Sequence record: PZ386967.1 | Length of the DNA stretch: 64,000 nucleotides | DNA from: a phage | Reading direction: 5' to 3' (one strand) | Program-made: the position numbers and the translations under genes | In this document: positions 1-64,000 of the stretch, piece after piece | How positions within the stretch are numbered: position 1 is the stretch's first letter | Layout: each line of letters starts with the position of its first letter | Notes under the pieces: generated by a model | Seen by the model: only the letters and a program-made list of their open reading frames with translations | What the model was told of the DNA's origin: nothing | The model's database searches: none

Positions 1-433
1 GACCGAGGGAGCATCGGATCATGCTGTCCTTATAGGCATCGGTGGTCACCATGTGCAACCAGAATGCTTTCTTGGACGAGCTGTTGGACTCATCAGCTAC
101 GCGCCCAACACGCGCTACGCGCAGGGAGAGAGTGGTGTATTCCGAGGCCGCCGGACTCTTGAATGACACCACAACTTCTTCACCACCCAAGATAGGCATT
201 GTGTCAAGAATGTCCCACCCTTCTTTTATCAAGACATTGGCTGTAAGTGATGGAGATGACTTCCCTTCAAGACCCAGATCCTGGAATACGTTGAACTCCT
301 CAAACAACGCCGTCAGGTCATATGGCGTTGGTGATCCGCCCTGGGGTGTATGAGGGAGTATCGCCATATACTTCAGGTCAAATGTTGTTGACGGTGTTAC
401 AATACCGTCTTGGGTCTCTCTGTTTTCGATCAT
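1..433 (-). CDS. hypothetical protein, partial (runs off window start)
   Basis: Minus-strand frame opens at ATG 433-431, overlapping the TGA of the upstream gene (ATGA junction); hand translation finds no stop down to about position 320, not checked further toward position 1. Absent from ORF track because it has no stop in the window. Confidence 0.35.
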   Translation of the reverse strand, partial: MIENRETQDGIVTPSTTFDLKYMAILPHTPQGGSPTPYDLTALFEEFNVFQDLGLEGKSSPSLTANVLIKEGWDILDTMPILGGEEVVVSFKSPAASEYTTLSLRVARVGRVADESNSSSKKAFWLHMVTTDAYKDSMIRCSLG

Positions 434-984
434 TTCGCCAACTCCTGCTCCAGCTGATTGACAAACGAAGACACATAATCTGGGTCGAGTACTTGGATGT
501 TCCGTTTGGCTTCATTCTTACTGATTGCATCATCATGGTATGAAACTGCCGTCAGACCATAGTTAGCAATTATGGACGGCTCATCTAGGTCTAGGTTATA
601 TGCAAATTTGATAGCACGGGCGTCGGTCACATTGTTGAACTGGTCGACATAATAGGCTGTATCCCACATACCATCGATGCCGTAATCTGCAGTCAGTTCT
701 TCAACAATACGGCGTTCCGGTTTCGGCCAGTCCTTATTGATGTCCATGATGCCGTTTATCAGACAAGGTATCCAAAACAACTCGAAGGATCCGTAAACGC
801 GTTCTGCGAAAGACCTTGGGGTTTCCCCATCTTGGATCGTATACGGCAGGAGAAGTCCTTCGATGTCCTTAATTTTCTGTAAGATCATCACCCGGCGCGT
901 TAAGTTCTGTAACAGCACCTGATCATTCTCTTGGACATCTTGCAATTGATGCCAAACAAGTGGAAACTTCTCAAAATATTTCAT
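430..984 (-). CDS. hypothetical protein, probably late-expressed with the upstream gene
   Basis: 184-aa ORF with ATG start and GAGG SD; lies 12 nt downstream of the 996..1964 gene, which has a late-promoter-like motif. Confidence 0.5.
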   Translation of the reverse strand: MKYFEKFPLVWHQLQDVQENDQVLLQNLTRRVMILQKIKDIEGLLLPYTIQDGETPRSFAERVYGSFELFWIPCLINGIMDINKDWPKPERRIVEELTADYGIDGMWDTAYYVDQFNNVTDARAIKFAYNLDLDEPSIIANYGLTAVSYHDDAISKNEAKRNIQVLDPDYVSSFVNQLEQELAK

Positions 985-995
985 GGCATCCTCTC

Positions 996-1964
996 TTAGA
1001 AGCTATCGCCTTCGGTTTCAAAGCGCCCTTTGTGTAGAGGCTCCAGTTCGATGAAGGTCATGTCAACCTGCGTGGACACGATACCATCATCTTTGTGAAC
1101 CGCGTATGAACTGTCCGGCGTCTCGTTGACGAACATGTTGGAAAGTACACAAGTGGAGATGCGGTGCAGCCACTGGTTACGCTCCCCATTGACCATGAAC
1201 GTAATGTCGAATGTTGAAGGATGCAAGTAAAACGCGCTGGAATTCTTGTTGTACTTGTACTCTGGGTACATATGCATCTTGAACATGCGGATGATCTCAC
1301 GGACCATCTTGGCTTCCTTCTGAGATCGCGGCGTGAATTTGAATGTAAATGGAATCTCACGGTTGCGAACACCCTGGAAGATCATCTCCACATATGGGTT
1401 GGTCATGGTGCCTGTGAACAACTCAAGGGTGTCATGAGCGTTAATGCTCGGCAGGAATGGAATAGCCTCCGACGCAGATTGGATAGCCTTGGTGGCAGCG
1501 AATCGCCCCATCTCCTTCCCGACGTTGAGCGCATCACCCAGTTTAAACTGAGTCATGTCTTGGGCGGCGCGGGAAAGGAACTGTGCCCCCATACCAGCCA
1601 GCCCCAGCTCGCTACCGTTCCAGCCAACACCATAGTTGGTTGTAATGGACTCCGGCATACACAGAACAATAGATTCGTTCGAACGAACGTGACGCGCCCA
1701 TGCATATTTGGTGATGGAACCAGACTTGGACCCATAGACCACAGGAGTATTCCCCAGAGGGTTCTGTATTGGGTTCTCGATAGTCTGAGTAGCCGTGTTG
1801 CCATAAGATGAACCGGAGATGCGGTTGATGTTGAATAGGACATAGTGTCCCAAGGTCTTACCCCCAGTAACGTCTAGGGGATAAGACAATTGCTTCTGAG
1901 CCTGGGACAATCCCTTCGTGTTCAGAACCTTGATCTTATCGATTGTCTTCTTGAAGTCGGCCAT
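996..1964 (-). CDS. hypothetical protein, possibly virion structural (late promoter upstream)
   Basis: 322-aa ORF, ATG start; CTAAATA motif on the minus strand about 34 nt upstream (plus coordinates 1998-2006). No family recognised. Confidence 0.5.
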   Translation of the reverse strand: MADFKKTIDKIKVLNTKGLSQAQKQLSYPLDVTGGKTLGHYVLFNINRISGSSYGNTATQTIENPIQNPLGNTPVVYGSKSGSITKYAWARHVRSNESIVLCMPESITTNYGVGWNGSELGLAGMGAQFLSRAAQDMTQFKLGDALNVGKEMGRFAATKAIQSASEAIPFLPSINAHDTLELFTGTMTNPYVEMIFQGVRNREIPFTFKFTPRSQKEAKMVREIIRMFKMHMYPEYKYNKNSSAFYLHPSTFDITFMVNGERNQWLHRISTCVLSNMFVNETPDSSYAVHKDDGIVSTQVDMTFIELEPLHKGRFETEGDSF

Positions 1965-1997
1965 GGTCTCAGCCCTTAAATAGATAGAGTGTTATGG

Positions 1998-2006
1998 CTA
2001 TTTAGG
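1998..2006 (-). promoter_or_regulatory. late-promoter-like motif CTAAATAGCC
   Basis: Same CTAAATA core as upstream of the structural genes at 40.4-62 kb; spacing to the ATG is about 34 nt. Confidence 0.4.
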
Positions 2007-2014
2007 ACTAGATT

Positions 2015-2629
2015 ATGAGCAACTATCTTCAGGGGAAGTACACCCCGGTTAATCCCAAGAAGTATCAGGGGAATGTGAATAACATCATCTTCCGCTCTTC
2101 GCTGGAGTTGGTGGCTTTCAAGTTCTGTGATATGAACTCCGCGATAGTGAAGTGGTCTAGTGAGGAGACCGTAATCCCTTACATTTCCCCAGTCGACGGG
2201 CGCACCCATCGTTACTTCATGGACCTCAAGGTCTGGACGCGCCGTGAAGGGCAAGAGGAACTACAGGTCACCCTCATTGAGATCAAGCCCAAAGACCAGA
2301 TCAAGCAGCCGAAGAAGACTCCGAACATGAAGGAGTCGACATTCAACAATGCGATGCGAACCTGGTTGGTCAATTCTGCCAAGTGGGAGGCCACCCGCGA
2401 ACTGTGTGCCAAGAAGAACTGGAAGTTCATTATCTGGACCGAAGAGCATCTTGTTCCAGGTGAAGATCCGGATGTTCGTAAACAGTTTGAGCTGAAGTCG
2501 AAAAAGAAACGGGATATGGAGATGCAAGATCGCCGACATGCCGAACGTGTCAGGGTGCTGAAGGAACAGATGCGGAAGGAGATTAAACCCGCCCCAACGG
2601 AGCGGGATGATGGACTTCTATTACCTTAA
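2015..2629 (+). CDS. hypothetical protein
   Basis: 204-aa ORF with ATG and AGGA SD 8 nt upstream; the only plus-strand gene inside this minus-strand block; lysine-rich C-terminus. Confidence 0.55.
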   Translation: MSNYLQGKYTPVNPKKYQGNVNNIIFRSSLELVAFKFCDMNSAIVKWSSEETVIPYISPVDGRTHRYFMDLKVWTRREGQEELQVTLIEIKPKDQIKQPKKTPNMKESTFNNAMRTWLVNSAKWEATRELCAKKNWKFIIWTEEHLVPGEDPDVRKQFELKSKKKRDMEMQDRRHAERVRVLKEQMRKEIKPAPTERDDGLLLP

Positions 2630-2634
2630 CTACC

Positions 2635-2847
2635 TTAACTTCTTTTGTGGCCAGGGGCGTAGCAGGTATGCCTGTCGCGCCCGATTTGCCAGCCGTCTGC
2701 TCGCGCCTGTTTGACACAATCACCCCAAGTCTCACCAGTGTATTGTTTGAACCCGCACTTGGGGTGATGCTCTTCCCAAGCCCAACTGCATGCCTTGCAA
2801 TCTGAGCATTCACAATAAAGATCGATGGTGTAACCTGAAATGATCAT
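2635..2847 (-). CDS. small Cys-rich (zinc-ribbon-like) protein
   Basis: 70-aa ORF, ATG start; CxCxxCxxC and further Cys/His residues. Confidence 0.4.
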   Translation of the reverse strand: MIISGYTIDLYCECSDCKACSWAWEEHHPKCGFKQYTGETWGDCVKQARADGWQIGRDRHTCYAPGHKRS

Positions 2848-2849
2848 AA

Positions 2850-3257
2850 TCAGTCTTCTAGGTGATCGTAGATCTTCTGACGGAACGCATTACCACCAGC
2901 ACAACCCTTGGCCAGCAGGTGGGTGCCGCCCGTACCGATCACGCTGATTGTTGAGAAGCCCAAGATACGGCCTGTGATGGACTGATCAACCTTCACTGTC
3001 TCCACCTTACCGATGCGCAACTCATCAGCATCACGACGGATGAAACCACGTTTGACGATGACACGCTTATTAGTCACAGCGAATTCAGTTGTCAATACAT
3101 TTAAAATTGTTGGTATCAGAAATAACAAGCTGAATCCAAATGTTGGGATAAACGTTAAAATAACCAGAACGTAAATCCAAAAACCGCTCCACCAGGTCGG
3201 GCGGGTGAAGGCAATAACGTGCTCGTCTTTGCCGAGCATACGATCTACATAACGCAT
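2850..3257 (-). CDS. membrane-anchored bacterial PH-domain (YdbS/YdbT-like) protein
   Basis: 135 aa; two hydrophobic helices followed by TTEFAVTNKRVIVKRGFIRRDADELRIGKVE...GRILGFSTI, matching the bPH_2 pattern. Confidence 0.55.
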   Translation of the reverse strand: MRYVDRMLGKDEHVIAFTRPTWWSGFWIYVLVILTFIPTFGFSLLFLIPTILNVLTTEFAVTNKRVIVKRGFIRRDADELRIGKVETVKVDQSITGRILGFSTISVIGTGGTHLLAKGCAGGNAFRQKIYDHLED

Positions 3258-3267
3258 GATAAATTCC

Positions 3268-3774
3268 TTATTTGTCAGGGTTCACTAAAACAGGGGTGGA
3301 TACCAGTTCGCCGTTCTTCACAGAATGCTGGACTACAACAAACTGATCGACCATGCGATATACTTCAATTCCAGCAGCCAGCATGTCAATAATGCCGTCT
3401 ATGATACGATATGGTCGGTCATAGAACACTTTAGCGATCTTGCCACTGTCGATAATACGACGGGTGCACTCTGGGCATGGACTATGAGTGACAAACATCA
3501 CTAGGCCACAACAGTCTTCAGTGTGCTGGGGGAGTTTGCTCAGAGCATTCTCCTCGGCGTGGATAACACCCACCGATACCAGTTGACCGTCTACTTCCTT
3601 CTCACAGACATTAGGAGCGCCAGGAGCAGTCCCGTTCCAACCGATAGACAGGGGCTGGTCAACACGCGGGTCAACGATAACACAGCCGACCTTCAGGCGC
3701 TGGGCATAGCTGGACAGGGCGTATGCATGAGCCGAGCGCATATGCGCAAATAACATACGGGGTTTGATAGCCAT
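3268..3774 (-). CDS. cd: dCMP deaminase
   Basis: Zinc-binding motifs HAEENA and PCPEC typical of cytidine/dCMP deaminases. ORF-track start is GTG; the ATG at 3774 overlaps the upstream TGA. Confidence 0.8.
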   Translation of the reverse strand: MAIKPRMLFAHMRSAHAYALSSYAQRLKVGCVIVDPRVDQPLSIGWNGTAPGAPNVCEKEVDGQLVSVGVIHAEENALSKLPQHTEDCCGLVMFVTHSPCPECTRRIIDSGKIAKVFYDRPYRIIDGIIDMLAAGIEVYRMVDQFVVVQHSVKNGELVSTPVLVNPDK

Positions 3775-4088
3775 CACATCACCAGTTTCTTTTCAAGGAG
3801 GAAGATCATGTCGTCTTGGTCTGCACGACCAAAGATCTGACCCATGGCGACCATCTGGTGGACTTCCCTGACAATGATTTCTTTACCAGGAGTAACTTCA
3901 TCCAGGTCCATGATAGTGCTGACGCGGTCTACCATGCGCGGCGGGTGATTAATGTAGCGCTGCAGGTACTTCTCGCGAGTGGCAATCAGGTTGTTCAGCT
4001 CGGAGATTTCAGACTCTTCTTCTGAGAAGCGCTTTTCCTTCGCCTGCAGTTCAGCCAGGCGCTCATACATTTCTTTTAATGGGGTCAT
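3774..4088 (-). CDS. hypothetical protein (predicted helical)
   Basis: 104-aa ORF, ATG start, charged sequence. Confidence 0.45.
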   Translation of the reverse strand: MTPLKEMYERLAELQAKEKRFSEEESEISELNNLIATREKYLQRYINHPPRMVDRVSTIMDLDEVTPGKEIIVREVHQMVAMGQIFGRADQDDMIFLLEKKLVM

Positions 4089-4157
4089 TTCCGGTTCCTC
4101 TTAATAAACGAAGGGAAGTATATACTCCCCCTTCTTCAATAACCGCTGAATCTTTAT

Positions 4158-4487
4158 TCAGAGATAAGATTTACCGAGTTCGGTCAGGCGATAGAACGTC
4201 ACCTCAGTGTTCGGCCAGTTCACGTAAGAACCGTCATGAACCATTGAGCCAGCTGGTTCGATCAACCCCTTGGCGAGCAGGGAAGCCCCAGTGCGGGGGT
4301 TGCCTTTGACGGAGGTGAAACCACCAGCGTTCGGGCATACCTGGAACGTCCAGACGGTGTTGCCCTTGTCATTGGTCCAGGATTTGGGATGAAAGTACCA
4401 TTCACCATAACGGTAATGACCTTTCTCAAAGTTCAACATTCCTAAAAGGACGCAGAGTTGATGTCCTGTGATGCGCGGCTTTTTCAT
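4158..4487 (-). CDS. hypothetical protein
   Basis: Start moved to the ATG at 4487, which has a strong AAGGAG SD and overlaps the upstream stop (ATGA); 109 aa. Confidence 0.5.
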   Translation of the reverse strand: MKKPRITGHQLCVLLGMLNFEKGHYRYGEWYFHPKSWTNDKGNTVWTFQVCPNAGGFTSVKGNPRTGASLLAKGLIEPAGSMVHDGSYVNWPNTEVTFYRLTELGKSYL

Positions 4488-4801
4488 GACAATACTCCTT
4501 TCAGAGCTAAAACGGAAAGCACACCAATAATCAACCATGTCGGGATAATTGGCTTGCAGTTCATGTGGGTTTCTCCACCTTCGATGTTCGGGCTTCCTTG
4601 TATAAGAACGTGTTCACAGGAAGCTCTGAACGTCATTACACAGCCCATCAACACAATTGGCCTGATATAATAACCCGTTTTAGTTTGCTTCACGATACAT
4701 GGAGAGGAGAAGCGCAGATATGGATCCCCTTTCCGGTAGCCTGTGATTGTGACCTTCTGCACTTCAGAAGGCACTTTTTGGCCAGGAAAATAAATTTTCA
4801 T
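4484..4801 (-). CDS. hypothetical protein with C-terminal transmembrane helix
   Basis: 105-aa ORF, ATG start, ATGA coupling on both sides; hydrophobic C-terminus. Confidence 0.45.
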
Positions 4802-5358
4802 ATTTCAATCCCCAGATTGGTGTATAACAACTCAGACAGGGTTACAGGACGCTTGAATTGTTCCCAGCTGCAGTTCAGGTATTCGCGCTCTTCACGCATT
4901 TCACCGTGAAGATGGCCATGGATATTATACGCCCAGCGGTCTAATTGATAAGGAACGTGAGTGGTCAGCACACGACCAACCGGAGTATCACGCTCATACA
5001 TCGCACCAAAGGAGCTAATCCATCCCTCTTGATACAGCTGCATCAACATCTTGAATTTGTCATGGTTGCCTTGCGCCACCCTGATGATAAAGTTCGGTCG
5101 CCAGTCATCAGGGACGGGGCGGCGCTTGAACTCATCAATATTCCGCTTGGCACCCTCGCGCATCAGGCGAATGAACCCCTCAGCCCCGATGAAGCAGATG
5201 TCCCCAGCCAGTTCAAGGACGTCTCGGGACTTCAGCCCCTGAAAGATACTGTCGATAACTGCAGCATCATGTGCCTCTTGGGTATCGAACCCACGGGGCT
5301 TGAAGATCTTCTTGTGTCCGAGGTGAGTGTCGCCCAGATACTTTACAATTCCTGCCAT
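4798..5358 (-). CDS. metallophosphoesterase (calcineurin-like phosphatase)
   Basis: Motifs GDTHLGH, GNHD and GHLH; start moved to ATG 5358 with GAGGAG SD. Confidence 0.7.
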
Positions 5359-5699
5359 TATGGTCTCCTCAACCATTCTAAAATCGGTACGTTCACAAAC
5401 CCTTTATGCCAGCGATGGGGTTTATGGCCTCTGTTGTGTTCGAGCAAACACGTATCCGGTGGGACACTGAAGTGGATGCCTTCGATGTCGTAGTAATGCC
5501 CATCAATCAGAGTATACACATGACCTTCGGTCTGACTGTAATGGATCTCTGCTTGGGGATACACGTGCTTCAGAAGTAGAGCAACCTGGTAACACTTCCC
5601 GTTCTTCCCCACGTACTCGACATCCACCTGTTGTGGAAACACATCTTTGATAAGGTTTATCAATCTCGTGATGTCATTTACGACAACCGAACGTTTCAT
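5358..5699 (-). CDS. hypothetical protein
   Basis: Start moved to ATG 5699 with GGAGAGG SD; 113 aa, His-rich. Confidence 0.45.
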
Positions 5700-5754
5700 A
5701 TCACCTCTCCCGAGGATTCGTTGGTGAACCAATGATACTCTATCCCGGATATAG

Positions 5755-5774
5755 AAAAGCCCCTCACGGGGCTT
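5755..5774 (-). terminator. rho-independent terminator hairpin
   Basis: GC hairpin AGCCCC-TCAC-GGGGCT followed by a U-run on the minus strand, just after the 5764..6066 gene. Confidence 0.45.
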
Positions 5775-6066
5775 GATCGTCTTCATCAGGGAATATACGC
5801 CATCGACCTATTCCATACCACTCACCGATAGAGTTCCATGTCCTTTCCCCAGGCCAGCCGCCGACCGAGTAGTAATGCGTCACCAGCCGCCAGTAAGGAA
5901 GAGAGGCCGTGTTCACGCCGCCGTCGGCCTTTAGGCAGGCCAAGTACCAATTCGTGAGACTGAACGCCTGAAATAACGGATGAAGGAACATGAAGTACAG
6001 GTAGCCCAATATGGCTGTGAATACCCCAGCTGTTACGATCACACCGATGACAGTGAATACAATCAT
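5764..6066 (-). CDS. small membrane protein
   Basis: 100-aa ORF; ATG overlaps the dexA-like stop (ATGA); long hydrophobic segments. Confidence 0.45.
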   Translation of the reverse strand: MIVFTVIGVIVTAGVFTAILGYLYFMFLHPLFQAFSLTNWYLACLKADGGVNTASLPYWRLVTHYYSVGGWPGERTWNSIGEWYGIGRWRIFPDEDDQAP

Positions 6067-6695
6067 CCCACAACCTCCAGACCCATCAGATCTTCCATGG
6101 TCTTCTGAATACGCAGCCAGTCAAGCGCAGCGTCATAACGAGGGTCATGATAGACCATACCTTCCAGTTCCCACGCCTTGATACCAGCATACCGATCCTG
6201 CTGTCCAACACCCTTCAGCCAACTCACGATGTCGAAGGTGTGGTGGTAGTCCCAAGGCTCGTTGGAGTCCTGCTTACATGTCACCTCAATGATGTGCTGA
6301 GCCTTGCGCAGATCAAACAGGTTGCGATCACACCAGTCGACCGAGCGCGGGTCTACCCCAAGACGATGACAACCCTTGCGGATTTCATCGGCCAATTGGA
6401 AGATAGAGATGTCATCTTCCTTGGGGTACAGACTGACTGCGCGAGCCGCATCACACGGGTTACGTTTACCCGCCCCCAACCACCATTCTACCGTCCCAGC
6501 GTCCTTCACGCGACCAAGTTCGAGCTGCTCTTTGACATTCAGCTTAATGAACGTCGTGCGCTCCTCAACCAGCTGCTGAAGAGTATAACGCTTGGTCAGG
6601 TCGGCGATGGTGTGCGCCCAAGACAGCATGACTGCATCATCCCAGCGCCCCAAGGTTTCACTGTCGGCCACAGCCAAAAAATTTGATTTATACAT
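6063..6695 (-). CDS. dexA: DnaQ-like 3'-5' exonuclease (DexA-like)
   Basis: N-terminal FLAVADSETLG (DxE exonuclease motif I); TVEWW and other segments resemble recalled T4 DexA. Confidence 0.6.
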   Translation of the reverse strand: MYKSNFLAVADSETLGRWDDAVMLSWAHTIADLTKRYTLQQLVEERTTFIKLNVKEQLELGRVKDAGTVEWWLGAGKRNPCDAARAVSLYPKEDDISIFQLADEIRKGCHRLGVDPRSVDWCDRNLFDLRKAQHIIEVTCKQDSNEPWDYHHTFDIVSWLKGVGQQDRYAGIKAWELEGMVYHDPRYDAALDWLRIQKTMEDLMGLEVVG

Positions 6696-6939
6696 GTTTA
6701 TTCTCCCAACACTTTATTTTGGCTTTTACTGTATAATAATTTTCATCAATGAACTTTTTGTTGACGCGCTTAATTTCTATCTCTGGGCAAAGTAACCCTA
6801 TAGTTTCCCTCAAAATCTGGCTCACCCTGGCCTGTGAAATACAATAAATTTCTGATACTTCTTTCGAACTAGTTCCAGACATGACAAGTTTTAGAATATT
6901 GACCTTTTTATAAAATTCTTGATCAAACGCACATATCAT
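6688..6939 (-). CDS. small HTH protein (sigma-70 region-4-like)
   Basis: 83 aa; SSKEVSEIYCISQARVSQILRETIGLL resembles sigma region 4 / LuxR HTH; sits in a strongly AT-rich stretch. Confidence 0.45.
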   Translation of the reverse strand: MICAFDQEFYKKVNILKLVMSGTSSKEVSEIYCISQARVSQILRETIGLLCPEIEIKRVNKKFIDENYYTVKAKIKCWENKHV

Positions 6940-6942
6940 TAT

Positions 6943-7542
6943 TCACCCCTCCTCGTCGATGATTTCTTGCTCATCTTCGACAATCATGATACCTTCTGCG
7001 TCCAGATGAGAAAGTTCCATCAGATCATTATCGAATCCGTCTCCTTCCCTGATATAGAAGACTGGGACGACACGACGGCGGGTCTCTTCATACACGCTTT
7101 CAGAGATTCGATTGATATGGCGTACTACACTGTAGAGGTTCAGGCCACCAATACCACAGCCGATAGCAGGCAGGCCGACATAGACAGTTTCGTCTTTAGT
7201 TGCTTCCACAATTTCATGCACCTGCTCAAACAGGGTCTGAACAGAACTGATGACAGACGGCATGCGAGCGTTCGGGCCTGGATAAAACTGAGTGTAGAGG
7301 TTCGCGCCCCAAACGCCCTTGCTGTGGTCAAATGCATAGGACATACCACCCAGGCGTTGCTCTGGACCACGAGGGTCGTTCGCATCGACTTCGCGCAGCG
7401 CTGGGAAGTTGTTGCCGATGTGCAGAGCAATGCCCGCACCCATGGTAGACCAGCAGTTGGCACCGTGGGCAAAGATGTCGATCAGATTGAAGCTACAGGC
7501 GGCTTTCAGTAGATCGCCGCCATTGATTACATATGTGGTCAT
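6943..7542 (-). CDS. macro-domain protein (ADP-ribose binding/processing)
   Basis: YVINGGDLLKA...FAHGANCWSTMGAGIAL resembles the macro-domain Gly-rich ADP-ribose-binding motif; start moved to ATG 7542 with GGAGA SD. Confidence 0.6.
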   Translation of the reverse strand: MTTYVINGGDLLKAACSFNLIDIFAHGANCWSTMGAGIALHIGNNFPALREVDANDPRGPEQRLGGMSYAFDHSKGVWGANLYTQFYPGPNARMPSVISSVQTLFEQVHEIVEATKDETVYVGLPAIGCGIGGLNLYSVVRHINRISESVYEETRRRVVPVFYIREGDGFDNDLMELSHLDAEGIMIVEDEQEIIDEEG

Positions 7543-7781
7543 GCGTACTGTCTCCATTCAATAATGCTGTTGTCAACACATGACACTTGGATGATGCCTG
7601 TGCGGTGGTGATAATCAGTCATCTGCATGATAAAGTTGTTCCCATTGCGGATAATGGTGTTGACAACGATACCCTTGGCAGCAAGGCGTATTACAATGGC
7701 AGTGCAAAGACGGTCCATGTAACCGGACACAGAACCTGGTTCGAAGCATCGCTCGAACAGATTTTCAAATTCTGGGCTCAT
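7539..7781 (-). CDS. hypothetical protein
   Basis: 80-aa ORF with ATG start; its stop overlaps the macro-domain gene start (ATGA). Confidence 0.45.
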   Translation of the reverse strand: MSPEFENLFERCFEPGSVSGYMDRLCTAIVIRLAAKGIVVNTIIRNGNNFIMQMTDYHHRTGIIQVSCVDNSIIEWRQYA

Positions 7782-7831
7782 TTGATGTTACCAAACAAGA
7801 GGTCGAGGCGGTAATAATACCGCCTTTTTCT

Positions 7832-8242
7832 TCAATAGAGGTCTTCGGAAAAGAGTTCGCGGAATGGGGTTGTCTTCAGGCGCACCTGATTGATCTGTCC
7901 AGCTTCACGGGCTACGATGCATGCCTCTTCACGAGTAAGGAAGTTGCCCTGGTTGTCGATGAATCCCTGTTCGCGGGTATGGGTGGATTTAATGACGCCT
8001 GCCTCTTTCAGGATCTTGAGCTGGTTGTTCATGAATCGGCTGTGGTGACGGTCAGCAACGACGATTACATCACCATATTTGTTGGCGGCAGCGACCACAC
8101 GACGCTCCCAGGCACCTTCGGCAGGAAGTTCACGAGTGTACAGGGGAATCATCGTATCACCGATGTCATCCCCCTTCACCTGTGAGAACAACTTGCCTTC
8201 AGTTCCCGTTGGGAGTTCACGAAAATATCCCAGTAATTTCAT
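7832..8242 (-). CDS. hypothetical protein
   Basis: 136-aa ORF, ATG start; no family assigned confidently. Confidence 0.45.
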   Translation of the reverse strand: MKLLGYFRELPTGTEGKLFSQVKGDDIGDTMIPLYTRELPAEGAWERRVVAAANKYGDVIVVADRHHSRFMNNQLKILKEAGVIKSTHTREQGFIDNQGNFLTREEACIVAREAGQINQVRLKTTPFRELFSEDLY

Positions 8243-8293
8243 AATCTATTCAATCCAAATTTCAGGTTCAGAGATGTCGACCATATCCACTGT

Positions 8294-8524
8294 CTAGTTC
8301 TTCAGATCATGGAAACAGTCGCCGAGGAATTGTATTTTGCCGTCGGTCAGGAATAGATGGCAAAATGATGCTGGATCAGTTGCATTCACCAGCAGGCTCG
8401 GTGTGAACGTAGGCTCAATAACATTGTTGTTCCACGACCACATCGGACCTTGGGTTTCGCCCTTAATGTGATATAGATGAAGCATATCACACCCAGGACA
8501 ATGAAAATACAAGGAATCATCCAT
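8294..8524 (-). CDS. small Cys-rich protein (CPGC motif)
   Basis: 76-aa ORF with CPGC plus further Cys/His residues. Confidence 0.4.
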   Translation of the reverse strand: MDDSLYFHCPGCDMLHLYHIKGETQGPMWSWNNNVIEPTFTPSLLVNATDPASFCHLFLTDGKIQFLGDCFHDLKN

Positions 8525-8559
8525 AGACAGAAGTTTAGGGCTCAGAAGCTATGTTATGA

Positions 8560-8847
8560 TCAACCATCTACAGTGGCTTCAGGATCGTAGGGGCGCAGTT
8601 CACCAACCAGTTTCGGAAAGAGTGCAATCCCGAACAGGTTGAAAGAACGCATAGTGCCGACCATTGCAACATCTTCCCCTTCCTCGATATCTTTCAGGGC
8701 GCACATTGGGTAATATTCATCGACCTCTGGGTCTTCCGTCTCACCATAGAGACCAAACGCTACCTCTTCTTTGATAAAGCGAGGAACCAAGATATCAAAT
8801 AGGATAATGATGAATACCATAGGTGCTGCAGAACGGAGATAGAACAT
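8560..8847 (-). CDS. hypothetical protein
   Basis: 95-aa ORF, hydrophobic N-terminus. Confidence 0.4.
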   Translation of the reverse strand: MFYLRSAAPMVFIIILFDILVPRFIKEEVAFGLYGETEDPEVDEYYPMCALKDIEEGEDVAMVGTMRSFNLFGIALFPKLVGELRPYDPEATVDG

Positions 8848-8888
8848 AGCACAACCCTCCAGGTGAGGAGGGGCGAACCCCTCCGATG

Positions 8889-10229
8889 TTATAGGCCAAG
8901 AGCCTTTTCAAGGTCATCAAGGTCTTCAGTGTAAAGATCGATGTCCTCTTTCTTACTTAATTCCTTGTGCTGTGCTTCAAGGTTCTCAATCTGCTTGAGT
9001 AGGCGCTCACGGGCATCCAGAGTAATAGACGACAGAGGCATCTTGAACAACTCGTCAAGATCACCACCAAAGTCCGGGTAGTCCTGCATGAACAGAGACT
9101 TCAGCACGTCAATCTTTTGGCGGAGATCAACACGCGTCGCCCATTCAATGAACACCGCCCGGTCACCCAGCTTGCGGATCCTGTCTGCCATGTCCTTCAA
9201 CAGATACTGGCGACGGTCTTCATACCGTGACAGGCGATAATTGAAGAACGGCAGCAACATGTCCCGCCAACCAGAATAACGATGAATGACCCCGTCTTCA
9301 TCCCAGGCCGTCCAAACAGGCTTGTTGGCTGAATACAACTTGAACATCTGCTCAACCTGATTATCATCCAGCTTGGACAGTTCGCCGCGCTTAAACACAA
9401 CCGTGATATCCCAGCCATCTTCCGTCGTGTCGTTGGCGTACTCGGTGAGGATACCTGCCTTGTACAGAGGCAGCAACACCTTGGTCTCATAGGTCTTGGC
9501 AAACCAACCCACTGGGACTTCGGTGATATGCAGGGTCGTGGCATTGACGCGACGGAAGATGCCGCGACTGTATGCTCTTCCTTCCTCAGTATAGCCTGTC
9601 TCTCCTTTGAAGCCGTTCCAGTACGGTTTTAAGTCTTTCGGGTCTTCGCCACGGAGAAGCGCTCTCAGGGCATTCAGCACGGACTTAACGCAATGACACG
9701 GGGTGTCGGTGGAATATCCGGTGCCGATACCATTGATCCCATTCACCAGGAACATGGGTAGGATGGGCAGAAAGAACTTCGGCTCCAGTCTTTCTTCACC
9801 AAGGTAGTTGTATTCCAAAATACCCTCATCCTCCTTGCGGAAGATCTTGCGGATAACGTCAGATACAGCGACGGATATGTATCGGGCAGATGAAGCATCA
9901 CGCCCCATGATAGAACCAAACTGGCCATCGCGGTCAAAGTACGGGATGTTGTTCGTGCCTGGGAACCCCTGAGCCATGTTCACGATAGTGCCGCTCATGT
10001 TCTCACCACCAGACTTGTAGTTGGTGCGAGCGGCGGCGAACATACCAAGGCGGTCAACAATCTCCTCCTTGTTGTACTCAAGAGCAGCGAAAAGGATCTT
10101 GCGCTGGCTTGGCTTGAGGCTGTCGATCAGCTGAGGGATTTGACGGATGCTGTTGACCACAGAAAACTGCTTATGGTCAGTGTTGACAAAGTCCGTTACA
10201 GTAATGCTCTTAGCAACCATCTTATTCAT
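8889..10229 (-). CDS. 52: DNA topoisomerase II medium subunit (GyrA-like, gp52-like)
   Basis: DSLKPSQRKILFAA matches the GyrA/ParC DNA-gate region; start moved to ATG 10229, overlapping the stop of the large-subunit gene. Confidence 0.8.
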   Translation of the reverse strand: MNKMVAKSITVTDFVNTDHKQFSVVNSIRQIPQLIDSLKPSQRKILFAALEYNKEEIVDRLGMFAAARTNYKSGGENMSGTIVNMAQGFPGTNNIPYFDRDGQFGSIMGRDASSARYISVAVSDVIRKIFRKEDEGILEYNYLGEERLEPKFFLPILPMFLVNGINGIGTGYSTDTPCHCVKSVLNALRALLRGEDPKDLKPYWNGFKGETGYTEEGRAYSRGIFRRVNATTLHITEVPVGWFAKTYETKVLLPLYKAGILTEYANDTTEDGWDITVVFKRGELSKLDDNQVEQMFKLYSANKPVWTAWDEDGVIHRYSGWRDMLLPFFNYRLSRYEDRRQYLLKDMADRIRKLGDRAVFIEWATRVDLRQKIDVLKSLFMQDYPDFGGDLDELFKMPLSSITLDARERLLKQIENLEAQHKELSKKEDIDLYTEDLDDLEKALGL

Positions 10230-12131
10230 CCTCAGTTTCAAACAGGCAAACATCGCTAAACCAGGTTTTACGGTAATCGGCAGCCTCATCACCGAAGCCA
10301 TTCTTCAGTGACTGTTGGTAGCCATCGTCCAGCGTGACCGTCGTAGTATACGCATCTAGGTTGTTTAGAATACGTTTGAAGTCTTCAGTGCTGTTACCAC
10401 CAAGACCTTTCAGATATTTCTTCTTCGTGATCTTCTTGGCATCAGGCGTCTTCAGGAACTCCTCATACTCGGCGTTGTTCATGAACTCATGCATCACCTT
10501 ACCACACCACACACGCATGTAAGGGGTGCGCAGGAGCTTCAGCCTGCCCTGACGGACATACTCCGGCCAGTAGGTGCAATACAGGGTGATCAACAACCCA
10601 CGGATGTGGATGCCGTCATCGTCCGCATCGGTAGCCACAACAGTCTGTGGGTAACGGGTGATATCAAGGGGCTGGCCTGGCACTGCGCCGCCATGGATCG
10701 TACACAGGTTCTTGAACTCTTCATTGTTCATCACCTTTGAGCGCGGGGCGTTCAGGCAGTTGATGAACTTACCACGAAGCGGGAACAACCCGATCTTCTT
10801 GGTGTCGCGGGCGTTCAGGATAGGATTGGAGGCACTATCACCCTCTGTCAGCAACAGGGAGCATCCGCTGCGGTCACCACGGGCGGTCGCCGGGTAATAC
10901 TTCTCAATCTCACGATAATCCCGCTTGCTGATGTCCTTCTTGGCCTTTTCAAACTCAGCATCATCCTGCTCATTGCGCAGGGAAGCCAGTTCTTTGCTCA
11001 GACCAGCTGTAACGAACTCAAGCGCCTTGCGGATCAGTTTATCACTGGGCTTGTACGACGTACCGAACTGGCTGACAGGAGTGGTCATGCGCTCCTTGGT
11101 CTGGCTGTCAAAGCGCGGGTTGTTGATGTCGGCAGCGATGAACAAGGACATGTGGTTCTTGATCATTGCTGGCTTCAGTTCGGTCTTGAACTTCTTCACC
11201 AGCTGGGGACGAATCGCTGCCACGATCTGGTCAGCAACATAATCAACGTGAGGACCACCGATGTGGGTGGCAATAGAGTTCACGTATGATGCGTGCATGA
11301 ACGTACCGGATGAAGGGGCTACAGCAACAGACCAATCCCCGGTTTCGTCAACAGCCGAACCAGCATGGAAGTAATCAACGAAGTGGCCAAAGCGGTCAAT
11401 CCGGATTTGCTTCCCGTTGAGAACAATCTTCAGGCGCGGGTTACACGCAGCCACTTCAAACGCGCGGCGATAGATCATCAGCAGGTTGTTCTGGTCAAGT
11501 CCTTTGACGCCCAGACGAGCATAGTCAGGGATCCAGGCGATGGATGTGCCAGGACTGTTCACGTTGCTGATGACTGGGTTAGATTTCTTGCTCATGTTGT
11601 CTTCAAACGTCTGAGTATAAGACTTCTTGCCGTCATTAGTCGTGACGCGGAACCATTTGGAGAACACGTTGACGAGGGACGCCCCTTCGCCATTCTGACC
11701 ACCGGACTTCTGGTTGTTGTACTCTTCGTCTTCGTCGTTGAAGTTCGATCCCGCATATAGAGAGCCGAACAACATTTCAGGAAGCCACTCGTTGGTGACG
11801 CCATGCTTGACCACAGGGATACCCCCGTTGTCAGCAACGATGATTTGACCGTTCATCGGGGAAACTGTGACGGTGATTTCCGTCAGGGATTTGCCCTCAG
11901 GGGTCTTGCTGTGTCAACACAGTTGGTGATGATTTCATCAAACTGTTTGATCAGCGCGGGGGAGTACTCAAAGTTGTCACGGAAGATGACTTTGTCCTTA
12001 GTTGGGTCATACACCCACACCGTCCCCACAGACGAACGAATACTGCCCAGATGACGCTCTGGGCGGAGTAGGATATGCTCAACGTGAGTGAGCTTCTTGT
12101 ACTTGCGTTCAATATCAATTTTGTTGGACAT
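10222..12131 (-). CDS. 39: DNA topoisomerase II large subunit (GyrB-like, gp39/gp60-like), interrupted by a frame change near 11886-11913
   Basis: N-terminal ORF 11883..12131 (EHILLRPERHLGS, DEIITNCVDTA = GHKL N-box) and ORF 10222..11856 (ADNGGIP, GEGASLVNVFS, LLTEGDSA Toprim) lie in different frames; the conserved strand KSLTEITVTVSP is readable only in the downstream frame upstream of its first Met. Confidence 0.8.
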
Positions 12132-12180
12132 CGGCCTATCCCGTCAATGGTAAACACACAAGATTATGTATGGGGTCGGC

Positions 12181-12762
12181 TTATAGACCAAATTTGCTAC
12201 GCCACTTTTCAACCTTGTGTTCAATAGCGTGCTCCACTTTAATGCGAGTGGCCATCAAAGAGGATCCATGGATCGCCCCTTCCCCACACCCCATGCGCGC
12301 AACATGCTTGATTAGGTCATTGACGAGTTGATCCAATCTGTCTTGACTGCGATAAGGCTGGTTGCACAACCGGATAATCCGGCCATGATAATGATGGATA
12401 AGATTCAGATGCTTTTGAGGATCACGATCAATCAGACGGAACCAGTCTTCTTCCAACAGATTAGAAGAAATATCGTTCACTGTCGCCATGTGGTTGATGA
12501 CAGAGTCGATCATTTCGGCCTTGTTCATAGAGCCGCGCATTTGGACGTCGTCATAATCCATGACGTACAGAAGGTCAATAGCAGAGATAATGACATCAGC
12601 AACTTCGCCATTCAACGGCTCAGAAGATACTATGCCATGAAACACATCAGACAGTTCACAGATCTCTTCACCTAGTTTGTTCAGAACAAACACAGGCGAG
12701 CGGTCTGGGGTATGAGCAGTGCAGTCATAAGAAGCGTCGACGATAGTGTGTAGAAATTTCAT
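12181..12762 (-). CDS. MazG-like nucleotide pyrophosphohydrolase
   Basis: LNKLGEEICEL...EVADVIISAIDL resembles the MazG EExxE/D motif; ATG with AAGGAA SD. Confidence 0.5.
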   Translation of the reverse strand: MKFLHTIVDASYDCTAHTPDRSPVFVLNKLGEEICELSDVFHGIVSSEPLNGEVADVIISAIDLLYVMDYDDVQMRGSMNKAEMIDSVINHMATVNDISSNLLEEDWFRLIDRDPQKHLNLIHHYHGRIIRLCNQPYRSQDRLDQLVNDLIKHVARMGCGEGAIHGSSLMATRIKVEHAIEHKVEKWRSKFGL

Positions 12763-13262
12763 TTCAAAGTTCCTTGTATGCGGAGACGATTAATGTGGGC
12801 AATGATATAGTCCATAGAGTTTTGAAAACTGTATTTCCCGTTCTGAACGTATGCATGGATCAGGGGTAGGCGACTGTACGCCAATCTGATCTTCAGACGT
12901 TCAGGCATTGTCTGGAGTTTCATACTAGTTGCAAATAGGATATCGCGCTTGAATTCTTCGGTAGACGGGTCCAGGACAATGACGCGGGAAGCCGCCAATC
13001 CCTGTCCATATTGCTTGGCCTCATAACCGTCGAGCAGGCGCAGGTTGTCATCCCTATACTTCAGCCAATACCAGTACCCCTCCATGGAGTTAAACACACC
13101 ATGTTCATGGGTAGTCATTGGATGATGGGTAAAATGCGAGAGGAAGCGCCCGAGTTCCGTCTGGCTCCGGCTGTAGATGTTGAAGTGATTCTTACCCTCT
13201 GTTGCAGGGGTCATCTTGTTCTGTGGAACGCTCATTAACAGCATCATGATGTAGTTTCTCAA
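12759..13262 (-). CDS. hypothetical protein
   Basis: 167-aa ORF (start uncertain); stop overlaps the MazG-like start (ATGA). Confidence 0.45.
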   Translation of the reverse strand: MRNYIMMLLMSVPQNKMTPATEGKNHFNIYSRSQTELGRFLSHFTHHPMTTHEHGVFNSMEGYWYWLKYRDDNLRLLDGYEAKQYGQGLAASRVIVLDPSTEEFKRDILFATSMKLQTMPERLKIRLAYSRLPLIHAYVQNGKYSFQNSMDYIIAHINRLRIQGTLK

Positions 13263-13289
13263 ATCAAAGTATTGCTGTGTGTAGCCAGT

Positions 13290-13487
13290 TTATTTCTTCA
13301 CACACCCCAAATAGGAGCAGAGTAAACCGACAACAGAAAATATAATGGCAAGAAGGTAACGAGTCACCTGCATTTGTGGTGTTGTAAGCAGGCCGATAAC
13401 GCTTTCGAGCGCCAGGAACAAACACACCCCAGCGATTACACCGAATTTGAACGAATTACGTTCTCTGTTAATTCTGAACTTGTACAT
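13290..13487 (-). CDS. small membrane protein
   Basis: 65-aa ORF with two hydrophobic helices; AGGAGG SD. Confidence 0.4.
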   Translation of the reverse strand: MYKFRINRERNSFKFGVIAGVCLFLALESVIGLLTTPQMQVTRYLLAIIFSVVGLLCSYLGCVKK

Positions 13488-13536
13488 TGCGCACCTCCTG
13501 TTAGGGAAATAGGGGAGTTTCCTCCCCTATAACTAT

Positions 13537-14037
13537 CTAGCCCAGAAACACTACTAAAGTCAAATTAGTGAGGGCGCTGCGGCCTTCCCGCAGCATTTCA
13601 TGCGCAGATGCAAGGCGCTTGGGGTCATGCAACGTATCAGAGAACACGATGATGTTTGCTTTATCGATGCCCGTGCCCATGTAATGGGAGATGGTTGTCG
13701 TGTGCTGTTTCTTGTCTACATCGGGCAATGATACATCCGCGCCTGCTCGGGAGCGGAAGAAAGAATCGCGTTCACTAACGCTATGGAAGACACCCATGAT
13801 GTTGAGGTTGTTCTCTGTCTGGAAATCATAGGACAGAATCTTCTTCAGCGCGGCGGTGTGCCCAGTCTGGCGCAGCATGCGATAGTACAGTATGTTTCCA
13901 GAACAGGTGGGGTCCGTCACACCTCCCCTCGATTGGCGATCTTTCTGGATTTCATACGCATCCAGGATAAGTTGTTGGACCATTTCAATATGGGCAGTCA
14001 GGGAGATTTCGACTTTACGTTTGACCATGGATTTCAT
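13537..14037 (-). CDS. hypothetical protein
   Basis: Start moved to ATG 14037 with GAGGA SD; 166 aa. Confidence 0.45.
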   Translation of the reverse strand: MKSMVKRKVEISLTAHIEMVQQLILDAYEIQKDRQSRGGVTDPTCSGNILYYRMLRQTGHTAALKKILSYDFQTENNLNIMGVFHSVSERDSFFRSRAGADVSLPDVDKKQHTTTISHYMGTGIDKANIIVFSDTLHDPKRLASAHEMLREGRSALTNLTLVVFLG

Positions 14038-14104
14038 TTGGTGTATCCTCAGATAGGTTCCGCTCATGGGGAACGGTTCCATTATACACCAAATGCTGGA
14101 AATG

Positions 14105-14130
14105 AAAAAGAGGCCGGAGCCTCTTTTGTT
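14105..14130. terminator. bidirectional terminator-like hairpin
   Basis: Hairpin AGAGGC-CGGA-GCCTCT flanked by an A-run and a T-run. Confidence 0.45.
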
Positions 14131-14155
14131 AACCCATGATCATCGCGTTCATGGC

Positions 14156-14389
14156 TCATTCCTCTTCATATTTGCCTGTCCTGAAGTTCCACTTTCGCGC
14201 ATTCTTCAGGTCGAGGTCTTTGAAGATGTTTCCAAAGATCTTTTGGAAGGAGGTCTGCTCTTGTTCTTCCTCAAGATCCTTGGGCTTCTTGACAGGCTCT
14301 TTCACCATACCGCCTTCGGGTTTCCCCACATCGGCGGTCGTGGTTCCAGGGGCTGCTGAGTCTTCAAGGAAGTCCTGGAAGCCTTTCAT
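14156..14389 (-). CDS. hypothetical acidic/lysine-rich small protein
   Basis: Start moved to ATG 14389, 3 nt after the stop of the Ig-like gene; 77 aa. Confidence 0.4.
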   Translation of the reverse strand: MKGFQDFLEDSAAPGTTTADVGKPEGGMVKEPVKKPKDLEEEQEQTSFQKIFGNIFKDLDLKNARKWNFRTGKYEEE

Positions 14390-14391
14390 GA

Positions 14392-15201
14392 TTAGACCGC
14401 AGCCATTTCGCAACGAGTAGAGGTCACAGAGTGGCCGTCAGCGTCTTCAACAACACACCAGTACTCACCCTCGTTTTCGGCAGCAACTGCAGTGATAACC
14501 AGGCTCGCAGTTGCAGCAGTGGGGTTAGTGCCAGCATCGATCACCTCACCTTCACCACCAGGGACATCAGAGAAGTACCAAGTATGTGTGTATGGGGTAG
14601 TGCCGCCTGTAGCAGCGATGGTGAAGGTTGCGGATTCACCTGTTGTTACATCCTGAGAAGCAGCCAGATCGGTAGACAGAGACAGAGCGCCAGCCACTGT
14701 GATGACGGTAGAGTCAGTGTGGTCACCTTCGATGGTTACACCGTAAACAGTCACTGAACCCGGTGCCAGCAGCTTGAATTTACCACCACCGATGTGCACA
14801 GCTTTGGTCAGATCGCCAGAGTACCAGTTGACACCCTGGTAGGTCGCGTTCTCCGGAGCGACGACCGCCTTCAGTTCAACAACCTGACCGACTTCACCAT
14901 TAGCAGTTTCAGGGGTGATGGTCAGGCCAGTGGTCAGCACAGCGCTTGGGTCGTGGATTTCATAAGACAGCTGGAAGCCAACGGGCTTGGTTGGATCCAC
15001 TTTGGTGACGCCATCGGCCTGCAAATTGCTCTTGGTCAGCAGTGCATCCAGACCTTTACACTCAGTCAGGATCTCGTCTGGGTCTTGGTTAAGACTGGTC
15101 TTTTCCCAACCACGAGCAGTACCTGTTACAGTGTGAAGACGCTCAGTTTCCGGTTTGTTGCGAACAACTTCCGGTGCTACTAATACAGTGATCGTTGGCA
15201 T
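14392..15201 (-). CDS. Ig-like domain protein (possible capsid decoration or adhesin, Hoc-like)
   Basis: Two beta-rich repeats with Ig-like signatures (GEYWCVVEDADG resembles the I-set Y-x-C motif); start moved to ATG 15201 with GGAGGAA SD. Confidence 0.5.
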   Translation of the reverse strand: MPTITVLVAPEVVRNKPETERLHTVTGTARGWEKTSLNQDPDEILTECKGLDALLTKSNLQADGVTKVDPTKPVGFQLSYEIHDPSAVLTTGLTITPETANGEVGQVVELKAVVAPENATYQGVNWYSGDLTKAVHIGGGKFKLLAPGSVTVYGVTIEGDHTDSTVITVAGALSLSTDLAASQDVTTGESATFTIAATGGTTPYTHTWYFSDVPGGEGEVIDAGTNPTAATASLVITAVAAENEGEYWCVVEDADGHSVTSTRCEMAAV

Positions 15202-15572
15202 GGTTTCCTCCACTCATCCAAATCGTTGTTCAGAGCCATCATCAGCTCATTATCTGGTTCGTATGAACCGGAACATAAATCATCGCGCCATACGCCTAAT
15301 GTCAACAAAGCAGCCTTGAGGCGTGGCAACTGGGGCTTATCCACCTTCAAAACGAGCATACGGCAAGCGGCCTCTGTTTCGAACGTATTGAAGACGGTAA
15401 TCAATTGATTGAGAATCAACCGAGGACTCTTACCAGGGACAAATCTCTTCAATGATTGATTAATTAGCGAAATCCGCTGAATGTCTACCAGCAGTTCATC
15501 CCACGAGACAGAATCTACAATATAATGCCTCAGTGCATAATCCATCAAGTTGCTTTCGTCAACGATAGGCAT
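15180..15572 (-). CDS. hypothetical protein
   Basis: 130-aa ORF, ATG start. Confidence 0.4.
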   Translation of the reverse strand: MPIVDESNLMDYALRHYIVDSVSWDELLVDIQRISLINQSLKRFVPGKSPRLILNQLITVFNTFETEAACRMLVLKVDKPQLPRLKAALLTLGVWRDDLCSGSYEPDNELMMALNNDLDEWRKPCQRSLY

Positions 15573-15602
15573 ATTGAATAAGTTCAGCTGTTGTACATCG
15601 GC

Positions 15603-16028
15603 TTATTTAATCTGCAATTTTTCGATCAGCTTCGCAATCAGCTGAATGCGATCTTCTTCTGTGATACCCAGCGGCGCAGCCAACAACTTGAGATCATCTT
15701 CACCCAGCAGGTTCAGAGTCTCGACTGTGATGTTGGTTTCAATCACAGCCCCGGTTTCAAACGGCTTGCCGAACTTGTCGCGACCATAACGCTTGAGGGT
15801 CGCAGCCAGCCCTGGAAGCTCCTGGAGGAGTTCCTTCGTGCCGTCTTGGTATTCGCACACCCAACCGTACCCGCCAGCGTAGACGACGCCTCCGTCTCCC
15901 CCTGGAGGGATGTTATCGATGGCGCGTTGTAGGTAGGTAGGCAACACACCTTCCTCCTTCGCCTGGATGTCATCGACTGGGGCTTCAGTTTTAATTTCAA
16001 CTTTCTTGACTTCAGGTTTCTTCGCCAT
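15603..16028 (-). CDS. hypothetical protein
   Basis: 141-aa ORF, ATG start; lysine-rich N-terminus, Gly-rich core. Confidence 0.45.
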   Translation of the reverse strand: MAKKPEVKKVEIKTEAPVDDIQAKEEGVLPTYLQRAIDNIPPGGDGGVVYAGGYGWVCEYQDGTKELLQELPGLAATLKRYGRDKFGKPFETGAVIETNITVETLNLLGEDDLKLLAAPLGITEEDRIQLIAKLIEKLQIK

Positions 16029-16214
16029 GTTTGGTTCTCCTATAGACTGTTACGTATTTACCACAGCAATTGCAGCAGTATACGTGCATCGCGTATCCTT
16101 CGTCTGTGAAGTCGCAACCACCACAGCGACAGAACAATTTCACGAACTGTTGGTCATGAACTTCACGGGGAGGGAATTGTTTGTGGGAGTATTCCCTGGT
16201 CTCGCCTTCGAACT

Positions 16215-16238
16215 GAAAAGGAGGCCGGAGCCTCCTTG
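16215..16238 (-). terminator. rho-independent terminator after rIIB
   Basis: Hairpin GGAGGC-CGGA-GCCTCC followed by a U-run on the minus strand, 16 nt after the rIIB stop. Confidence 0.5.
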
Positions 16239-16253
16239 GTGGATGGGGTTTGG

Positions 16254-17819
16254 TTACTTGTACAGGCCTGTCACGTCAATGGACTTGTGCTGGCGGTTGT
16301 ACTCGGCGGTGTAATCATCCAACACCAGGTATTCACAGCAGCGGATTTTGCTTGAACCAAAATCATCGGTGACCGACACGATGTCACGCGGGTTCAGCTT
16401 ACAGCGAACGACACGCTGTCCCACAGAACCGAAACACTCCTTCAGGTAGGCCAGGGAGCACACATGCAGACCATATGAACACAGTTCGGAGTTGTTGTCG
16501 TTCACGAATGAGCGAGCCATGCGCACGATAGTGCCTGGGGCGTTGCTGATCGTGTTGCTATGCTTGTCCATGTAGTTGCCGCGCACCGATTTGTAGAGGA
16601 TGATGTCACCATCTTCGTCAATTTCGATGTCAGAGTACGCCATGAACTCGTAGATGCGCCCAGACTGAACCAGAGAAGCTGACGGGTTCTGGAACATTTT
16701 GTCCATAAACTTCGCCATGCGGTCCAGGTTGTGGAAGTCACCCTTCAGCATCAGCGCCAGTACACGCTTGGCGATGGATGTGCCTGTGATGTCATGACCG
16801 GACCAGCGGACACGGTTGTCAGACACGTCTACCAGACCAGCAGCGTACTTCGCGATGGCTTCACGAGGACGCATCAGCGAGTATGCCAGCTTCACGTCTT
16901 TGTCTTTGATCGCCTGTACGATGCGGTCATAGGCCGGGTGTGAAGTGGTGATCGTTTCCGGCTTGCCGTCAATCGCGATAACAACGCTGTCAGGCAGAAT
17001 CAGGATCTGGTGTTCGTTCAGGAACACGTCCAGGTCTTTCGCGCCGAAGTCCTGCTTGGTCTTCTTATCATCAGCCACTTCTTCAACGTCTTTGACAGCG
17101 ACGGCGAATTCTACAGAAGACAGAGCCAGACGCAGGGTGCGACCGAGGATGCCATCAAAGTAACCAACACGGCGACGGGCATCCAAGGATCCACGGATAG
17201 GATAGGTTTCCCCGTCAACCACAACGCTGATTTCAACGTTGCTCGGAACTTTGTCCGCACCTTCTGACAGTGCCACAGAAATTTCTGCCATCTCGCCGAT
17301 AGCTTCAACATCGAAAGCGCAACTATCACCTTCCACAGGAGTCAATTCAGACTTTTCAAAGAAAGCCCCTTTGAAATTGCCGTCGTTAGTGAGACACAGA
17401 TACTTGTTGTGGTTCGGCAGATATGCCCCAACATACCATTCTGTGCCATCTTTGTCTTTGGCCGTGCCGCCCGGTTGGACCTCGAATACTTCTTGTTCTT
17501 CCGGCTTGATAGGAGAGATCACAGTTACCTTGTTTTTCTCCTCGGTAATCCGGACCAACAGAGCGCGAGCAATGGTCTTGGCGGACACACCGTACACCTT
17601 GGCCAAGAATGCATTGCTGACATTACCTGCCGCCGAATCCCTTTGGATATTGGCGATCTGATCTGTTGTCAGGGATTTCAGCGAAGTAGGGTCAACACCA
17701 ATTTCCGTGTCGGAAACACGTTGTACAGTCGAGCGGGGTATGCCCAACAGAGTAGCAATTGCGCTCTGGCTTTTGCCTTCCTTCAAATACTTCAGGATCT
17801 TTTCGTCAATCTTGTTCAT
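16254..17819 (-). CDS. rIIB: rIIB-like membrane-associated protein
   Basis: N-terminal HTH and C-terminal GLHVCS...RVVRCKLNPRDIVSV closely resemble recalled T4 rIIB (GLHVCSKSY...RVVKVKVHPRDVVSI); start moved to ATG 17819 (start uncertain). Confidence 0.85.
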   Translation of the reverse strand: MNKIDEKILKYLKEGKSQSAIATLLGIPRSTVQRVSDTEIGVDPTSLKSLTTDQIANIQRDSAAGNVSNAFLAKVYGVSAKTIARALLVRITEEKNKVTVISPIKPEEQEVFEVQPGGTAKDKDGTEWYVGAYLPNHNKYLCLTNDGNFKGAFFEKSELTPVEGDSCAFDVEAIGEMAEISVALSEGADKVPSNVEISVVVDGETYPIRGSLDARRRVGYFDGILGRTLRLALSSVEFAVAVKDVEEVADDKKTKQDFGAKDLDVFLNEHQILILPDSVVIAIDGKPETITTSHPAYDRIVQAIKDKDVKLAYSLMRPREAIAKYAAGLVDVSDNRVRWSGHDITGTSIAKRVLALMLKGDFHNLDRMAKFMDKMFQNPSASLVQSGRIYEFMAYSDIEIDEDGDIILYKSVRGNYMDKHSNTISNAPGTIVRMARSFVNDNNSELCSYGLHVCSLAYLKECFGSVGQRVVRCKLNPRDIVSVTDDFGSSKIRCCEYLVLDDYTAEYNRQHKSIDVTGLYK

Positions 17820-17850
17820 CTTGTAGTTCCCACGTTGGTTAACAGGACTA

Positions 17851-20607
17851 TTATGCCCTGATAATGGAATTTGAAATAACGTCCAAGTAATCCGAAGATT
17901 TTTCAATCGGGTTCAGGGCGCTTGGTTTGTAATTCTCTTTCAAGAACCGGACAACACGATGACGCTCGATGGTCAATCGGTTTTCCCGCCTTGCTTTCAA
18001 TGACGGAGTCCTCGATATATCAAACGGTGTAAATCCATGAAACCGCAACACATCCGAAGCGCATTCAAAGATCTGTAGCATCTGATGTTCTGAACGGAAT
18101 ATCTTTTCGTCACGCTCGTTGGCGTACAAATTCACGTTAAGAGAATGTATTGTGTCCTGGAAATGGCTAAATCGACGCTTGTCATTGATTGAAACCGGGG
18201 CTTTCGCCAGGCTTTGGTAATGACGTACAGTCTGCTCATCCAAGATATCGTCCACAACTTTCATTAACTTGTTGTAACGGCTGACCAATTTGCCATAACG
18301 ATCGTCTTCAACATCACCAAACGCCTGATGAACCAGATGGCTCCCGTATTTTAATCGATCCGCCCCAAGGCGCATGCGGCGGTATGATTCCAGTATGCGC
18401 TTGGCGCTATCGCGCTCCATCATAGGCTTCACGTTTTCCAACATGATCTTCAGGATTTCATCGATCGGTATGAAGACCTCTGGGAACTTCTTCATCATTG
18501 GCACGGATTTACGACGAGCCAAGAAGATTCGGTTGTGAACGTTCAACATATCGCTGATGTACACTGGCTTGCCTTCATCGTCGACACTGACTGCGTGCTC
18601 ATACAGAGATTTACGAATACCCCGCGCCGCCGCAGTCGTCAACGTTCTGTCCATCACCTGATGGATACACGCATGGCCAGACACCTCAATATAGACGATG
18701 CGCTCGCCCTTGTTGATGATATCTGAGATCTGGTCGCCCGTTAGTTCTTCATACTGGTATATGTCGAAGTTGCTGCGCGTGAACGGAAACAGGCCGGGGT
18801 CTTTGGTGACCGGGGGCGTGACATACGACAGTTCGTTCATGAACTTGACTTCAGCAGGCTCCAACACCGCACTCAGCCAATCGACGAACTTGTCGGCGAA
18901 GCACAGATAATCAACCGTCGTTTCTTCTTTACCAATCCAAGTTTCAAAGAAATCATAGAGAGCCTGAGAATTCTTGAACGCAGGGTTGTCCTTAGATTGG
19001 TTGCGCTTGGTGACATAGGATGTGTTCGGCTTGGCCACGATGACTATCGTCCCTGTATCTTTCAGCTGCTTGATCTTCAGGTTACGAGCACGAACACTAT
19101 CTTCGATCACCACAGTAACATGCTGGCCGCGATCAATCCACTTCTGGATTTCTGAAATGGTCAAATTACTGGACTCACCCCAGTCATAGAAGATCTCCAT
19201 AGAGAACGGTGATGACAGCTCATTGAACGGCGCGGTATGGTCATAATCGCGATCAATCTCAACAGGCAGCGGGTAACGGTAATATGAATCATGAAAGCGC
19301 TTGTCGGCCGGGTATTCCTTTTCAACCATCTTGCGGAACCCACTGCCGAACATTTCACTCAGTTTTACCTTCTCCATATACAGGGCAAGAGGACCACGCT
19401 TACACGCCAGCTCCAGGTCACGCATCTTTTCTGTCAAGATTGCATTGGCGGTGCCCTTAAACTCCTCAGAGAGCGTCTCACGCGTGAATTCGTCATATGA
19501 AAGGTCTTCACGCGACGGTGGTACGTTCAGCGATCCAAGTTCGAAGAACGTATAGGACGATGGAAACTTGCTCATGATGGAAGCAGTGTCCGGGTCCAGC
19601 TGGTCCAGGTCAATCGGGTACGACACGCCACCCATTACAGCATAATGGGTGTTCCCCTGGCCTTTCGGCTGGATGTACGTGTTGTTGACCTTGAAATCAT
19701 AACTGATATCTTCCCAGCTGAAGCGGTATGAAGCGTTCTCAACAATTGGACGTTGTTCAGGGCGCATAACACGACCAAGACGGACCAGTTCATCGGAGAA
19801 TGCAGAGAAACGAGCGTTCTTCACCGGGATCTTCACCGTCATACCGTTGAACTCATCGGTGTCTTCCGGTTTAGGATCACGGGTTTCAAGATCTTTGGTG
19901 ATCAGATCAACAGTCGGGATGCGCTTGGCATTCAGGTACATCAGGAAGCGATGGAGTTTACCGTCCATGCGGCTTTCCACAGTGAACGAATCCGATACCG
20001 CAAATGGTGATTTGGAGCCAAGACCGAATGCCCCAATCTGATCATCATCTTCTTCCTTCGTACTGTGGAAGAGAGTGGTATACAACCCAGGCGTACGAAT
20101 GATTTCACCATCTTCGCGACGGAACACTAGACCACCATTATAGAACGCAGGCACGCCGATGACCTCAGCTGAGTCAGGGATCTCGTCTTCCTTGACCACC
20201 ATGTTGCCTTCCAGCAGCACTTCATCTTCCTGCGCTGGGATAGGCTCGCCAATGATCTTCTCGAGTGGTAGACCGATGCCGTAATCACGGATTTCCAGCC
20301 ATGGCTCAAAGTCATCAGGCAGATGCACAACAACCTGCTTACCCTTCGGTGCAAGGTATTTGCTATGGCGGGCAGGAGGCGGAGTGAGAGGCGCGTAGTG
20401 GGATGCTACCATACGGTGCATACGATCACGCATGCCATGGGAGTCGATGGCGTTACAGACGGTTTCGCGCAGGGCTGCAGCCTCTTTGTAACGATACAAT
20501 GATGAGAACAGAGTCTCAAACATCTTATCGTTCATCTTCACGTTGAACGCCTGCCCCTGAATGGAAGACGACGAGCGGATAAAGTGCTCGGACTTGCGCA
20601 TTTTCAT
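17851..20607 (-). CDS. rIIA: rIIA-like protein (N-terminal GHKL ATPase fold)
   Basis: LRETVCNAIDSH and IGAFGLGSKSPF match recalled T4 rIIA (VRELITNMIDAH, IGGFGLGSKSPF); 918 aa. Confidence 0.85.
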   Translation of the reverse strand: MKMRKSEHFIRSSSSIQGQAFNVKMNDKMFETLFSSLYRYKEAAALRETVCNAIDSHGMRDRMHRMVASHYAPLTPPPARHSKYLAPKGKQVVVHLPDDFEPWLEIRDYGIGLPLEKIIGEPIPAQEDEVLLEGNMVVKEDEIPDSAEVIGVPAFYNGGLVFRREDGEIIRTPGLYTTLFHSTKEEDDDQIGAFGLGSKSPFAVSDSFTVESRMDGKLHRFLMYLNAKRIPTVDLITKDLETRDPKPEDTDEFNGMTVKIPVKNARFSAFSDELVRLGRVMRPEQRPIVENASYRFSWEDISYDFKVNNTYIQPKGQGNTHYAVMGGVSYPIDLDQLDPDTASIMSKFPSSYTFFELGSLNVPPSREDLSYDEFTRETLSEEFKGTANAILTEKMRDLELACKRGPLALYMEKVKLSEMFGSGFRKMVEKEYPADKRFHDSYYRYPLPVEIDRDYDHTAPFNELSSPFSMEIFYDWGESSNLTISEIQKWIDRGQHVTVVIEDSVRARNLKIKQLKDTGTIVIVAKPNTSYVTKRNQSKDNPAFKNSQALYDFFETWIGKEETTVDYLCFADKFVDWLSAVLEPAEVKFMNELSYVTPPVTKDPGLFPFTRSNFDIYQYEELTGDQISDIINKGERIVYIEVSGHACIHQVMDRTLTTAAARGIRKSLYEHAVSVDDEGKPVYISDMLNVHNRIFLARRKSVPMMKKFPEVFIPIDEILKIMLENVKPMMERDSAKRILESYRRMRLGADRLKYGSHLVHQAFGDVEDDRYGKLVSRYNKLMKVVDDILDEQTVRHYQSLAKAPVSINDKRRFSHFQDTIHSLNVNLYANERDEKIFRSEHQMLQIFECASDVLRFHGFTPFDISRTPSLKARRENRLTIERHRVVRFLKENYKPSALNPIEKSSDYLDVISNSIIRA

Positions 20608-20680
20608 AGTATAGAAATCCTATCAAGTCAAAGGGAAACATATTGGTTGAGTGGGTATAATACGGTGGGCGTCTTCAATT

Positions 20681-20704
20681 GAAAAAGCCCTCGGCTGAGG
20701 GCTT
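20681..20704 (-). terminator. rho-independent terminator
   Basis: Hairpin AGCCCTC-GGCT-GAGGGCT with U-run on the minus strand after the 20713 gene. Confidence 0.45.
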
Positions 20705-20712
20705 TGTTCAGA

Positions 20713-21060
20713 TCAATCTTCGGTGGCAAATCGCGCCTGGAAGTCGAATGTTGGGCGCTGGGCACCAGGTTCCAACTTCTCTTCCAGATAGCCGATGATG
20801 GTGCGGGTGACCGACACAGGCTCTTTGCGTGGGTTGACTGGAGTAGCCAGCGCGATGATAGAGGACTGCTGCTCTTCTACACGCGTGTATTCCACATTGA
20901 AGTGATAGCGAGAACCAAAGGCCGCCACTTCGACTTCAACGATTTGTAGATCTTTCAGGTCAGTGCTGCTCAGGGTTCCCACGTTCAACTGTGAGCGCAG
21001 GTGCTCAACAATGTTGGAGTACACATACTGTGGGGTGATCAGCTGTTCAATAGAACTCAT
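20713..21060 (-). CDS. hypothetical protein
   Basis: 115-aa ORF, ATG with AGAGGA SD. Confidence 0.45.
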   Translation of the reverse strand: MSSIEQLITPQYVYSNIVEHLRSQLNVGTLSSTDLKDLQIVEVEVAAFGSRYHFNVEYTRVEEQQSSIIALATPVNPRKEPVSVTRTIIGYLEEKLEPGAQRPTFDFQARFATED

Positions 21061-21201
21061 AACATATCCTCTACTTTTTGGGTTCGGTTTTACTTAATCG
21101 AGCGACCTCTGCTCGAAGGAAGATTATCTCGTCGGTCATCAAACATCACCCATGATCTGGCCAACTTTGGATTGCCTACAGAAAGATCCTTCAGGCGCTC
21201 C

Positions 21202-21402
21202 TCACTTACGTTTGCGCTTGTTCTTTCCATAGGTCTTCGCCTTCTTCTTGCGGGTTACAGATGGACGACCATGTCCCGGTTCGCCGGGTGTGCCACCCTG
21301 AGTGTAACGACGCCCCCACATATCATCACCACGATGCGCGGCGACGATTTCCATTTCTGACAGCGCTAGCATAGCAGCAACAGCCGCAGATGATTTCTTC
21401 AT
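21202..21402 (-). CDS. small protein with basic C-terminus
   Basis: 66-aa ORF, ATG with AGGGGGA SD; ends KKKAKTYGKNKRKRK. Confidence 0.4.
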   Translation of the reverse strand: MKKSSAAVAAMLALSEMEIVAAHRGDDMWGRRYTQGGTPGEPGHGRPSVTRKKKAKTYGKNKRKRK

Positions 21403-21854
21403 TTCGTTTCCCCCTTGGCAGCATAGGACAGTGCCTGAACAATCATTACAGCCAGATCGATCGGCGAGTAGGTGCTGTTCAGATCTTCTCGAACACTCTG
21501 CTCGATTTCTTCATCAGACTGGACCACAGGACAGTTCTTCCCCTGGCGACGGCGTTCTGTGTTGATCATATCACGCAGGAGCAGATCGGTGAAGGAGTAC
21601 TCGTCAAAGTTCTCCAGGTATTTCTGAATCCCAGTGGATACAGGGGTTGGCTCCGGTTCCTGTTCCCCAGGATCTTTCAGGGCAGCAACAGTGGCATCAA
21701 TATCCCACAGAGGGTTCAGCAGTAACAGAAGATTAACTGTTTCTCCTGACTCTGAAGTCGGGTTCTTTCCCAGCACCTTGTACAGATTCTTCAGGGTGCT
21801 GTCGAAGGTCAGAACGGTCTGCGCCAGTTCTTCATAAGTTGGTTTGGTAGTCAT
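21399..21854 (-). CDS. hypothetical protein
   Basis: 151-aa ORF, ATG start. Confidence 0.45.
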   Translation of the reverse strand: MTTKPTYEELAQTVLTFDSTLKNLYKVLGKNPTSESGETVNLLLLLNPLWDIDATVAALKDPGEQEPEPTPVSTGIQKYLENFDEYSFTDLLLRDMINTERRRQGKNCPVVQSDEEIEQSVREDLNSTYSPIDLAVMIVQALSYAAKGETK

Positions 21855-21916
21855 CAGCGTTTGCTCCGGCGTTTGTTCTTCATCTTTCTTGGCTTGTCTG
21901 TCATGTTCCTGTCCAC

Positions 21917-21950
21917 GAAAAAGGGATAGAGCAATAATACCCTATCCCCT
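21917..21950 (-). terminator. rho-independent terminator with conserved 5' flank
   Basis: Minus strand reads CGTTCTTCAATAAAAGGGGATAGGG...CTATCCCTTTTT: hairpin plus U-run. Confidence 0.5.
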
Positions 21951-21965
21951 TTTATTGAAGAACGA

Positions 21966-22379
21966 TTAGTCTTCAGATTCTACTTTGCCGCCTCGTAGAT
22001 CCCGAACTGGTTTACCGTCCGGTGCCATCACATAAATGGTGTTGATTGTCTCAAACCAAGACAGCTGGTCAACACCCTCGGTGTATGGAGTCACCGGAAC
22101 AGAAGTCTTGACCTCTTTGCCTTTCGTGTTCGGATGTTCAACCACATCCAAGAACGCACATTTCCCGCTCGGAAGGATAACACCATCAGTAAACAGCACG
22201 ATCTTCTTGCGAGGGTTGCTGGCCTCACCCAGGCACACCACCAGATGATGGATCATCTCGGGGCGGTCAATCAACAAGTCGTCTTTGATAATCCCTTGCT
22301 TGATAGCAGAGATCACCACTTCATCCAACAGAGCCTGCTGTTGGTCCAGTGTCAGGGATTCAGTGAGTTTCACGCTCAT
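21966..22379 (-). CDS. hypothetical protein
   Basis: 137-aa ORF, ATG start. Confidence 0.45.
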   Translation of the reverse strand: MSVKLTESLTLDQQQALLDEVVISAIKQGIIKDDLLIDRPEMIHHLVVCLGEASNPRKKIVLFTDGVILPSGKCAFLDVVEHPNTKGKEVKTSVPVTPYTEGVDQLSWFETINTIYVMAPDGKPVRDLRGGKVESED

Positions 22380-22383
22380 GACA

Positions 22384-22953
22384 TCAGCCTTTGAAGTTAA
22401 TCGGTTTCTGAATACCAGCGTCGAACGCGGCCTGGGTACGGGTATCGCTCACCACCTGGCAAGTCTTGTCAAGGTCGATGCGCGGGTAGCCGAACATGCC
22501 AGCAATCAACGAACCAGGGAACTGAGCCAGCTTGGTTTCGTATATTGTGCAGATATCCAGCTTCTTGGTCTGGCTGATGCGGAATTCATCACGCCCAGAA
22601 CTGATCACCACCTGGATCTCTTTGTACAGGCTGGAATCGAACTGAATATTCTGCTCCTGGATCCACTGCATGACGGCCTTGGAACCATCAGCGCCATAAC
22701 GCCCTTCGAACGTGCCTTTGATCACTTCCTTCAGACCGTCTTTATACATGTCAGGAATCTGCGCCGTCTCCTGAACTTTGAGCGTGTAGTTGCTCAGGTA
22801 GTTCTCGGAGTCTTTGTTGAACTTCCTAACCTGCTGCTCAGTGCGGTTGAAGTCGTTGAAGTAGCTGATGACTGTACCGATGCCGAGAATCACTACACCC
22901 AGCAAAGCCAAACCAATTATCCAACCTGTTGCAATACCCTTAGATTGAGACAT
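22384..22953 (-). CDS. LemA-like membrane protein
   Basis: 189 aa; one N-terminal transmembrane helix then a soluble helical domain, LemA-family architecture; ATG with AGAGGAAG SD. Confidence 0.45.
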   Translation of the reverse strand: MSQSKGIATGWIIGLALLGVVILGIGTVISYFNDFNRTEQQVRKFNKDSENYLSNYTLKVQETAQIPDMYKDGLKEVIKGTFEGRYGADGSKAVMQWIQEQNIQFDSSLYKEIQVVISSGRDEFRISQTKKLDICTIYETKLAQFPGSLIAGMFGYPRIDLDKTCQVVSDTRTQAAFDAGIQKPINFKG

Positions 22954-22971
22954 TCTTACTTCCTCTTTTGA

Positions 22972-24084
22972 TTAAAAATTAAACGGATAACGACGACCAC
23001 CATTGTACTCCATTCGCTGCAATATGAAAATTGCGGTGAATGGTAAGCAACCCAGCAGAACAATAACCACAACTTCCCAGGTCTTGAGTTCCCGCCACTT
23101 CAGGTACTCCATTTCCTTCATCTCAACGCGGTTGTAGCCTTTGGTGATGTTAGCGACAACATCAGCCATGACACCGACGCCCATGTCGTGGCCTGTGAGA
23201 GTCATGCCATTGCGAGAGTGTAGTTCACGGTTATACATACCATCAGCGAACGAAGTGCTCTTACCCCAGTTGATCTTCAGATCTTTGCTGATGTCGGTCA
23301 CGACGATAACGTCGTTCTTTTTACCACCATCCCAAGCATAGACCAAGCCCTGGAAGTATTCAACTGGCTGACCGGATGTCACAACCCAGACGATATTGAC
23401 CTGACGTGAAGCACCTAATGTTTTCAGAGTATTGTTCAGATAGTCGTTCCAGTATGTGGTCGGTAACGCCAGGCCGGACACATTCAACACACGAGTGACA
23501 CGATAGTAGTCATAGACCTCAGGGTACTTGGGAATCTTGTCTTTGAAGCGCTCAGCAAACTGCTGGTCCGAGCGAGAGAACAGAGAGTCCTTGTTACCCA
23601 GCACATAGTTCATGTAGGAATGCTCACGGGCTGCGGGTTCGCCGATCTGAACCTGCGCCCAGCGCGGCGGTTGACCAAGACCACGGCGATCAATACGGTC
23701 AATCGTCAGATTACCGACAGTAGTCAACACATCCCAGTCCACGTCATATGAATGCTCATAACATGTACTGCAATGGCGAGTGCGGGTACAGGACTTGCTA
23801 CTGCCGGAGCCAGAGCACGATGTGGTGTAGTAGCAGTTGCATTCATATGAATGCTCACAGCTCACCTTATTCCGCTCCTTTGCAGTGACGTACCCGTTCA
23901 GGATCTCAACATCCCCTGAACTGCCAAGGGAGAACGCAGCATAAGCCCCCGCCTGAATCAGACAGGATAGCACCACTACAATCGCGGTCGCTATCAGAGT
24001 CTCTTTCGGCTCATGGGTCTTGCGGTGGTAGGCCACAAACAGGATAGCCAGTACCAATGGCACACCAAACAGGAGGTAGATCAT
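22972..24084 (-). CDS. membrane protein with TPM-like domain and Cys-rich insert
   Basis: 370 aa; N- and C-terminal transmembrane helices; VNIVWVVTSG...GKKNDVIVVTDISKDLKINWGK resembles the TPM-domain core; Cys-rich segment CEHSYECNCYYTTSCSG...CSTC. Confidence 0.4.
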   Translation of the reverse strand: MIYLLFGVPLVLAILFVAYHRKTHEPKETLIATAIVVVLSCLIQAGAYAAFSLGSSGDVEILNGYVTAKERNKVSCEHSYECNCYYTTSCSGSGSSKSCTRTRHCSTCYEHSYDVDWDVLTTVGNLTIDRIDRRGLGQPPRWAQVQIGEPAAREHSYMNYVLGNKDSLFSRSDQQFAERFKDKIPKYPEVYDYYRVTRVLNVSGLALPTTYWNDYLNNTLKTLGASRQVNIVWVVTSGQPVEYFQGLVYAWDGGKKNDVIVVTDISKDLKINWGKSTSFADGMYNRELHSRNGMTLTGHDMGVGVMADVVANITKGYNRVEMKEMEYLKWRELKTWEVVVIVLLGCLPFTAIFILQRMEYNGGRRYPFNF

Positions 24085-24467
24085 TTGGATTCACCGACGA
24101 GCTGCGCCTTGGTCATCCCAAGGAGTTGATCTTTATGCTCAGGATTGGCACCGTTCTTTAACAACAAATCCCAACGCTCTTCATGGTACTGTGGGTCCAG
24201 TGCTTCATCAAATGTGATGTGGTGGCGGAACATAACAGTTGCCACTGAATGGACACAATGAGCGGTTGCACGCTTCAGAGTATGCTCTGATGTGATGTGC
24301 TTTTGGTATTCAATCCCCATCAAATCCAGTTCTCTGAAAAGACAAGATAATGACAGGACACCCTGCGAATGCAACGCGACGATAGTGTCTTTCTTAGGGT
24401 GCAGCATACCATCTGTTTCTTTCATGAACAGATCATACAGATACTGCTTGTATTCAGACTGTGTCAT
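24081..24467 (-). CDS. hypothetical protein (His-rich)
   Basis: 128-aa ORF; stop overlaps the start of the upstream-numbered gene (ATGA). Confidence 0.45.
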   Translation of the reverse strand: MTQSEYKQYLYDLFMKETDGMLHPKKDTIVALHSQGVLSLSCLFRELDLMGIEYQKHITSEHTLKRATAHCVHSVATVMFRHHITFDEALDPQYHEERWDLLLKNGANPEHKDQLLGMTKAQLVGESK

Positions 24468-24535
24468 TTAGATTCTCCCATGACGAGTAGAGACATATCT
24501 TCAATTCGTTGTATTGCCATGATGTAGATCCTTGC

Positions 24536-24578
24536 AAAAAGAAAGGGGAACGGGCTAATATTAACCCATTCCCCTTTA
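24536..24578 (-). terminator. rho-independent terminator with conserved 5' flank
   Basis: Minus strand reads GCGTTCTTCAATAAAGGGGAATGGG...CCCGTTCCCCTTTCTTTTT. Confidence 0.5.
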
Positions 24579-24603
24579 TTGAAGAACGCAATCCGCAGTC
24601 AGA

Positions 24604-24771
24604 TTACTTTTTCTTCAGCTCTTCCAGCTTGGCTTCAATTTGGTCCAGAATCTCTTTACCTTTCTGGACGATGGCTTCACCATCTTGCGCGTGTTTACGG
24701 AAGACCAAAGCACCAGCGATGAAGCCGACAACCGCGCCAGGAAGCGCATAAACCAGCAGATCTTGTAACAT
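24604..24771 (-). CDS. small membrane protein (55 aa, below the ORF-track size cutoff)
   Basis: Hand-translated ATG..TAA frame with hydrophobic segment YALPGAVVGFIAGALVF, sitting between the 411-aa gene and the terminator. Confidence 0.3.
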   Translation of the reverse strand: MLQDLLVYALPGAVVGFIAGALVFRKHAQDGEAIVQKGKEILDQIEAKLEELKKK

Positions 24772-24807
24772 GATAATATCCTCGCTTTATAGGCGAGGAT
24801 ATTTATA

Positions 24808-26043
24808 TCAGCGTTTCAAGAGTGCCATGAGGTTGACGCTGCTGGACTTCGGCTTGTCCTCAACCTTGCGCACAGGCATCTTCAGGTTCGTACATACCTC
24901 GGATGGCTCCCAGCGCGTACCCTTTTGCAGGTGCCAGATATGCAGAGGAACACCAGTCTCAAAGAACACAGGCATCTTCCACTTCTGGACGCCTGGAACG
25001 TGCCCTGCAGGAGCCTTTTCGCACAACAGGGTATCTGGCAGCCAGAGCGAACGGGCTTCCCAGAGCGCTGCGCAGGAGTATTCAGGCCAGACGCGTTCCA
25101 TGTAGTCTATTTCATCCCAGGTACGCTCTGCGTCCCACCCGATGTAACGGGTATTCTTCAGTCGGAAGAATTTCTTCAGCCAACAAGCACCGGAGGTTTC
25201 AAAGTTCAGACGGTTGATGAACGTCAGGTGTCCGAACTCAGCCACACAATCCTGGAACGCCTGCTCAAGGTCGGCCTCAAGGATGTCACACTCTTCATCC
25301 GTGATAGGGCAACCGTTGATCTTTTTCTTCCCGTGTTTAGTCACCCAATCGTCACGGTTGGACAAGAACGCCGCGCCATTACGGTTGGACTCGCTTCCAT
25401 CACGATCACGCAGCATGAAGCCAGGGACGTCAATGGTGTATTCGTTCCCGAAGACCATGTTCAGGGCTTCCAGGAAGTTCCAGGCGCTCAGGCGACCGAA
25501 GTATTTCCAGGACATCGCCGTGTCCCACAGCTGGGTGAATTGTTCTGTCTTATCGATGCACACCAACATCCCACGGAAAGCGTCATATTGAGTACGGCCA
25601 GCCAGCCAGTCAATATAGGACTGAACACACGGAATCATCTTGGACTTGCGGTAGCGGCAATCGGTATCGAATCGCATGCGATCAAAGTTCAGATTATACC
25701 AATCAGAGAAGCGCTGCATCTCTTCCTTAGACTGAGGCGGCACAGGGAACTCACTGTAGATCGTCCACGGCCCGACGGCGTTATAGCAACAACCCCACAG
25801 GAATGCCATCCAGATCTTGCGCTCGACTTTCTGTTCGAGGCTGATGCCTTCAGTGACTTCGATCGCATAGTCCATCAGACGCATCTGCTGGTTGTGCTCT
25901 TCTGTGTAGGACAGCGCCTCCACCCAAGCCTTGAGCAGGTACATGCGATTCTCAGGCTTGCGATAATCAACAGCCAGGTCAATCGGGTACTTCCATTCAG
26001 CCGGAGGTGTATAGCCCGTCGGCATTTTAGATAAATGATGCAT
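24808..26043 (-). CDS. hypothetical protein (candidate DNA-modification enzyme by context only)
   Basis: 411-aa ORF, ATG start, Trp/Cys-rich; no motif recognised. Confidence 0.5.
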   Translation of the reverse strand: MHHLSKMPTGYTPPAEWKYPIDLAVDYRKPENRMYLLKAWVEALSYTEEHNQQMRLMDYAIEVTEGISLEQKVERKIWMAFLWGCCYNAVGPWTIYSEFPVPPQSKEEMQRFSDWYNLNFDRMRFDTDCRYRKSKMIPCVQSYIDWLAGRTQYDAFRGMLVCIDKTEQFTQLWDTAMSWKYFGRLSAWNFLEALNMVFGNEYTIDVPGFMLRDRDGSESNRNGAAFLSNRDDWVTKHGKKKINGCPITDEECDILEADLEQAFQDCVAEFGHLTFINRLNFETSGACWLKKFFRLKNTRYIGWDAERTWDEIDYMERVWPEYSCAALWEARSLWLPDTLLCEKAPAGHVPGVQKWKMPVFFETGVPLHIWHLQKGTRWEPSEVCTNLKMPVRKVEDKPKSSSVNLMALLKR

Positions 26044-26404
26044 CTTTCGCTTCCTCTTCAGGAGCCACAGCTTCAGGCTCGGGAGCCAACTGAATGTCTT
26101 CTGGTTTCACAAACCCCATCGGACGTTCCCACATATCGATGAAGCGGCGGTCGGCGGTCACAAACCAAAGACGGGCTGCAGTGTGGGTCTTACCCGAGAT
26201 GAACATCTGGGCATTCGTCTGGGTACGGAACGGAGCCGCCTGCAACCACTTACCGAAGTCTTTGGACGACGGATTGGCATTCAGCTGGAACTGAGGGATG
26301 ACGCAGTTCTTTTCAGGAATAAGGCGCACGGCAGTAATGTGCTTGGCGTTTCCGGTGTAGTCAATCGCAACAGCCACAGCATCGCGAGGGATTTGAATTT
26401 TCAT
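26027..26404 (-). CDS. hypothetical protein
   Basis: 125-aa ORF overlapping its neighbours by a few codons. Confidence 0.45.
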   Translation of the reverse strand: MKIQIPRDAVAVAIDYTGNAKHITAVRLIPEKNCVIPQFQLNANPSSKDFGKWLQAAPFRTQTNAQMFISGKTHTAARLWFVTADRRFIDMWERPMGFVKPEDIQLAPEPEAVAPEEEAKDASFI

Positions 26405-26604
26405 TTTGGTTCCTTGAATATTTTATAGCCAGCAGCGCCGATAGCCATAATCGCGCCGATACAATACAACATGGTCAGGTTCATCTTCTCTGAGGTTGTT
26501 AAGTCCAGAGGGGTGAAATGATAGGCTAGGGCAGTACACATTGAAACGGCTGCCATAACCAGACCAATGAACAACAGATAATTAGACAACCGTTTCATGA
26601 TCAC
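26401..26604 (-). CDS. small membrane protein
   Basis: 67-aa ORF with two hydrophobic helices; ATGA coupling. Confidence 0.4.
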   Translation of the reverse strand: MIMKRLSNYLLFIGLVMAAVSMCTALAYHFTPLDLTTSEKMNLTMLYCIGAIMAIGAAGYKIFKEPK

Positions 26605-27518
26605 CCCTTCTTCATCAGGTCAAGGAGAGAGCGCGACGCTGCCTTCGTTGCTTCTGGCTGGGCGCTCGCCTTGGTTTTAGTTTTGGATGCCTTCTGCGGC
26701 TTCTCAGGGACTCTGTGCGCCAAAGGATCCTGGCCGCCGATTTCACGAGTCATCGGATTGGTTTCACAGTAGGCGTAGAAGTCTTTGGTGTCCATGTTAA
26801 CTTCACGCAGTTCGGACCGTATCTGATGACAAATCGCATTACCCACAACCCACAGCGGGGCGTCGTATGGGAGCACCGCCAACTCGGACTGCTGTTTGGT
26901 CGTGAACTCCTGGGTGTTGGTCTCTGGCGCTTTATACAGGATATCCTGTCCGCTGTAATCATCAACAGCCACAGTGAAGCCCAGCGCCAGCATTTCGGCC
27001 TTCGACTTCTCAAACTCCTTGGAGTAAGATTCGTTGCGTGACCAGCCGGAGTTCCCTGCTTCTTTACCAGATCGACCACGGATACGAGCATCGTACTGAT
27101 AGCGGTCGGGGTACGCAAAGTACAGCAGCGCCAATGATTCAATCGGATAGTTCTTGAACATCCATTCAGGACGCCATTTGTCCGACAGCATGAGGGGTTC
27201 ACCCTCACACACCAGAGTGTATCCCTGAACCAACCAGCACTTGATTAGATCACGAGCAATATCGCCTGAGCCTGTAGCAGCATGGATTGCATCCATTGAA
27301 GTCCAGGAAGCCAGGCCGGATTTGTTAGACACGGTGTACTGTCCAACGAAGATTAACTTCAGCTCTCCGAACTTCAGGCCAAACGGGCGAGTCTTGTCAC
27401 CAACGGTGTAGGTCAGTTCGGTAGGCTCCAGCTTCGTACGGAGCCATTCGATGAACTGGACCACTCTCGTACCCTTGCCCGTGGCCGAGGTGCCTTTCAC
27501 TACGATAATTTTTGCCAT
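26601..27518 (-). CDS. P-loop kinase (polynucleotide kinase-like; candidate DNA or nucleotide kinase)
   Basis: N-terminal Walker A KIIVVKGTSATGKGT, similar in layout to T4 Pnk N-terminus (KIILTIGCPGSGKST); 305 aa. Confidence 0.55.
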   Translation of the reverse strand: MAKIIVVKGTSATGKGTRVVQFIEWLRTKLEPTELTYTVGDKTRPFGLKFGELKLIFVGQYTVSNKSGLASWTSMDAIHAATGSGDIARDLIKCWLVQGYTLVCEGEPLMLSDKWRPEWMFKNYPIESLALLYFAYPDRYQYDARIRGRSGKEAGNSGWSRNESYSKEFEKSKAEMLALGFTVAVDDYSGQDILYKAPETNTQEFTTKQQSELAVLPYDAPLWVVGNAICHQIRSELREVNMDTKDFYAYCETNPMTREIGGQDPLAHRVPEKPQKASKTKTKASAQPEATKAASRSLLDLMKKG

Positions 27519-27823
27519 TACACAGCATCCTCAATACGCCAGCTCACGCCGCCCAGCCAAGGTGCCCAGAACACAGCAACCTGCGGACGACCGTTTTCTT
27601 CAAACTTAACTTTATACTGGTCGTCGAAGTTATAGAAGATTTCATCCGATTCAGAGCGCTGGCCGATCTTCACCAGTACATCATGAAGAGCCTTGGCTGC
27701 GCCGATAGGAGTTGGAGTCTCCTGCTGACGAATGAAGTTGTTCACATGGTTAATCACGCCATCCATGTCGCTGTCACCGGAACGCTTGTCTGGGGTTTCC
27801 CCGAACTTATTCTGATCTTGCAC
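27518..27823 (-). CDS. hypothetical protein
   Basis: 101-aa ORF; TAATG junction with the kinase gene. Confidence 0.45.
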   Translation of the reverse strand: MQDQNKFGETPDKRSGDSDMDGVINHVNNFIRQQETPTPIGAAKALHDVLVKIGQRSESDEIFYNFDDQYKVKFEENGRPQVAVFWAPWLGGVSWRIEDAV

Positions 27824-27832
27824 GATGTCCTC

Positions 27833-28612
27833 CTATCGGACGTATTGATAATGACTAATCAGGCGGTTCACCACTTCGAAGATATTGTGGTTCAGGAAGT
27901 CGAAGTGATTCTGGCCTTCTACTGGTTTAATATAAAGCATGTCTTCCGAATTCGAAAGATCCAGTTTTTCATAATTGCCCTGAGGAACAAAGATGACAAA
28001 GATGTTGTTCAGGCCGCACGGCTCGACATACTTCGGATTGTCATCAATCAGGACATCGCCAGCCAGCAGATGCTTTTCGTCGGTACTGACAAACCCGTTG
28101 AAGATACCAGGGAACTTATCATAGACAAACTGACGCTTGCTGCGCTCGTGTTCCGGCTCACACTTGGACACTGCGATGAATTCAACATTGTCGAAATCTT
28201 CAAGCAAGATCTCCTTCAGATTTACCAGGAACTCGTAAGCGCCGGGGAGCGGGTTCATCTTGGCGTACAAGTCAGGGCGACGCCACCAGTCCATAGGATC
28301 GTTACCGCTTGGCACACGTTGTTTGTGCATCCCCAATTGGACTTCATGGTATAGCCACGCCGGATGCGCACGTTCACGCATCAGAATAGCCAGGTCGCCA
28401 GCATGGGACATATAACACTCTTTGGTGATCGGCTGGAACTGGTATGACTTATGTTCCCCCGTAGCGATAGCAGCGGCGGCGATGTTCTCTTCGTTAAACC
28501 ACTGCACCCAAGGGGAGAGGCTGTCGACCAACGTCAGGTCAACATCCACGAGGACGCGATACAGGCCACCGACCTTTGATTTCATATCATAGATACAAAC
28601 CAGGTTGTTCAT
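27833..28612 (-). CDS. HAD-superfamily phosphatase
   Basis: N-terminal DVDLTL matches HAD motif I (DxDxT); ATG with GAGGAA SD. Confidence 0.55.
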   Translation of the reverse strand: MNNLVCIYDMKSKVGGLYRVLVDVDLTLVDSLSPWVQWFNEENIAAAAIATGEHKSYQFQPITKECYMSHAGDLAILMRERAHPAWLYHEVQLGMHKQRVPSGNDPMDWWRRPDLYAKMNPLPGAYEFLVNLKEILLEDFDNVEFIAVSKCEPEHERSKRQFVYDKFPGIFNGFVSTDEKHLLAGDVLIDDNPKYVEPCGLNNIFVIFVPQGNYEKLDLSNSEDMLYIKPVEGQNHFDFLNHNIFEVVNRLISHYQYVR

Positions 28613-28950
28613 TTGTCTTCCTCAACTTTATCGTAGCCTGTAGCAACACACTGTTCTTCGGTACAATCTGCATACAGAACGACGGAGGCCTGCTTCACGT
28701 AGGTGATGCAGTGGTAAGTTTCGTCTTCCTGGATGGAATCGTCATAGTTGCAGACAGTTTGGAGCGGACCCGGAGTAGTGTTGTCCAGTGCTGCATGCGC
28801 CTTGATGGTGTCTTCCATCTTGGACACGGCCTGCTCATTGGTGAACGTCGGCGTGTCAAGGTCTACAGTAGAAGCAACGTCCAGAAGGGTGGAACACGCA
28901 GTGGTAGAGAAAGCCAGAGCACACACCAGAAGAATCTTATTGAGTTTCAT
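28609..28950 (-). CDS. putative secreted protein or lipoprotein
   Basis: Start moved to ATG 28950; signal-peptide-like MKLNKILLVCALAFSTTAC with Cys after the hydrophobic core. Confidence 0.45.
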   Translation of the reverse strand: MKLNKILLVCALAFSTTACSTLLDVASTVDLDTPTFTNEQAVSKMEDTIKAHAALDNTTPGPLQTVCNYDDSIQEDETYHCITYVKQASVVLYADCTEEQCVATGYDKVEEDK

Positions 28951-29012
28951 TTCAATCACCTGTTTGTCAAAGGGTTAACAGGGGGAATTATATCCCCCTT
29001 TGGTTTATTGAA

Positions 29013-32012
29013 TCAACCTTTCTTCTTTTGCATCATGGCAAGAAGGTTCACACGGCGCTTGTGCGACCAGCCGACCACGTCAAGGATGGACTGAATCGGG
29101 TCAATGAAGGACTTCTCAAAGGCCGCCTGATAATCCACCCATTTGCCCAGACCAAGCTCCTCAGGGAAGAACTCAGGATATGCGAAGTAATTCTGGCCGA
29201 ATGGGTTGCCTGGCTTCAACAACACCATCTGTACCTTATCACCCGACTCGATCATCGGTAGACCCAGATCTTCGTTCTTCTCAACCAGACGGTTGTAGCC
29301 CACACACGCCTTGGCAGCAAAATGAGCACCAGAGATGAACGATCCGTCAGCAGCCACACACTTCTCTATGTCGGACACGCCGGAAGCCTTGGCGATATCG
29401 TCTACAGAGAGTTTCATGTACTCCTCTTTGTACTGGGAGATGAGCGCCTGTACTTCCTCTTCAGTGCCGAGTAGGATCTTCTCATAGCACTTGACAAGAC
29501 GCTCACGACACCATTCCGGCGTGGTGGACTTGCGGGCTTCCAGACCTTTGAACTTGATCTTCGGCTTCTCGTACTTGATACCCTCACTGTCGTACACGGC
29601 CATGGCATACATCTTCTTGGCTCGCCAGACAGCGGCTGACGCAATGACCTCACGCTCCCATACCATGCGCTGTTCAAATCCGTTCATGGTGTTACACAGA
29701 AGCTGTGCCCACTCATTGGTCTTCGGCTGGTAGTTGTCTTTGATCCATTGGTCGATATTATCAACCATAGCATGATGGTCAGTAACATCAGGCCACAACT
29801 GCTTGACAAGACGCTCAATGCAGATGTAGTTGGAGTCGGTATCACCTGCGATGACGAAGTCCTGGCCTGTTGTACCACACAGCTTGTTCAGATAGTCATC
29901 AGTGTAACGCTTGTTCCACTTGTTGATCAGCTGACCGGATGTGGTGATGGCTTCGGCAATGTTGAGGTTGAAGTACTCTTTGAACCAGACGTTCGAGATA
30001 GCGCCATAACCTGCGTTCATCAAGATCTTCAGACCTTGCTGTAGGGTGTCTTGAGCAACGCCCAGATCTTCCCACTTCTTCATCACTTCGGTCAGTGCAT
30101 CAAGATCAATGTTCTTGTGCTCTTCATACCACTCTGGGTCATAGTAGCGAGACTTCATGGCAGACTCAAGATGGAAGTCGCCCTTCGACATCTCTTTACA
30201 CCAGCCAGCCCACTGCTCATACTTCAGACCCTTGGCCTTCTCTACTTTACGGTCGCTGTAGATACCACGCATGATTTCAGACAGGAACGACATCTTCTCG
30301 TTGCTGAAGAATTGAACGTTCGGCGTGAACGACACGTTGTAGCGGCGCAGGGTTTCAAAGTGGAACTCACCCAGGGCAACCAACTCATCAACAACCTGCA
30401 GGCGTTCGTCAACCGCACGCAACAGCTTGTCGTGAAGGGCTTTCATCAACCGACGTTTGTGCATCGGCGTTGCCATGTTATTCATCTGAGCAGCCAGCTC
30501 TTCACACATAGCCTCAATAATCTCGCGGCGCTGGTGTTTGTCGCCAACGATAGTCTCTGGACCGAGGTTGTACTGCTGAATGATGTGAGGATACAGGGAA
30601 TTCAAATCTTCCGAGAAGACCCAGAAGTAGATTCCTGGTGTCACATCCATGACGTATGCACCCTCAAAGTCGGTCGGACCATCGTATACACGCTGGATCT
30701 TAGGCACTATCCCCTTCTCGTACAGGCGATAGTAGCACATGGCCAGCCACGGAGCCACAGTTCCCAGACCGTCTTCATAGTTGGACTTGGTGCGGTAGGC
30801 CAGGACGAACATCAGCTGGAGCAGGCGCAGCTTCTGTTCAAGTCGCCATACCAGCTTAACGTCTTTGATACCATATCGGGTGTGTTTGCAGTAGTCGTTG
30901 AAGTACAGATCAAAGAGCGACTTGCTCTCACTGTAGTCCATCTTCTTCTCACCCAGCTCACAATACGCAATCCAGTCAAGAGAGTAGCGTTCACGGGTGG
31001 TGTACGTGTGTTTCTTGTAGATCTGCATATAATCGAGCATAGGACAGCCCACGAACTGATACGTCGTGATATCGCCCTTCTTATCGCGAATGATACGCTT
31101 CTTAATGATACCCCAAGGACTGAGGCGCGACGTTTCAGCCTCACCCAGAACCTGATTCATGCGCTCAACAAGATACGGGCTATCGAACGTTTCAATGTTC
31201 CAGCCTGTCCAGCCGTCGAACTGACGCTCCGACCAGAAGTCAAGGAAAGATCGCAGCAGATCTTGTTCGGTGGTGAACTCCTGATAAACAACCTCAAGGC
31301 CGCCGATCTCTTTGTCTTCGGTGTCGTATGCGAATTTGTTACGATCTTTGGCACAGGGCATACCCCAGACCATGAACTTATTGGTCGCCATATCCTGAAG
31401 CTGGATCAGGGTAATGGGGAACGCCGCATTCATGTCTTGGGTGATCTTGCCGTTGCTGTCAATGATAGGGAACTGATCAGTGACGTTGTTGCTGATGAAA
31501 GAACCAGGGAAGTGCTCACGGACAAAGTCATGGTTGGCCAGCACTTGTTTATGGAAGCGGCGAATGCGCGCCTCATTCCCTTTGAACGTCTGCTGCTCAA
31601 TAGTTGGGTGAGGGAATGGACCTTTGGTCATCTTTCCGTCTTTCCACCCGGCGGAGAATACTTCGATATCGAGGTTAGCAATATGGATGTTGGAGTAATC
31701 CGGCTCAATCTTTCCAGGAAAGCTATGGGCGATGAACTGGTATGCATAATCGGTCTGCCCATAAATGGCAGCACCCTGGACTTCCTTGTACTCTTCAAGA
31801 TAGTTGTCAGCGTCACGCATGGAAGGGAACTGCTTGGCTACCAGGGGTTCATTGAGAAGGCCGACCTTTTCAACATTTGAATAGTCAGCCGTGGGTAAAT
31901 AGAGAGTGGGTTCGAATTTCTTTTTCAACAGACGGCGATTACCCATGTCATCTGCAATTCGAATCAACAGGTCATTGCCCCTGCGGGCAACGTTCGTATA
32001 GAAAACGGTCAT
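29013..32012 (-). CDS. 43: family-B DNA polymerase (T4 gp43-like)
   Basis: N-terminus matches recalled T4 gp43 (YLPT..., QKFPSM[KR]DA); YGDTDS-type polymerase motif AGDTDS; 999 aa; ATG with GGAG SD. Confidence 0.9.
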   Translation of the reverse strand: MTVFYTNVARRGNDLLIRIADDMGNRRLLKKKFEPTLYLPTADYSNVEKVGLLNEPLVAKQFPSMRDADNYLEEYKEVQGAAIYGQTDYAYQFIAHSFPGKIEPDYSNIHIANLDIEVFSAGWKDGKMTKGPFPHPTIEQQTFKGNEARIRRFHKQVLANHDFVREHFPGSFISNNVTDQFPIIDSNGKITQDMNAAFPITLIQLQDMATNKFMVWGMPCAKDRNKFAYDTEDKEIGGLEVVYQEFTTEQDLLRSFLDFWSERQFDGWTGWNIETFDSPYLVERMNQVLGEAETSRLSPWGIIKKRIIRDKKGDITTYQFVGCPMLDYMQIYKKHTYTTRERYSLDWIAYCELGEKKMDYSESKSLFDLYFNDYCKHTRYGIKDVKLVWRLEQKLRLLQLMFVLAYRTKSNYEDGLGTVAPWLAMCYYRLYEKGIVPKIQRVYDGPTDFEGAYVMDVTPGIYFWVFSEDLNSLYPHIIQQYNLGPETIVGDKHQRREIIEAMCEELAAQMNNMATPMHKRRLMKALHDKLLRAVDERLQVVDELVALGEFHFETLRRYNVSFTPNVQFFSNEKMSFLSEIMRGIYSDRKVEKAKGLKYEQWAGWCKEMSKGDFHLESAMKSRYYDPEWYEEHKNIDLDALTEVMKKWEDLGVAQDTLQQGLKILMNAGYGAISNVWFKEYFNLNIAEAITTSGQLINKWNKRYTDDYLNKLCGTTGQDFVIAGDTDSNYICIERLVKQLWPDVTDHHAMVDNIDQWIKDNYQPKTNEWAQLLCNTMNGFEQRMVWEREVIASAAVWRAKKMYAMAVYDSEGIKYEKPKIKFKGLEARKSTTPEWCRERLVKCYEKILLGTEEEVQALISQYKEEYMKLSVDDIAKASGVSDIEKCVAADGSFISGAHFAAKACVGYNRLVEKNEDLGLPMIESGDKVQMVLLKPGNPFGQNYFAYPEFFPEELGLGKWVDYQAAFEKSFIDPIQSILDVVGWSHKRRVNLLAMMQKKKG

Positions 32013-32091
32013 GTAATTCTCCAGGTTATCCGTGCCGTTAGCACGTGGGCATATTTAACCATAGAGCCATTCATTGACCAAGGAGTTTATT

Positions 32092-32664
32092 ATGGCAATC
32101 CCCCTCGTTGGTATGATCCCAGGGGCGCTCAAGCAACTCTGGAACCTCGGGACTGATTTGATCCAATATAAGCGGGAAGTTGTACAGGCCAAACACGACG
32201 TCAAGCTGGAGGCCATCAAGTCCTCCTCAGATTGGGAGCTGTCTAAGATTACCGAAGTCGGCGGGTCTTGGAAAGACGAATTCTGGACTATCGTGTTGGC
32301 CATACCCGCCATCCTCGTCATGACTGCTCCGGTTGTGGAACTGATTCTGTTCCCTGGTGAGTATCATAAAGGGGATTTCATCAAAGCAGTAATCGGTGGC
32401 CTTCAGGCACTAGATACCGCACCTGAATGGTATACCTATTCGTTATTGACAGCAATTAGTGCATCATTCGGTATCAAAGGCTACAACCACTACAAAAGCA
32501 ACAGGCGAAAAGCCCAAGCTATGGATGCTCTCAAGCAATTTGGGGTTCGGGTCGTACAGAAAGATCCCACTGTTGTTACTCAGTCGGGTGCTCCCGATCT
32601 TGAGTCTGCTCCCCCAGCTGGGTCTACTGCGACCTCTGGTGCGTGGCCTGATCTGAAGAAATAA
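32092..32664 (+). CDS. membrane protein
   Basis: ATG with strong AGGAG SD (ORF-track start at 32074 is not ATG); two or three hydrophobic helices. Confidence 0.5.
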   Translation: MAIPLVGMIPGALKQLWNLGTDLIQYKREVVQAKHDVKLEAIKSSSDWELSKITEVGGSWKDEFWTIVLAIPAILVMTAPVVELILFPGEYHKGDFIKAVIGGLQALDTAPEWYTYSLLTAISASFGIKGYNHYKSNRRKAQAMDALKQFGVRVVQKDPTVVTQSGAPDLESAPPAGSTATSGAWPDLKK

Positions 32665-32668
32665 GTTC

Positions 32669-32696
32669 AAGGGGAGGAAACTCCCCTTTCTTTTGG
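32669..32696 (+). terminator. rho-independent terminator
   Basis: Hairpin AAGGGGAG-GAAA-CTCCCCTT followed by a T-run. Confidence 0.55.
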
Positions 32697-32706
32697 TGTT
32701 TAGGGA

Positions 32707-32919
32707 ATGAATGTGGTAAACAAGAGATTGCTCGTCACCCAAGGCGGGGCGACGATAGTGCGCGGAAGGATCTATGAACAAACACAGCTGGGTGATCACA
32801 AGACACGCCTGACTATTAAGGCTCCCGATGGTGGTTGGCCAACAAAGGTGATTGTCCCAGACGGTCTCATAGAACGAGGGTCGGCGGTGTATAAAGGAGC
32901 AGAGTTCAAAATTTATTAA
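32707..32919 (+). CDS. small hypothetical protein
   Basis: About 70-aa ORF; start at ATG 32707 or GTG 32713. Confidence 0.35.
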   Translation: MNVVNKRLLVTQGGATIVRGRIYEQTQLGDHKTRLTIKAPDGGWPTKVIVPDGLIERGSAVYKGAEFKIY

Positions 32920-33015
32920 AATATTTATTGAATAAAGTTTACTTCTTCAATAACTGGCGTATACTTCTAATTGTAGTACGAACAAACAACAATCTGAAGA
33001 GAAGGAAATACATCA

Positions 33016-33572
33016 TGGCAATCGAAATTATCGCTCAATCCAAATCTGGTAAAACTGTAATGTACGGCACTGAAGAAGGCCGCGCAATCACCACTCTGGG
33101 CACAATTGACGGTTCCAACCCAGTGAAAGGCGGTCGCTACCTGGTTGAATACGGTTCACACCTGCTGATGGTAAGCAAAGTCGATGGTCGTGAAATCATG
33201 ATTCCCCGCAAAGAGTACTTCGACTCGCGCATTGAAGCCATGAACTTCTTCCTTTTCCAGGAACGTCACGAACTGTTCGTTGAAGCGAAAGACGCAGGCC
33301 TGGACGATGCGACTGCCGAACTGATCGCTGAAGGTAAAATGACTCTTGAGGCTGCTCTGGGTGACATGGATTGCGATGCTGAAGCCCATTACATCGAATA
33401 TTCCGCTTATCAGAATGAATGCGAAGACGATCCTGAAGATGACGGCTTCGACCCTGACCTTCACGGTGGCGAGGATGACAACACTCCTTCCCTGGAAGTG
33501 ATCATGGCAGGCGGTCAGGCCGCTTGGGAGTGGCAGAACGAAAAGAACGCCTGGCTGGATTCCCACCTTTAA
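33016..33572 (+). CDS. hypothetical acidic protein
   Basis: Start moved to ATG 33016 with GAAGGA SD; acidic C-terminal half. Confidence 0.45.
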
Positions 33573-33584
33573 TGTGAAGAAATA

Positions 33585-33612
33585 AAGAAAGGGGCTTAAC
33601 GCCCCTTTTCTT
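33585..33612. terminator. bidirectional terminator between convergent genes
   Basis: Hairpin AAAGGGGC-TTAA-CGCCCCTTT flanked by an A-run and a T-run. Confidence 0.55.
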
Positions 33613-34069
33613 ATTCTTCCCAGAAGTCTTCGTCGTCCCCGACAGCAGCCAGTTCCGTGTCCAGTTCTTCATCGGTAAACGGTGGCAGCACCCCGTTCTG
33701 AATCAGATAATCCATCTCATCATCTTCCAGCTGCAGGTCGGTGGCAATATACAGCGCTCCGCTGCCCTCTTCGTCCGTCTCGATACTGTACGAAGTGTAT
33801 GGCACCCCATTCACTGTAATGATGATAGACGTTGGATCCTTGGGATCTACGTGCGCCTCGAACGGCACACCATCAATCGGTGCATCTTCTAGGAAGGTAG
33901 CAAGTGCTACGGCGGCGCGGACAACATCAGTGCCTTCAACGCCCGCATAGATCTCTTCCGCGCCTGTCTCTTCACGATCAAACAGCTCAATCGTGATACC
34001 GTCTTGAACACCAGTCCATACAGGGATGTCATTGGTGTATTCTGATTCAAACAATTTGGAGGTTGGCAT
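33611..34069 (-). CDS. acidic hypothetical protein, late-expressed
   Basis: 152-aa very acidic ORF; late-promoter-like motif about 30 nt upstream; GAGGAA SD. Confidence 0.5.
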   Translation of the reverse strand: MPTSKLFESEYTNDIPVWTGVQDGITIELFDREETGAEEIYAGVEGTDVVRAAVALATFLEDAPIDGVPFEAHVDPKDPTSIIITVNGVPYTSYSIETDEEGSGALYIATDLQLEDDEMDYLIQNGVLPPFTDEELDTELAAVGDDEDFWEE

Positions 34070-34097
34070 GTTGGGTTCCTCAGTGGGTTAGCCATAT

Positions 34098-34109
34098 GGG
34101 GTATTTAGG
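34098..34109 (-). promoter_or_regulatory. late-promoter-like motif CCTAAATACCCC
   Basis: Same CTAAATACCCC as upstream of the tailspike genes, here on the minus strand ahead of the 33611..34069 gene. Confidence 0.4.
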
Positions 34110-34213
34110 CTTCCCGCTTGGCGAGGTCTGGTTTGTACAGGACGCCTCTCGGAAATATTGGAGGAAGGTTTTCATAGATACCCCACACGGATTGTATGGG
34201 GTATTCAGGAGGG

Positions 34214-35428
34214 TCAGGAAGGGGTGAATTCGTTTACAGGAACTGTTTCAGGGATAGCCAGCTCAGGGCATGCTGCCTTCATCGGCTCGATGTATGGCTT
34301 GCTACCCACAATCCAGAACAGAGTGTTCTCATTGAGCAACTCGGGCTTGTGTTGCTGAACCCAGGTCATGACCTTGCCTTCATAGCGAGGATGCAACTCA
34401 ATATCACCCCACTGATATTCCATCAGGTCATTATAACGAACCCAATTAGTGGTATGAAGATCCCAATGGTGTACCTCAAAGCGAGGAAGCACGACCTCTG
34501 GCTCTTCCTTCTGCCTGATACCACTTAGGAGGCCAGCCAGCGAAACGCTCTTAGAGGCATGCTGAAGCTCCTTCTTGCCGTGTACATAGTCTGGGTTGTC
34601 GTGATAGCGACGGGTAAAGTCGACAATGTGCGGTAGATTGGCATGTTTGCCGATGATGCGCAGACGACTCTCGATAAAGTCCAGGCGGTTCGGACCGATG
34701 CCAATCAGATACACACGCTTCAGATTAGGCTTCGGATGCATTGCCAGCCCGGTCAGGATGCTTGTGCAAGAGTTGCACGATCCGGCTGGGATGATCAGGT
34801 CAGTAATGTGATCAGGAATGTTGGCAACCTGCTCGCCACCCAACATATGGAACCCAGCAATGCGCTCAGGGGAGTGGGCTGTATGGTCGAGGGTGATACC
34901 ATACTCCAGATAATACGCCTTTGGATTCTGTTGTTCGATCAACTTCTTACAGCGCGGCTGGATGGTGCTGTTGTAACCCGAGCCGACGAAGTTGAACTCA
35001 CTACCAAACCAGGCTGACATTGCCACCATTTCATGGTTCATACAGGTGGTGGGTTTGGTCGCGCCGAGCACAGTAGTTGTCTTGCCGCCGAAGTGCCGAG
35101 AGACTGCCGTCGCCATAGGGGACTGCGGACTACCAACGACAGTACCATGGATGATGTCAGGGGAGCCTCCGGTCATGAGGTGCTCAACCATCAACCAGAT
35201 GGCCTGGCGGAGTTTGCTGCCGTTGATGCCCTGCTGGCCATTTGCATAATTGGACAGCGGCGCAAAATAATCTTCACGCTTGAACCAGACCTGCTGGTTG
35301 GTTTCGGGGTTGACGACAAGTTCGCACGGGGTGTGCTTGTAGAGATAATCTTCCCAATGGACCAGGTTGCGGTCGAGGGAAAGGATATCGAAGATGGTCT
35401 TGTTCATTCTATTTTCTCCTGTAGACAT
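34214..35428 (-). CDS. PLP-dependent enzyme, fold type II (ACC deaminase / D-cysteine desulfhydrase-like)
   Basis: WFKREDY...GINGSKLRQA...HGTVVGSPQSP...FGGKTTTVLG matches the KREDL / GGNKxRK / G-rich PLP-loop pattern of that family. Confidence 0.55.
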   Translation of the reverse strand: MSTGENRMNKTIFDILSLDRNLVHWEDYLYKHTPCELVVNPETNQQVWFKREDYFAPLSNYANGQQGINGSKLRQAIWLMVEHLMTGGSPDIIHGTVVGSPQSPMATAVSRHFGGKTTTVLGATKPTTCMNHEMVAMSAWFGSEFNFVGSGYNSTIQPRCKKLIEQQNPKAYYLEYGITLDHTAHSPERIAGFHMLGGEQVANIPDHITDLIIPAGSCNSCTSILTGLAMHPKPNLKRVYLIGIGPNRLDFIESRLRIIGKHANLPHIVDFTRRYHDNPDYVHGKKELQHASKSVSLAGLLSGIRQKEEPEVVLPRFEVHHWDLHTTNWVRYNDLMEYQWGDIELHPRYEGKVMTWVQQHKPELLNENTLFWIVGSKPYIEPMKAACPELAIPETVPVNEFTPS

Positions 35429-35477
35429 TGGCTTATCATAGTGTATCTACAGGAGTATAGAAAAGGAGAATCTCGGA

Positions 35478-36122
35478 TTACTTCTTGAACAGACGAAGGA
35501 ACTTCATCATGTTATCCATGAAAGTTGGCTTCTTGGCCTTTTGTTTTACTGGAGCACCCTGATCATTCAGAACACGACTGGCCGGAGGAGTTGGATTCAA
35601 AGATTTAATTGCCTGATTCAAATCGGAATTATCCACGACACCCACTTCTTCACCGACCGTAACGCATGGTTTGATTAGAACGGATTTCTTAGACTGCTCA
35701 TACTGATGAGCGATATCCAGATATTTCTTGCGCTCTGCGTAGAAATCAACAGACTTGACCTTGCGACGACGCCAATTGGCGCTTTCTTCGCCATAGAAAT
35801 CATATCCGTTTCTGATCAGCCAGTGTACGGCTTGTTCAAAAGAACCGAAGACCATAAGTGGAGCACCCTGGCCTTTCTCAGATTGTTCCAGGCTACCATA
35901 ACCCATCAATACAACCTGGCCTTTGATACTCAAATCAAACGTCATACCAAGGTTCGGGATGTTTTTATCGCGGCGGAAGAACCCGCCATCACGGTAGACG
36001 TAAACAGGCGACAGGAACTCATTCAGAGTACGCTTGACACCCTTGTATCGGAAGAGTCTGACAATTGGAGGGGTGTCACGGGAAATCACTTCGTTCAATT
36101 CCCAGATAGAAACATTACGCAT
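35478..36122 (-). CDS. hypothetical protein
   Basis: 214-aa ORF, ATG start, basic C-terminus. Confidence 0.45.
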   Translation of the reverse strand: MRNVSIWELNEVISRDTPPIVRLFRYKGVKRTLNEFLSPVYVYRDGGFFRRDKNIPNLGMTFDLSIKGQVVLMGYGSLEQSEKGQGAPLMVFGSFEQAVHWLIRNGYDFYGEESANWRRRKVKSVDFYAERKKYLDIAHQYEQSKKSVLIKPCVTVGEEVGVVDNSDLNQAIKSLNPTPPASRVLNDQGAPVKQKAKKPTFMDNMMKFLRLFKK

Positions 36123-36245
36123 CGGTGTATCCTCAAATCTATGACAGGGGGTTAACGGTTAAATTTTAAACCCCCTTTGTATCATTGAACAAACTATGAT
36201 AAAGGAGGACATGCTTGGGTCGATAAGAAGATAATAAGACAGGGA

Positions 36246-36274
36246 TAAAAAGAAAGCCGGATAGGATATCCGGC
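36246..36274 (-). terminator. rho-independent terminator closing the tRNA cluster
   Basis: Hairpin GCCGGATA-GGA-TATCCGGC followed by a U-run on the minus strand. Confidence 0.5.
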
Positions 36275-36492
36275 TATACCACATCGATGGGTTGGGTTGA
36301 AAGACTACACGCTTACACTGGTACTACCCTATGGGAGAGCGCGTCAGGAGTCGAACCTGAAGTCGTCGACGTAGAGAAAGCTATTTGCATTTCACTATCC
36401 TCGCCGCGATTTTCTTAACTTCCTAAACACCCCGATTACGAGAGAGTCGACATGCACATCTTCTAACTCTTCAGGAAGTCACGCCCGTAATT

Positions 36493-36581
36493 TGGCGGAA
36501 GGTGAAGGATTCGAACCTTCGGGGGCTAAAAGCCCCACTCGATTAGCAGTCGAGTCCCTTAAACCTCTCGGGCAACCTTCC
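36493..36581 (-). tRNA. tRNA-Ser (anticodon GCU)
   Basis: Hand-folded cloverleaf: acceptor GGAAGGT/ACCTTCC, anticodon loop CTGCTAA, long variable arm, T-loop GGTTCGAATCC, encoded CCA. Confidence 0.8.
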
Positions 36582-36801
36582 AATTTGGACGGGCTTCACA
36601 CCCGATTGAGCATTTGATCTGCTGTAGCCCAACTCCCCGCGCTTCTCAGCGCCGATTGGTTAACTGGCGACCAGTGCCTTCTGGTTCGATCTCCTGGAAC
36701 TTTACAGGCTTTGCGCCCGACCATTTCTGGAAGTTGGGGCATCGTTTCCGATGTGGAGTCACCCCATTTTATACACAGCTGGCTGCAACGCTTACTGTGT
36801 T

Positions 36802-36886
36802 TGGTGTGAGTGGATGGATTCGAACCACCGCGCTGTTACGGGGAGATTTACAGTCTCCTGCATTCGACCGCTCTGCCACACTCACA
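36802..36886 (-). tRNA. tRNA-Tyr (anticodon GUA)
   Basis: Acceptor GTGAGTG/CACTCAC, anticodon stem GGAGA/TCTCC with loop CTGTAAA, long variable arm, T-loop TTCGAAT, encoded CCA. Confidence 0.75.
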
Positions 36887-37142
36887 TTTGGTCTGCCGCT
36901 GCGTGCTGGGCCACGCTCGAGGACATCGGCCATCCTTCCTCAGCTAATCCACGCAGCGGTAGATTTGTATCAGAGTGTCCGGTGTAGCAACCCGTGAGGT
37001 GCGCACTACTGTAGCCTCTACACTCTGAATTTGGTGGGCGTTACTATCGTCGTCTTCGGATTCCGTTCGGCTATTGGACAGAGGCTTGGAGCTTGTCGGT
37101 CGCGTACTTTATGCCTATTCACTTTCGTTCACACCCATTGTC

Positions 37143-37218
37143 TGGCGACGATGGCAGGACTTGAACCTGCGACATACGGTTTAACAGACCGCCGTTCTAC
37201 CGACTGAACTACATCGTC
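37143..37218 (-). tRNA. tRNA-Asn (anticodon GUU)
   Basis: Acceptor GACGATG/CATCGTC, anticodon loop CTGTTAA, T-arm CAGG-TTCAAGT-CCTG, encoded CCA. Confidence 0.8.
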
Positions 37219-37389
37219 TTGCAAATCACTATACCATATAAAGTTTATTGAACAAACATTTATTTTACAACAAACTGTATTGGCGGGGTCTGAGGCTTTT
37301 CACCTCACCTGCTGGGTTTGGCCGCCCAGCCGTTCTCTATGAGGATTCACTGTCCGGACAGCTATCCATTAAACTATCGCCCCTCAATA

Positions 37390-37466
37390 TGGTGATCCTG
37401 ATTGGGTTTGAACCAATGACCAATGAATTATGAGTTCACTGCTCTAACCGACTGAGCTACAGGACC
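37390..37466 (-). tRNA. tRNA-Met (anticodon CAU; initiator, elongator or Ile2 not resolved)
   Basis: Acceptor GGTCCTG/CAGGATC, D-arm TAGCTCAGTCGGTTAGAGCA, anticodon loop CTCATAA, T-loop GGTTCAAACCC, encoded CCA. Confidence 0.8.
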
Positions 37467-37469
37467 AAA

Positions 37470-39285
37470 TTATTGTGTGACCAACCAAGGACTGTCAACC
37501 CTTTATCCCGTTTGTGCATGATCAGTTCATACAGGCCTCTTTGTGCTGCCTCACGGCATGCGCTTCTGTTGGTCATTGGCTTACACTGTGGCCTCACAAC
37601 AGGCGTTTATTTTTCCAGGGCTTTCCACTTACAAGTCTTAACCAGACCGGGATACGGGCTTGTAAGATCGGGTTGGACACAACTTTGAGGACACTGACGA
37701 CGTATACGAGTCACCCATAACAGATATTCGGATGCCAGTGTCCTCAAAGTTGCAACCAATGTCGCAACTCGCAGCTTCCATACAGAAGCAACTTGTCCTC
37801 TAACGCTCGGACCAAACGAGGCTGGCTGGTTGATTCAGAGCCGCTGGTTGCTCCAGCAAGCATGGGTTGATAGCCCGGCAACATAGAATCACCCAAAGAT
37901 GAAGAACATTCATGACTCACATCACACCACGAATGGCCTGAAAGAGAATCGAACTCTTTAAATGCTCTTCATTTTGTGAACTTGAGAATACTACGCCTGT
38001 CTCGGGTTTCCCCTTAGTTCGGCCTCCCAGTCCTCGCCGCGCCGGGTAGCTAACCCTGATGGCTCGTCTGCTACTGAGTTCTTCTTGGTGCCCACCAGTG
38101 TCCGGAATGTGTAGACATCGCAATCTGCAAGGCATGGTCTATTTCACCCAATGCTCTCTCAAGTTCACAAATCGAAGTGCCCTGACTCAACAGTATGGCC
38201 CAATATGCTGTTATCGTCCACCGGATTGGCCGCCCAATTTGTAGATCAACCTTTGGGTTTAAGATAAATTGTCAAGGCACTTCGATTTGTGTGCCCTTCA
38301 CCTGCCAGGGATCAGGGCTGATGGCAAGACTTCGCTCACATCTTTCAAGATACTCGTGAGAATATCCTCAAAGATGTGGAGCCGTTTTAGGGAGTCGAAC
38401 CCAAATGCTCGGCCAGCGCTGACCTTACATCCCATCTGACTTAGGCAACCCACCTCTGCTTACTCAGGAGCTTATCCCCTTTGGACAGTCAGATATAACG
38501 GCATTGTCGACGGGAGCTTATTAATCACACCCTCCCGTCTATTGTTAGTGCGCCGAATTTGTTGATGAGGAATCGGAAGACCTCACTGACTTATAGGCTA
38601 TTACGCCGCCATCAGAACTTCGGAATCATTAGCAGTTATTTGCTTGGTCAGTTTCTAAAACCCGCAAAGTCACGCACAACGAAAACGAAAACCTGTTTGA
38701 GTCCTAAACGTACCTGTCTTGGTCTCACAACACTATGAGTGGCCAGGACTCAAACAGCTTGCCGTTCAGTGGGTTAACTATACTTTGTAACCCGTTATTG
38801 ATAAAACCTTTTATTTTTGTTGGCGAGGGCGTCACCATCGATTTACCGGAACTTACGCATCCGGCCTCGCCTGTTGGTGCTCCTTCGAATCCGGGAAGAT
38901 TAGTAGGAACTATGAATCAAGTTAATTCGACCAACAGGAACCTTGTTGCCCTTTGACGCAACATTATGAACCCTCTGTGAAGACTCATAATGTTGTCGGC
39001 GTGATGGAGATTAGCGCCCCCGACCTCCCCTTATACGTTGGTGTCGACTTGCCAACAGGGTGCTCTCTGATTCTGAGCTAATCACGCTACAACAGGGAGT
39101 TTCGTTCTCCGACGGTCAGTGCGTCCACCGACACCAGCGAGGTTGATATTACGCCTCTATTCGTCACGGTGCCCTGAGACTGGGCTTTCCTGGTTTCGGG
39201 TTCCAACCCTACTCCCACCGCGCTATTCGCCTCGTGTTTAATACTTTACTACAGCCCAACTAATTTGAAAAGTCCTCTCCTCTTT
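37470..39285 (-). ncRNA. candidate structured non-coding RNA locus (unclassified)
   Basis: About 1.8 kb with no credible ORF in any frame, visibly more GC-rich than flanking genes, with several long-range perfect inverted repeats of 12-17 bp; directly downstream of a small ORF and upstream of the tRNAs on the same strand. Strand and boundaries are guesses. Confidence 0.3.
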
Positions 39286-39432
39286 GAGCTACACTGCCCA
39301 CAGCAGTGCGGACGAACCTGAACTCAAAACCGGATGCGCCGAAGTGGGCGTCTGTTTACCGGACTGATCGGGTCGACCCAGGAGAGAGCAGGTAATCCCG
39401 ATCAGAAGGATGAGGAGTAACATCATGTAAAA
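39286..39432 (-). CDS. small hydrophobic peptide (48 aa, below the ORF-track cutoff)
   Basis: Hand-translated MFYMMLLLILLIGITCSLLGRPDQSGKQTPTSAHPVLSSGSSALLWAV with GGAGGG SD 6-8 nt upstream. Confidence 0.3.
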
Positions 39433-39492
39433 CATAGTGTTCCCTCCCTTCCATGCAAATAACTTTACTGCAATTATTTATTGAATAAAGCG

Positions 39493-40062
39493 TTATTTTA
39501 ACACTTCTAACTTCACAACACGACGCAGAAGGTAAACATATTCGCCAGCAGCTTCATGCGTCATATAATGGGTAGAAGGTGTGGAATGAGTGTTCTGGGT
39601 TTCTTTTAATCCAACGCGTTCAGCCCAACCATTAATAGAGTTTCCATAGAAACCGATAATCGCGCCAAAATAAATGCGCCCGCTTTCTGGCTCTAAAACG
39701 TAGTTGACAGTGAAGCAAATGTCCGAACGAATAGACTCCAGTTTCATACCAACACGACCTTCAGAGAATTCGTTACGAACATATAAATGACGGAAACGAT
39801 TACGCCGCGCTTGTGATGATTCTTCCATTTCTTGTCGAAGCGAAGAAGTTATGTCAATATTAAATGAAAATGTTGGATTTCGTAAATCAGAACGGGCCAA
39901 CTCTAAGGCAGATTCAATAACGCGACGGAAATTGATACTTTTACCTGTCAGGCGTTTCACTTCTTCGGTGATTGTTCCAAAAGGGATTTTCGTGGCGCGT
40001 TCCCCTTCGTATTTTGCTAACAAAGGAATAATGTGTTTCATAATTGCTGTGTTAATGTGCAT
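39493..40062 (-). CDS. hypothetical protein in an AT-rich island
   Basis: 189-aa ORF; ATG with GAGG SD; flanks are AT-rich. Confidence 0.45.
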   Translation of the reverse strand: MHINTAIMKHIIPLLAKYEGERATKIPFGTITEEVKRLTGKSINFRRVIESALELARSDLRNPTFSFNIDITSSLRQEMEESSQARRNRFRHLYVRNEFSEGRVGMKLESIRSDICFTVNYVLEPESGRIYFGAIIGFYGNSINGWAERVGLKETQNTHSTPSTHYMTHEAAGEYVYLLRRVVKLEVLK

Positions 40063-40380
40063 TCCGGAGCCTCACTCGATTGATTAAATGTCTCCGTTAT
40101 TATATTGGGAGTATGTTTATTGAATATAAACACAGGAATGACCAACAAAATAGGAGCGCGGTTTATTAATAGGTAAAAACTACTTTTCTACAACATCAAG
40201 AAACTGTATCCTAACGCAGTGCCCTTCGAGTTGTGAGTGTCAACGAACAACGAGAAGCAGCCTCCATGGCTGTGGAATGGTGCTGCCCGCATAGGGCGGT
40301 GTTACGAGCGAGGGCGTCAGCCCCCTCGCGAGTTATATTCGAATAAATTAAACGCGCGCGAGAGTTTTGATTCCCGTTGG

Positions 40381-40388
40381 CTAAATAT
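40381..40388 (+). promoter_or_regulatory. late-promoter-like motif CTAAATAT
   Basis: Located 40 nt upstream of the GGAG SD and ATG of the gp6-like gene. Confidence 0.4.
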
Positions 40389-40427
40389 CTTCAACACCAT
40401 ATTCAAACTCAGGTGATGGAGATTATC

Positions 40428-42206
40428 ATGGCCACGCAAACAGTCCCTTCACTCGATGTCAGGGCTTTCGAGTATCTTATCAAGAAGCGCATGAAAGCTG
40501 ATCCAACTTTCAAGGATTATGACTTTGAAGGTTCTGGTCTCAGTGCAATCGTGCGTATCTTGGCCTCGGATGCCAACTCTATCGGGTTCATGCAGAACAT
40601 GCTGAATGGCGAAAGCCATCTTCACTCTGCTCAACAGCGTTCTAATGTCGGTCTTGCGGCCGGGTTCTTGTCGTACACCCCTCACAACTACCAGGCGGCG
40701 TACCTGTACGCAAACGTCACAGTCACTCCATATGACGCCAGCACGGCTCCGGACACGATTATAATGGATCGCCGCGCGATGTTCATTGGGGCGAAGGATG
40801 GCAAATCCTACAACTTCACGGTTGACCAACCTGTGAGTGCCTCTCTTGTAGACGGCTCTTACAAGTTCGAGAACATCAAACTCGTACAGGGCAACTGGCT
40901 ATACAAGTCCTATGACGTGGAAGGCAGCGCGATCTCTACCTATGTGATCCCATCTTCTTCCGTGGACATCGACCATATGGTGGTGCAGGTGCAGGAATCT
41001 GAGACATCTGACGTGCGGTCTACCTTCTCACGATATGTCAGCCCGTTCGATTTGAGCCAGTATGCGCAACTCTACTTCGTTGAGCTGGGGTTGGACGGGA
41101 TGTATACGTTCGAATTCGGTGATGGGTATATCTGTAAGCGAGTAGAAGACGGGAACGTCGTGTACCTCCAGTATCTGGAGACAGCTGGTGCGGACGGCAA
41201 TGACATCACTGCCTTGTCCTCCGCGTCTTCCATCGGGGGATTCAACCTTGTAGATGTTGAGCTGGTGTCAGAACGTTCTTCCGGTGGTGCGGACCCGGAG
41301 AGCATTGAGGACATCAAGCGCCTTGCTCCGCTGGCTTATCAGGCTGAGGGTGCGGCGGTAGCTGAAGTCGATTATGCTGTGTTGACCGAGCGTCTGTTCT
41401 CCAACGTCTCCCGCGCCAAAGCATATGGCGGAGACACGCTCTCTCCGCCCGACTCCGGATACGTTTACATTGCTGTGGTGCCTTCTGTTGGTGAGACGCT
41501 CTCGGACGCCGAGAAGGCAGATATCGTGGCGAAGTTGGACAAGTACAATGTGGGCACGATCACACCCAAGATTGTCGACGCTGAACTGACTTATGTTGAT
41601 GTCACCACCCGCGTGTTCTGGGATCCGACTTCCACGACTTACACCGAAGAGCAGTTGAAGACAGTCGTGAAGAACGGTGTTGTCAACTGGGGCTTGGGGA
41701 ACCTAGAAGGATTCGACGAACTGTTCGATAAAGAGCAGTTGCAGTCGGCCATCACCGACATGGACAGATCGATAGTGTCAAACATCACTTCTGTGAAGTA
41801 TAAGCGCCATTTCAAGCCAGACTATGGGGTACTGGACAGCTTCACATTCGATTATGGGCGCTCGATTGCGTCTGGTTCTGTGCGTATCAGTGGGTTTAAG
41901 CCGCTTCCGGCCGAGGTCGAATTCACTTACTACATACGCGACGTCAGTGGTGTCCTGAATATGTACAAGGTGAGTACAACAGACACGACCAAGGAATATC
42001 TGGTACAAGCTGTTGGAATGGTTGATTATGTGACTGGCGTTGTTGAACTCCAGCGTATCATAGTATCCAACTACAACACTGAGGGTGTGACAATAATTGT
42101 GTCTCCAGACGGTCTTGACCAGAACATACAGGCCACACAGAATCAGGTGCTCCGCATCGGTGCTGTAACTGTGGAGCCGGAGGTGCGTTATGTCCAAAGA
42201 TCTTAA
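40428..42206 (+). CDS. 6: baseplate wedge protein (T4 gp6-like, Baseplate_J family)
   Basis: N-terminal DYDFEGSGLSAIVRILA matches recalled T4 gp6 (DYDFEGSRLNVLCDLLA); start moved to ATG 40428 with GGAG SD (ORF-track start is TTG). Confidence 0.7.
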   Translation: MATQTVPSLDVRAFEYLIKKRMKADPTFKDYDFEGSGLSAIVRILASDANSIGFMQNMLNGESHLHSAQQRSNVGLAAGFLSYTPHNYQAAYLYANVTVTPYDASTAPDTIIMDRRAMFIGAKDGKSYNFTVDQPVSASLVDGSYKFENIKLVQGNWLYKSYDVEGSAISTYVIPSSSVDIDHMVVQVQESETSDVRSTFSRYVSPFDLSQYAQLYFVELGLDGMYTFEFGDGYICKRVEDGNVVYLQYLETAGADGNDITALSSASSIGGFNLVDVELVSERSSGGADPESIEDIKRLAPLAYQAEGAAVAEVDYAVLTERLFSNVSRAKAYGGDTLSPPDSGYVYIAVVPSVGETLSDAEKADIVAKLDKYNVGTITPKIVDAELTYVDVTTRVFWDPTSTTYTEEQLKTVVKNGVVNWGLGNLEGFDELFDKEQLQSAITDMDRSIVSNITSVKYKRHFKPDYGVLDSFTFDYGRSIASGSVRISGFKPLPAEVEFTYYIRDVSGVLNMYKVSTTDTTKEYLVQAVGMVDYVTGVVELQRIIVSNYNTEGVTIIVSPDGLDQNIQATQNQVLRIGAVTVEPEVRYVQRS

Positions 42207-43044
42207 TAACGGACACAATGGGGTGAAATATGAAACCCCATTGTTTTACCAGAATGAATTCCCAGTATTCATCGAGTTTATGGATACGTTCTTCAACTGG
42301 TTGTATCGCCAGCAGGGATTCACCGAAGAGGAGATCTTGGCGTATCTGGCAGACACTGGTGGCTGGGTGAACCCAAATACGGATCAGTCTCCTATTGAGC
42401 AGTTGATTGACATCAAGAAGCGCAAGACGCCAGGTACTGAGGCCAAAGACTTCTTGGAAGACAAGTTCCTGACGCGCACGTTTGAGAACATGATGGCGCT
42501 AGACTTCGAAGATTTGCTGGACGTGGACGGTCGGCCATTAATCTCAATGGAAGACAAGAACGAACGCATCGACGATTGGTATGCTGATTTTGGATTCCAG
42601 AGAACGGTTGATAAGTCCTTCCTGGAGTTCGGGAAGTTTGTGCCAGTTGGTTCGGACAGTTTGGTGACTTCAGACGGAGACACTCTCTCTGTGTATGTCG
42701 AGGGAACTGAACGCCGGACACTGGACCATGTACGCTGGTTGAAGTTACTTAAACACATTTATCGCATTCGCGGGACGAAGAAAGCGATTGAATTGTTCTT
42801 CTGGATTTACTTTGGTTGCCCAGTGAGTGTGTATTATCCCAAGGAAGAAATTGGTGGCCTGGATGACAACTTTGAATGTGACGGCGCGACAGGAATGCGT
42901 GACGATTACTACTATGATGAATTCACGTATGTGATAAGAGTTCCTGGCAACGTATCTGATTTTGAAGGTGTGTTTGATCGCGTCTTCCGTCAGCATTTCC
43001 ATCCTGCTGGGTTTACTGTATTCCTAGAAAGTTCAAGGAGTTAA
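42190..43044 (+). CDS. putative baseplate protein
   Basis: 284-aa ORF translationally coupled to the gp6-like gene; GGAGGTG SD; function from synteny only. Confidence 0.4.
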   Translation: MSKDLNNGHNGVKYETPLFYQNEFPVFIEFMDTFFNWLYRQQGFTEEEILAYLADTGGWVNPNTDQSPIEQLIDIKKRKTPGTEAKDFLEDKFLTRTFENMMALDFEDLLDVDGRPLISMEDKNERIDDWYADFGFQRTVDKSFLEFGKFVPVGSDSLVTSDGDTLSVYVEGTERRTLDHVRWLKLLKHIYRIRGTKKAIELFFWIYFGCPVSVYYPKEEIGGLDDNFECDGATGMRDDYYYDEFTYVIRVPGNVSDFEGVFDRVFRQHFHPAGFTVFLESSRS

Positions 43045-43045
43045 A

Positions 43046-44236
43046 ATGGCCGATTTTCTGAGTCGATACACAGGTCAGCAGATTGATGCAATCCTTTCTT
43101 CTGTTGACGATAAAATAAGCAAGACTGATGTTGTCAACGATTTCGCTGTTGATGATCCGTTGTTCCCTCCTTCAGCTCATTTGACATACGAGCTGAAGCG
43201 TTCTGTGGATAAAATCTACGACACACTGGAAAACAAAGTGATCCGCACCGACGGTGGTGAACAAACGATCAACGGGAACAAGACCTTTGCTGCGTTATTG
43301 ACAGCCAACGGCGGCCTGACTGTTCCGGCTGGGAAGAAACTGTCTATCGCGGATGAGCCTATAGTAGCGACAGATGGTGTTAACCTGAGCATGTTGAGAA
43401 AGCATGGTGTCAGTGAAGACACTACCCCGCCTGGTTCTGGTTTGGCTGGGGAGTTGTTGACATCCGGATATTACAAATTCAATTTGGATTTCACCAGATT
43501 GTCTGCGTATACCGGATCAACGTTGCCGACTTCAATTCCAGTACAAACAGATTCTGGAGCGCGTTATTGGACAATGACTGCATTTTTTGATGCGTTGTTC
43601 GCAGACAACCGATTTAATGGATATGTGACAACGACAGCGTATGACGCAGATATGCTGAGTCTAGAGTCCCAGATTAATAACATCAACACATCGTTGAACG
43701 GGAAAGTCAACACATCGACTTACAACACTAAGATGGCGTCGTTGGATTTGAGTATCTCCAATATCAATACGTCTCTGGGTAATAAAGTCGAGGTCAGCAC
43801 GTACAACACGAAGATGACATCTCTGGATAACAGCATCAGTTCTCTTTCCAGTGATAAAGTTAATGTATCAACGTATAATGCCAAGATGACCTCTGTCGAC
43901 AATAGTTTAGGGAACGCCGTTTATCGTACCAAAACGAATTTGTCTTCTTACACGGTTTCGGCTTCTGGGACGACGGCTCTTCCAGATTTTGATTTGGTGA
44001 ACCTTTGTCAAATACTGGTGACCGCGCAATGGGGAACAGGTAACGTTGTTGATACATATCGAGTAACCATAACTCGCGACGGAACTATCAAATCGGAGTT
44101 GTTGGTTCAGAAAAGTACGAGCGGTACAGTGACGTTCACAGGGGCTGTGGTGGGTGGTAAATTGAGAATTTCCGTTGTTAATGCGAATACAACAACTGCT
44201 TGTTCGGTCGATTATTCTATTGTAGCTTCTTTCTAA
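43046..44236 (+). CDS. tail-fibre-like protein with tandem ~25-aa repeats
   Basis: Three to four tandem repeats of the form VxxSTYNTKMxSLDxSIS...; start 2 nt after the previous stop. Confidence 0.5.
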   Translation: MADFLSRYTGQQIDAILSSVDDKISKTDVVNDFAVDDPLFPPSAHLTYELKRSVDKIYDTLENKVIRTDGGEQTINGNKTFAALLTANGGLTVPAGKKLSIADEPIVATDGVNLSMLRKHGVSEDTTPPGSGLAGELLTSGYYKFNLDFTRLSAYTGSTLPTSIPVQTDSGARYWTMTAFFDALFADNRFNGYVTTTAYDADMLSLESQINNINTSLNGKVNTSTYNTKMASLDLSISNINTSLGNKVEVSTYNTKMTSLDNSISSLSSDKVNVSTYNAKMTSVDNSLGNAVYRTKTNLSSYTVSASGTTALPDFDLVNLCQILVTAQWGTGNVVDTYRVTITRDGTIKSELLVQKSTSGTVTFTGAVVGGKLRISVVNANTTTACSVDYSIVASF

Positions 44237-44243
44237 AGTGAAA

Positions 44244-44283
44244 ACTAAATACCCCTAGATGAAACGAACACATTTAGGGGTAT
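44244..44283 (+). promoter_or_regulatory. late-promoter-like motif ACTAAATAC plus 5' leader hairpin
   Basis: CTAAATA core, then inverted repeat ATACCCCTA / TAGGGGTAT whose 3' arm holds the only G-rich SD-like sequence before ATG 44289. Confidence 0.45.
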
Positions 44284-44288
44284 TTGAA

Positions 44289-47200
44289 ATGGCTAATAAA
44301 CCAACACAGCCTGTTTTCCCTCTCGGTCTGGTGGCTGAAGAGCAGTCTACTTTGGCTGGTGTCGTCAACACGGGTACGATTGAGCATGGACCAGATGCTG
44401 TCCTGACTTTACCCGAGGGTAATGCCAGCGCAGGACTCCCGTCTTCCGTTCGCTACAATGCCGACTCCGACGAATTTGAGGGCTTCTATGAAAATGGTGG
44501 ATGGTTGCCGCTGGGTGGCGGTGGTATCCGCTGGGAAGTCCTTCCGCATGCCTCTACGGTAATGCTCACTGAAGGGCGAGGCTATCTCATTAATAATACC
44601 ACAGGGGCATCTACAGTGGTTCTCCCTTCCCCTACGCGTATTGGGGATTCCGTTACTATTTGTGATGCTTATGGGAAATTTGCCACTTACCCATTGACCG
44701 TGTCTCCTTCTGGAAATAATTTGTATGGCTCCACTGAAGACATGGCTATAACAACTGATAACGTATCAGCAACGTTCACTTGGTCTGGACCTGAACAAGG
44801 TTGGATTATTACATCCGGCGTCGGTCTTGGCCAAGGCCGTGTCTACAGTCGTGAAATCTTTACAAAAATTTTGGCGTCTGAAACAAGTACTGTCACTCTC
44901 AATACTCCACCAACAATCGTGGACGTGTATGCTGACGGAAAACGCCTTGCGGAATCCAAATATTCACTAGATGGGAATGTAATCACTTTCAGTCCTTCTT
45001 TGCCAGCCAGCACAGAACTTCAGGTGATTGAATATACTCCTATTCAATTGGGTAATGGCGGTGGTTCTAGTTCTTCTACGATTACTTGGGTCTATAATGG
45101 GGGTTCAGCGATTGGCGGTGAAACCGAAATCACGTTGGACGTCGTTGTTGATGATGTTCCGGCCATTGATATAAACGGAAGTCGTCAGTATAAAAATCTG
45201 GGATTCACATTCGATCCATTAACCAGTAAAATCACTCTGGCGCAAGAACTGGAACCAGAAGATGAAGTTGTTGTAATCATCAATGGAACACCAAACATCT
45301 ATAATCAAATTGATCATACTTTGCGGGAAGTGGCTCGTGTAACCAATGTTAAAGATACAGAGGTCGTTTATTTTAGTGTTGGTGCTGTGCTAAGCGGGTA
45401 TAAAGTTATCTATGATAAAGTAACACAGAGATCATATTTTATTCCAGAGCTACCGACTGGAACCACGGCAGTCAGCCTTAGTTCTTCGGCTGTACTTGTG
45501 CATTCTGCTGGTAGTGTTGATCTGGGCGCATTAGCCGTATCTCGTGAGGAGTATGTGACCTTACCTGGTTCATTCGATACAGGTGTAACTGTTAATACCA
45601 AGAATGAGTTGGTTGTGAGTAACGATATTAAATATCGTTGGGATGGTTCTGTACCCAAAGTAGTCCCTCCAGAATCTACCCCATTGGGTACAGGAGGTGT
45701 TGGTCCAGGGGCATGGCTTGTAGTTGGTGTTGTTGGATTAGAGCAACGTTTAGCCTCCTGGAAAGGTTCTTCTCTTATTGATTCCGGTAGTCTGTCTCTT
45801 TACAAAAAGAGCGGTGTATTCGGTGATGGTGGGAATGTATCCGATAAATATCAGGTTGTTCTACATTCAGATGGGTTCTGGTACAAGTACAATGGGACAC
45901 TACCTGTTAGTTATGGTGCTGCCCCAGACTCTTCTTGGACTAACGTTGGTAAGCTAACAGGGTTTAATGAACACTCACCTGAGAATTTTGGTGCAATCCC
46001 CAATGACCCTAGTTTTGACTGTTTACCTGCTATAAAACTAGCTATAGCCACAGGTACATTAAATCTGAATGGGAATTCTACCTACCACGTAACGGATGAG
46101 GTTGTTATACCTTCTTACTTACGTGGGAATCTAAACGGGGCAACAATTAAAGCAATTGGCTCCGTATGGCCTACGTTAAAAGCTGTTGTACGCGTTAGTA
46201 AATTTCCTGTCGGTACAGCAACAGTGGATGTGGCTAATACAGAGAATCAAGTGCGAGGATTACGCTTAATCGGTAGCTTAAACGTAGACTGTGCAGATAT
46301 TGCATCATATGGTTTTTATGCACGTCTTCTGTGTGCAGAATCTGAGATGGGTAGCATCTATGCATATAATGCTAATAGATATGGCATTGTAATGTTTGCT
46401 TGCTGGTATTTTCAAATGGGCACTCTCCATGCAAACAACTGTGCAAGGGGTATGGCATTAGGTTATTCAACAGAAGGTGAGCAAGGGGATACCTATGTGA
46501 ATGCTACACACTTCCCTCACATTAGTGCATGGGGTACTGATAAGTCTACGGGACTAGGTTATGACCCAATCACGGATGATGCGAGTAAATATACAATAGG
46601 TGCTGGTATTATCTTAGGTCGTGGTTTGTCTACCAGTGTTGGTGTGATTTGCTCTGAGAATACGGCAGGTGCTGGGGTAGTAACAATGGACCCTGCTGCG
46701 TGGGACATTGGGGTCATGTACTGTGAGGGTAATAGTAAAGACTTTACTCAAGAGGGTGAACCCAAGGTGTCATTGCTGTCATCCAAGGCCAACAGTGAAA
46801 GTCATACGCTTACCATCTCCACACTCCACCTTTCCGCAGGTTGTGGCATTTTAACCAGAAGCAATCAAGAGCGTGTGCTAATCAGAAGTCTATATCGCTT
46901 TGATAACGCAAAAACCTTCCACTCTTACTGCACAGCAGACACAGTAGAGGTTGGTAGCAGCAACTACTATGTACTTAACGGGCATAATTACAATGCACCT
47001 GCTGCACTTATTAAGGAACCGCTCAATGTAGACTTTGTGCGTTCAGGGTTGACTTTAAGTGAGTGGACATCTACAGTTATCGGTCATTTTGCTGGTAGTA
47101 CAGCAGAACAACAGCTTTATGTTAAGCTCCCAGCAAGTCCCAGCGGCCTAGATTTACAGATAGATAGTGAGGATGGGACGGAATATATCACTGTAACTGG

Positions 47201-47342
47201 TACAGATTTTAAAGTCTCTCTAACTAAGAAAAGATTGCCTAGTAAACTGTATGAGATAAGGATTGGTGGGGTGTCTACAGTAGCTGTTACCGATTGTTCT
47301 ATTCTAGTCAGAAGTAAAAAAGGTGATTGGTATTACTGGTAG
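44289..47342 (+). CDS. tailspike protein with N-terminal adaptor region and internal conserved anchor module (TSP4-like)
   Basis: 1017 aa from ATG 44289; internal about 150-aa module (VVYFSVGAVLSGYKVIYDK...HSAGSVDLGALAVSREEYVTLPGSFDTGVTVNTKNELVV...) shared with three downstream genes; Asn/Gly-rich C-terminal half consistent with a beta-helix. Confidence 0.65.
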   Translation: MANKPTQPVFPLGLVAEEQSTLAGVVNTGTIEHGPDAVLTLPEGNASAGLPSSVRYNADSDEFEGFYENGGWLPLGGGGIRWEVLPHASTVMLTEGRGYLINNTTGASTVVLPSPTRIGDSVTICDAYGKFATYPLTVSPSGNNLYGSTEDMAITTDNVSATFTWSGPEQGWIITSGVGLGQGRVYSREIFTKILASETSTVTLNTPPTIVDVYADGKRLAESKYSLDGNVITFSPSLPASTELQVIEYTPIQLGNGGGSSSSTITWVYNGGSAIGGETEITLDVVVDDVPAIDINGSRQYKNLGFTFDPLTSKITLAQELEPEDEVVVIINGTPNIYNQIDHTLREVARVTNVKDTEVVYFSVGAVLSGYKVIYDKVTQRSYFIPELPTGTTAVSLSSSAVLVHSAGSVDLGALAVSREEYVTLPGSFDTGVTVNTKNELVVSNDIKYRWDGSVPKVVPPESTPLGTGGVGPGAWLVVGVVGLEQRLASWKGSSLIDSGSLSLYKKSGVFGDGGNVSDKYQVVLHSDGFWYKYNGTLPVSYGAAPDSSWTNVGKLTGFNEHSPENFGAIPNDPSFDCLPAIKLAIATGTLNLNGNSTYHVTDEVVIPSYLRGNLNGATIKAIGSVWPTLKAVVRVSKFPVGTATVDVANTENQVRGLRLIGSLNVDCADIASYGFYARLLCAESEMGSIYAYNANRYGIVMFACWYFQMGTLHANNCARGMALGYSTEGEQGDTYVNATHFPHISAWGTDKSTGLGYDPITDDASKYTIGAGIILGRGLSTSVGVICSENTAGAGVVTMDPAAWDIGVMYCEGNSKDFTQEGEPKVSLLSSKANSESHTLTISTLHLSAGCGILTRSNQERVLIRSLYRFDNAKTFHSYCTADTVEVGSSNYYVLNGHNYNAPAALIKEPLNVDFVRSGLTLSEWTSTVIGHFAGSTAEQQLYVKLPASPSGLDLQIDSEDGTEYITVTGTDFKVSLTKKRLPSKLYEIRIGGVSTVAVTDCSILVRSKKGDWYYW

Positions 47343-47350
47343 TATAATAA

Positions 47351-47380
47351 AAAGCCCCCAATTTTGGGGGCTTTTATTAT
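47351..47380 (+). terminator. rho-independent terminator
   Basis: Hairpin AAAGCCCCC-AATTTT-GGGGGCTTT followed by a T-run. Confidence 0.6.
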
Positions 47381-47414
47381 ATAGAGTTTACTGTTTTCAT
47401 TACCCTGATTGATA
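47374..47414 (+). repeat. about 40-nt intergenic repeat, copy 1
   Basis: TATATAGAGTTTACTGTTTTCATTACCCTGATTGATA; near-identical copy at 55206..55246. Confidence 0.6.
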
Positions 47415-47597
47415 ATGCTGTTGGCTCTCTCGGGTTGTCATCAAACGGGTATAAGAACTTTATAGGTGATATCAATGATGGGTCAGCGTATTTTTATTTC
47501 ACCAACATAGATGGATCAAGAATATCGGGGTCGTCTGTTTATGATGGGTGGGGTGATGTTGGTATACATTTTGAAATGTGTCTGGAATAGGAGTGTC

Positions 47598-47696
47598 AAA
47601 CCCCGCTTTGGCGGGGTTCTTATTATACCTTTGTTCATAAATTTGATTAGTTCAGACTAAATACTCCATATTGGTCATCCTTTATGGGGTATTATC
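47598..47696 (+). repeat. duplicated tailspike upstream cassette, copy 1 (hairpin, late-promoter-like motif, leader hairpin)
   Basis: About 85% identical by eye to 50575..50675; includes GACTAAATAC at 47655-47664 and leader hairpin ATACTCCATA / TATGGGGTAT at 47661-47692. Confidence 0.6.
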
Positions 47697-50126
47697 ATGA
47701 TTTCTCAATTCAATCAACCACGCGGCTCCACTTCCATAGAAGTTAACAAACAATCTATCGCTCGAAATTTCGGTGTCAAAGAAGACGAAGTCGTTTATTT
47801 CACTGCTGGTATTGATCTCAGTGGATTTAAAGTAATTTATAATGAGTCTACCCAACGGGCTTATTCTCTTCCTTCAGGTATTGTTTCAGGAACGACTGCG
47901 ATAAGTCTGGATAAAAGAGCTATCCTCACTCATTCAGCGGGTTCTGTTGATCTTGGGGAATTAGCAGTAAGCCGCGAAGAATACGTAACCTTACCTGGTT
48001 CATTTGATACTGGTGTAACTGTTAATACTAAGAATGAATTAGTTGTCTTTACCGATGGTAAGTATCGCTGGGATGGGGCACTGCCTAAAGAAGTGCCTGC
48101 TGGTTCAACCCCTACATCAACCGGTGGTGTTGGAACAGGTGCATGGGTTAGTGTTGGTGATGCGAGTTTGAGGTCAATAGCTCAATACAGAGCCAATACC
48201 ATTGAAGATTTAAAATCATTGCCATTTGCGGTTGGAGATATTGTTAATGTCGCTGGGTATTATGATGTTTTTGATGGGGCACAGCATTACCGAGTGATTA
48301 GTGGTACAGATGATGGAACAGGGGTTCAGCTCAATAATGGTTTGTGGGCAAATATTATCATTAATGGCGATGCTTGTGTAGATTGGTTTGGCGCTAAAGG
48401 TGATGGTGTTGCAGATGACTGGTGGGCAATCAATAAAGCTATTAACGCCTCGCTCTCTACCGATTATCAGGGTGGTTGGTGGGAGACGTCAAGTAGAAAC
48501 CCTAAATTTAAAGTTAGACTTAGTAGACGCTCTTACAGAATCACTAAACAGATTTTACTACCCCCTTACATAGAGTTTTATGGTATGGGTTCGCGCTGGT
48601 ATTTTTCGGGTGATAATAATTCTCGCTTAATCCCTGATTTTGATAATCCGTTGCAATTCGCTGTGAAATCTGCTAGCTATATTGTTGAAACCGGTGAACT
48701 AGCACCTGAGGGGTGGTATTCTGGGGTGGTTTGGGTTGACCCAAAAAAACTAACGACTTGTCATGGTATTAAAACTTATGGATATAGCATCGAACCAACA
48801 AAACAAATTTTAGGCGGTATAAGACTGATAGCGAGTCCAATTTCTCATGTATACGATATATTCATAACAAATGTTGATTTTGGAGTTTTACTGAATTGTT
48901 CATGGGTGAGTAAGGTTGACGTTAAAACTCATCATAATAAATGCGGGGTTATGTCTAGTCATGATGGTAATAACACTCACGTGGATGGTTATTTTACAGG
49001 GACAGAAATCAAACCGCTTGATGGTAATCCTTACCTCAACCCAATAGAGTCTTTAGACTCTACAACAGGGCTCCAAGACCAATCTATATCTGACCCAGAC
49101 AGTAAAATAGGTGTGATTTTTTATTGGTCACAGGGGTCAACAAGTACGAATATGACGTGTGAGGGTAACACTATTTCGTTGGCTGTGGCTAAGGGTGGTG
49201 CTGATGTAAGGTGTTTATACTCAGAACGTAATTCAGATTGTACATTTACTGGGTACAGTTCACTAGTTACAATTGGTGAAATAACTGGCATTGGTGACGG
49301 TGGAACTTTTGAGCTTGGTGTAAATAATACTATTTCGTTAGACAAAGACACTCAGTATGGTGTCGCTAAACGATTTAAGTACGTGAGCGAGTGGGGTAAT
49401 AAGCTGTTTATGCCCTCTAGCTGGAAAGAATACACCAAAGGTTGTTTAGTTGAAGGGTTTGATTATAGCGAAATTTTTGTAGATGCGATAAATGGAGATG
49501 ACACCAATGTTGGCTCCAGTCTTCACCCTGTGAAAACTTTGGAGAGAGCTCTAACGCTTGTGAATTCAGTGTATACTACATCTGACTTGCTAAGCTCAGT
49601 GCCGAGGGATAGAGTAATAAAGTTAGTAGGCTCAGCAACATACTACCCAGACGGACAGCATAGGTTCGTGGGCGGCTCGTTAAAAATTACAAAAGCTGAT
49701 AACTCACGACCGACTGTTAATTTATCAAAACCAATCCGATTTAACGACACATCCCTAGTATTTGAGGAAGTAAATTTAGTGCGACCAACAGATGACCACG
49801 GGAATAATGAGAATGGCGCAATTTTCCTTGAGGATGGGTGTAATGAAGTCAGATTGAAAAACTGCGATCTAAGTCTACAAAAATTCAGCTTCTTATATCC
49901 TACTTGGGGCTTTGCTGGAATATGTACCTTGGTGTTAAACGGGGTTAGTGTTACTGGTGATTCAACAACAAGAATGATACAAACAGCTGATGGATATCAT
50001 GATTTGCACTTGTTTAATGTAATTAGCTACGAGACAACTTACACTGGAGGAATAGAGTCAAGACCAGATAAAGGCTATGATATACCAGCAGATAGACGTG
50101 GTCATATATTGGGTGTATCAATATAA
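47697..50126 (+). CDS. tailspike protein with N-terminal anchor module (TSP1-like)
   Basis: 809 aa; the conserved module sits at the N-terminus; a 50-nt stretch (48114-48163) is identical to 51597-51646; Asn/Gly-rich C-terminal region. Confidence 0.65.
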   Translation: MISQFNQPRGSTSIEVNKQSIARNFGVKEDEVVYFTAGIDLSGFKVIYNESTQRAYSLPSGIVSGTTAISLDKRAILTHSAGSVDLGELAVSREEYVTLPGSFDTGVTVNTKNELVVFTDGKYRWDGALPKEVPAGSTPTSTGGVGTGAWVSVGDASLRSIAQYRANTIEDLKSLPFAVGDIVNVAGYYDVFDGAQHYRVISGTDDGTGVQLNNGLWANIIINGDACVDWFGAKGDGVADDWWAINKAINASLSTDYQGGWWETSSRNPKFKVRLSRRSYRITKQILLPPYIEFYGMGSRWYFSGDNNSRLIPDFDNPLQFAVKSASYIVETGELAPEGWYSGVVWVDPKKLTTCHGIKTYGYSIEPTKQILGGIRLIASPISHVYDIFITNVDFGVLLNCSWVSKVDVKTHHNKCGVMSSHDGNNTHVDGYFTGTEIKPLDGNPYLNPIESLDSTTGLQDQSISDPDSKIGVIFYWSQGSTSTNMTCEGNTISLAVAKGGADVRCLYSERNSDCTFTGYSSLVTIGEITGIGDGGTFELGVNNTISLDKDTQYGVAKRFKYVSEWGNKLFMPSSWKEYTKGCLVEGFDYSEIFVDAINGDDTNVGSSLHPVKTLERALTLVNSVYTTSDLLSSVPRDRVIKLVGSATYYPDGQHRFVGGSLKITKADNSRPTVNLSKPIRFNDTSLVFEEVNLVRPTDDHGNNENGAIFLEDGCNEVRLKNCDLSLQKFSFLYPTWGFAGICTLVLNGVSVTGDSTTRMIQTADGYHDLHLFNVISYETTYTGGIESRPDKGYDIPADRRGHILGVSI

Positions 50127-50574
50127 ATAATTGATATTATGCTTCATGGTGATTGTGGGTGATTCACCCACGATTACTTTTAGGTACTACAGTTGATAAT
50201 TCAGATTGATACATTGGATTGGCAGGTGCGTGTAATACTGCACTTGAATTTTGATACATAAATCCGGCACCCTCCCTCACCCTCAACGCGCCCAATTGCC
50301 CCCATAGGAGGCTCATTACCTCCTTGTGGGCTTTGTTGTTTTTGTGGCTGCTGTTGCTGACTACATTCTATGTATGGATGTATCTCATCATACTAAGCAT
50401 TATCTAAGAGCCATCCTATGATACGACCCCATTGGGATTCCTAACTTCACAACTACGGTAATATTATGAATTAATCAGGTGAACTGCTCCTAGTCAGACT
50501 GGAGGAACGATTGAAGACTCTGTTTGATAATCAGGCAAGGGATAGATAGGATCGTGGTTTTGGAGAGTAAAATC

Positions 50575-50675
50575 AAAACCCCTCTTCGGCGGGTTCTTGT
50601 TATACCTTTGTTCATAAATTTATTAGTTCAGACTAAATACCCCATATTGGCAAATCCTCTATGGGGTATCTTCAA
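50575..50675 (+). repeat. duplicated tailspike upstream cassette, copy 2
   Basis: Contains GACTAAATAC at 50631-50640 and perfect 10-bp leader hairpin ATACCCCATA / TATGGGGTAT at 50637-50669; the ORF-track ATG at 50661 lies inside the hairpin arm. Confidence 0.6.
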
Positions 50676-53180
50676 ATGACCAGAAACGTCGAGAGCATCT
50701 TTGGAGCGGTCGTAACAGCTCCGCACCAGATTCCATACACTTACACAGCAACGGGTGGAGAGAAGTTTATCTCCCTCCCTTTCTACCCTGTCACTGGTAT
50801 AGTCACAATCAACGGTGGCATGCAAGTTCCGTTAGACAACTTTGAAATCGATGGAAATACGTTGAATCTCGGACGCGCATTATCCAAAGGTGACGTTGTG
50901 TTCTGTCTGTTTGATAAGATTCTGTCTCCAGAAGATTATAAAACCGGGGTTCGAATCTATAAGTTTCAGGCTATAGGAGGTGAAACCGAGTTCACTCCTG
51001 ATTACACATATTATGGAGTCCAATCTCTTTATATCGGTGGTGAGTACAAAACACCCGAAATTGAATATTCCTATGACAGCACGACAGGGAAAGTGTCTTT
51101 ACAAACTGCGCTGACTGCAGGCGTTTGGGTAGTCGCTGAAATGTCTGTTAAACAACCGAATATCAGTCCGTTGTTTGACCGAAGTATTCAAGAAATCGCT
51201 CGTGCAACTAACGTTAAGGACAGTGAAGTAATTCTTAGCACTGACACTACGCAATTATTGAATGGTAAAAAGATTGTCTACTCTGTTAGTGAGCAGAAGT
51301 CATATGGGTTACCTTCATTACCCTCTAACATATACATCTCATCCGTTAGTAATGGGCAGTTAACGTACAATCCAGGTAATATTACTGTTACTTTGTTACC
51401 TACTCATCAAGAGTCGAATACCAGAGAATTGTGGAGACGTTTACTTGCAGAAGCAGGTTTATCTCTCGTTGCTGGTAGCTTTGAAGAAGGTGCAACAGTT
51501 AATAGTGAAACGGATGCTGTTTGGCACATCGCTGGTGGTCAGTGCTATACGTGGGAGGGTGCACTACCTAAAGTTGTCCCCGCTGACTCAACCACTACAT
51601 CAACCGGTGGTGTTGGAACAGGTGCATGGGTTAGTGTTGGTGATGCTTCATTGAAGTCAGAATTGGCTAAACCTACAGGAGCAGGTTTTTCAGGTTTTGA
51701 TAAGTCAATTGATTACGAAACTGGTACTGTTGGCAATGCGCTTAAGAAAATTATAAATGTCAACCCGGATATGTATCCATCATTACAGGATGCGATTGAT
51801 GCTGCGGCAGCTTTAACAGGTTTAGAACATGCACCAAGTAGTGCTGCTAACCATCCTGACTGGCTACAACCTAACACTGTAAGCAAAGTTATCAGGCTGA
51901 ATGGGAAGAAATATCCTATCAGTACGACACTACACATTCACGGAGATGTTAGCATTGATGCTGGTTTCGGTGGGGTATACCTGACAGATGACTTCATAGC
52001 AGACTCATCTGGTTATGCTGTAAAGTGTGATAAAGGTACAGGTAATCAATACGCTGGGCACATTAGCAATCTTTTAATTGATGCCCGTGCAAAAACTGTT
52101 AATGGATTTAAAATATCTGATGGTTATGCCAACAAGTTAGATGGCATTTACGTAGCCAATATTGATGGTCATGGCATCCATATTGCTGGCGGTATGGGTG
52201 TGCACCTATTGAAGTTTTATGCTGTTGGTGTATTAAAACCAACTAATCCACTCAGCACAGCCCACATTGTTGAAGGTAGCGATCATCAGGTTAGTATGGG
52301 TGAAGGTCGTTATTTCCGATTTGGTACCTGGGTTCGTGGTGGTGGCAATAACAGAATTAGTAAGGTGCACAACTGGGGCATGTATGACGATACAGTCACT
52401 GACCAGAACTCAAGGATGAAATGCTGCTTTGTTGTACAGAACTCAATAAACAATTCCTTCAATCAATGTTTTGCAGATTCTCCATCAAAATGGGACTACG
52501 CGAAAGCTAATTTAGATCCTGTAGATGGTTATATTAACGGCGGGATTGGCTTTTTTATTGATGGTGGAGCCACCGGTAATACGTTCTCTCAATGCCAGAC
52601 GTTTGTGAATATGAATGCGTTTAATGACGCAGGGCTATCTTCATATACGGCATCACTAATGCCATTCGCCGTTGGTAGTATCAACTGTTCATTCATTGAG
52701 TGTGAAAACTCAAACTCACCAGCATGGGTGGCAAGGCTGATAACTCATATTTACTCTGCGGACCAGACATTTACTAACATACTTGCAGCTAAGAATTTTG
52801 TTGGTATAGAGTATGATATGGTTTGCAATAGTACAATTTTCAGGAAAAATGTTGGAGTTCCTGTATTGGTAAGAAATCCAAAGTTCGAGACGCCAACAGC
52901 AAGTTATGCGCCTGACTTTTCAGACGCATCTTACATCGCAGCTACAGTTACAGGAGATGTAACAATAACTCCAGCAGTATTAACAAATACACTAATTGGT
53001 TATGTTGAGGTTCTTTTGGCTGTCTATTCAACAACATCTAAAACAATAACATTTGGTGCAAATGTTAAATTAGCAAGCAATACCCCATCTTTGACAGCAG
53101 CTGGAACACAAGTTTTTAGGTTGTCAACAACTGATGAAGGAGCAACCTGGTTTTGTAAGTTCGAGAGTGCTTACTCGTAA
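50676..53180 (+). CDS. tailspike protein with N-terminal adaptor region and internal anchor module (TSP2-like)
   Basis: Start moved to ATG 50676; conserved module at about residues 170-330, including TSTGGVGTGAWVSVGDASL identical to the 47697 gene. Confidence 0.6.
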   Translation: MTRNVESIFGAVVTAPHQIPYTYTATGGEKFISLPFYPVTGIVTINGGMQVPLDNFEIDGNTLNLGRALSKGDVVFCLFDKILSPEDYKTGVRIYKFQAIGGETEFTPDYTYYGVQSLYIGGEYKTPEIEYSYDSTTGKVSLQTALTAGVWVVAEMSVKQPNISPLFDRSIQEIARATNVKDSEVILSTDTTQLLNGKKIVYSVSEQKSYGLPSLPSNIYISSVSNGQLTYNPGNITVTLLPTHQESNTRELWRRLLAEAGLSLVAGSFEEGATVNSETDAVWHIAGGQCYTWEGALPKVVPADSTTTSTGGVGTGAWVSVGDASLKSELAKPTGAGFSGFDKSIDYETGTVGNALKKIINVNPDMYPSLQDAIDAAAALTGLEHAPSSAANHPDWLQPNTVSKVIRLNGKKYPISTTLHIHGDVSIDAGFGGVYLTDDFIADSSGYAVKCDKGTGNQYAGHISNLLIDARAKTVNGFKISDGYANKLDGIYVANIDGHGIHIAGGMGVHLLKFYAVGVLKPTNPLSTAHIVEGSDHQVSMGEGRYFRFGTWVRGGGNNRISKVHNWGMYDDTVTDQNSRMKCCFVVQNSINNSFNQCFADSPSKWDYAKANLDPVDGYINGGIGFFIDGGATGNTFSQCQTFVNMNAFNDAGLSSYTASLMPFAVGSINCSFIECENSNSPAWVARLITHIYSADQTFTNILAAKNFVGIEYDMVCNSTIFRKNVGVPVLVRNPKFETPTASYAPDFSDASYIAATVTGDVTITPAVLTNTLIGYVEVLLAVYSTTSKTITFGANVKLASNTPSLTAAGTQVFRLSTTDEGATWFCKFESAYS

Positions 53181-53184
53181 AACT

Positions 53185-53210
53185 AACCCCGCTTCGGCGG
53201 GGTTTCTTAG
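53185..53210 (+). terminator. terminator-like hairpin
   Basis: Hairpin AACCCCGC-TTCG-GCGGGGTT followed by TTCTTAG. Confidence 0.45.
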
Positions 53211-53228
53211 AAAAACAAAGAGGTCGTT

Positions 53229-55145
53229 ATGAACGAAATGTTCTCACAAGGTGGTAAAGGCTCTACTGGTATTCTTACCAATAAGCAAGCCATTGCCCGT
53301 AAGTTTGGTGTTAAACAGAATGAGGTAGTCTACTTTGCTGTAGGTGTAGACTTAGGTGGTTACAAAGTAATTTATGATAAGGCTACTCAGCGTGCCTATT
53401 CCTTGCCTGCTGACATTGGTTCAGGGGTGACTGCTGTAAGTCTTGGTACTAATGCCGTACTTGTACATTCAGCTGGTTCCGTAGATCTTGGGGAATTAGC
53501 CGTATCTCGTGAAGAATACGTTACATTGTCTGGGTCGTTTGACAATGGTGCTACACTTAATGTTAAAAATGAATTGCTTACCCATACAACAGGTAAGTAT
53601 CGCTGGGATGGTGAGTTACCTAAAACCGTTTCTTCTGGCTCAACTCCTGAAAGTGCTGGAGGTACTGGGTTAGACAAGTGGGTTAGTGTTGGTGATGCAG
53701 CCTTGAGAATCAATCTTGCATCTGATGATGGCGCTGGTCTGGTCGGATTTAAGTCACCTCTGGCCAACTCCATTAAGCGAACACTACATGATAAAAATAA
53801 AGACCTGGTGTCAGTCAAGGACTTCGGGGCTGTTGGCGACGGTGTGACCGATGATACCGCCGCGTTTCAGGCAGCAATAGATTCGAAAAAGAGTTTATAC
53901 ATACCGGATGGTATTTATCTTATAAGCTCTACTTTAATCATAACTGCCACTGATAGTCTATGTATTGTTGGTAATAGTTTTGGACATGTTAATGACCAAA
54001 CAACAGGTTCAGTAATTAAGTTTACCGGGTTAGCGTCACCCGCCATTCGGGTTCAAGGTGGTGCGATAGGAGCTAAGATTTCTGGACTTTTCTTGGATAT
54101 TCAGGACTCATCGTCTGATGGTTTTGATTTCGGAGGGGCTTGGTACCTAAAACTTCAAGATTGCGTTGTCAGAAACGCCCGGTACGGTGTTTATTTACAT
54201 TACGACGCCCCAGACTATTTTTCCGGGGTGGCTGAGCTAACTTCATGCTATTTCGCTAAATGTGCAAATGGTGTAAAAACGTCAAAAGTAGATATCAACG
54301 TAGTTAAAGTTGATAATTGTACTTTCTTTGATGGTGTTAACGGTGTTCTTATCGGAGACTCAGGTACTGCAAGTAGTGTACGAAATTTCATAGTCAGAGA
54401 CTCTCTATTTGAAGCAAACACGGGCTATGACGTAGGTGTTGTCGCCGGGGGTGCACAGCAGTTACTGGTAGATGGTAACTACTTTGAAGAGAATACTGCT
54501 TCTTCTTTAGCCAGGGTATATGTTGCAGATGATAGTCACTCACCGCGTTCTTCTTCTGTTTCAATAACCAACAACACGTTTAGCAAAGATACGACAGGCG
54601 ATCTTATTTTCCTGTCCGGTATTTCCGGTGTTCTTGTTAAACAAAACTGGTCAGCATTTGGGGGTATAGGTTTTGTAAGGGCTATTAATATCGACAATTA
54701 TGAGATAGATAGATGCTCTACCGTATCTGGAGCAACAGCCTGTAATGTTGTTATAGATAACGTCTTACAAGTACCTGACACTTCTGTTAATAAGATTTAT
54801 ATTAACAAGGCCCAAGAATACGCATTTATTGGGTCTACCGTCGCAAAAAGGTCGAGTGCATGTACACGGGCAATGATCAATTTTAATGGAATTTCGGGGT
54901 CGTCAGTGTATGCGGATGGAGCAACTGTAACTAAAACCGGGACCGGTAAATATACCGTCAACCTATCTAATACTATGCCCTCCTCTGCTTATGCTGTTTT
55001 ATGCAGTGTTGGCAATACCACTAGCGGAGGGAAATTAGTAATTAATGTCGTAAGTACATCCCCTGACTCTTTTAACTTAGAAGTTTTTGACCTTTCTGGA
55101 TCGTATCAAGATTCAGGATACATATCTGCCGCAGTTGTTATGTAA
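53229..55145 (+). CDS. tailspike protein with N-terminal anchor module and beta-helix-like C-terminus (TSP3-like)
   Basis: 638 aa; N-terminal module about 65% identical to that of the 47697 gene; C-terminal repeats typical of right-handed beta-helix (pectate-lyase-like) folds. Confidence 0.65.
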   Translation: MNEMFSQGGKGSTGILTNKQAIARKFGVKQNEVVYFAVGVDLGGYKVIYDKATQRAYSLPADIGSGVTAVSLGTNAVLVHSAGSVDLGELAVSREEYVTLSGSFDNGATLNVKNELLTHTTGKYRWDGELPKTVSSGSTPESAGGTGLDKWVSVGDAALRINLASDDGAGLVGFKSPLANSIKRTLHDKNKDLVSVKDFGAVGDGVTDDTAAFQAAIDSKKSLYIPDGIYLISSTLIITATDSLCIVGNSFGHVNDQTTGSVIKFTGLASPAIRVQGGAIGAKISGLFLDIQDSSSDGFDFGGAWYLKLQDCVVRNARYGVYLHYDAPDYFSGVAELTSCYFAKCANGVKTSKVDINVVKVDNCTFFDGVNGVLIGDSGTASSVRNFIVRDSLFEANTGYDVGVVAGGAQQLLVDGNYFEENTASSLARVYVADDSHSPRSSSVSITNNTFSKDTTGDLIFLSGISGVLVKQNWSAFGGIGFVRAINIDNYEIDRCSTVSGATACNVVIDNVLQVPDTSVNKIYINKAQEYAFIGSTVAKRSSACTRAMINFNGISGSSVYADGATVTKTGTGKYTVNLSNTMPSSAYAVLCSVGNTTSGGKLVINVVSTSPDSFNLEVFDLSGSYQDSGYISAAVVM

Positions 55146-55162
55146 GTAATAATCACTTAAAA

Positions 55163-55191
55163 ACAACCCCACTTCTATGGGGTTGTTTTTA
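55163..55191 (+). terminator. rho-independent terminator
   Basis: Hairpin AACAACCCCA-CTTCTA-TGGGGTTGTT followed by TTTTT. Confidence 0.55.
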
Positions 55192-55205
55192 CTTATTAAT
55201 AATAC

Positions 55206-55246
55206 TTTTTATATAGAGTTTACTGTTTGCATTACCCTAATCGATA
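55206..55246 (+). repeat. about 40-nt intergenic repeat, copy 2
   Basis: TATATAGAGTTTACTGTTTGCATTACCCTAATCGATA; about 36 of 39 positions identical to 47374..47414. Confidence 0.6.
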
Positions 55247-55404
55247 CAGCAGTTAAGGTAATAGTCTGACCTGATATATTAAACATACCTAATTGAATAC
55301 CATCTACCATGAATGGCAGAGGTCTCGAATCCATGACCATAACCACAGAAAGATAATCAAAGCCCCTTCGGGCTTATTTCTTTCTATTCCTCGGTTGGTT
55401 GTAT

Positions 55405-55413
55405 ACTAAATAT
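55405..55413 (+). promoter_or_regulatory. late-promoter-like motif ACTAAATAT
   Basis: 42 nt upstream of ATG 55447, which has a GGAG SD. Confidence 0.4.
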
Positions 55414-55446
55414 CTCTATAATGGCACCTATCGATGGAGCATCAAA

Positions 55447-58400
55447 ATGCAAGAAATGAACCTCAACCGCCGCCCATATTGGGATGACTGGAATCCAGAG
55501 AAGCGTTTTTCGCGCATCCTATTCCGTCCGGCACCTATCAAAGTTCAGACGCGTGAACTGAACCAGATGCAGACCATCTTCCAGGATCAACTGGAGAAAC
55601 TTGGCAACCATCTGTTCAAAGACGGTTCAATGGTTATCCCCGGCGGCCTAACGATCACCAACACTGCTGTGTCCATGAAGTTCACTCTGGCTGGTGGTAG
55701 TGAGTTCACTGATCTGGAAGGTATCTCCGAACTCTATGTTCTGGGCAAGGACAACAATGCGAAAGCACGCGTCCTGTCCTTGGAACGTTATCCAGCTGAG
55801 CCGGATACAATGTATGCCATCTTAGAGATGACTGAGAGTGGTAGTTCAGACGGTTTCGAAGCTGGTGACAATCTATACTTCAACACCTATGACGTGAACG
55901 ATAACTTCATCCGTGTCGGCTATGGTGTGGCCGATACTGTTGGCGGTTCGATTGTCGCTCGCATGACAAAGGGTGTTTATTTCGTTCGTGGTATGTTCCT
56001 GGATGTTGAACCAACCACTTTGATCGTAGACAACGCATCGAACTCTACATCTCACCGCATTGGCTTCAAAGTTACAGAAACAATCGTGACTGAAGCAGAA
56101 GATGAAAGTCTGTTCTCCAATACTCAGGGTACTCCGAACTCTAAAGCCCCTGGTGCGCATCGCCTGCGCGTCGACCTCGTGTTGTCTCGCTACGGTTATG
56201 ATGAAGAAGTGGCCGACTTCGTCGAACTGGCGAAGGTGAAAGACGGTCGCATTCAGTCCATGGTCACCCAGTCAACATACAACATCCTCGAAGACGCCAT
56301 GGCTCAGCGTACCTATGAGACCAATGGTGACTACAACGTCTCTACTCACCAGATCGACCTACGCGAACATCTGAAACAGAACAACAACGGTGGCGTATAC
56401 ACTCCGGCTGAAGGTGGTGATGAAAGCAAATTCGTGGCTGTTATGAAGCCAGGCATTTCCTACGTTCGTGGTCGTCGTATCGAAAACCTCGGCGAAGAGC
56501 TGGTCATAATTGACAAAGCCCGTGACACTGATATCCTGAACAACAACCCTGTGGCTGTTTCGACTGGCAACTATCTGGTGTCCAAGAACTCCAAAGGGGT
56601 TCCGGTTGTCTCCCGCACAATCCGCTACAAGTTCCTGAACGCATCCAGCGATGTGCAGGCCACCGCCCTGCTGATTTCGGCAGAGCGCTCCGGTACTGAA
56701 TTCCGTCTGTATATGCGCGACCTGGTTGTGACTGGGGACATGGGTACTGTTACCAAAGTTGCATACGAAGAAAGCGGCACAACCATGTTCTCCTGCGAAC
56801 TGGAGTCCAATCAGTTCAGCCAGAGTTCAGCAATTGACCTGATCTTCCCTCTGCCTGTATTTGGTGTGAAGACTCTAGCACCTACAGGCACCATCGACAT
56901 CAACTACACCGTCCTGCGGTCAAACAAGATCACGTTGAACGCCGCTGGTGCAGGCTCAATCTCTGCTCCTCTGGGTTACAGCTTCAGCCCTGAGTTTTCA
57001 CTGTACTCCGCAGCGAAGGCAGATGGCACTGCAGCTCAGTTTGATATCTCTTCGGGACTGTCCCTGGCTGGTACTCCGGTTGGTTCAGCACTGCAGATTT
57101 CCCTGGGCGCGGGGTATGCCAACCAGTCTATCAACCTGTTGGCATTGATGGTCCGCACCACAGCGACGATCAAGACCAAGACTGTTACCGAAGCCACCGA
57201 GACTGTGACGTTTACTGCGGCGGCCAGCGCACAACTTGGGAACCATGATGGTTACAAGCTGATCAGCGTGAAGAACGCAAATGGCGCTGACGTCACCTCG
57301 AACTTCACTCTGGACGGTGGTCAACGCGATGCGGCATACTACCTTTCTAACCTCATATCGTCCACAGGAGCCATTTCAGGGACGTTCACGGTGGTGTATC
57401 AGTATTTCGCTCACAGCTCTGGTGATTTCTTCACAGCGGACTCCTATTCGTCCATCAACTACCCAGACATCCCGAACTATGTTTCATCCAGTTCTGGTAC
57501 TGTGTATGGATTGGCCGACAGTCTGGATTTCCGTCCCAAGATCACCAGCGGAGCGTCTGACACGGACATGGTTCGTCCGAACACCGCGATCATCCTAGAT
57601 GCAGAGTACTATCTGCCTCGTATTGATGCTGTGTATCTGGCAGACAACGGCGTGTTCAACGTTGCTCGTGGTGTGAGTTCCAACAACCTGGCTTCCCCTG
57701 CGATCCCAGACAACGGCATGCGCCTGTATGAATTGATGATCCCACCATACACGGCCAACATTGACGACATCCAGATTCGTACTATCGACAACCGCCGCTA
57801 CACGATGCGCGATATCGGTAAACTGGAGACCCGTATCTCCAATGTCGAATATTACACCTCACTGTCTCAGCTGGAATCCTCGGCGATGTCACAACAGGTG
57901 TTCGATCCAATTACTGGTAACCCGCGCTTCAAGAACGGTATCGCAGCAGACCCGTTCAAAGACTTCCGTCTGATCGACGATTTGTCTGCAGACTGGGTGG
58001 GTTCAATCGACACTGACAATGGTCGCCTACGCCCGTTTGTTCAGCAGAACGCGATTGACCTGACGCCAGTCGGTTGGAACAACGTTCAGGATGGCATGGT
58101 TGTATGCAACTACACCCGTGAGATCTCTGTCCGCCAGGACTATGCAACCACGACCATCAACGTGAACCCGTATGCGGTGTTCAACTGGGAAGGCTTCTTG
58201 AAGCTGAACCCGACTACTGATTACTGGTTTGAGAACTACTATGTCACCCCACGTGTGATCAACGAAACGATCAACACCCGTGGTGCGATCAAAGAAGGTT
58301 CTGTGTATGGCACATGGCGTACTGTGTCTGTGTCTGAGCGTGTGTGGGAACCGCATGGTGCAGGTGGTGTATGGTGGGGCTATCGCTACCGCACGACTGT

Positions 58401-60285
58401 GTCTACCCGTGACGTCACCACGTACACGTACACCGACAAGACGACCACTACCCTGACTGGCGAGCAGATCGTTGAAACGCAGGTAATCCCATACATGCGC
58501 AAAACGAATATCAACTTCGAAGCCACAGGTCTACGTCCGTTCACTCGTGTGTATCCGTTCTTCTCTGGACGTGATGTGAGCGCGTACTGTACCCCAAACG
58601 GTGGTGTACTGGGTGGTGCGTTGAACACTGATGCCAACGGCAACATCAAAGGTGTGTTTGCGGTTCCTCAGAACGAGACTATCAAGTTTAACACGGGCGA
58701 CAACGTCTTCCGTCTGACTGACAGTCCTGTGGATAGCAAGTCTGCTGATGATACCCTGACCAATGCCGAGGCTGTTCATAAGTCCTTCGGCAAGAAACAG
58801 GGCATCCAGAAGACTTATGTCAACACTCGCGTCCTGGGATACACTGCGACCAAGTCTACGGAAAACAAAACAGAGACGGTTGAAGTCGCGAAGTGGAAAG
58901 ATCCTATCGCCCAGTCCTTCATGGTTGCCACCAATATCGGCGGCGAATACATCGAAGGTATTGAAGTGTTCTTCTCTACCAAGTCCCGTGATATCCCGAT
59001 CACTCTGGAAATCCGTGAGATGAGCAATGGTCTGCCAGCGACGACTGTCGTCACTCGTAAGACTCTGAATCCATCAGAAGTTTCCATCTCCACAGACTCT
59101 TCTGTGCCGACGATGTTCAAGTTTGATTATCCTGTGTATCTGCAGGCGCAGACTGAGTTCGCGATTGTTCTCTTGGCCAACACTCAGGACTACAACGCAT
59201 ACATCGCAGAGATGGGTAAGAAGAACTTGCTGACCAACGAGTTCATTGCCAAACAGCCGTACACTGGCGTGTTCTTCACATCTTCAAATGGTACGACCTG
59301 GACTCCAAACCAGACTGCCGATATGAAGTTCCGTGTGTATCGCTGTAACTTCTCCGCTGGTTCAAACATCGTGACCTTCGATGCTAAAGTCGGTCCGAAG
59401 ATCCGCCCTCTGGGTCTGAACACCGTGAAATGTGTCAACGGTTCTTCAACTGTTACTGTGTACGCTCCGGGGCATGGCCTGACTGCGGGTGAAAGTGTTA
59501 CTCTGTCTGGATTGACGGGTGGTTGCGGTTTCACTCCTGAGCAGCTGAACGCTCAACACACTGTGACTGATGCGACGTTCACGACGTTCAAATTCGTTCT
59601 GAGTTCCAACGCCGACTCCGACGGTCAGATTGGTGGTGAAGCAGCTTCTTTCCTGGGCAACTACTTGGTAGACATGTTCTACGCAAGCGTCACCAATTCA
59701 GCCCTAGAAGGATCTGTATTGAAACTGGAATACCGCTATCGCGATGCGACCTCCAACTCATTCTCTGATTGGGTTGAGTTCGAATCCGATACGGATGTGT
59801 CTCTACCGACGGAAGGTATCTATCGTCAGGTGGGTGACTTCCAGGTTCGTGCAACCATGACTCGCAACGAGAGTAATGTCTACACGGCTCCAATGATTGA
59901 TGGGGATGATTTCACTATCATCTTCAACACCTACGGTGTGGATCCGTTTGAAGACGTGTTCAGCTACGTGACCAAGGATATCGGATTCGATAACCCTTGC
60001 ACCACTCTGAAACAATACTTCGGCGCGATGCTACCTTCTCAGTCTTCAATGACTGTACAGGTTAAACTGCTGCGCGCAGGTCAGGAGATGGATAATGTGG
60101 CATGGGAAACTGTGACACCGACATCCCCTCTGGTCAATGACGGTTCTACATTCTTCGAATATGAGTATGACAAGACTGTAGACAGCACCAATCCTTTCGT
60201 TGGTCTGAAGATCCGCCTGCTGGTCAGAGGCAACCGCACAGCACCGCCGTCATTCAAAGATTTCCGTTTGATTGCTCTGGCATAA
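55447..60285 (+). CDS. large virion structural protein (baseplate or fibre-associated; family not assigned)
   Basis: Start moved to ATG 55447 (ORF-track start is TTG and contains the promoter motif); 1612 aa; sits between the tailspike genes and the neck genes. Confidence 0.55.
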   Translation: MQEMNLNRRPYWDDWNPEKRFSRILFRPAPIKVQTRELNQMQTIFQDQLEKLGNHLFKDGSMVIPGGLTITNTAVSMKFTLAGGSEFTDLEGISELYVLGKDNNAKARVLSLERYPAEPDTMYAILEMTESGSSDGFEAGDNLYFNTYDVNDNFIRVGYGVADTVGGSIVARMTKGVYFVRGMFLDVEPTTLIVDNASNSTSHRIGFKVTETIVTEAEDESLFSNTQGTPNSKAPGAHRLRVDLVLSRYGYDEEVADFVELAKVKDGRIQSMVTQSTYNILEDAMAQRTYETNGDYNVSTHQIDLREHLKQNNNGGVYTPAEGGDESKFVAVMKPGISYVRGRRIENLGEELVIIDKARDTDILNNNPVAVSTGNYLVSKNSKGVPVVSRTIRYKFLNASSDVQATALLISAERSGTEFRLYMRDLVVTGDMGTVTKVAYEESGTTMFSCELESNQFSQSSAIDLIFPLPVFGVKTLAPTGTIDINYTVLRSNKITLNAAGAGSISAPLGYSFSPEFSLYSAAKADGTAAQFDISSGLSLAGTPVGSALQISLGAGYANQSINLLALMVRTTATIKTKTVTEATETVTFTAAASAQLGNHDGYKLISVKNANGADVTSNFTLDGGQRDAAYYLSNLISSTGAISGTFTVVYQYFAHSSGDFFTADSYSSINYPDIPNYVSSSSGTVYGLADSLDFRPKITSGASDTDMVRPNTAIILDAEYYLPRIDAVYLADNGVFNVARGVSSNNLASPAIPDNGMRLYELMIPPYTANIDDIQIRTIDNRRYTMRDIGKLETRISNVEYYTSLSQLESSAMSQQVFDPITGNPRFKNGIAADPFKDFRLIDDLSADWVGSIDTDNGRLRPFVQQNAIDLTPVGWNNVQDGMVVCNYTREISVRQDYATTTINVNPYAVFNWEGFLKLNPTTDYWFENYYVTPRVINETINTRGAIKEGSVYGTWRTVSVSERVWEPHGAGGVWWGYRYRTTVSTRDVTTYTYTDKTTTTLTGEQIVETQVIPYMRKTNINFEATGLRPFTRVYPFFSGRDVSAYCTPNGGVLGGALNTDANGNIKGVFAVPQNETIKFNTGDNVFRLTDSPVDSKSADDTLTNAEAVHKSFGKKQGIQKTYVNTRVLGYTATKSTENKTETVEVAKWKDPIAQSFMVATNIGGEYIEGIEVFFSTKSRDIPITLEIREMSNGLPATTVVTRKTLNPSEVSISTDSSVPTMFKFDYPVYLQAQTEFAIVLLANTQDYNAYIAEMGKKNLLTNEFIAKQPYTGVFFTSSNGTTWTPNQTADMKFRVYRCNFSAGSNIVTFDAKVGPKIRPLGLNTVKCVNGSSTVTVYAPGHGLTAGESVTLSGLTGGCGFTPEQLNAQHTVTDATFTTFKFVLSSNADSDGQIGGEAASFLGNYLVDMFYASVTNSALEGSVLKLEYRYRDATSNSFSDWVEFESDTDVSLPTEGIYRQVGDFQVRATMTRNESNVYTAPMIDGDDFTIIFNTYGVDPFEDVFSYVTKDIGFDNPCTTLKQYFGAMLPSQSSMTVQVKLLRAGQEMDNVAWETVTPTSPLVNDGSTFFEYEYDKTVDSTNPFVGLKIRLLVRGNRTAPPSFKDFRLIALA

Positions 60286-60334
60286 GTAGTATTAACAAGG
60301 CGGGGTTGCCCCGCCATTAACAGAGGATATTATC

Positions 60335-60583
60335 ATGCGTGGTGTAAAAGTACAAGGGCATGCATCGATGATGAGAAGTAGCTCTTGCCCTGGGGCTATC
60401 ATCTGCACAGACAATGCTGCCGGTTTGGCAGCACTGAACGCTCGTCGAAATCAGGAAGAAAAGGACAAAACTATTGCAGCGCAGGCAGCGCAAATAGATC
60501 AACTGACAGCGATGGTACAACTCATGGCGGAACACCTCGGGATTGAACTCCCTTCAGGAGGCCAAGATGGCAACCCAAACTGA
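60335..60583 (+). CDS. hypothetical protein
   Basis: 82-aa ORF, ATG with AGAGGA SD. Confidence 0.4.
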   Translation: MRGVKVQGHASMMRSSSCPGAIICTDNAAGLAALNARRNQEEKDKTIAAQAAQIDQLTAMVQLMAEHLGIELPSGGQDGNPN

Positions 60584-60905
60584 CACTGTGATCGATGTGA
60601 AAGCGATCCTCACCGGGGTGCTGACGGCGACGATAGTCTCTGTTGGCTCGGTTGTTTGGATGATGGGTAAATTTGAGAATCGCCTTGATGTGGTTGAGCG
60701 TGACTCCAACAAGGTCGACCTAATCCTCACCAAGGTGAACGATATGAATGAGAAGATTGCTGTGTTAAACACAGACGTCAACTACGTTAAGCAGAACGTT
60801 GCTGAGTTGAAACTCAATAGCAACAGTCTATCTGACGACGTTCGCACTTTACGTATCACCGTCGCTGATATCCAGAGCAACAAGGGGAATGGCAATGGCC
60901 GTTAA
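60567..60905 (+). CDS. membrane protein with N-terminal transmembrane helix and coiled-coil
   Basis: Start moved to ATG 60567 with AGGAGG SD; hydrophobic helix ILTGVLTATIVSVGSVVWMM followed by heptad-like sequence. Confidence 0.45.
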   Translation: MATQTDTVIDVKAILTGVLTATIVSVGSVVWMMGKFENRLDVVERDSNKVDLILTKVNDMNEKIAVLNTDVNYVKQNVAELKLNSNSLSDDVRTLRITVADIQSNKGNGNGR

Positions 60906-61647
60906 TTCTATTGTTGATCGTAAAGGATTTATGAATTACATTCTCAAGAAATTGGGGGCACCTGTAATTCAGATCAACCTTGACCCAACGCAAGTTTCGG
61001 ATGCTGTAGACGATGCTCTACAGAAGTTTTGGGAGTATCATCGTGATGGCAGTCAGGACGCATTCTTTGTTCACCAGGTGACTGAAGAAACTATCACCAA
61101 CGGTTACATCGAATTCCCCAAAGACATCGACGACGTGGTTGAAGTCATCGTTGGCCCTCCGATTGAATCGATCGGTAACTGGGCAACCCCTCAATGGCAG
61201 ATGGCCCAAGCCATGTTGGTACCAAAGGCCGCCCTCGTTTCCATCCGCTTGGTCGACTATGTTTCAATGCAACAGCGTTTGTCTGACATAACCAGTGTGC
61301 TGAACGTGAAGCGCACCTTCGTTTACAAGAAATTCCAGCGCAAACTCTACCCACAATTCGCCCTGATAAAGGACGAGGTGTTGGCGTTCAAATGCTTCCA
61401 GAACATCGACCCAGAGGTTGAGGGTAATGAAGAAGCATGGAATGATATGTGGCTGAAGGCATATGCAACTGCGTTGGTCAAGCGCCGCTGGGCAGAAGTG
61501 CTCAAGAAGGCAAGAGGCATCCGTCTCCCTGGCGGTATCGAGCTGGATGGCGATAGTATGTTCAGTGAGGCTGAAGCGGAGATCGAGCGTTTAGAGGAAG
61601 AATTGCGTACTGGTCAGCAGTACCCTATCGACTTCTACATGGGATAA
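60889..61647 (+). CDS. neck protein (gp13-like, by synteny)
   Basis: 252-aa ORF immediately upstream of clear gp14- and gp15-like genes; no direct motif match. Confidence 0.45.
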   Translation: MAMAVNSIVDRKGFMNYILKKLGAPVIQINLDPTQVSDAVDDALQKFWEYHRDGSQDAFFVHQVTEETITNGYIEFPKDIDDVVEVIVGPPIESIGNWATPQWQMAQAMLVPKAALVSIRLVDYVSMQQRLSDITSVLNVKRTFVYKKFQRKLYPQFALIKDEVLAFKCFQNIDPEVEGNEEAWNDMWLKAYATALVKRRWAEVLKKARGIRLPGGIELDGDSMFSEAEAEIERLEEELRTGQQYPIDFYMG

Positions 61648-61649
61648 GG

Positions 61650-61678
61650 AAAGGCGGGATTACCCGCCCTTCTTTTAG
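61650..61678. terminator. bidirectional terminator hairpin
   Basis: Hairpin GGCGGG-ATTA-CCCGCC followed by a T-run; lies between convergent genes. Confidence 0.5.
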
Positions 61679-61887
61679 ATTTTCAAATCCAGGTTTCCGT
61701 TGCCACTACCACGCAGCAGACCGTCTTCTGTCTTGTCTTTGGAGTTCCACCACTCAATGAAGTCTGTGCCATCTACTTCTTTCACCAGACCGACGATGTC
61801 GTAATCACCACCTCCAATCTTGGCGTCTACACAGATGATTCGGACGCGACGACCGCTGCGAACTTCTTTGATGTCTTCCACTTGCAT
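61675..61887 (-). CDS. small hypothetical protein
   Basis: 70-aa ORF, ATG with GAGGAA SD; Gly-rich. Confidence 0.4.
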   Translation of the reverse strand: MQVEDIKEVRSGRRVRIICVDAKIGGGDYDIVGLVKEVDGTDFIEWWNSKDKTEDGLLRGSGNGNLDLKI

Positions 61888-61914
61888 GAGCTATTCCTCA
61901 AAAGAATAAACTTC

Positions 61915-61942
61915 GACTAAATACCTTCAAAATTGAGGGTAT
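61915..61942 (+). promoter_or_regulatory. late-promoter-like motif GACTAAATAC plus leader hairpin
   Basis: CTAAATA core followed by inverted repeat ATACCTTCAA / TTGAGGGTAT ending 5 nt before ATG 61947. Confidence 0.45.
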
Positions 61943-61946
61943 CGAT

Positions 61947-62597
61947 ATGGCCACTTCTAAATATTTCAACGCCACCAATCACCAAGGCACACAGAAGCTG
62001 ATTGAAGATTTGGTACAGGAAATGATTGAGTTGCGCGGGATAGACATCAAGTATATACCCCGTTCCATCGTTGAAAAATTTCCTATCACCAACGATGCTA
62101 ACCACAGATTCGACCAGGCGTTCGACATCGAAGCATACATGCAGGATTACCAGGGCTTCAACACCCAGATGTGGGAGAAGTTTGGGGGTATCCAATTGCA
62201 AGACGAAGTGACGTTCTCTATCTCGCGCCGCCGATTTGCTGAGGTGATAGGCAACGGTGTTGGGTTTGAACAACAACCTCAGGAAGGTGACCTGATCTAT
62301 CTACCACTGGCGAACAAGATCTTCAAGGTCAACAACCCGAACAACGATGAAGACTTCATGCAATTTGGCAAATGGTATACGTTCTCTCTACCGTGCACGT
62401 TGTTCCAGTACGGCAACGAAAACTTCGATACGGGCGTTCCGGAGATCGACGATATCGACAAACGTCTGTCCATCTTGGACGAAGAGAACGAACCGGACGT
62501 GTACAAGGATTCTTCTCTACAGACCGACAATGCTTTAGCAGATGTTCTTGAGAAGGGACTTGCAACAGACAAGATGAAGATCGACTTTGGAGAATAA
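61947..62597 (+). CDS. 14: neck protein (T4 gp14-like)
   Basis: LVQEMIELRGIDIKYIPRSIV, FGGIQLQDEVTFSI and QEGDLIYLPLANKIFKVN resemble recalled T4 gp14 ([52 protein letters not shown]). Confidence 0.65.
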   Translation: MATSKYFNATNHQGTQKLIEDLVQEMIELRGIDIKYIPRSIVEKFPITNDANHRFDQAFDIEAYMQDYQGFNTQMWEKFGGIQLQDEVTFSISRRRFAEVIGNGVGFEQQPQEGDLIYLPLANKIFKVNNPNNDEDFMQFGKWYTFSLPCTLFQYGNENFDTGVPEIDDIDKRLSILDEENEPDVYKDSSLQTDNALADVLEKGLATDKMKIDFGE

Positions 62598-62599
62598 TC

Positions 62600-63295
62600 A
62601 TGGCCAGACCATTTGAAAATTACTTCTACCATGATTCATTGATGAAATACATCAATCTGTTTGCCACCATTATGTCTGACCTGAAGGTGAACACAGAGCG
62701 TGGACTTATGGAAGTCCCATTACACATGGCCATCGGGAGACGCAATGACCTCAACAGGAACGTGCCGTCCAACATGCTTCCATTTGCGACTTTCTCTTTT
62801 GGTCAGTTTGAGATCAACAAACAGGTGACGAAGACGTACCACAATCGACAATCGACACCAACAGCAGGGGCGAAGCAGCGAATCCCCCTGATTATCGATT
62901 TTGAGTACAATATCCGAACCAAGAAATTGGTTGAGATGTTACAGGTGCTAGAGCAGGTTTATTCGGTATTCACTCCCTCTCTAGACTGTGGTATCAAGGA
63001 CAACGATACACTACAGCAAGACCAGAAGATCAAGATCCAACTGGTTAGCCACCAGATGTCCGATAACTGGGAAGGGGATGCTTCTGATTCACCACACGTC
63101 GACTGCTCCTTCATGTTCCAGCTGAGTGGCTTCATCTACGGGTATGACTATTGGGTGGACAACGGTGGAGGTGGGGATCCTAACGGGATCAAAGAGATAA
63201 TTATCGAAATGTCTAATGATTTGAAAACACCGTGGACGGAACTGCCAGAGTGGTTCCGTGTTGACAAAGACGGTGTACATCATCCTGGAGATTGA
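62600..63295 (+). CDS. 15: tail sheath stabiliser / tail completion protein (T4 gp15-like)
   Basis: N-terminal FENYFYHDSLMKYINLFATIMSDL resembles recalled T4 gp15 (FGYFYNSSFRRYATLMGDLFSNI); GGAG SD. Confidence 0.65.
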   Translation: MARPFENYFYHDSLMKYINLFATIMSDLKVNTERGLMEVPLHMAIGRRNDLNRNVPSNMLPFATFSFGQFEINKQVTKTYHNRQSTPTAGAKQRIPLIIDFEYNIRTKKLVEMLQVLEQVYSVFTPSLDCGIKDNDTLQQDQKIKIQLVSHQMSDNWEGDASDSPHVDCSFMFQLSGFIYGYDYWVDNGGGGDPNGIKEIIIEMSNDLKTPWTELPEWFRVDKDGVHHPGD

Positions 63296-63297
63296 TT

Positions 63298-64000
63298 ATG
63301 AGTGCTATGTCAGAACGCCTATTATCCACCCTCAGTGCTATCCAAGCGCGAGATGAGGTCGCTCAAGAAGTCATGGAGAAGACCTCGCCTGTGGCTGGAA
63401 AAGATTACGATCCGGATACAGGTGAATGGTTGGGTGAAAAGCCTGCGGGGTATGAGTCTGCGGGGTATGAGCCTGTGGTGTTTCCTCCTTCATTGGACCC
63501 AGAAGAGCTGAAGCCCAAGGAGTCTAAGGTTCCAGACTTCGAAGACACTGATGCCACCACCGACTACAAACGCATCCGTGACACGACTTATGCCATGCAG
63601 GAAGCCACGATGTTCATGATGGGACAGGCAGCCAAACTTGCGACGACGACTGAAGCACCCCGTGCCTTCACAGTCTTTAAAGAGTTGGGTGAACTCATGC
63701 GCGGTCTGAACAAAGACCTGATGGAGAACCAGAAAACTATCAAGGCAGTCACGGGCGACAGAGAGCCACCTCCTGGAGATGAAACAACCGTCGAGGTCAC
63801 CACGTCCCCTGATGGCACAACCACGGTCAACGTCGGTAAACAGGCCAGGTCTTCCCGTGATCTACTGAAGACCATCGAAGACGCCCGTAAACGTGCTGAA
63901 GAACGTGCTGCAGCGAAAGCTGCGTCCAAAGGACCTGATCCCGAAGAAGATGTAATCGACGTTCAGGCCGAGCCGCAGCCGAAGGAAGAAGGTGAAGACA
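63298..64000 (+). CDS. 16: terminase small subunit (T4 gp16-like), 3'-partial
   Basis: Hand-translated frame from ATG 63298 (GGAG SD) stays open to the window end; DYKRIRDTTYAMQEATMFMMGQAAKLA...PRAFTVFKELGELMRGLNKDLMENQK resembles recalled T4 gp16. Not in the ORF track because it has no stop. Confidence 0.6.
   Translation, partial: MSAMSERLLSTLSAIQARDEVAQEVMEKTSPVAGKDYDPDTGEWLGEKPAGYESAGYEPVVFPPSLDPEELKPKESKVPDFEDTDATTDYKRIRDTTYAMQEATMFMMGQAAKLATTTEAPRAFTVFKELGELMRGLNKDLMENQKTIKAVTGDREPPPGDETTVEVTTSPDGTTTVNVGKQARSSRDLLKTIEDARKRAEERAAAKAASKGPDPEEDVIDVQAEPQPKEEGED

What the first reader, a model, noticed from the sequence alone, without database searches (positions are those of the whole stretch)
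24808..28612. Candidate DNA-hypermodification gene set: P-loop kinase, HAD phosphatase and an unknown 411-aa protein
The P-loop kinase (26601..27518, Walker A KGTSATGKGT) and HAD phosphatase (27833..28612, DVDLTL) sit just downstream of the DNA polymerase, next to a 411-aa protein of no recognisable family and three small ORFs. In ViI-like and related phages, thymidine hypermodification uses a 5-hydroxymethyl-dU DNA kinase of the P-loop class plus transferases and PLP enzymes. The window also has dCMP deaminase (3268..3774) and a MazG-like pyrophosphatase (12181..12762), which fit nucleotide-pool editing. The kinase and phosphatase could equally be a split polynucleotide kinase-phosphatase (T4 PseT-like) for RNA repair.
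Basis: inference. Interest (0 to 1): 0.6.

Follow-up and report, generated by a model that had tools for sequence, protein, structure and literature searches.

The report
Known ViI-type thymidine hypermodification genes
These genes are the already characterised phage pathway that converts thymine-position bases in the viral DNA into 5-(2-aminoethoxy)methyluracil to evade host nucleases, so the finding is correct but ordinary; a new detail is that the DNA-modifying enzymes end in the same short tail as the DNA polymerase, which suggests they dock on the same partner, probably the replication clamp.

Summary
The ORFs are real and form one tightly packed minus-strand unit downstream of the DNA polymerase. 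The window comes from an Agtrevirus-like Ackermannviridae phage, nearly identical to Escherichia phage LHE287.

The P-loop kinase is a full-length Pfam HMUD2 member, 85% identical to ViI gp243, a demonstrated 5-hmdU DNA kinase. The "unknown" 411-aa protein is Pfam ADDT, 90% identical to ViI gp247, the demonstrated serine:DNA transferase. The third enzyme, the PLP decarboxylase (91% identical to ViI gp226), lies at 34214-35428. This is the published 5-NeOmdU pathway, so it is already known. The PseT-like RNA-repair alternative is rejected.

The HAD protein is not an established pathway member. It is an intact NT5C-type deoxyribonucleotidase, always placed just after the polymerase, and most plausibly a dTMP-depleting nucleotidase (inferred).

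One new observation emerged. Polymerase, kinase 2, transferase, gp160 and a small Cys-rich protein share a lineage-specific C-terminal peptide: VNLLxMM-type in enteric phages, [KR][KR]LW in Vibrio phages. Its co-variation suggests a common docking partner, probably the sliding clamp.

The parts
29013..32012 (-). Family-B DNA polymerase (999 aa). Its C-terminal peptide ...RRVNLLAMMQKKKG is encoded at about 29016-29057.
   Evidence: ORF; collinear with ViI polA; tail
28987..29016 (-). Sigma-70-like promoter match (TTGATT-18-TATAAT) just after the polymerase stop, upstream of the module
   Evidence: This is a consensus match only, and such sites are not enriched over shuffles.
28609..28959 (-). 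116-aa DUF7292 protein with a signal/lipobox-like N-terminus. It belongs to the operon and probably not to the pathway.
   Evidence: Pfam PF23964, 8e-54; annotated as a putative lipoprotein in relatives
27833..28612 (-). HAD phosphatase of the NT5C 5'(3')-deoxyribonucleotidase type (259 aa). Proposed dTMP-depleting nucleotidase (inferred).
   Evidence: Pfam NT5C 35.2 bits against a cutoff of 24.8; 76% identical to ViI orf239; invariant D23, D25, T27, S158, K159, D190, D191; AF2 pLDDT 88 and top PDB neighbours 3bwv, mdN and cdN
27518..27823 (-). 101-aa DUF7254 protein. Its stop overlaps the kinase start by 1 nt, and a small ORF occupies the same position after the HAD gene in distant relatives. 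Function unknown.
   Evidence: Pfam PF23912, 6e-52; positional conservation; AF2 pLDDT 83 with no fold match
26601..27518 (-). 5-hmdU DNA kinase, clade 2 (305 aa). It phosphorylates 5-hmdU in DNA to give 5-PmdU. C-terminal tail ...SRSLLDLMKKG.
   Evidence: Pfam HMUD2 E 3e-158, full length; 85% identical to ViI gp243, which is active in vitro (PMC8989533)
26401..26604 (-). 67-aa protein that looks like a two-helix membrane protein. Absent from the Vibrio phage module.
   Evidence: phrog_4514; absent in L006; membrane character judged by eye from the sequence
26027..26404 (-). 125-aa protein of unknown function. It overlaps the transferase start by 17 nt and is absent from the Vibrio phage module.
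   Evidence: phrog_4163
24808..26043 (-). Amino acid:DNA transferase (AADT, aGPT-Pplase2; 411 aa), orthologue of the ViI serine:DNA transferase. It converts 5-PmdU to O-serinyl-thymidine. Putative catalytic E282, T283 and C287. C-terminal tail ...SSVNLMALLKR.
   Evidence: Pfam ADDT 7e-60; 90% identical to ViI gp247 without gaps; invariant E282, T283, C287; motif correspondence to PaMx11 gp46 E243, T244, C247
24604..24771 (-). 55-aa protein with one apparent membrane helix; last gene before the terminator
   Evidence: phrog_3879; ORF
24542..24577 (-). Intrinsic-terminator-like hairpin (16-bp stem followed by a T run) that closes the unit
34214..35428 (-). PLP-dependent decarboxylase, orthologue of ViI gp226. 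It converts O-SerT to 5-NeOmdU. Schiff-base lysine K72.
   Evidence: 91% identity over 395 aa, with K72 aligned to ViI K92; Pfam PALP match below cutoff; PMC8989533
3268..3777 (-). dCMP deaminase, which supplies dUMP for the pre-replicative arm
   Evidence: Pfam 4e-16; phrog_174 5e-53; role as described in PMC8989533
12181..12762 (-). MazG-like NTP pyrophosphatase. A possible dTTP/dUTP pool editor (inferred only).
   Evidence: phrog_1247 5e-35; no Pfam hit at E 0.01 or below

Best explanation
The region is the post-replicative core of the Ackermannviridae (ViI-type) thymidine hypermodification pathway. The phage replicates its DNA with 5-hydroxymethyl-dU in place of T. The 305-aa P-loop enzyme (5-hmdU DNA kinase, clade 2) then phosphorylates the hydroxymethyl group in the DNA polymer to give 5-PmdU. 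The 411-aa helix-hairpin-helix-fold enzyme (amino acid:DNA transferase) attacks C6 with Cys287 and expels phosphate. It then adds the side-chain oxygen of free L-serine to the exocyclic methylene, giving O-serinyl-thymidine. The PLP enzyme encoded 6 kb upstream (34214..35428) decarboxylates this to 5-(2-aminoethoxy)methyl-dU (5-NeOmdU). These three steps are shown experimentally for the ViI orthologues and are inferred here from 85-91% identity. The HAD protein is not part of that demonstrated chemistry. It is an intact, capped, NT5C-type deoxyribonucleotidase. The most likely role (inferred, about 50%) is hydrolysis of dTMP to keep dTTP out of the replication pool, like the dTMPase activity of the Bacillus hmU phages. 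The small ORFs in the operon have no assigned role. An added inference: kinase 2 and the transferase carry the polymerase's C-terminal peptide, so they probably dock on the same partner, most likely the gp45-type sliding clamp, which would couple modification to replication.
For: Pfam HMUD2 E 3e-158 and ADDT E 7e-60. BLASTP against ViI: gp243 85%, gp247 90%, gp226 91%, orf239 76%. Gene order is identical to ViI. Biochemistry of the ViI orthologues comes from PMC5889632 and PMC8989533. Catalytic E-T-x3-C is invariant and matches the PaMx11 gp46 active-site motif. The module polymerase-HAD-small ORF-HMUD2-ADDT recurs in Serratia phage 3M and in Vibrio phage 1.255.O, whose DNA contains 5-NeOmdU. 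Homologues of gp67 and gp160 occur in the window's close relatives. HAD: motifs intact; nearest structures are mdN, cdN and 3bwv; polymerase-HAD linkage persists in Kuja and SD25, where kinase 2 and the transferase are not adjacent. Tail: proteome-wide scans and co-variation. T4 precedent: PMC2988020.
Against: No chemistry has been measured for this phage. The dUMP hydroxymethylase, kinase 1 and gp160 lie outside the window, so pathway completeness rests on relatives. Serine specificity is assumed from 90% identity. The correspondence of E282 and C287 to gp46 E243 and C247 rests on motif similarity, because the HH alignment was not significant and PDB sequence searches found nothing. The HAD protein was not needed for in-vitro reconstitution and is not discussed in either Lee paper; its substrate is unknown, and an mdN-like enzyme might also hydrolyse dUMP, which would work against the pathway. 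For the tail, the gp55 homologues show a different hydrophobic motif (SLEDIM, GLARLF), and gp33 lacks the polymerase-type tail, so the clamp is not proven to be the partner.
Confidence: 0.85

Rival explanations
1. The kinase and the HAD phosphatase together form a split polynucleotide kinase-phosphatase (T4 PseT-like) that heals broken tRNA or DNA ends.
For: Only the generic pairing of a P-loop kinase with a DxDxT phosphatase in one operon.
Against: The kinase matches only HMUD2, over its full length, and is 85% identical to an enzyme shown to phosphorylate 5-hmdU in DNA. The HAD protein matches NT5C and no PNK phosphatase family. Its model has a large cap domain, and its nearest structures are deoxyribonucleotidases, with no Pnkp among the 50 best matches shown. 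No RNA ligase lies in the operon.
Confidence: 0.01
2. The HAD protein acts at the DNA level. It would remove the phosphate from 5-PmdU (or trim a pyrophosphate), and so set which sites become hypermodified, revert to 5-hmdU or become thymine.
For: It shares an operon with kinase 2, and the intervening DUF7254 gene overlaps the kinase start by 1 nt. The linkage is conserved in Serratia and several Vibrio phages. Only about 40% of T positions end up modified (PMC5889632), which needs some form of control.
Against: The enlarged cap domain is typical of HAD enzymes that act on small molecules; capless HADs are the ones that act on macromolecules (own knowledge of the HAD superfamily). It lacks the polymerase-type tail carried by every DNA-acting enzyme of the pathway. 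In Kuja and SD25 it stays with the polymerase without an adjacent kinase 2 or transferase.
Confidence: 0.12
3. The HAD protein is a general deoxyribonucleotidase for nucleotide salvage or pool balancing and is unrelated to thymine exclusion. It merely sits beside the hypermodification genes.
For: The NT5C family is widespread and many members are broad in specificity. The linkage seen could reflect shared ancestry within one phage family, since all homologues found come from Ackermannviridae-type genomes.
Against: This subfamily is confined to the phage family whose studied members replace T by 5-hmdU at replication. In the Vibrio phages it lies in one cluster with dUTPase, dNMP kinase, the thyA-like gene and both kinases. 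The hmU-phage scheme requires a dTMPase activity for which no other candidate gene was seen (PMC8989533).
Confidence: 0.3
4. The shared C-terminal peptide binds something other than the sliding clamp, such as another replisome or scaffold protein or DNA itself through the basic residues, or it is a stability or turnover signal.
For: The tails are hydrophobic and basic rather than hydrophobic and acidic as in T4. The gp55 and gp33 homologues do not carry them. The Vibrio polymerase keeps an internal VNLFALGG in addition to the terminal RKLW, so two different sites may exist.
Against: In T4 and RB69 the polymerase's extreme C-terminus is the clamp-binding epitope, and clamp ligands share it through flexible linkers (PMC2988020). 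These phages encode gp45, gp44 and gp62 homologues. All carriers with an assigned function act on DNA.
Confidence: 0.3

Closest known systems
Salmonella phage ViI (Kuttervirus) 5-NeOmdU pathway: gp243 and gp67 kinases, gp247 serine:DNA transferase, gp226 PLP decarboxylase (Lee et al. 2018 PNAS; Lee et al. 2021 NAR)
   Same: Orthologous proteins at 85%, 90% and 91% identity. Gene order is identical from polA through orf248. Walker-A-like loop, E-T-x3-C motif and PLP lysine are all conserved.
   Different: A different genus (Agtrevirus-like, subfamily Aglimvirinae). No chemical data exist for this phage. Kinase 1, gp160 and the dUMP hydroxymethylase lie outside the window. The kinase P-loop has Ala where ViI has Gly (GTSATGKGT against GTSGTGKGT).
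Pseudomonas phage PaMx11 gp46 (PUGT; PDB 8Z2M/8Z2N), glycine:DNA transferase
   Same: It lines up motif by motif with the window protein, and its paper describes gp46 as the first solved amino acid:DNA transferase domain structure. The proposed mechanism is base flipping with Cys attack at C6 and a nearby Glu-Thr. Its FGPW and ETxxC motifs correspond to FGRLSAW and ETSGAC here.
   Different: Too divergent for sequence searches (hhalign E 0.26). Glycine is attached through its amine, not serine through its hydroxyl. It is 292 aa with no C-terminal tail, and it comes from a siphovirus of another family (Mesyanzhinovviridae).
NT5C 5'(3')-deoxyribonucleotidases (human mdN and cdN; S. epidermidis 3bwv), and the dTMPase activity of Bacillus hmU phages (Aposhian 1965, as cited in PMC8989533)
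   Same: HAD core with DxDxT, S-K and DD motifs; the nearest sequence and structure matches. mdN prefers dUMP and dTMP (own knowledge). The hmU-phage scheme needs a dTMPase.
   Different: About 50 extra residues in the cap region, including a beta-hairpin. A subfamily-specific invariant C-E-P-E-H motif. Only 16-18% identity to solved structures. Substrate untested. No gene-level link to the historical dTMPase activity.
Sliding-clamp-binding C-terminal epitopes of T4 gp43, gp55 and gp33 (Geiduschek and Kassavetis 2010, PMC2988020)
   Same: A short hydrophobic peptide at the extreme C-terminus, shared between the polymerase and functionally unrelated proteins and joined to each by a variable linker.
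   Different: Here the carriers are DNA base-modifying enzymes. The tails are basic rather than acidic. Binding to the clamp has not been tested. The gp55 and gp33 homologues do not share the polymerase-type tail.
T4 PseT polynucleotide kinase-phosphatase
   Same: A P-loop kinase together with a DxDxT phosphatase.
   Different: No family-level match for either protein. The kinase substrate is a base hydroxymethyl group, not a 5'-OH end. The phosphatase is capped and NT5C-like.

Membership tests
5-hmdU DNA kinase clade 2 (Pfam PF18747 HMUD2) | Full-length match to the family profile above the curated cutoff | tested here: met
   526 bits against a cutoff of 25; residues 1-304 on profile positions 1-298 of 298
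5-hmdU DNA kinase clade 2 (Pfam PF18747 HMUD2) | P-loop (Walker A-like GxxxxGKGT) near the N-terminus | tested here: met
   GTSATGKGT at residues 8-16, against GTSGTGKGT in ViI gp243
5-hmdU DNA kinase clade 2 (Pfam PF18747 HMUD2) | Orthology to an enzyme shown to phosphorylate 5-hmdU in DNA | tested here: met
   85% identity over 304 aa to ViI gp243 in a syntenic position; gp243 activity reported in PMC8989533
5-hmdU DNA kinase clade 2 (Pfam PF18747 HMUD2) | ATP-dependent phosphorylation of 5-hmdU in polymeric DNA | not testable with these tools
   Needs purified protein and a 5-hmdU DNA substrate
5-hmdU DNA kinase clade 2 (Pfam PF18747 HMUD2) | A source of 5-hmdU in the same genome (dUMP hydroxymethylase) | tested here: inconclusive
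   Not in the 64-kb window. It sits next to gp67 in ViI and in the Vibrio phages, and gp67 homologues occur in close relatives.
Amino acid:DNA transferase (AADT, aGPT-Pplase clade 2; Pfam PF18724) | Match to the family profile above the curated cutoff | tested here: met
   203 bits against a cutoff of 26.2; residues 49-292
Amino acid:DNA transferase (AADT, aGPT-Pplase clade 2; Pfam PF18724) | Essential active-site cysteine with a nearby glutamate | tested here: met
   E282-T283-S-G-A-C287 is invariant in four homologues that share 56-90% identity with the window protein. The same motif type is seen at gp46 E243-T244-x2-C247. The residue-level equivalence rests on the motif, because hhalign was not significant.
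Amino acid:DNA transferase (AADT, aGPT-Pplase clade 2; Pfam PF18724) | Genomic association with a 5-HMUDK | tested here: met
   Same operon, 558 nt downstream of the kinase; adjacent to it in the Vibrio phages
Amino acid:DNA transferase (AADT, aGPT-Pplase clade 2; Pfam PF18724) | Transfer of L-serine through its side-chain oxygen to 5-PmdU | not testable with these tools
   Inferred from 90% ungapped identity to ViI gp247
PLP-dependent O-SerT decarboxylase (ViI gp226 type) | Orthology and conserved Schiff-base lysine | tested here: met
   91% identity; K72 aligns with ViI K92. Pfam PALP scores 29.3 bits, below its cutoff of 35.
NT5C 5'(3')-deoxyribonucleotidase (HAD superfamily) | Profile match above cutoff and HAD motifs I-IV | tested here: met
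   35.2 bits against a cutoff of 24.8; D23, D25, T27, S158, K159, D190 and D191 invariant in 19 sequences
NT5C 5'(3')-deoxyribonucleotidase (HAD superfamily) | Fold closest to known deoxyribonucleotidases | tested here: met
   Model pLDDT 88. The top Foldseek PDB hits are 3bwv, 1q92, 1z4i, 2jao and 4mum, E 3e-8 to 7e-7, TM-score normalised to the target 0.6-0.77.
NT5C 5'(3')-deoxyribonucleotidase (HAD superfamily) | dNMP (specifically dTMP) phosphatase activity | not testable with these tools
   Enzyme assay required
T4 PseT-like polynucleotide kinase-phosphatase | Kinase and phosphatase domains belonging to the PNK families | tested here: not met
   No PNK family hit at E 0.1 or below for either protein; no Pnkp among the 50 best structural matches shown for the HAD model
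Sliding-clamp ligands with a polymerase-type C-terminal epitope | Peptide at the extreme C-terminus resembling the cognate polymerase tail | tested here: met
   ViI proteome scan: 4 of the 6 best non-self matches to the polymerase 7-mer lie within 5 residues of a C-terminus, P about 8e-6.
Sliding-clamp ligands with a polymerase-type C-terminal epitope | Co-variation of the tail with the polymerase tail across lineages | tested here: met
   Enteric phages and Serratia 3M have the VNLLxMM type. In Vibrio 1.255.O, exactly five proteins of the whole proteome end in [KR][KR]LW, and they are the orthologues of the five ViI carriers. In K441 and K474, of which only the ~21-kb cluster was read, polymerase, kinase 2, transferase and gp160 carry the same ending.
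Sliding-clamp ligands with a polymerase-type C-terminal epitope | Physical binding to the phage gp45-type clamp | not testable with these tools
   The clamp gene is outside the window, and the structure tool does not accept complexes or outside sequences

The most novel reading that the evidence does not exclude
The DNA-level enzymes of thymidine hypermodification (kinase 2, the serine:DNA transferase and the gp160 paralogue), plus a small Zn-ribbon-like protein, are tethered to the phage sliding clamp through the same C-terminal peptide as the DNA polymerase. Base hypermodification would then be physically coupled to the replication fork, or to clamps left on nascent DNA. That would be a phage counterpart of PCNA-tethered maintenance methylation. 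The soluble steps (kinase 1, PLP decarboxylase, HAD nucleotidase) are not tethered.
Probability: 0.5. Interest if true: 0.65.

Novelty: already known. Interest (0 to 1): 0.33.

Why it matters
As annotation, this turns several "hypothetical proteins" of an Agtrevirus-like coliphage into named enzymes. It predicts that the phage's DNA carries 5-NeOmdU at roughly 40% of T positions. That matters for restriction and CRISPR resistance, for sequencing and cloning of such phages, and for their use in therapy or biocontrol. None of it is new biology, because the pathway was worked out in ViI and predicted for the whole family.

Two points go beyond the literature I could search:
- The HAD gene and its small downstream partner are the most stably polymerase-linked genes of the module. 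The HAD protein is a concrete candidate for the long-known but unassigned dTMPase function.
- The shared, co-varying C-terminal tail gives a testable mechanism for how post-replicative hypermodification enzymes find newly made DNA.

Tried and rejected
- Sequence searches of the PDB with the transferase, the kinase and a 4-sequence transferase profile found nothing.
- The hhalign comparison of that profile with PaMx11 gp46 was not significant (E 0.26), so the catalytic-residue equivalence rests on motifs.
- NCBIfam had no model for any of seven proteins.
- DUF7254 gave a confident AF2 model but no structural neighbour (best E 0.34), so its function stays unknown.
- TATAAATA, a T4 late-promoter-like octamer, lies directly after the transferase stop. 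It occurs only twice in 64 kb against about 1 expected, so I dropped it as a promoter claim.
- Sigma-70-like promoter sites are not enriched over shuffles.
- The supplement of Lee 2021 and the EcoSal review were not available, so the exact residues mutated in gp247 could not be read.
- The PseT-like Pnkp reading was considered and rejected.
- A DNA-level role for the HAD protein was considered and ranked low: it has a cap domain, it lacks the tail, and it persists next to the polymerase without kinase 2 in Kuja and SD25.
- Two early sandbox scripts failed because several loci are stored in one FASTA file; this was solved.

Full report
**Observation.** They are the DNA polymerase (29013..32012), a 116-aa ORF (28609..28959), the HAD protein (27833..28612, DVDLTL at residues 23-28) and a 101-aa ORF (27518..27823). 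Then come the P-loop protein (26601..27518, KGTSATGKGT at residues 7-16), ORFs of 67 and 125 aa, the 411-aa protein (24808..26043) and a 55-aa ORF. From 28959 to 24808 the genes overlap by 1-17 nt or are separated by at most 9 nt. A strong terminator-like hairpin follows at 24577..24542, and a sigma-70-like site lies just after the polymerase stop. It therefore reads as one transcription and translation unit. The dCMP deaminase (3268..3777) and the MazG-like gene (12181..12762) are also real.

**Source of the window.** Megablast places the region in Ackermannviridae, subfamily Aglimvirinae. The best matches are Escherichia phages LHE287, RPN242 and AV101 (95-96% DNA identity), then SKML-39 and Ag3. 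The transferase is 99.8% identical to that of LHE287.

**What the proteins are.** The kinase matches Pfam HMUD2 (5-hmdU DNA kinase 2) over its full length with E 3e-158. The "unknown" 411-aa protein matches Pfam ADDT (amino acid:DNA transferase) with E 7e-60. Compared directly with Salmonella phage ViI, the kinase is 85% identical to gp243, the 411-aa protein 90% identical to gp247 without a gap, and the HAD protein 76% identical to orf239. The gene order polA, 237, 239, 240, 243, 244, 245, 247, 248 is the same in both phages. It is 91% identical to the ViI PLP enzyme gp226 and keeps the predicted Schiff-base lysine, K72 here and K92 in ViI.

**What is known about the orthologues.**
- Lee et al. 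2018 showed that ViI, CBA120, CBA6 and Vibrio phage 1.255.O carry 5-(2-aminoethoxy)methyl-dU at about 40% of T positions. They showed that lysates with gp67, gp160, gp226, gp243 and gp247 make it from 5-hmdU DNA. Their list of phages with the same genes already includes SKML-39 and AG3.
- Lee et al. 2021 showed with purified proteins that gp67 and gp243 each phosphorylate 5-hmdU in DNA. gp247 transfers free L-serine through its side-chain oxygen to 5-PmdU and needs a conserved Cys and a nearby Glu. gp226 decarboxylates O-SerT to 5-NeOmdU.
- DNA is first made with 5-hmdU fully replacing T. The 5-hmdU is then converted either to the hypermodified base or to canonical thymine.
- A 2024 review states that the genes are conserved throughout Ackermannviridae.

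The finding is therefore a correct recognition of an already known system.

**Catalytic residues.** In an alignment of the window transferase with ViI, Serratia phage 3M and Vibrio phage 1.255.O homologues (56-90% identical to the window protein), E282, T283 and C287 are invariant. The crystal structure of the glycine:DNA transferase PaMx11 gp46 assigns catalysis to E243, T244 and C247 in the motif EVETILCKW. The window has NFETSGACW. A profile-sequence comparison lines up the upstream motifs (FGPW with FGRLSAW) but is not statistically significant, and PDB sequence searches found nothing. The residue equivalence is therefore motif-level inference.

**The HAD protein.** It exceeds the Pfam NT5C cutoff, and its best PDB sequence matches are 3bwv and human mitochondrial deoxyribonucleotidase. 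A search of 5.8 billion proteins found only 63 clusters, almost all on contigs of 150-164 kb, the size of Ackermannviridae genomes. HAD motifs I, III and IV are invariant across this subfamily, as is a subfamily-specific C-E-P-E-H motif. The AF2 model (pLDDT 88) is closest to 3bwv, mdN and cdN, and no polynucleotide-kinase phosphatase appears among the 50 best matches shown. It has an enlarged cap, which in the HAD superfamily goes with small-molecule substrates (own knowledge).

Gene context also separates it from the DNA-level enzymes. In Serratia 3M and in Vibrio phages 1.255.O and K474 the order is polymerase, HAD, small ORF, kinase 2, transferase; in K441 an HNH endonuclease gene is inserted after the HAD gene. 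In Vibrio phages Kuja and SD25 the trio polymerase, HAD, small ORF persists without kinase 2 or the transferase beside it. In Kuja it is followed by an unassigned 321-aa ORF, a dNMP-kinase-like gene and dUTPase. Neither Lee paper mentions a phosphatase or nucleotidase of ViI, and reconstitution does not need one. The hmU-phage scheme they describe does include a dTMPase activity that depletes thymidine nucleotides. My best explanation is therefore that this is the dTMP nucleotidase of the pre-replicative arm. That is inference, at about 50%. The rivals are a general deoxyribonucleotidase or a DNA-level 5-PmdU phosphatase.

**Rejected alternative.** The split PseT-like Pnkp reading fails on every testable feature.

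**Small ORFs.**
- DUF7292 looks like a lipoprotein, and the 67-aa and 55-aa products look like membrane proteins (judged by eye from the sequences).
- The 67-aa and 125-aa genes are absent from the Vibrio module.
- DUF7254 (101 aa) overlaps the kinase start by 1 nt, and a small ORF occupies the same position after the HAD gene even in Kuja.
- The DUF7254 model (pLDDT 83: two helices and a three-stranded sheet) has no structural neighbour.

**A new observation made in passing.** In the window the polymerase ends ...RRVNLLAMMQKKKG. Kinase 2 ends ...SRSLLDLMKKG after a K/S/T/A/P-rich linker, and the transferase ends ...SSVNLMALLKR. In Serratia 3M the three ends are VNLLSMMGKR, SNLLAMLLRNKK and VNLLSMLGGKK.

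I scanned the whole ViI proteome (218 ORFs, 48,641 windows of 7 residues) with the polymerase's own 7-mer. Four of the six best non-self matches lie within five residues of a C-terminus: orf53 (a 70-aa Cys-rich protein), gp247, gp243 and gp160. The binomial P is about 8e-6.

In Vibrio phage 1.255.O exactly five proteins of the proteome end in [KR][KR]LW. They are the polymerase, kinase 2, the transferase, the gp160 orthologue (48% identity, E 4e-124) and a 98-aa Cys-rich protein that is the counterpart of orf53. In the ~21-kb clusters read from Vibrio phages K441 and K474, the polymerase, kinase 2, transferase and gp160 carry the same ending. The HAD protein, kinase 1, the PLP enzyme, thyA, dNMP kinase and dUTPase do not. 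The same five orthologues thus carry a tail that changes together with the polymerase tail between lineages, which argues for a common docking partner.

In T4 and RB69 the polymerase's C-terminal peptide binds the gp45 sliding clamp. The same epitope, on a flexible linker, tethers gp55 and gp33 (PMC2988020). Ackermannviridae encode gp45, gp44 and gp62 homologues. I therefore propose clamp tethering of the DNA-level hypermodification enzymes. There are caveats. The tails are basic rather than acidic. The gp55 and gp33 homologues do not carry the polymerase-type tail. The Vibrio polymerase also keeps an internal VNLFALGG. No binding could be tested. I found no report of this in the searchable literature.

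**Verdict.** The system is already known, being orthologous to the ViI 5-NeOmdU pathway. Interest in the finding itself is low. It is raised modestly by the candidate dTMPase assignment and by the shared polymerase-type tail, which is a testable and, as far as I could tell, unreported feature.

Noticed in passing
window 29016-29057 (polymerase), 26604-26636 (kinase 2), 24811-24843 (transferase); also ViI gp160 and orf53; Vibrio phages L006, L017, L018: The polymerase, kinase 2, the transferase, gp160 and a small Cys-rich protein share a lineage-specific C-terminal peptide: VNLLxMM-type in enteric phages and Serratia 3M, [KR][KR]LW in Vibrio phages. It co-varies with the polymerase tail, which makes it a probable common docking peptide, with the sliding clamp as the likeliest partner. 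I found no report of it in the searched literature.
   Followed up: yes
window 6063-6695 (-) and 35478-36122 (-): The DexA-like exonuclease ends ...KTMEDLMGLEVVG. The 214-aa phrog_4050 protein next to the PLP decarboxylase ends ...PTFMDNMMKFLRLFKK. Both resemble T4-type S-L-x-D-L-M hydrophobic epitopes and the SLEDIM of ViI gp55, so they may be further ligands of the same partner.
   Followed up: partly
window 27518-28612; L015 8926-9874; L016 8791-9465; L006 6827-7754: The HAD gene and a downstream ORF of about 90-100 aa (DUF7254 in enteric phages) follow the polymerase in most Ackermannviridae examined, including Kuja, where kinase 2 and the transferase are not adjacent. In SD25 only the HAD gene is annotated directly after the polymerase, and in K441 an HNH endonuclease gene is inserted after it. 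DUF7254 has no detectable fold relative.
   Followed up: partly
L001 6646-7332 (RPN242), compared with the window junction at 27518: Relatives (RPN242, Ag3, AV101, P46FS4) carry a SegD-like homing endonuclease gene between DUF7254 and kinase 2. The window, like ViI, has none. PHROG 15209 even models an endonuclease-kinase fusion.
   Followed up: no
L006 11335-12516 (gp160 orthologue); ViI gp160: Pfam now names the gp160 (aGPT-Pplase1) family "HMUDK_hel, 5-hmdU DNA kinase helical domain". SP10 gp186 is a fusion of kinase 1 with this domain, and kinase 2 sits beside the transferase. Together these suggest two kinase/helical-enzyme pairs, one of which might make canonical T from 5-hmdU. Untested.
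   Followed up: no
L013 22942-25739 through L006; L017 and L018: In Vibrio phages 1.255.O, K441 and K474 the whole pathway forms one cluster of about 13 kb next to the polymerase: dUTPase, dNMP kinase, thyA-like, kinase 1, gp160, transferase, kinase 2, HAD. In enteric phages it is scattered over at least three loci.
   Followed up: partly
window 36493-37466 (-): Four tRNA genes (Ser-GCT, Tyr-GTA, Asn-GTT, Met-CAT) lie in the ORF-poor stretch upstream of the PLP-enzyme region.
   Followed up: yes
window 42000-56000: GC content drops from about 0.50 to 0.41-0.46 with positive GC skew across the large plus-strand ORFs. By synteny with ViI these are the tail-spike genes, and the drop is consistent with horizontally exchanged receptor-binding modules.
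   Followed up: no
window 24775-24807 (-): Directly after the transferase stop lie TATAAATA and an 8-bp-stem hairpin (ATCCTCGC...GCGAGGAT), just before the 55-aa ORF. The octamer is not enriched in the window (2 found, about 1 expected), so no promoter claim is made.
   Followed up: yes
window 26601-27518, residues 8-16: The kinase P-loop reads GTSATGKGT, with Ala where ViI and Serratia 3M have Gly (GTSGTGKGT). This is probably neutral, but it lies inside the nucleotide-binding loop.
   Followed up: no

What the first reader, a model, noticed from the sequence alone, without database searches (positions are those of the whole stretch)
33611..34109. Late-promoter-like motifs inside the early block, ahead of an acidic protein gene and the 996..1964 gene
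CCTAAATACCCC lies on the minus strand (plus 34098-34109) about 30 nt upstream of the very acidic 152-aa gene at 33611..34069, and CTAAATAGCC (plus 1998-2006) lies upstream of the 996..1964 gene. Late control of genes embedded among replication genes suggests they encode virion-associated proteins such as internal or scaffold proteins.
Basis: inference. Interest (0 to 1): 0.4.

Follow-up and report, generated by a model that had tools for sequence, protein, structure and literature searches.

The report
Known late promoters before virion genes
Both motifs are real copies of the late-promoter box already described for ViI-like (Ackermannviridae) phages, and both sit in front of genes whose products were already found in virions of close relatives, so the finding is correct but ordinary.

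Summary
The window comes from an Ackermannviridae (ViI-like, Agtrevirus/Limestonevirus-type) phage. CCTAAATACCCC is at 34098-34109 (-), 28 nt before the ATG of the 152-aa gene. CTAAATAG is at 1998-2005 (-), 34 nt before the 322-aa gene. Eight of the nine CTAAATA copies in the window lie 15-45 nt upstream of a long ORF on the same strand (P about 7e-10), and both boxes are conserved across genera.

CTAAATAcCcc is a published motif of this family. The GenBank record of Dickeya phage LIMEstone1 already marks these two sites as 'putative late promoter'. It labels the downstream products, ORF174 (96% identical to the acidic protein) and ORF23 (gp48), as 'confirmed structural protein'. Sajous1 virions gave 31 spectra for the acidic homolog.

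The 322-aa protein is the T4 gp48 baseplate tail-tube cap. It lies in a small gp4|gp48-gp53 late cluster and is neither an internal nor a scaffold protein. The acidic protein belongs to a small, family-restricted group with no detectable fold relative.

My own inference is that the acidic protein is a prohead-core-targeted internal head protein. Its invariant N-terminus (S-x-L-F-E) fits the T4 gp21 L/I-x-E cleavage rule and matches the N-terminus of LIMEstone1's own scaffold protein. The neighbouring gene, reduced to a pseudogene here, encodes in relatives a virion ADP-ribosyltransferase with a T4 IPIII-like capsid targeting sequence. No transcript mapping exists.

The parts
34098..34109 (-). 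CCTAAATACCCC, the late-promoter-type box of the acidic gene. In relatives its TAA is the stop codon of the upstream ART gene.
   Evidence: Exact match. CTAAATA at 30-33 nt before the ATG is conserved in 9 phages of at least 5 genera, including Bue1 and RCIP0012 where the upstream coding sequence differs. Annotated 'putative late promoter' in LIMEstone1.
34070..34097 (-). Predicted leader with GAGGA Shine-Dalgarno (34077-34081), unstructured.
   Evidence: Read from the sequence. Fold z-score is -0.5 for the leader taken from the promoter box to the ATG and +0.3 for the leader alone, so there is no significant hairpin.
33611..34069 (-). 152-aa acidic protein gene (phrog_3852), ortholog of LIMEstone1 ORF174 and Sajous1 gp115.
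   Evidence: phrog_3852 at E=3.7e-81, no Pfam match. 96% identity to LIMEstone-type proteins and 78% to Sajous1 gp115. The homologs were detected in virions by mass spectrometry. N-terminal M-x-x-S-x-L-F-E is invariant. AlphaFold2 pTM 0.70 with disordered termini.
33588..33608 (.). Bidirectional intrinsic terminator closing the convergent units.
   Evidence: Detected on both strands, 8-9 bp stem plus T-run. Annotated as a terminator in LIMEstone1.
34080..34208 (-). Remnant of the ART-PolyVal gene: degraded box CTGAATACCCC (34198-34208), leader hairpin (34178-34204), ATG at 34175, and 31 codons out of frame after a roughly 390-bp deletion.
   Evidence: Alignment with LIMEstone1 and AV101. The intact gene in LIMEstone1 matches PF18760 at E=5.2e-12. 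Hairpin z-score -4.85.
1996..2006 (-). CCTAAATAGCC, the late-promoter-type box of the gp48-gp53 operon.
   Evidence: Conserved as CTAAATAG in CBA120 and Klebsiella 0507-KN2-1, TTAAATAA in phiMAM1, and CCTAAATAA in Vibrio phage K356. Annotated as a late promoter in LIMEstone1.
996..1964 (-). 322-aa gp48 baseplate tail-tube cap gene, followed by gp53 (430-984).
   Evidence: phrog_230 at E=7e-114. PF11091 scores 23.5 bits against a cut-off of 20.2. PF11246 matches the next gene. Annotated gp48 in CBA120, Det7 and others.
1976..1982 (+). TTAAATA box facing the other way, 32 nt before the gp4 head-completion gene (2015-2629).
   Evidence: LIMEstone1 annotates a divergent pair of late promoters at the same place.
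36163..36189 (-). Early-type promoter TTCAAT-N15-TAAAAT upstream of the 214-aa gene, the PLP-enzyme gene and the acidic gene.
   Evidence: 3 matches in the window against 0.06 expected. TTCAAT[N14]TATAAT is the other published family motif. No terminator was detected between it and the acidic gene.

Best explanation
The two CTAAATA boxes are the Ackermannviridae version of the T4 late promoter (TATAAATA). That promoter type is read by host RNA polymerase carrying the phage gp55-type late sigma factor, with gp33 and the gp45 sliding clamp.

**Box at 1999-2005.** It drives the gp48-gp53 baseplate genes. A divergent TTAAATA box at 1976-1982 drives gp4.

**Box at 34098-34109.** It gives the 152-aa acidic gene its own late transcript: a short unstructured leader, a GAGGA ribosome-binding site, and a terminator at 33588-33608. 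This is in addition to possible read-through from an early-type promoter 2 kb upstream. The product is a virion protein.

**Further inference.** I infer that the acidic protein is taken into the prohead core through its N-terminal peptide (MPTSKLFE) and trimmed after L-F-E by the gp21-type prohead protease. On this reading it stays inside the head with the DNA, like the T4 internal proteins and Alt.

**Shown versus inferred.**
- Shown here: motif presence, placement statistics, cross-genus conservation, protein identities, and conservation of the N-terminal motif.
- Shown by others in relatives: presence of the homologs in purified virions.
- Inferred: late timing, position of the transcription start, capsid targeting, cleavage, and ejection.
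For: **Promoter.**
- The motif is an exact match to the published CTAAATAcCcc.
- 8 of 9 CTAAATA copies are correctly placed upstream of ORFs, P=6.7e-10. The downstream genes include gp6, three tail-spike genes, the 1612-aa structural protein and a neck-region gene.
- The box is conserved in 9 phages regardless of the upstream coding sequence, and for gp48 out to a Vibrio phage.
- In the window the box before the intact acidic gene is unchanged, while the box before the ART pseudogene carries an A-to-G change.
- LIMEstone1 encodes a late sigma factor, gp33 and gp45. CBA120, ViI and AG3 do too.
- LIMEstone1 annotates both sites as late promoters.

**Virion association.**
- LIMEstone1 Table 2 lists ORF174, ORF173 and ORF23.
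- That paper states that all its unknown structural proteins have ViI counterparts. The Vi01 homolog is named 'phage associated protein'.
- Sajous1 gp115 gave 31 spectra and gp116 gave 10 spectra.
- The single LIMEstone1 peptide is explained by the protein having only 4 K/R residues. The 12.5% coverage equals one 19-residue tryptic peptide.

**Internal head protein.**
- M1, S4, L6 and F7 are invariant and E8 is at least 90% conserved, in homologs down to 36% identity.
- This stretch is disordered in the model, with mean pLDDT 36 over the first 10 residues.
- L-F-E fits the gp21 rule L/I-x-E with N-terminal propeptides of 7-65 residues.
- The LIMEstone1 scaffold gp22 starts MKPELQKLFE. In the same way, T4 gp22 (MLKEQLIAE) resembles the T4 IPIII targeting sequence (MKTYQEFIAE).
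- The adjacent ART starts MKTFLEYLKE-AS or MKTFLEFYRE-ST, against T4 IPIII MKTYQEFIAE-AS and IPI MKTFKEF.
- A head maturation protease is annotated in LIMEstone1.
Against: - No transcription start sites or time-course data exist for any member of the family. The CBA120 paper says the late recognition sequence was not identified, and the 2024 review does not mention promoters.
- The bare 7-mer is not over-represented.
- No terminator separates the acidic gene from the early-type promoter at 36163-36189, so early transcription by read-through is possible.
- The virion proteomes also contain clearly non-structural proteins: RegB with 31 spectra in Sajous1, and rIIB, ligase and gp44 in LIMEstone1. 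Detection in a virion preparation therefore does not prove that the protein belongs to the virion.
- An L/I-x-E motif in the first 12 residues would occur by chance in roughly 10% of proteins. The acidic N-terminus matches the T4 targeting sequence at only 4 of 10 positions.
- Position 10 is D in some Kuttervirus homologs.
- No peptide data covering the N-terminus could be retrieved.
Confidence: 0.72

Rival explanations
1. The acidic protein is a genuine virion component but belongs to the tail, baseplate or neck rather than the head interior. On this reading the conserved N-terminal motif is an assembly interface, not a targeting and cleavage signal.
For: - In Kuttervirus and Limestonevirus the same gene string includes a 'tail needle knob' structural protein.
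- CBA120 authors expected unknown ViI particle proteins to replace missing T4 baseplate parts.
- The 2024 review describes the ViI/AG3 particle proteins as mostly tail-associated.
Against: - The N-terminal KLFE is shared with the phage's own scaffold protein, and the neighbouring ART carries a T4-like capsid targeting sequence.
- The termini are disordered and the protein is extremely acidic, which is unusual for a tail building block.
- No fold similarity to any known tail protein was found.
Confidence: 0.15
2. The acidic protein is a late cytoplasmic factor that merely co-purifies with particles. It could be a chaperone, partner or inhibitor of the neighbouring ADP-ribosyltransferase, or some other assembly chaperone.
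For: - It lies immediately downstream of the ART gene in most relatives.
- It is small and very acidic.
- The virion preparations contain other non-structural proteins.
Against: - The gene and its promoter are kept intact in this phage, and in vB_CECAV_050 and ChubbyThor, where the ART gene is deleted.
- 31 spectra from a protein with only about 3 usable tryptic peptides suggests abundance in CsCl-purified particles.
Confidence: 0.1
3. The box at 34098-34109 does not act as a promoter. On this reading it persists as the 3' end and stop codon (GCC-TAA) of the ART gene, or as a copy of the ART promoter. The acidic gene would then be expressed from the upstream early-type promoter by read-through.
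For: - In most relatives the TAA of CTAAATA is the ART stop codon.
- The 15 nt CCTAAATACCCCATA are identical to the ART gene's own promoter region.
- There is an early-type promoter upstream with no terminator in between.
Against: - The box is present at the same distance from the ATG in Bue1, where the upstream gene ends 14 nt earlier and is unrelated. It is also present in RCIP0012, which has a different C-terminus.
- It is unchanged in the window, where the ART reading frame is destroyed, while the pseudogene's own box has mutated.
- 8 of 9 CTAAATA copies in the window are positioned the same way before late-type genes.
Confidence: 0.08

Closest known systems
Dickeya phage LIMEstone1 ORF174 (YP_007237496) with its annotated 'putative late promoter' (Adriaenssens et al. 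2012, PMC3296691)
   Same: The protein is 96% identical and the same length. The promoter, leader and terminator sequences are identical, and it has the same neighbours (PLP enzyme, DNA polymerase). It is recorded as an MS-confirmed structural protein.
   Different: LIMEstone1 keeps the upstream ART gene (ORF173). The window has it deleted to a 31-codon remnant with a mutated box.
T4 late promoters (TATAAATA; gp55/gp33/gp45-dependent)
   Same: Shares the TAAATA core. There is no -35 element, it sits 23-40 nt before late-gene start codons, and homologs of the late factors are present in the family.
   Different: The first position is C rather than TA. The extension immediately downstream is often G+C-rich (cCcc), whereas T4 is A+T-rich there. 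Never mapped experimentally in this family.
T4 internal proteins IPI/IPII/IPIII and Alt (capsid-targeted, gp21-processed, ejected with the DNA)
   Same: Small late virion proteins with a short N-terminal peptide ending in L/I-x-E. The neighbouring ART is functionally analogous to Alt and carries a near-copy of the IPIII targeting sequence. The genes lie next to the tRNA cluster, as does T4 ipI.
   Different: There is no sequence or fold homology between the acidic protein and any T4 IP. T4 IPs are described as basic, whereas this protein has a pI of about 4. Targeting, cleavage and ejection are untested.
T4 gp48 baseplate tail-tube cap
   Same: The 322-aa product matches PF11091 above its cut-off and phrog_230. 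It is followed by gp53 and found in virions of relatives.
   Different: None of note. It is a routine ortholog.
T4 gene e / soc / 49 / I-TevI arrangement (late promoter inside a hairpin that hides the ribosome-binding site in longer, earlier transcripts). Cited from my own knowledge: McPheeters et al. 1986, Gott et al. 1988.
   Same: Six other late boxes in the window, and 6-8 of about 28 in LIMEstone1, are embedded in a significant hairpin. These include the endolysin and an intron HNH endonuclease. The 5' arm of the hairpin starts in the ATA of the box and the 3' arm carries the Shine-Dalgarno sequence.
   Different: The two promoters of this finding do not have such a hairpin (z -0.5 and -1.7). 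The acidic gene's box carries the cCcc extension without a complementary partner, although Bue1's ortholog does have one.

Membership tests
Ackermannviridae 'CTAAATAcCcc' regulatory motif | Sequence CTAAATAcCcc in an intergenic or gene-end position upstream of a gene | tested here: met
   Exact 11-mer at 34098-34108. The gp48 site matches only the CTAAATA core (CTAAATAgCc). The motif is quoted in PMC7283392.
T4-type (gp55-dependent) late promoter | TATAAATA-like box about one helical turn upstream of the transcription start, with no -35 element | tested here: inconclusive
   The TAAATA core is present and placed 23-40 nt before start codons. Start sites are unknown, so the distance to +1 cannot be checked.
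T4-type (gp55-dependent) late promoter | The phage encodes gp55, gp33 and gp45 homologs | not tested
   These genes were not found within the 64-kb window by the ORFs I scanned. They are annotated in LIMEstone1 and stated for CBA120, ViI and AG3.
T4-type (gp55-dependent) late promoter | Transcription is replication-coupled and late in infection | not testable with these tools
   No RNA-seq or primer-extension data for the family were found in the library.
T4 gp48 baseplate tail-tube cap (PF11091 / phrog_230) | Profile match above the curated threshold, and synteny with gp53 | tested here: met
   PF11091 scores 23.5 bits (cut-off 20.2). phrog_230 at E=7e-114. The next gene matches PF11246 (gp53).
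phrog_3852 / LIMEstone1 ORF174 family of virion proteins | Full-length homology | tested here: met
   E=3.7e-81 over residues 1-152. 278 phage records match, all Ackermannviridae-type. Only 8 representatives in 1.84 billion proteins.
T4-like capsid-targeted internal head proteins | N-terminal targeting peptide of about 10 residues ending in an L/I-x-E site for the gp21-type protease | tested here: inconclusive
   L6-F7-E8 is invariant or nearly so, and shared with the scaffold gp22 N-terminus. Only 4 of 10 positions match T4 MKTYQEFIAE.
T4-like capsid-targeted internal head proteins | Proteolytic removal of the propeptide, location inside the head, ejection with the DNA | not testable with these tools
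   The peptide-level MS table for Sajous1 is truncated in the held copy and has no rows for gp115.
T4-like capsid-targeted internal head proteins | Presence in purified virions | tested here: met
   Taken from published proteomes of relatives: LIMEstone1 ORF174 and Sajous1 gp115. Nothing is known for this exact phage.
Type III secretion class I chaperone fold (CesT/SycE-like) | Significant structural similarity | tested here: not met

The most novel reading that the evidence does not exclude
The acidic protein and the adjacent ART-PolyVal enzyme could form an Ackermannviridae counterpart of the T4 internal-protein/Alt system. On this reading they are late-made proteins carried into the prohead core by a short N-terminal peptide that mimics the scaffold N-terminus, trimmed by the prohead protease, and ejected into the host with the DNA.

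The orphan-fold, pI-4 protein would then be an ejected anti-host factor. For example, it could be a DNA-mimic-like inhibitor protecting the hypermodified genome, as T4 IPI* does against GmrSD.

The CBA120 paper stated that ViI-like phages have no Alt homolog. The ART-PolyVal with an IPIII-like targeting sequence would be a non-homologous functional analog of Alt that the paper did not recognise.
Probability: 0.3. Interest if true: 0.45.

Novelty: already known. Interest (0 to 1): 0.18.

Why it matters
As stated, the finding adds nothing to the record. The motif, the two promoter sites and the virion status of both products have been in the literature and in GenBank annotation since 2012.

It is a useful positive control for the first-stage reader, which inferred late control and virion association from raw sequence and got both right.

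What is left to learn is modest:
- Experimental mapping of late transcription starts in Ackermannviridae has not been reported.
- The idea that this family packages an ADP-ribosyltransferase and an orphan acidic protein through a T4-like capsid targeting peptide could be tested directly with existing mass-spectrometry data.
- If confirmed, it would give a handle on host-takeover or anti-defence functions in a phage family widely used for biocontrol.

Tried and rejected
- **Pfam on the acidic protein:** no family.
- **PDB sequence profile search:** one weak match, E=0.12 to AliC, not significant.
- **Sajous1 'ferritin operon':** I first suspected that gp214-217 was this locus. The record shows it is a different place. 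The real homologs are gp115 and gp116.
- **Peptide-level test of the cleavage site:** I searched Sajous1 Table S3 for peptides of gp115 and gp116. The stored file is truncated and holds none.
- **Literature not usable:** the proteome papers for phiPD10.3 and phiD3 give their protein lists only in figures. The ViI proteome paper (PMC2953684) is not held.
- **Transcriptome data:** a literature search for Ackermannviridae RNA-seq data found nothing relevant.
- **RBS-hiding hairpin at the two promoters of the finding:** rejected. The z-scores are -0.5 and -1.7, and the latter reflects the palindrome made by the two divergent boxes.
- **Other targeting-like N-termini in the window:** a scan of window ORFs found only the acidic protein.
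Full report
**What the window is.** A 4-kb stretch around the finding matches 269 phage records. The best are Agtrevirus/Aglimvirinae-type Ackermannviridae (vB_CECAV_050, AV101, LHE287, fGh-Ecl02) at 96-97% identity, then Ag3, SKML-39 and the Dickeya Limestoneviruses. Gene content fits:
- gp53, gp48 and gp4 at the left end
- topoisomerase II, rIIA and rIIB, a Hoc-like protein and DNA polymerase
- four tRNAs at 36493-37466
- a plus-strand structural block of gp6, tail spikes and a 1612-aa protein

**The observation.** CTAAATACCCC is an exact match at 34098-34108 on the minus strand. The ATG of the 152-aa ORF is at 34069, with 28 nt in between and a GAGGA ribosome-binding site at 34077-34081. 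It lies 34 nt before the ATG at 1964.

The 11-mer with at most one mismatch occurs six times against 0.55 expected. The bare 7-mer is not over-represented (9 against 4.9), but its placement is far from random. Eight of the nine copies lie 15-45 nt upstream of an ATG that opens an ORF of at least 150 codons on the same strand. Only 5.5% of positions qualify, so the binomial P is 6.7e-10. The other six well-placed copies precede gp6, three tail-spike genes, the 1612-aa structural protein and a neck-region gene.

**Conservation.** CTAAATA sits 30-33 nt before the start of the acidic gene in all nine phages examined. These were the window, AV101, CAU_YEP3, phiDP10.3, LIMEstone1, Kuttervirus dinky, a Klebsiella Taipeivirus-like phage, RCIP0012 and Erwinia phage Bue1.

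In most of them the TAA of the box is also the stop codon of the upstream gene, which could explain the conservation. Three observations argue against that:
- In Bue1 the upstream gene is different and ends 14 nt earlier.
- In RCIP0012 the upstream gene has different C-terminal codons.
- In the window the upstream reading frame is destroyed.

The box is intact in all three.

For gp48, CTAAATAG is present in CBA120 and Klebsiella 0507-KN2-1, TTAAATAA in Serratia phiMAM1 and CCTAAATAA in Vibrio phage K356. The 50-bp gp4|gp48 spacer also holds a TTAAATA box on the plus strand (1976-1982), 32 nt before the gp4 start. The weak 'hairpin' there is simply the two divergent boxes.

**What is already known.**
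- CTAAATAcCcc is quoted as one of 'two unique regulatory motifs' of these phages in the EspM4VN paper (PMC7283392).
- The LIMEstone1 paper located 33 late promoters by similarity to T4 (PMC3296691). Its GenBank record carries 'putative late promoter' features at exactly the two homologous sites: before ORF174 and, as a divergent pair, before gp48 and gp4.
- The same record labels ORF174, ORF173 and ORF23 (gp48) 'confirmed structural protein'. Table 2 gives 12.5% coverage and 1 peptide for ORF174, 11.84% and 1 peptide for ORF173, and 20.19% and 4 peptides for gp48.
- The window's acidic protein is 96% identical to the LIMEstone-type protein. It has only four K/R residues, so 12.5% coverage corresponds to exactly one 19-residue tryptic peptide, EETGAEEIYAGVEGTDVVR. 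The low peptide count therefore reflects composition rather than scarcity.
- The LIMEstone1 authors state that all their unknown structural proteins have ViI counterparts. The Vi01 homolog is named 'phage associated protein'.
- In CsCl-purified Sajous1 virions, gp115 gave 31 spectra, gp116 gave 10 and the gp48 homolog gave 17. I confirmed from the Sajous1 record that gp115 is the acidic homolog (78% identity) and gp116 the neighbouring gene.
- Late timing itself has not been measured. The CBA120 paper says the late recognition sequence was not yet identified, the 2024 family review does not mention promoters, and I found no transcriptome.

**The 322-aa gene.** It is the T4 gp48 baseplate tail-tube cap (phrog_230 at E=7e-114; PF11091 above its cut-off) and is followed by gp53. 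It is a baseplate part, not an internal or scaffold protein. It sits in a small late cluster rather than among replication genes. Scattered late genes are normal for this family.

**The acidic gene in its context.** Reading the minus strand from 36200 down gives this order:
1. an early-type promoter, TTCAAT-N15-TAAAAT, at 36163-36189 (three such sites in the window against 0.06 expected)
2. a 214-aa gene
3. a 404-aa PLP-dependent enzyme gene
4. a gene remnant
5. the late box and the acidic gene
6. a strong bidirectional terminator at 33588-33608

No terminator was detected between the early-type promoter and the acidic gene. The gene therefore probably has dual input: read-through plus its own late box. 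'Inside the early block' is a fair description of this gene.

**The remnant next door.** In LIMEstone1, AV101, Sajous1 and most other relatives a gene of about 150 aa lies between the PLP enzyme and the acidic gene. It matches PF18760, the ADP-ribosyltransferase of polyvalent proteins (E=5.2e-12, 47.2 bits against a cut-off of 31.2), and it is itself a virion protein.

In the window it has lost about 390 bp. The ATG at 34175 and 12 codons (MKTFLQYFREAS) remain, then the frame shifts, and the 31-codon ORF ends at TGA 34082-34080. Its own box reads CTGAATACCCC (34198-34208). vB_CECAV_050 and ChubbyThor align colinearly over this region, so they share the deletion. The enzyme is therefore dispensable. 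The box before the dead gene has decayed, while the one before the live gene has not.

**What the acidic protein may be.**
- It has no Pfam family. Only eight representative clusters exist among 1.84 billion proteins. There is no significant fold neighbour in PDB or BFVD, and the recurring weak T3SS-chaperone hits are below significance.
- The AlphaFold2 model is fair (pTM 0.70) and shows a beta-rich core with two main helices. Residues 1-13 and 132-152 are disordered.
- The most conserved parts of the family are precisely those disordered ends. M1, S4, L6 and F7 are invariant and E8 is at least 90% conserved, and a C-terminal DDFW is conserved, in homologs down to 36% identity.
- L-F-E fits the T4 prohead protease rule: cleavage after L/I-x-E, with N-terminal propeptides of 7-65 residues (PMC9026906).
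- In T4 the IPIII capsid targeting sequence MKTYQEFIAE|AS resembles the scaffold gp22 N-terminus MLKEQLIAE|AQ. In LIMEstone1 the scaffold gp22 begins MKPELQKLFE|G and the acidic protein begins MPTSKLFE|SE, so both share KLFE.
- The major capsid protein has L-G-E|S-D at residues 49-51, and a head maturation protease is annotated.
- The neighbouring ART begins MKTFLEYLKE|AS (AV101), MKTFLEFYRE|ST (Sajous1) or MKTFLQYLQE|SE (LIMEstone1). These are close copies of the T4 IPIII and IPI (MKTFKEF…) leaders.

I therefore think it more likely than not that both proteins enter the prohead core and are trimmed there, like the T4 IPs and Alt. This is inference. An L/I-x-E near an N-terminus is not rare by chance, and no peptide evidence for the cleavage could be retrieved.

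**A related pattern, not part of the finding.** Six other late-type boxes in the window have a significant hairpin. They are at 44245, 47657, 50633, 61917, the TATAAATA at 24800-24807, and the pseudogene's box, with z-scores from -3.6 to -8.5. The 5' arm starts in the ATA of the box and the 3' arm contains the Shine-Dalgarno sequence (GGGG, GAGG or GGAG) 5-9 nt before the ATG.

For the ART leader the arms are identical in seven phages while the loop varies. Among LIMEstone1's author-annotated late promoters, 6-8 of about 28 evaluable sites share this design, including the endolysin (z=-11) and the intron-encoded HNH endonuclease I-LimII.

If transcription starts about one helical turn after the box, as in T4, late transcripts would lack the 5' arm and be translatable. 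Read-through transcripts would then hide the ribosome-binding site, which is the arrangement known for T4 e, soc, 49 and I-TevI (cited from my own knowledge). This would explain most of the 'cCcc' extension of the published motif as an anti-Shine-Dalgarno arm.

The two promoters of this finding do not follow the design (z=-0.5 and -1.7). The acidic gene's box carries CCCC with no partner, although its Bue1 ortholog has a full hairpin (z=-4.1).

**Verdict.** Everything in the finding as written is already in the literature and in GenBank annotation. The residual open points are experimental proof of late initiation, where in the particle the acidic protein sits, and whether it is processed and ejected.

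Noticed in passing
window 34080-34208 (-): The ADP-ribosyltransferase (ART-PolyVal, PF18760) gene that precedes the acidic gene in most relatives is a pseudogene here. About 390 bp are deleted, 12 N-terminal codons (MKTFLQYFREAS) are kept, the frame is shifted, and its late box is mutated to CTGAATACCCC. The same deletion appears in vB_CECAV_050 and ChubbyThor. The intact protein starts with a near-copy of the T4 IPIII capsid targeting sequence. The CBA120 paper stated that ViI-like phages have no Alt homolog.
   Followed up: yes
window 44245-44291, 47657-47699, 50633-50678, 61917-61949 (+); 24769-24810 and 34178-34204 (-); LIMEstone1 record 54250-54282, 121700-121733, 123260-123297, 135156-135190, 139325-139355: A subclass of late-type boxes is embedded in a strong hairpin. 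The 5' arm begins in the ATA of the box, and the 3' arm carries the Shine-Dalgarno sequence. This is the T4 gene e / I-TevI type of arrangement and would account for the 'cCcc' extension of the published motif as an anti-SD arm. In LIMEstone1 the subclass includes the endolysin and the intron HNH endonuclease.
   Followed up: partly
window 24604-24807 (-): A canonical T4-type TATAAATA box plus hairpin precedes an unlisted 55-aa ORF (MLQDLLVYALPGAVVGFIAGALVFRK…). It has one predicted membrane helix and a charged tail, so it is possibly a lysis-related small membrane protein. The CBA120 paper (2011) reported that no holin or lysis enzyme had been identified for CBA120, ViI or AG3.
   Followed up: no
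window 28987-29012, 36163-36189, 40099-40124 (all -): Three copies of the early-type motif TTCAAT-N14/15-TAWAAT (0.06 expected). They lie upstream of the gene after the DNA polymerase, of the 214-aa gene heading the PLP-enzyme/acidic-gene string, and of the 189-aa gene next to gp6.
   Followed up: partly
window 1976-1982 (+) and 1999-2005 (-): The 50-bp spacer between gp4 and gp48 holds two divergent late-type boxes, TTAAATAG and CTAAATAG, which form an inverted repeat. LIMEstone1 annotates the same pair.
   Followed up: yes
window 32052-32057 (-): TTAAATA lies 39 nt before the DNA polymerase start. LIMEstone1 also annotates a 'putative late promoter' there, which is odd for a replication gene and may be chance.
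   Followed up: no
window 33611-33670 (-), protein residues 133-152: The acidic protein ends in a conserved disordered tail, DE-LD…DD(E/D)DFW(E/D). D148 and W150 are invariant down to 36% identity. Its role is unknown; it could be a second processing or interaction motif.
   Followed up: partly
window 34214-35428 (-) and 26601-27518 (-): The 404-aa PLP-dependent enzyme (a weak PF00291 match, below the Pfam cut-off) and the 'guanylate kinase'-like protein (phrog_4409) are candidates for the thymidine hypermodification pathway described for ViI and CBA120. This link is from the literature and my own knowledge and was not tested here.
   Followed up: no
window 61957-61963 (+): The only CTAAATA copy not upstream of a gene lies 10 nt inside the 216-aa ORF that starts at 61947, and 40 nt after the properly placed box at 61917.
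   Followed up: no
protein P0027 (Salmonella phage Vi01 homolog): The Vi01 database entry for the acidic protein diverges over about 25 residues (IMHRYRARMCPRCRSPCNVLRRR) where all other homologs are conserved. This looks like a compensated frameshift or a sequencing error in that record.
   Followed up: no

What the first reader, a model, noticed from the sequence alone, without database searches (positions are those of the whole stretch)
34214..35428. PLP-dependent fold-type-II enzyme (ACC deaminase / D-cysteine desulfhydrase-like) in a phage
This enzyme family is unusual in phages. The sequence has the family hallmarks (KREDY, GSKLR with the Schiff-base lysine, Gly-rich loop GTVVGSPQSP). 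It could act on an amino-acid-derived DNA modification (for example decarboxylation or elimination on a base-linked serine or glutamate) or remodel host metabolite pools.
Basis: partly seen in the sequence, partly recalled or inferred. Interest (0 to 1): 0.5.

Follow-up and report, generated by a model that had tools for sequence, protein, structure and literature searches.

The report
Phage DNA-base serine decarboxylase (known)
This gene is the counterpart of an already characterised phage enzyme (Salmonella phage ViI gp226) that uses vitamin-B6 chemistry to trim a serine attached to thymine in the phage's own DNA, so the finding is real but not new; a short peptide it shares with the phage DNA polymerase tail hints that it may ride on the replication clamp.

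Summary
The ORF is real: 34214-35428 (-), 404 aa, with a probable true start at 35407. All three quoted motifs are present. The window is an Agtrevirus-like Ackermannviridae phage, collinear with Salmonella phage ViI.

The protein is 91% identical over 395 ungapped residues, and syntenic, to ViI gp226. Published work shows that purified gp226 binds PLP and decarboxylates O-serinyl-thymidine in DNA to give the hypermodified base 5-NeOmdU. Orthologues of two partner enzymes also lie in the window: 5-hmdU DNA kinase 2 and the serine:DNA transferase.

Profile and fold searches confirm a fold-type-II, ACC-deaminase-like enzyme. K72 aligns to the Schiff-base lysine and Y349-E350 to ACC deaminase Y294-E295.

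One point may be new. The only disordered loop of the protein (284-307) carries a peptide, SVSLAGLL. It resembles the C-terminal tails of the phage's DNA polymerase, kinase and transferase. These peptides co-vary between phage lineages: NLLxMM, KKLW, T4-like SLExFF and QSLF. This suggests tethering to the sliding clamp, which is untested.

The parts
34214..35428 (-). PLP-dependent decarboxylase gene, orthologue of ViI gp226 (longest ORF 404 aa; probable true start is the ATG at 35407, giving 397 aa)
   Evidence: ORF; 91% identity over 395 ungapped aa to ViI Vi01_182/orf00226; PHROG 3650 E=2e-238; Pfam PALP E=7e-7; AF2 pLDDT 90; Foldseek top hits are D-Cys desulfhydrase and ACC deaminase
35416..35420 (-). 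Shine-Dalgarno AGGAG, 8 nt upstream of the ATG at 35405-35407 (M8), the likely real start
   Evidence: sequence; the PHROG alignment starts at residue 8
35213..35215 (-). Codon of K72, the predicted Schiff-base (internal aldimine) lysine, in GSKLR
   Evidence: aligns with ACC deaminase K51, ViI gp226 K92 and M6 gp52 K36; invariant in 43 homologues; lies at the N-terminus of helix 71-85
35123..35131 (-).
   Evidence: profile alignment to 1rqx/1f2d; all three residues invariant
34769..34789 (-). PAGSCNS (214-220), the probable PLP phosphate-binding loop
   Evidence: aligns to yeast ACC deaminase ..CCVTGSTT..; lies between strand 210-215 and helix 218-230; G216 and N219 invariant
34373..34393 (-). 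HPRYEGK (346-352); Y349-E350 are equivalent to ACC deaminase Y294-E295
   Evidence: HMMER alignment lHPtYEgKvm vs TDPVYEGKSM; H346, P347, Y349, E350 and K352 invariant
34508..34579 (-). Disordered surface loop 284-307 (GKKELQHASKSVSLAGLLSGIRQK) carrying the polymerase-tail-like peptide SVSLAGLL (294-301; 34526-34549)
   Evidence: pLDDT<50 only here and at the N-terminus; the loop motif co-varies with partner-enzyme tails across lineages; PWM rank 6 of 19,288
26601..27518 (-). 5-hmdU DNA kinase 2 (orthologue of ViI gp243), the upstream pathway enzyme; C-terminal tail ..SRSLLDLMKKG (26604-26645)
   Evidence: 85% identity to ViI orf00243; Pfam HMUD2 PF18747 E=3e-158; tail
24808..26043 (-). Serine:DNA transferase / aGPT-Pplase2 (orthologue of ViI gp247), which makes the O-serinyl-T substrate; tail ..SSSVNLMALLKR (24811-24852)
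   Evidence: 90% identity to ViI orf00247; Pfam ADDT PF18724 E=7e-60; tail
29013..32012 (-). Family-B DNA polymerase (gp43-like), whose C-terminal tail ..RRVNLLAMMQKKKG (29016-29057) is the template of the shared peptide
   Evidence: collinear with the ViI polA gene; tail
35478..36122 (-). Upstream gene of the same leftward unit (PHROG 4050, unknown function; ViI orf00224 homologue); amphipathic tail ..FMDNMMKFLRLFKK
   Evidence: synteny
33611..34069 (-). Downstream gene of the same unit (PHROG 3852, acidic 152-aa protein, unknown function)
33587..33609 (.). Bidirectional terminator-like hairpin that closes the three-gene unit
36255..36275 (-). Terminator-like hairpin upstream of the unit, after the tRNA cluster

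Best explanation
The gene encodes the Agtrevirus orthologue of Salmonella phage ViI gp226. That enzyme is a fold-type-II (ACC-deaminase-like) PLP enzyme that works on polymeric phage DNA and catalyses the last step of thymidine hypermodification.

The pathway runs as follows:
- 5-hmdU is incorporated during replication.
- The 5-hmdU DNA kinase phosphorylates it (gene in window, 26601-27518).
- The serine:DNA transferase replaces the phosphate with L-serine through an ether link, giving O-serinyl-thymidine (gene in window, 24808-26043).
- This enzyme forms an external aldimine between its PLP, held by K72, and the free alpha-amine of the DNA-borne serine. It removes CO2 and leaves 5-(2-aminoethoxy)methyl-dU (5-NeOmdU).

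5-NeOmdU replaces about 40% of T in ViI-like DNA and blocks many restriction enzymes.

Shown in the literature for the 91%-identical ViI protein: PLP binding, and decarboxylation of O-SerT DNA with loss of one labelled carbon.

Inferred here: orthology; the roles of K72, the S100/P101/Q102 loop, the AGSCNS phosphate loop and Y349/E350 (Glu at the pyridine N, as in ACC deaminase, would suit a carbanionic intermediate); and, more tentatively, recruitment to newly replicated DNA through a clamp-binding-like peptide in loop 284-307.
For: - Orthology: 91% identity over 395 ungapped residues to ViI Vi01_182 = orf00226 = gp226. The window is collinear with ViI across its whole length, with the same neighbours.
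- Function of gp226: it is listed as the 'PLP-dependent decarboxylase'. The purified protein is yellow with a 410-425 nm absorbance. It converts O-SerT DNA to the 301-u nucleoside, and 13C3/15N-serine-labelled substrate loses one carbon. Omitting gp226 from lysate mixes gives a product 44 u heavier (PMC8989533; PMC5889632).
- Partner enzymes in the window: HMUD2 PF18747 E=3e-158 and ADDT PF18724 E=7e-60, 85% and 90% identical to ViI gp243 and gp247. The remaining pathway genes (gp67, gp160) are present in the closest relatives of the window phage. A review states that the modification genes are conserved across Ackermannviridae (PMC11721090).
- Fold and active site: the profile hits ACC deaminase (E=3e-5) and D-Cys desulfhydrase. 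Foldseek gives prob 1.0 and E=4e-11. K72, S100, Q102, G216, N219, Y349 and E350 are invariant in 43 homologues down to about 40% identity.
Against: - No experiment exists on this particular protein or phage, and 9% of residues differ from ViI gp226.
- The Pfam PALP score (29.3) is below the gathering threshold (35), and no NCBIfam model hits. Family placement therefore rests on profile and fold comparison.
- Decarboxylation is atypical chemistry for fold-type-II enzymes (own knowledge), and the residue-level mechanism is inferred from alignment only.
- dUMP hydroxymethylase, the second kinase and aGPT-Pplase1 lie outside the window, so the completeness of the pathway in this genome is inferred from relatives.
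Confidence: 0.9

Rival explanations
1. It is a small-molecule enzyme, such as threonine/serine ammonia-lyase, ACC deaminase or D-cysteine desulfhydrase, that remodels host amino-acid or metabolite pools. Many GenBank records annotate the orthologues this way ('threonine dehydratase / ammonia lyase').
For: GenBank and UniRef names such as 'threonine ammonia lyase' and 'threonine dehydratase'. The nearest solved structures are ACC deaminase and D-Cys desulfhydrase.
Against: Those names are automatic transfers. No NCBIfam equivalog for these enzymes hits at E<=0.1, and identity to them is only 13-15%. The orthologue was shown to act on DNA-borne serine as a decarboxylase. The gene always travels with 5-HMUDK and AADT genes, often adjacent to them. 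ACC deaminase Asn79 is replaced by an invariant Pro.
Confidence: 0.03
2. It belongs to the same enzyme family and acts on DNA, but in this Agtrevirus it performs a different reaction or uses a different appended amino acid. The final base would then differ from 5-NeOmdU.
For: 9% sequence divergence from ViI gp226. Related clusters in metagenomes combine the PLP enzyme with Tet/JBP dioxygenases or glycosyltransferases, which suggests chemical diversity.
Against: All invariant and near-invariant residues are retained. The transferase that selects the amino acid is 90% identical to ViI gp247. The ViI-like phages tested from different genera, including a Vibrio phage, all gave the same 301-Da nucleoside (PMC5889632).
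Confidence: 0.05
3. It is a catalytically dead relic or a scaffold protein.
For: The sub-threshold Pfam score.
Against: The lysine and all cofactor-contacting motifs are invariant. The gene is intact and highly conserved in more than 340 phage genomes. The fold prediction is confident.
Confidence: 0.01

Closest known systems
Salmonella phage ViI (Vi01) gp226, YP_004327553 / CBW38050: PLP-dependent O-serinyl-thymidine decarboxylase (Lee et al. 2018 PNAS; Lee et al. 2021/22 NAR)
   Same: 91% identity over 395 ungapped residues. Same genomic neighbours and orientation. Same predicted Schiff-base lysine (K92 in ViI numbering = K72 here). Same partner genes (gp243 and gp247 orthologues). Same internal loop peptide SKSVSLAGLL.
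   Different: A different phage genus (Agtrevirus-like vs Kuttervirus). The ViI annotation starts 20 codons further upstream, whereas the start here is most likely M8. 35 substitutions. Not tested biochemically.
Pseudomonas phage M6 gp52, YP_001294560: PLP-dependent decarboxylase of C-alpha-glycinyl-thymidine
   Same: The same reaction class (PLP decarboxylation of an amino acid attached to thymine in DNA). The same PALP fold. The lysine aligns (K36 with K72).
   Different: Only about 22% identity, with hhalign probability 23%. It is 278 aa and lacks the C-terminal extension and loop. Its substrate is C-linked glycine made by a radical-SAM isomerase, which this phage lacks. Its product is 5-NedU.
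ACC deaminase (PDB 1TYZ/1RQX, 1F2D) and D-cysteine desulfhydrase (PDB 4D8T), fold-type-II PLP enzymes
   Same: Best sequence-profile and fold matches. The KRED strand, the Schiff-base Lys (K51 with K72), Ser78 with S100, Gln80 with Q102, the phosphate loop, and Y294-E295-G-K with Y349-E350-G-K are all conserved.
   Different: 13-15% identity and about 65 residues longer, with an inserted disordered loop. Asn79 is replaced by an invariant Pro101. No NCBIfam equivalog hit. The orthologue's reaction is decarboxylation of a DNA-borne substrate, not ring-opening deamination or beta-elimination of a free amino acid.
T4 gp43 and gp55 C-terminal sliding-clamp (gp45) binding peptides (SLDFLFG, SLDFLY); by analogy, DNMT1-PCNA coupling of DNA modification to replication (own knowledge)
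   Same: The tails of the window's polymerase, kinase 2 and transferase, and the PLP enzyme's loop, share one short hydrophobic peptide. In T4-like metagenomic relatives the corresponding peptides are SLESFFE, SLEGFFV and SLENFF, close to T4's SLDFLFG.
   Different: In the PLP enzyme the peptide is internal, not C-terminal. The enteric Ackermannviridae version (V/S-N/S-L-L/M-x-L/M-L/M) differs from T4's. No binding data exist. A claimed T4 alpha-glucosyltransferase-gp45 interaction was recently not reproduced (bioRxiv 10.64898/2025.12.06.692756).

Membership tests
ViI gp226-type DNA O-serinyl-thymidine decarboxylase | Full-length high identity to the characterised protein | tested here: met
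   91% identity over 395 aa with no gaps; tblastn
ViI gp226-type DNA O-serinyl-thymidine decarboxylase | Conserved genomic position (between the orf00224 and Vi01_183 homologues, near the DNA polymerase) | tested here: met
   The window is collinear with ViI
ViI gp226-type DNA O-serinyl-thymidine decarboxylase | Co-occurrence with 5-hmdU DNA kinase and amino acid:DNA transferase | tested here: met
   PF18747 E=3e-158 and PF18724 E=7e-60 in the window; 85% and 90% identity to gp243 and gp247
ViI gp226-type DNA O-serinyl-thymidine decarboxylase | Predicted internal-aldimine lysine (ViI K92) | tested here: met
   K72 aligns to ViI K92 and is invariant
ViI gp226-type DNA O-serinyl-thymidine decarboxylase | Binds PLP and decarboxylates O-SerT in DNA; the virion DNA contains 5-NeOmdU | not testable with these tools
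   Shown only for ViI gp226 and ViI-like phage DNA
Fold-type-II PLP enzymes (Pfam PALP, PF00291) | Pfam score at or above the gathering threshold | tested here: not met
   29.3 bits against a cutoff of 35, E=7e-7, covering residues 33-256
Fold-type-II PLP enzymes (Pfam PALP, PF00291) | Tryptophan-synthase-beta-like two-domain fold | tested here: met
   AF2 pLDDT 90.2; 340 PDB matches at E<=1e-3, all listed ones fold-type-II enzymes, best at E=4e-11 and prob 1.0
Fold-type-II PLP enzymes (Pfam PALP, PF00291) | Schiff-base Lys at the N-terminus of a helix, and a Gly/Ser/Thr-rich phosphate loop at the N-terminus of a later helix | tested here: met
   K72 at the start of helix 71-85; AGSCNS (215-220) before helix 218-230; both align to the ACC deaminase equivalents. 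The geometry was not inspected with the cofactor.
ACC deaminase / D-cysteine desulfhydrase | Hit to curated equivalog models | tested here: not met
   No NCBIfam family at E<=0.1; a single-sequence PDB search found nothing at E<=1
ACC deaminase / D-cysteine desulfhydrase | Active-site residues K51, S78, N79, Y294 and E295 (ACC deaminase numbering; own knowledge of their roles) | tested here: inconclusive
   K, S, Y and E are conserved; N79 is replaced by the invariant P101
ACC deaminase / D-cysteine desulfhydrase | Deamination or beta-elimination of a free amino acid | not testable with these tools
   The orthologue does decarboxylation on DNA, which argues against functional membership
Sliding-clamp-binding peptide (T4 gp43/gp55 type) | Resemblance to the C-terminal tail of the phage's own DNA polymerase | tested here: met
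   A PWM from 13 tails, with the PLP enzyme excluded, ranks SVSLAGLL 6th of 19,288 positions and 3rd among non-training sites
Sliding-clamp-binding peptide (T4 gp43/gp55 type) | Co-variation with the polymerase and partner tails across lineages that use different clamps | tested here: met
   Enteric NLLxMM; Vibrio KKLW with loop RRLFG/KKLWG; T4-like SLExFF with loop DRFF/TSFF/LDFF; beta-clamp-encoding phages have AADT tails ending in QSLF; small phages have neither loop nor tails
Sliding-clamp-binding peptide (T4 gp43/gp55 type) | Location at an extreme terminus | tested here: not met
   In the PLP enzyme the peptide is internal (res 294-301), though in a predicted disordered loop. In the kinase 2, AADT and aGPT-Pplase1 it is C-terminal.
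Sliding-clamp-binding peptide (T4 gp43/gp55 type) | Physical binding to the clamp | not testable with these tools
   No multimer prediction or binding assay was available

The most novel reading that the evidence does not exclude
The thymidine-hypermodification enzymes of clamp-encoding phages may be physically coupled to the replisome. These enzymes are 5-hmdU DNA kinase 2, both aGPT-Pplase/AADT paralogues, Tet/JBP thymine dioxygenases in T4-like relatives and, through an internal disordered loop, the PLP decarboxylase studied here.

Each carries a copy of the short peptide that forms the C-terminal tail of that phage's own DNA polymerase, which is the clamp-binding peptide in T4 and RB69. 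The peptide changes in step between lineages: V-N-L-L-x-M-M in enteric Ackermannviridae, K-K-L-W in Vibrio relatives, S-L-E-x-F-F in T4-like phages, and Q-S-L-F in phages that encode a beta-type clamp.

Post-replicative base hypermodification would then be delivered by the sliding clamp, analogous to DNMT1-PCNA. I found no statement of this in the two founding papers or in the searchable library.
Probability: 0.5. Interest if true: 0.55.

Novelty: already known. Interest (0 to 1): 0.25.

Why it matters
As a gene call, the result mainly corrects annotation. Orthologues are still labelled 'threonine dehydratase/ammonia lyase', 'DNA repair protein' or 'hypothetical' in GenBank. The gene should instead be named the PLP-dependent O-serinyl-thymidine decarboxylase of the 5-NeOmdU pathway.

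The call predicts that this phage's DNA carries 5-NeOmdU. That affects its sensitivity to restriction and CRISPR, its sequencing and its cloning.

The enzyme is mechanistically unusual, being a fold-type-II PLP decarboxylase that acts on a polymer, but this is already published.

The shared, co-varying polymerase-tail peptide would matter if confirmed. It would explain how a multi-step chemical pathway finds newly made DNA, and why only about 40% of T is converted. It would also give a simple sequence signature for finding further DNA-modifying enzymes in phage genomes.

Tried and rejected
- A single-sequence search of PDB chains found nothing at E<=1. Only the 43-sequence profile reached ACC deaminase.
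- NCBIfam gave no hit for the PLP enzyme, the kinase or the transferase.
- I tested for a close relationship to M6 gp52. It is only a remote homologue (hhalign probability 23%), so the window protein is of the gp226 type, not the gp52 type.
- I looked for the rest of the pathway in the window (second kinase gp67, thyA-like dUMP hydroxymethylase, dUTPase). None is present. They map to ViI 36-39 kb, outside the window's span. gp160 maps to ViI 87-89 kb, also outside.
- The Rfam scan of the whole window found only the four tRNAs.
- The sigma-70 promoter scan around the gene was not clearly above shuffled expectation (7 sites against 3.1 +/- 1.9), and I did not rely on it.
- The tail of the upstream PHROG-4050 protein (FMDNMMKFLRLFKK) looks similar by eye. 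It does not score with the tail PWM, so I do not count it as a motif carrier.
- Two other internal PWM hits (55399-60285 at position 578; 21399-21854 at position 40) are probably chance matches.
- ViI gp33, ligase, gp32, gp59, thyA and gp67 lack the tail. ViI gp55 has only a loose look-alike, FSLEDIMDS.
Full report
**Observation**

Its translation contains KREDY (residues 50-54), GSKLR (70-74) and GTVVGSPQSP (95-104).

It is a real gene, on four counts:
- It matches PHROG 3650 end to end (E=2e-238).
- It has tblastn matches in 348 phage records.
- It has 751 database homologues at E<=1e-3.
- It folds confidently (AF2 mean pLDDT 90.2, pTM 0.89).

The first ATG (35428) has no good ribosome-binding site. 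A canonical AGGAG (35416-35420) sits 8 nt upstream of the second ATG (35407). Family alignments also begin at residue 8-10. The true product is therefore probably 397 aa. I keep the 404-aa numbering below.

**Where the window comes from**

Megablast places the window in Agtrevirus-like Ackermannviridae. The best matches are Enterobacter phage fGh-Ecl02, Escherichia phages AV101, A221 and PC3, and Shigella phage Ag3, at 91-97% nucleotide identity. The window is collinear in reverse orientation with Salmonella phage ViI (Vi01). It runs from ViI ~22.2 kb back through the origin to ~111.4 kb.

**What the gene is**

The protein is 91% identical over 395 ungapped residues to ViI Vi01_182, whose record note reads orf00226. 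This is gp226. It has the same neighbours on both sides.

Two papers establish what gp226 does (Lee et al. 2018, PMC5889632; Lee et al. 2021/22, PMC8989533):
- It is one of five ViI proteins sufficient to rebuild the hypermodified base 5-(2-aminoethoxy)methyl-dU (5-NeOmdU) on 5-hmdU DNA.
- Leaving it out gives a nucleoside 44 u heavier.
- The purified protein is yellow, with a 410-425 nm absorbance.
- It converts O-serinyl-thymidine in DNA to the 301-u product.
- Isotope-labelled serine loses exactly one carbon.

Two upstream pathway enzymes also lie in the window:
- The gp243 orthologue is at 26601-27518 (-). It is 85% identical and matches Pfam HMUD2 '5-hmdU DNA kinase 2' at E=3e-158.
- The gp247 orthologue is at 24808-26043 (-). 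It is 90% identical and matches Pfam ADDT 'amino acid:DNA transferase' at E=7e-60.

The second kinase (gp67), the thyA-like hydroxymethylase and aGPT-Pplase1 (gp160) lie outside the window. They are present in the closest relatives of the window phage. A recent review states that the modification genes are conserved throughout the family (PMC11721090).

**Fold and active site**

Pfam PALP matches below threshold (29.3 bits against 35, E=7e-7). NCBIfam and a single-sequence PDB search find nothing.

A profile of 43 homologues (alignment A1) hits ACC deaminase (1RQX/1TYZ at E=3e-5; 1F2D) and D-cysteine desulfhydrase (4D8T). Foldseek with the AF2 model returns D-Cys desulfhydrase and ACC deaminase first (E=4e-11, prob 1.0). 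Other fold-type-II enzymes follow.

Residue by residue:
- K72 aligns with ACC deaminase K51. It also aligns with the published predicted lysines of ViI gp226 (K92 in the longer ViI annotation) and M6 gp52 (K36). It starts helix 71-85.
This is the Ser/Asn loop, not the phosphate loop.
- AGSCNS (215-220), before helix 218-230, aligns with the ..VTGSTT.. loop of yeast ACC deaminase. It is the probable phosphate loop.
- HPRY349E350GK aligns with ACC deaminase DPVY294E295GK.
- All these residues are invariant in the family. The Asn-to-Pro change at position 101 is also invariant and distinguishes the family from the deaminases.

My reading of the roles is inference. A Glu at the pyridine nitrogen, as in ACC deaminase, would favour the carbanionic intermediate that decarboxylation needs. 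A remodelled carboxylate-binding loop could reorient the Calpha-COO- bond.

**Operon context**

The gene is the middle of three leftward genes. The order is a PHROG 4050 gene (36122 to 35478), the PLP gene, and a PHROG 3852 gene (34069 to 33611). Both flanking genes have unknown function. Terminator-like hairpins bracket the unit at 36255-36275 and 33587-33609.

**Rivals**

GenBank names such as 'threonine ammonia lyase' or 'threonine dehydratase' would imply a metabolite-pool enzyme. Several results contradict this: the biochemistry of the orthologue, the obligate association with kinase and transferase genes, the lack of equivalog hits and the 13-15% identity to those enzymes.

A different product base in this genus cannot be excluded without mass spectrometry. 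It is unlikely, because the amino-acid-selecting transferase is 90% identical to its ViI counterpart.

**A detail that does not seem to be published**

The AF2 model has one internal disordered segment, residues 284-307 (pLDDT<50): GKKELQHASKSVSLAGLLSGIRQK.

The peptide SVSLAGLL resembles the extreme C-termini of three other window proteins:
- DNA polymerase: ..RRVNLLAMMQKKKG.
- Kinase 2: ..SRSLLDLMKKG.
- Serine transferase: ..SSSVNLMALLKR.

ViI gp160 (aGPT-Pplase1) ends ..GSVNLLDRLKKPE. A 70-aa CxxC protein, ViI orf00053, ends ..KVNLLSLMRK. ViI gp67, ligase, gp32, gp59 and thyA do not carry the peptide.

I built a weight matrix from 13 such tails, excluding the PLP enzyme. It ranks the PLP loop site 6th of 19,288 positions in the window's proteome, and 3rd among sites not used for training.

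The peptides change together between lineages:

| Lineage | Tails of polymerase and partner enzymes | PLP enzyme loop |
|---|---|---|
| Vibrio phage D503 | Polymerase, kinase, AADT and aGPT-Pplase1 all end in [KR][KR]LW | KTRRLFGG; relatives have KKLWG |
| T4-like metagenomic phages (some with the cluster beside the gp45/gp44/gp62 genes) | Tet/JBP dioxygenase and AADT end in SLESFFE, SLEGFFV, SLENFF, TLERFFG | DIDRFF, LTSFF, ILDFF, FENFY |
| Two lineages (L010, L047), of which L010 encodes a beta-type clamp | AADT ends in ..VQSLF or ..TQSLF | Loop deleted |
| Small phages | No tail motif | No loop |

The T4-like tails are close to T4 gp43 ..SLDFLFG and gp55 ..SLDFLY. From my own knowledge, these are the gp45 clamp-binding peptides. 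Also from my own knowledge, QSLF resembles the bacterial beta-clamp motif.

The simplest reading is a common partner, most likely the sliding clamp. The clamp would deliver the whole modification pathway to freshly replicated DNA. This is inference only.

Neither founding paper mentions a clamp, and library searches found no such proposal. A similar claim for T4 alpha-glucosyltransferase and gp45 was recently not reproduced, which is a caution.

**Comparison with known systems and verdict**

The gene is a member of the ViI gp226 family by every testable criterion. It works like M6 gp52 but is only remotely related to it. It has the fold and most catalytic residues of ACC deaminase without being one.

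The enzyme and its pathway are already known, including for Agtrevirus genomes listed in the 2018 paper. Interest in the finding itself is low. The clamp-peptide co-variation is the only part that might be new.

Noticed in passing
window 29016-29057, 26604-26645, 24811-24852 (all - strand); loop at 34508-34579 (-); L007:37432-38655(-); L003:30355-30567(-); L005, L009, L010, L035, L083: The DNA polymerase, 5-hmdU kinase 2, AADT and aGPT-Pplase1 share a C-terminal peptide (V/S-N/S-L-L/M-x-L/M-L/M-K). The PLP enzyme has the same peptide in an internal disordered loop. The peptide co-varies between lineages (KKLW in Vibrio phages, SLExFF in T4-like phages, QSLF in a phage that encodes a beta-type clamp). 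It is a candidate clamp-binding motif that would link hypermodification to replication.
   Followed up: yes
L003:30355-30567 (-) (ViI orf00053; outside the window): A 70-aa CxxC protein of unknown function ends with the same tail (..SDKVNLLSLMRK). It may be another partner of the same hub protein.
   Followed up: no
window 35478-36122 (-): The gene immediately upstream of the PLP gene (PHROG 4050, unknown function; ViI orf00224) ends in an amphipathic basic tail, FMDNMMKFLRLFKK (ViI: SFFRRLMDFLTK). The tail looks related to the shared peptide but does not score with the tail PWM.
   Followed up: partly
window 36493-37466 (-), within 36200-39490: A cluster of four tRNA genes (Ser-GCT, Tyr-GTA, Asn-GTT, Met-CAT) lies in a ~3.3-kb stretch with almost no ORFs of 90 aa or more. 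Rfam finds nothing else there.
   Followed up: partly
window 44259-55145 (+): Four large ORFs (1027, 809, 839 and 638 aa) lie in a region where GC drops to 41-45%, against ~50% elsewhere. Only short N-terminal pieces match ViI. This is the tail-spike (host-range) cassette, apparently exchanged horizontally.
   Followed up: partly
window 27833-28612 (-): An NT5C-like 5'-deoxyribonucleotidase (Pfam PF06941, E=1.5e-8) sits between the polymerase and kinase 2. It could help shape the pyrimidine pool, for example by removing dTMP, in favour of 5-hmdU incorporation.
   Followed up: no
window 29013-32012 (-); compare L016:6802-8394 and L021:13860-15293: The DNA polymerase gene is intact here (999 aa). 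In several relatives the first part ends early at ..SEDLNSLKLAA, and records annotate two polymerase pieces plus a homing endonuclease.
   Followed up: no
L009:8656-16217: A metagenomic T4-like contig has a tight cluster: Tet/JBP dioxygenase, PLP homologue, AADT and P-loop kinase 3. It lies directly next to the gp45 clamp and gp44/62 clamp-loader genes. This suggests a hypermodification route that starts from oxidation of T in DNA.
   Followed up: partly
L010:10001-15213 and 20311-21092: A 183-kb contig has a PLP homologue, an AADT (tail ..VQSLF) and a 713-aa GT2 glycosyltransferase. It also encodes a DNA pol III beta-type clamp. It may make a glycosylated amino-acid-thymidine modification.
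   Followed up: no
L033:10010-11213: In one otherwise 94%-identical IMG/VR genome the PLP gene is split into two ORFs (241 + 179 aa). This is either a frameshift or pseudogene, or a sequencing error.
   Followed up: no
L063:4560-6608 and L064:3775-5823: The longest ORF spanning the PLP-homologue match is 682 aa in these contigs. It overlaps the ORFs that match the AADT and the kinase. This may reflect gene fusions of the kind reported by Lee et al. 2021.
   Followed up: no
window 3268-3777 (-): A dCMP deaminase orthologue (64% identity to ViI orf00033) is present. It feeds dUMP to the hydroxymethylase at the start of the same pathway.
   Followed up: partly
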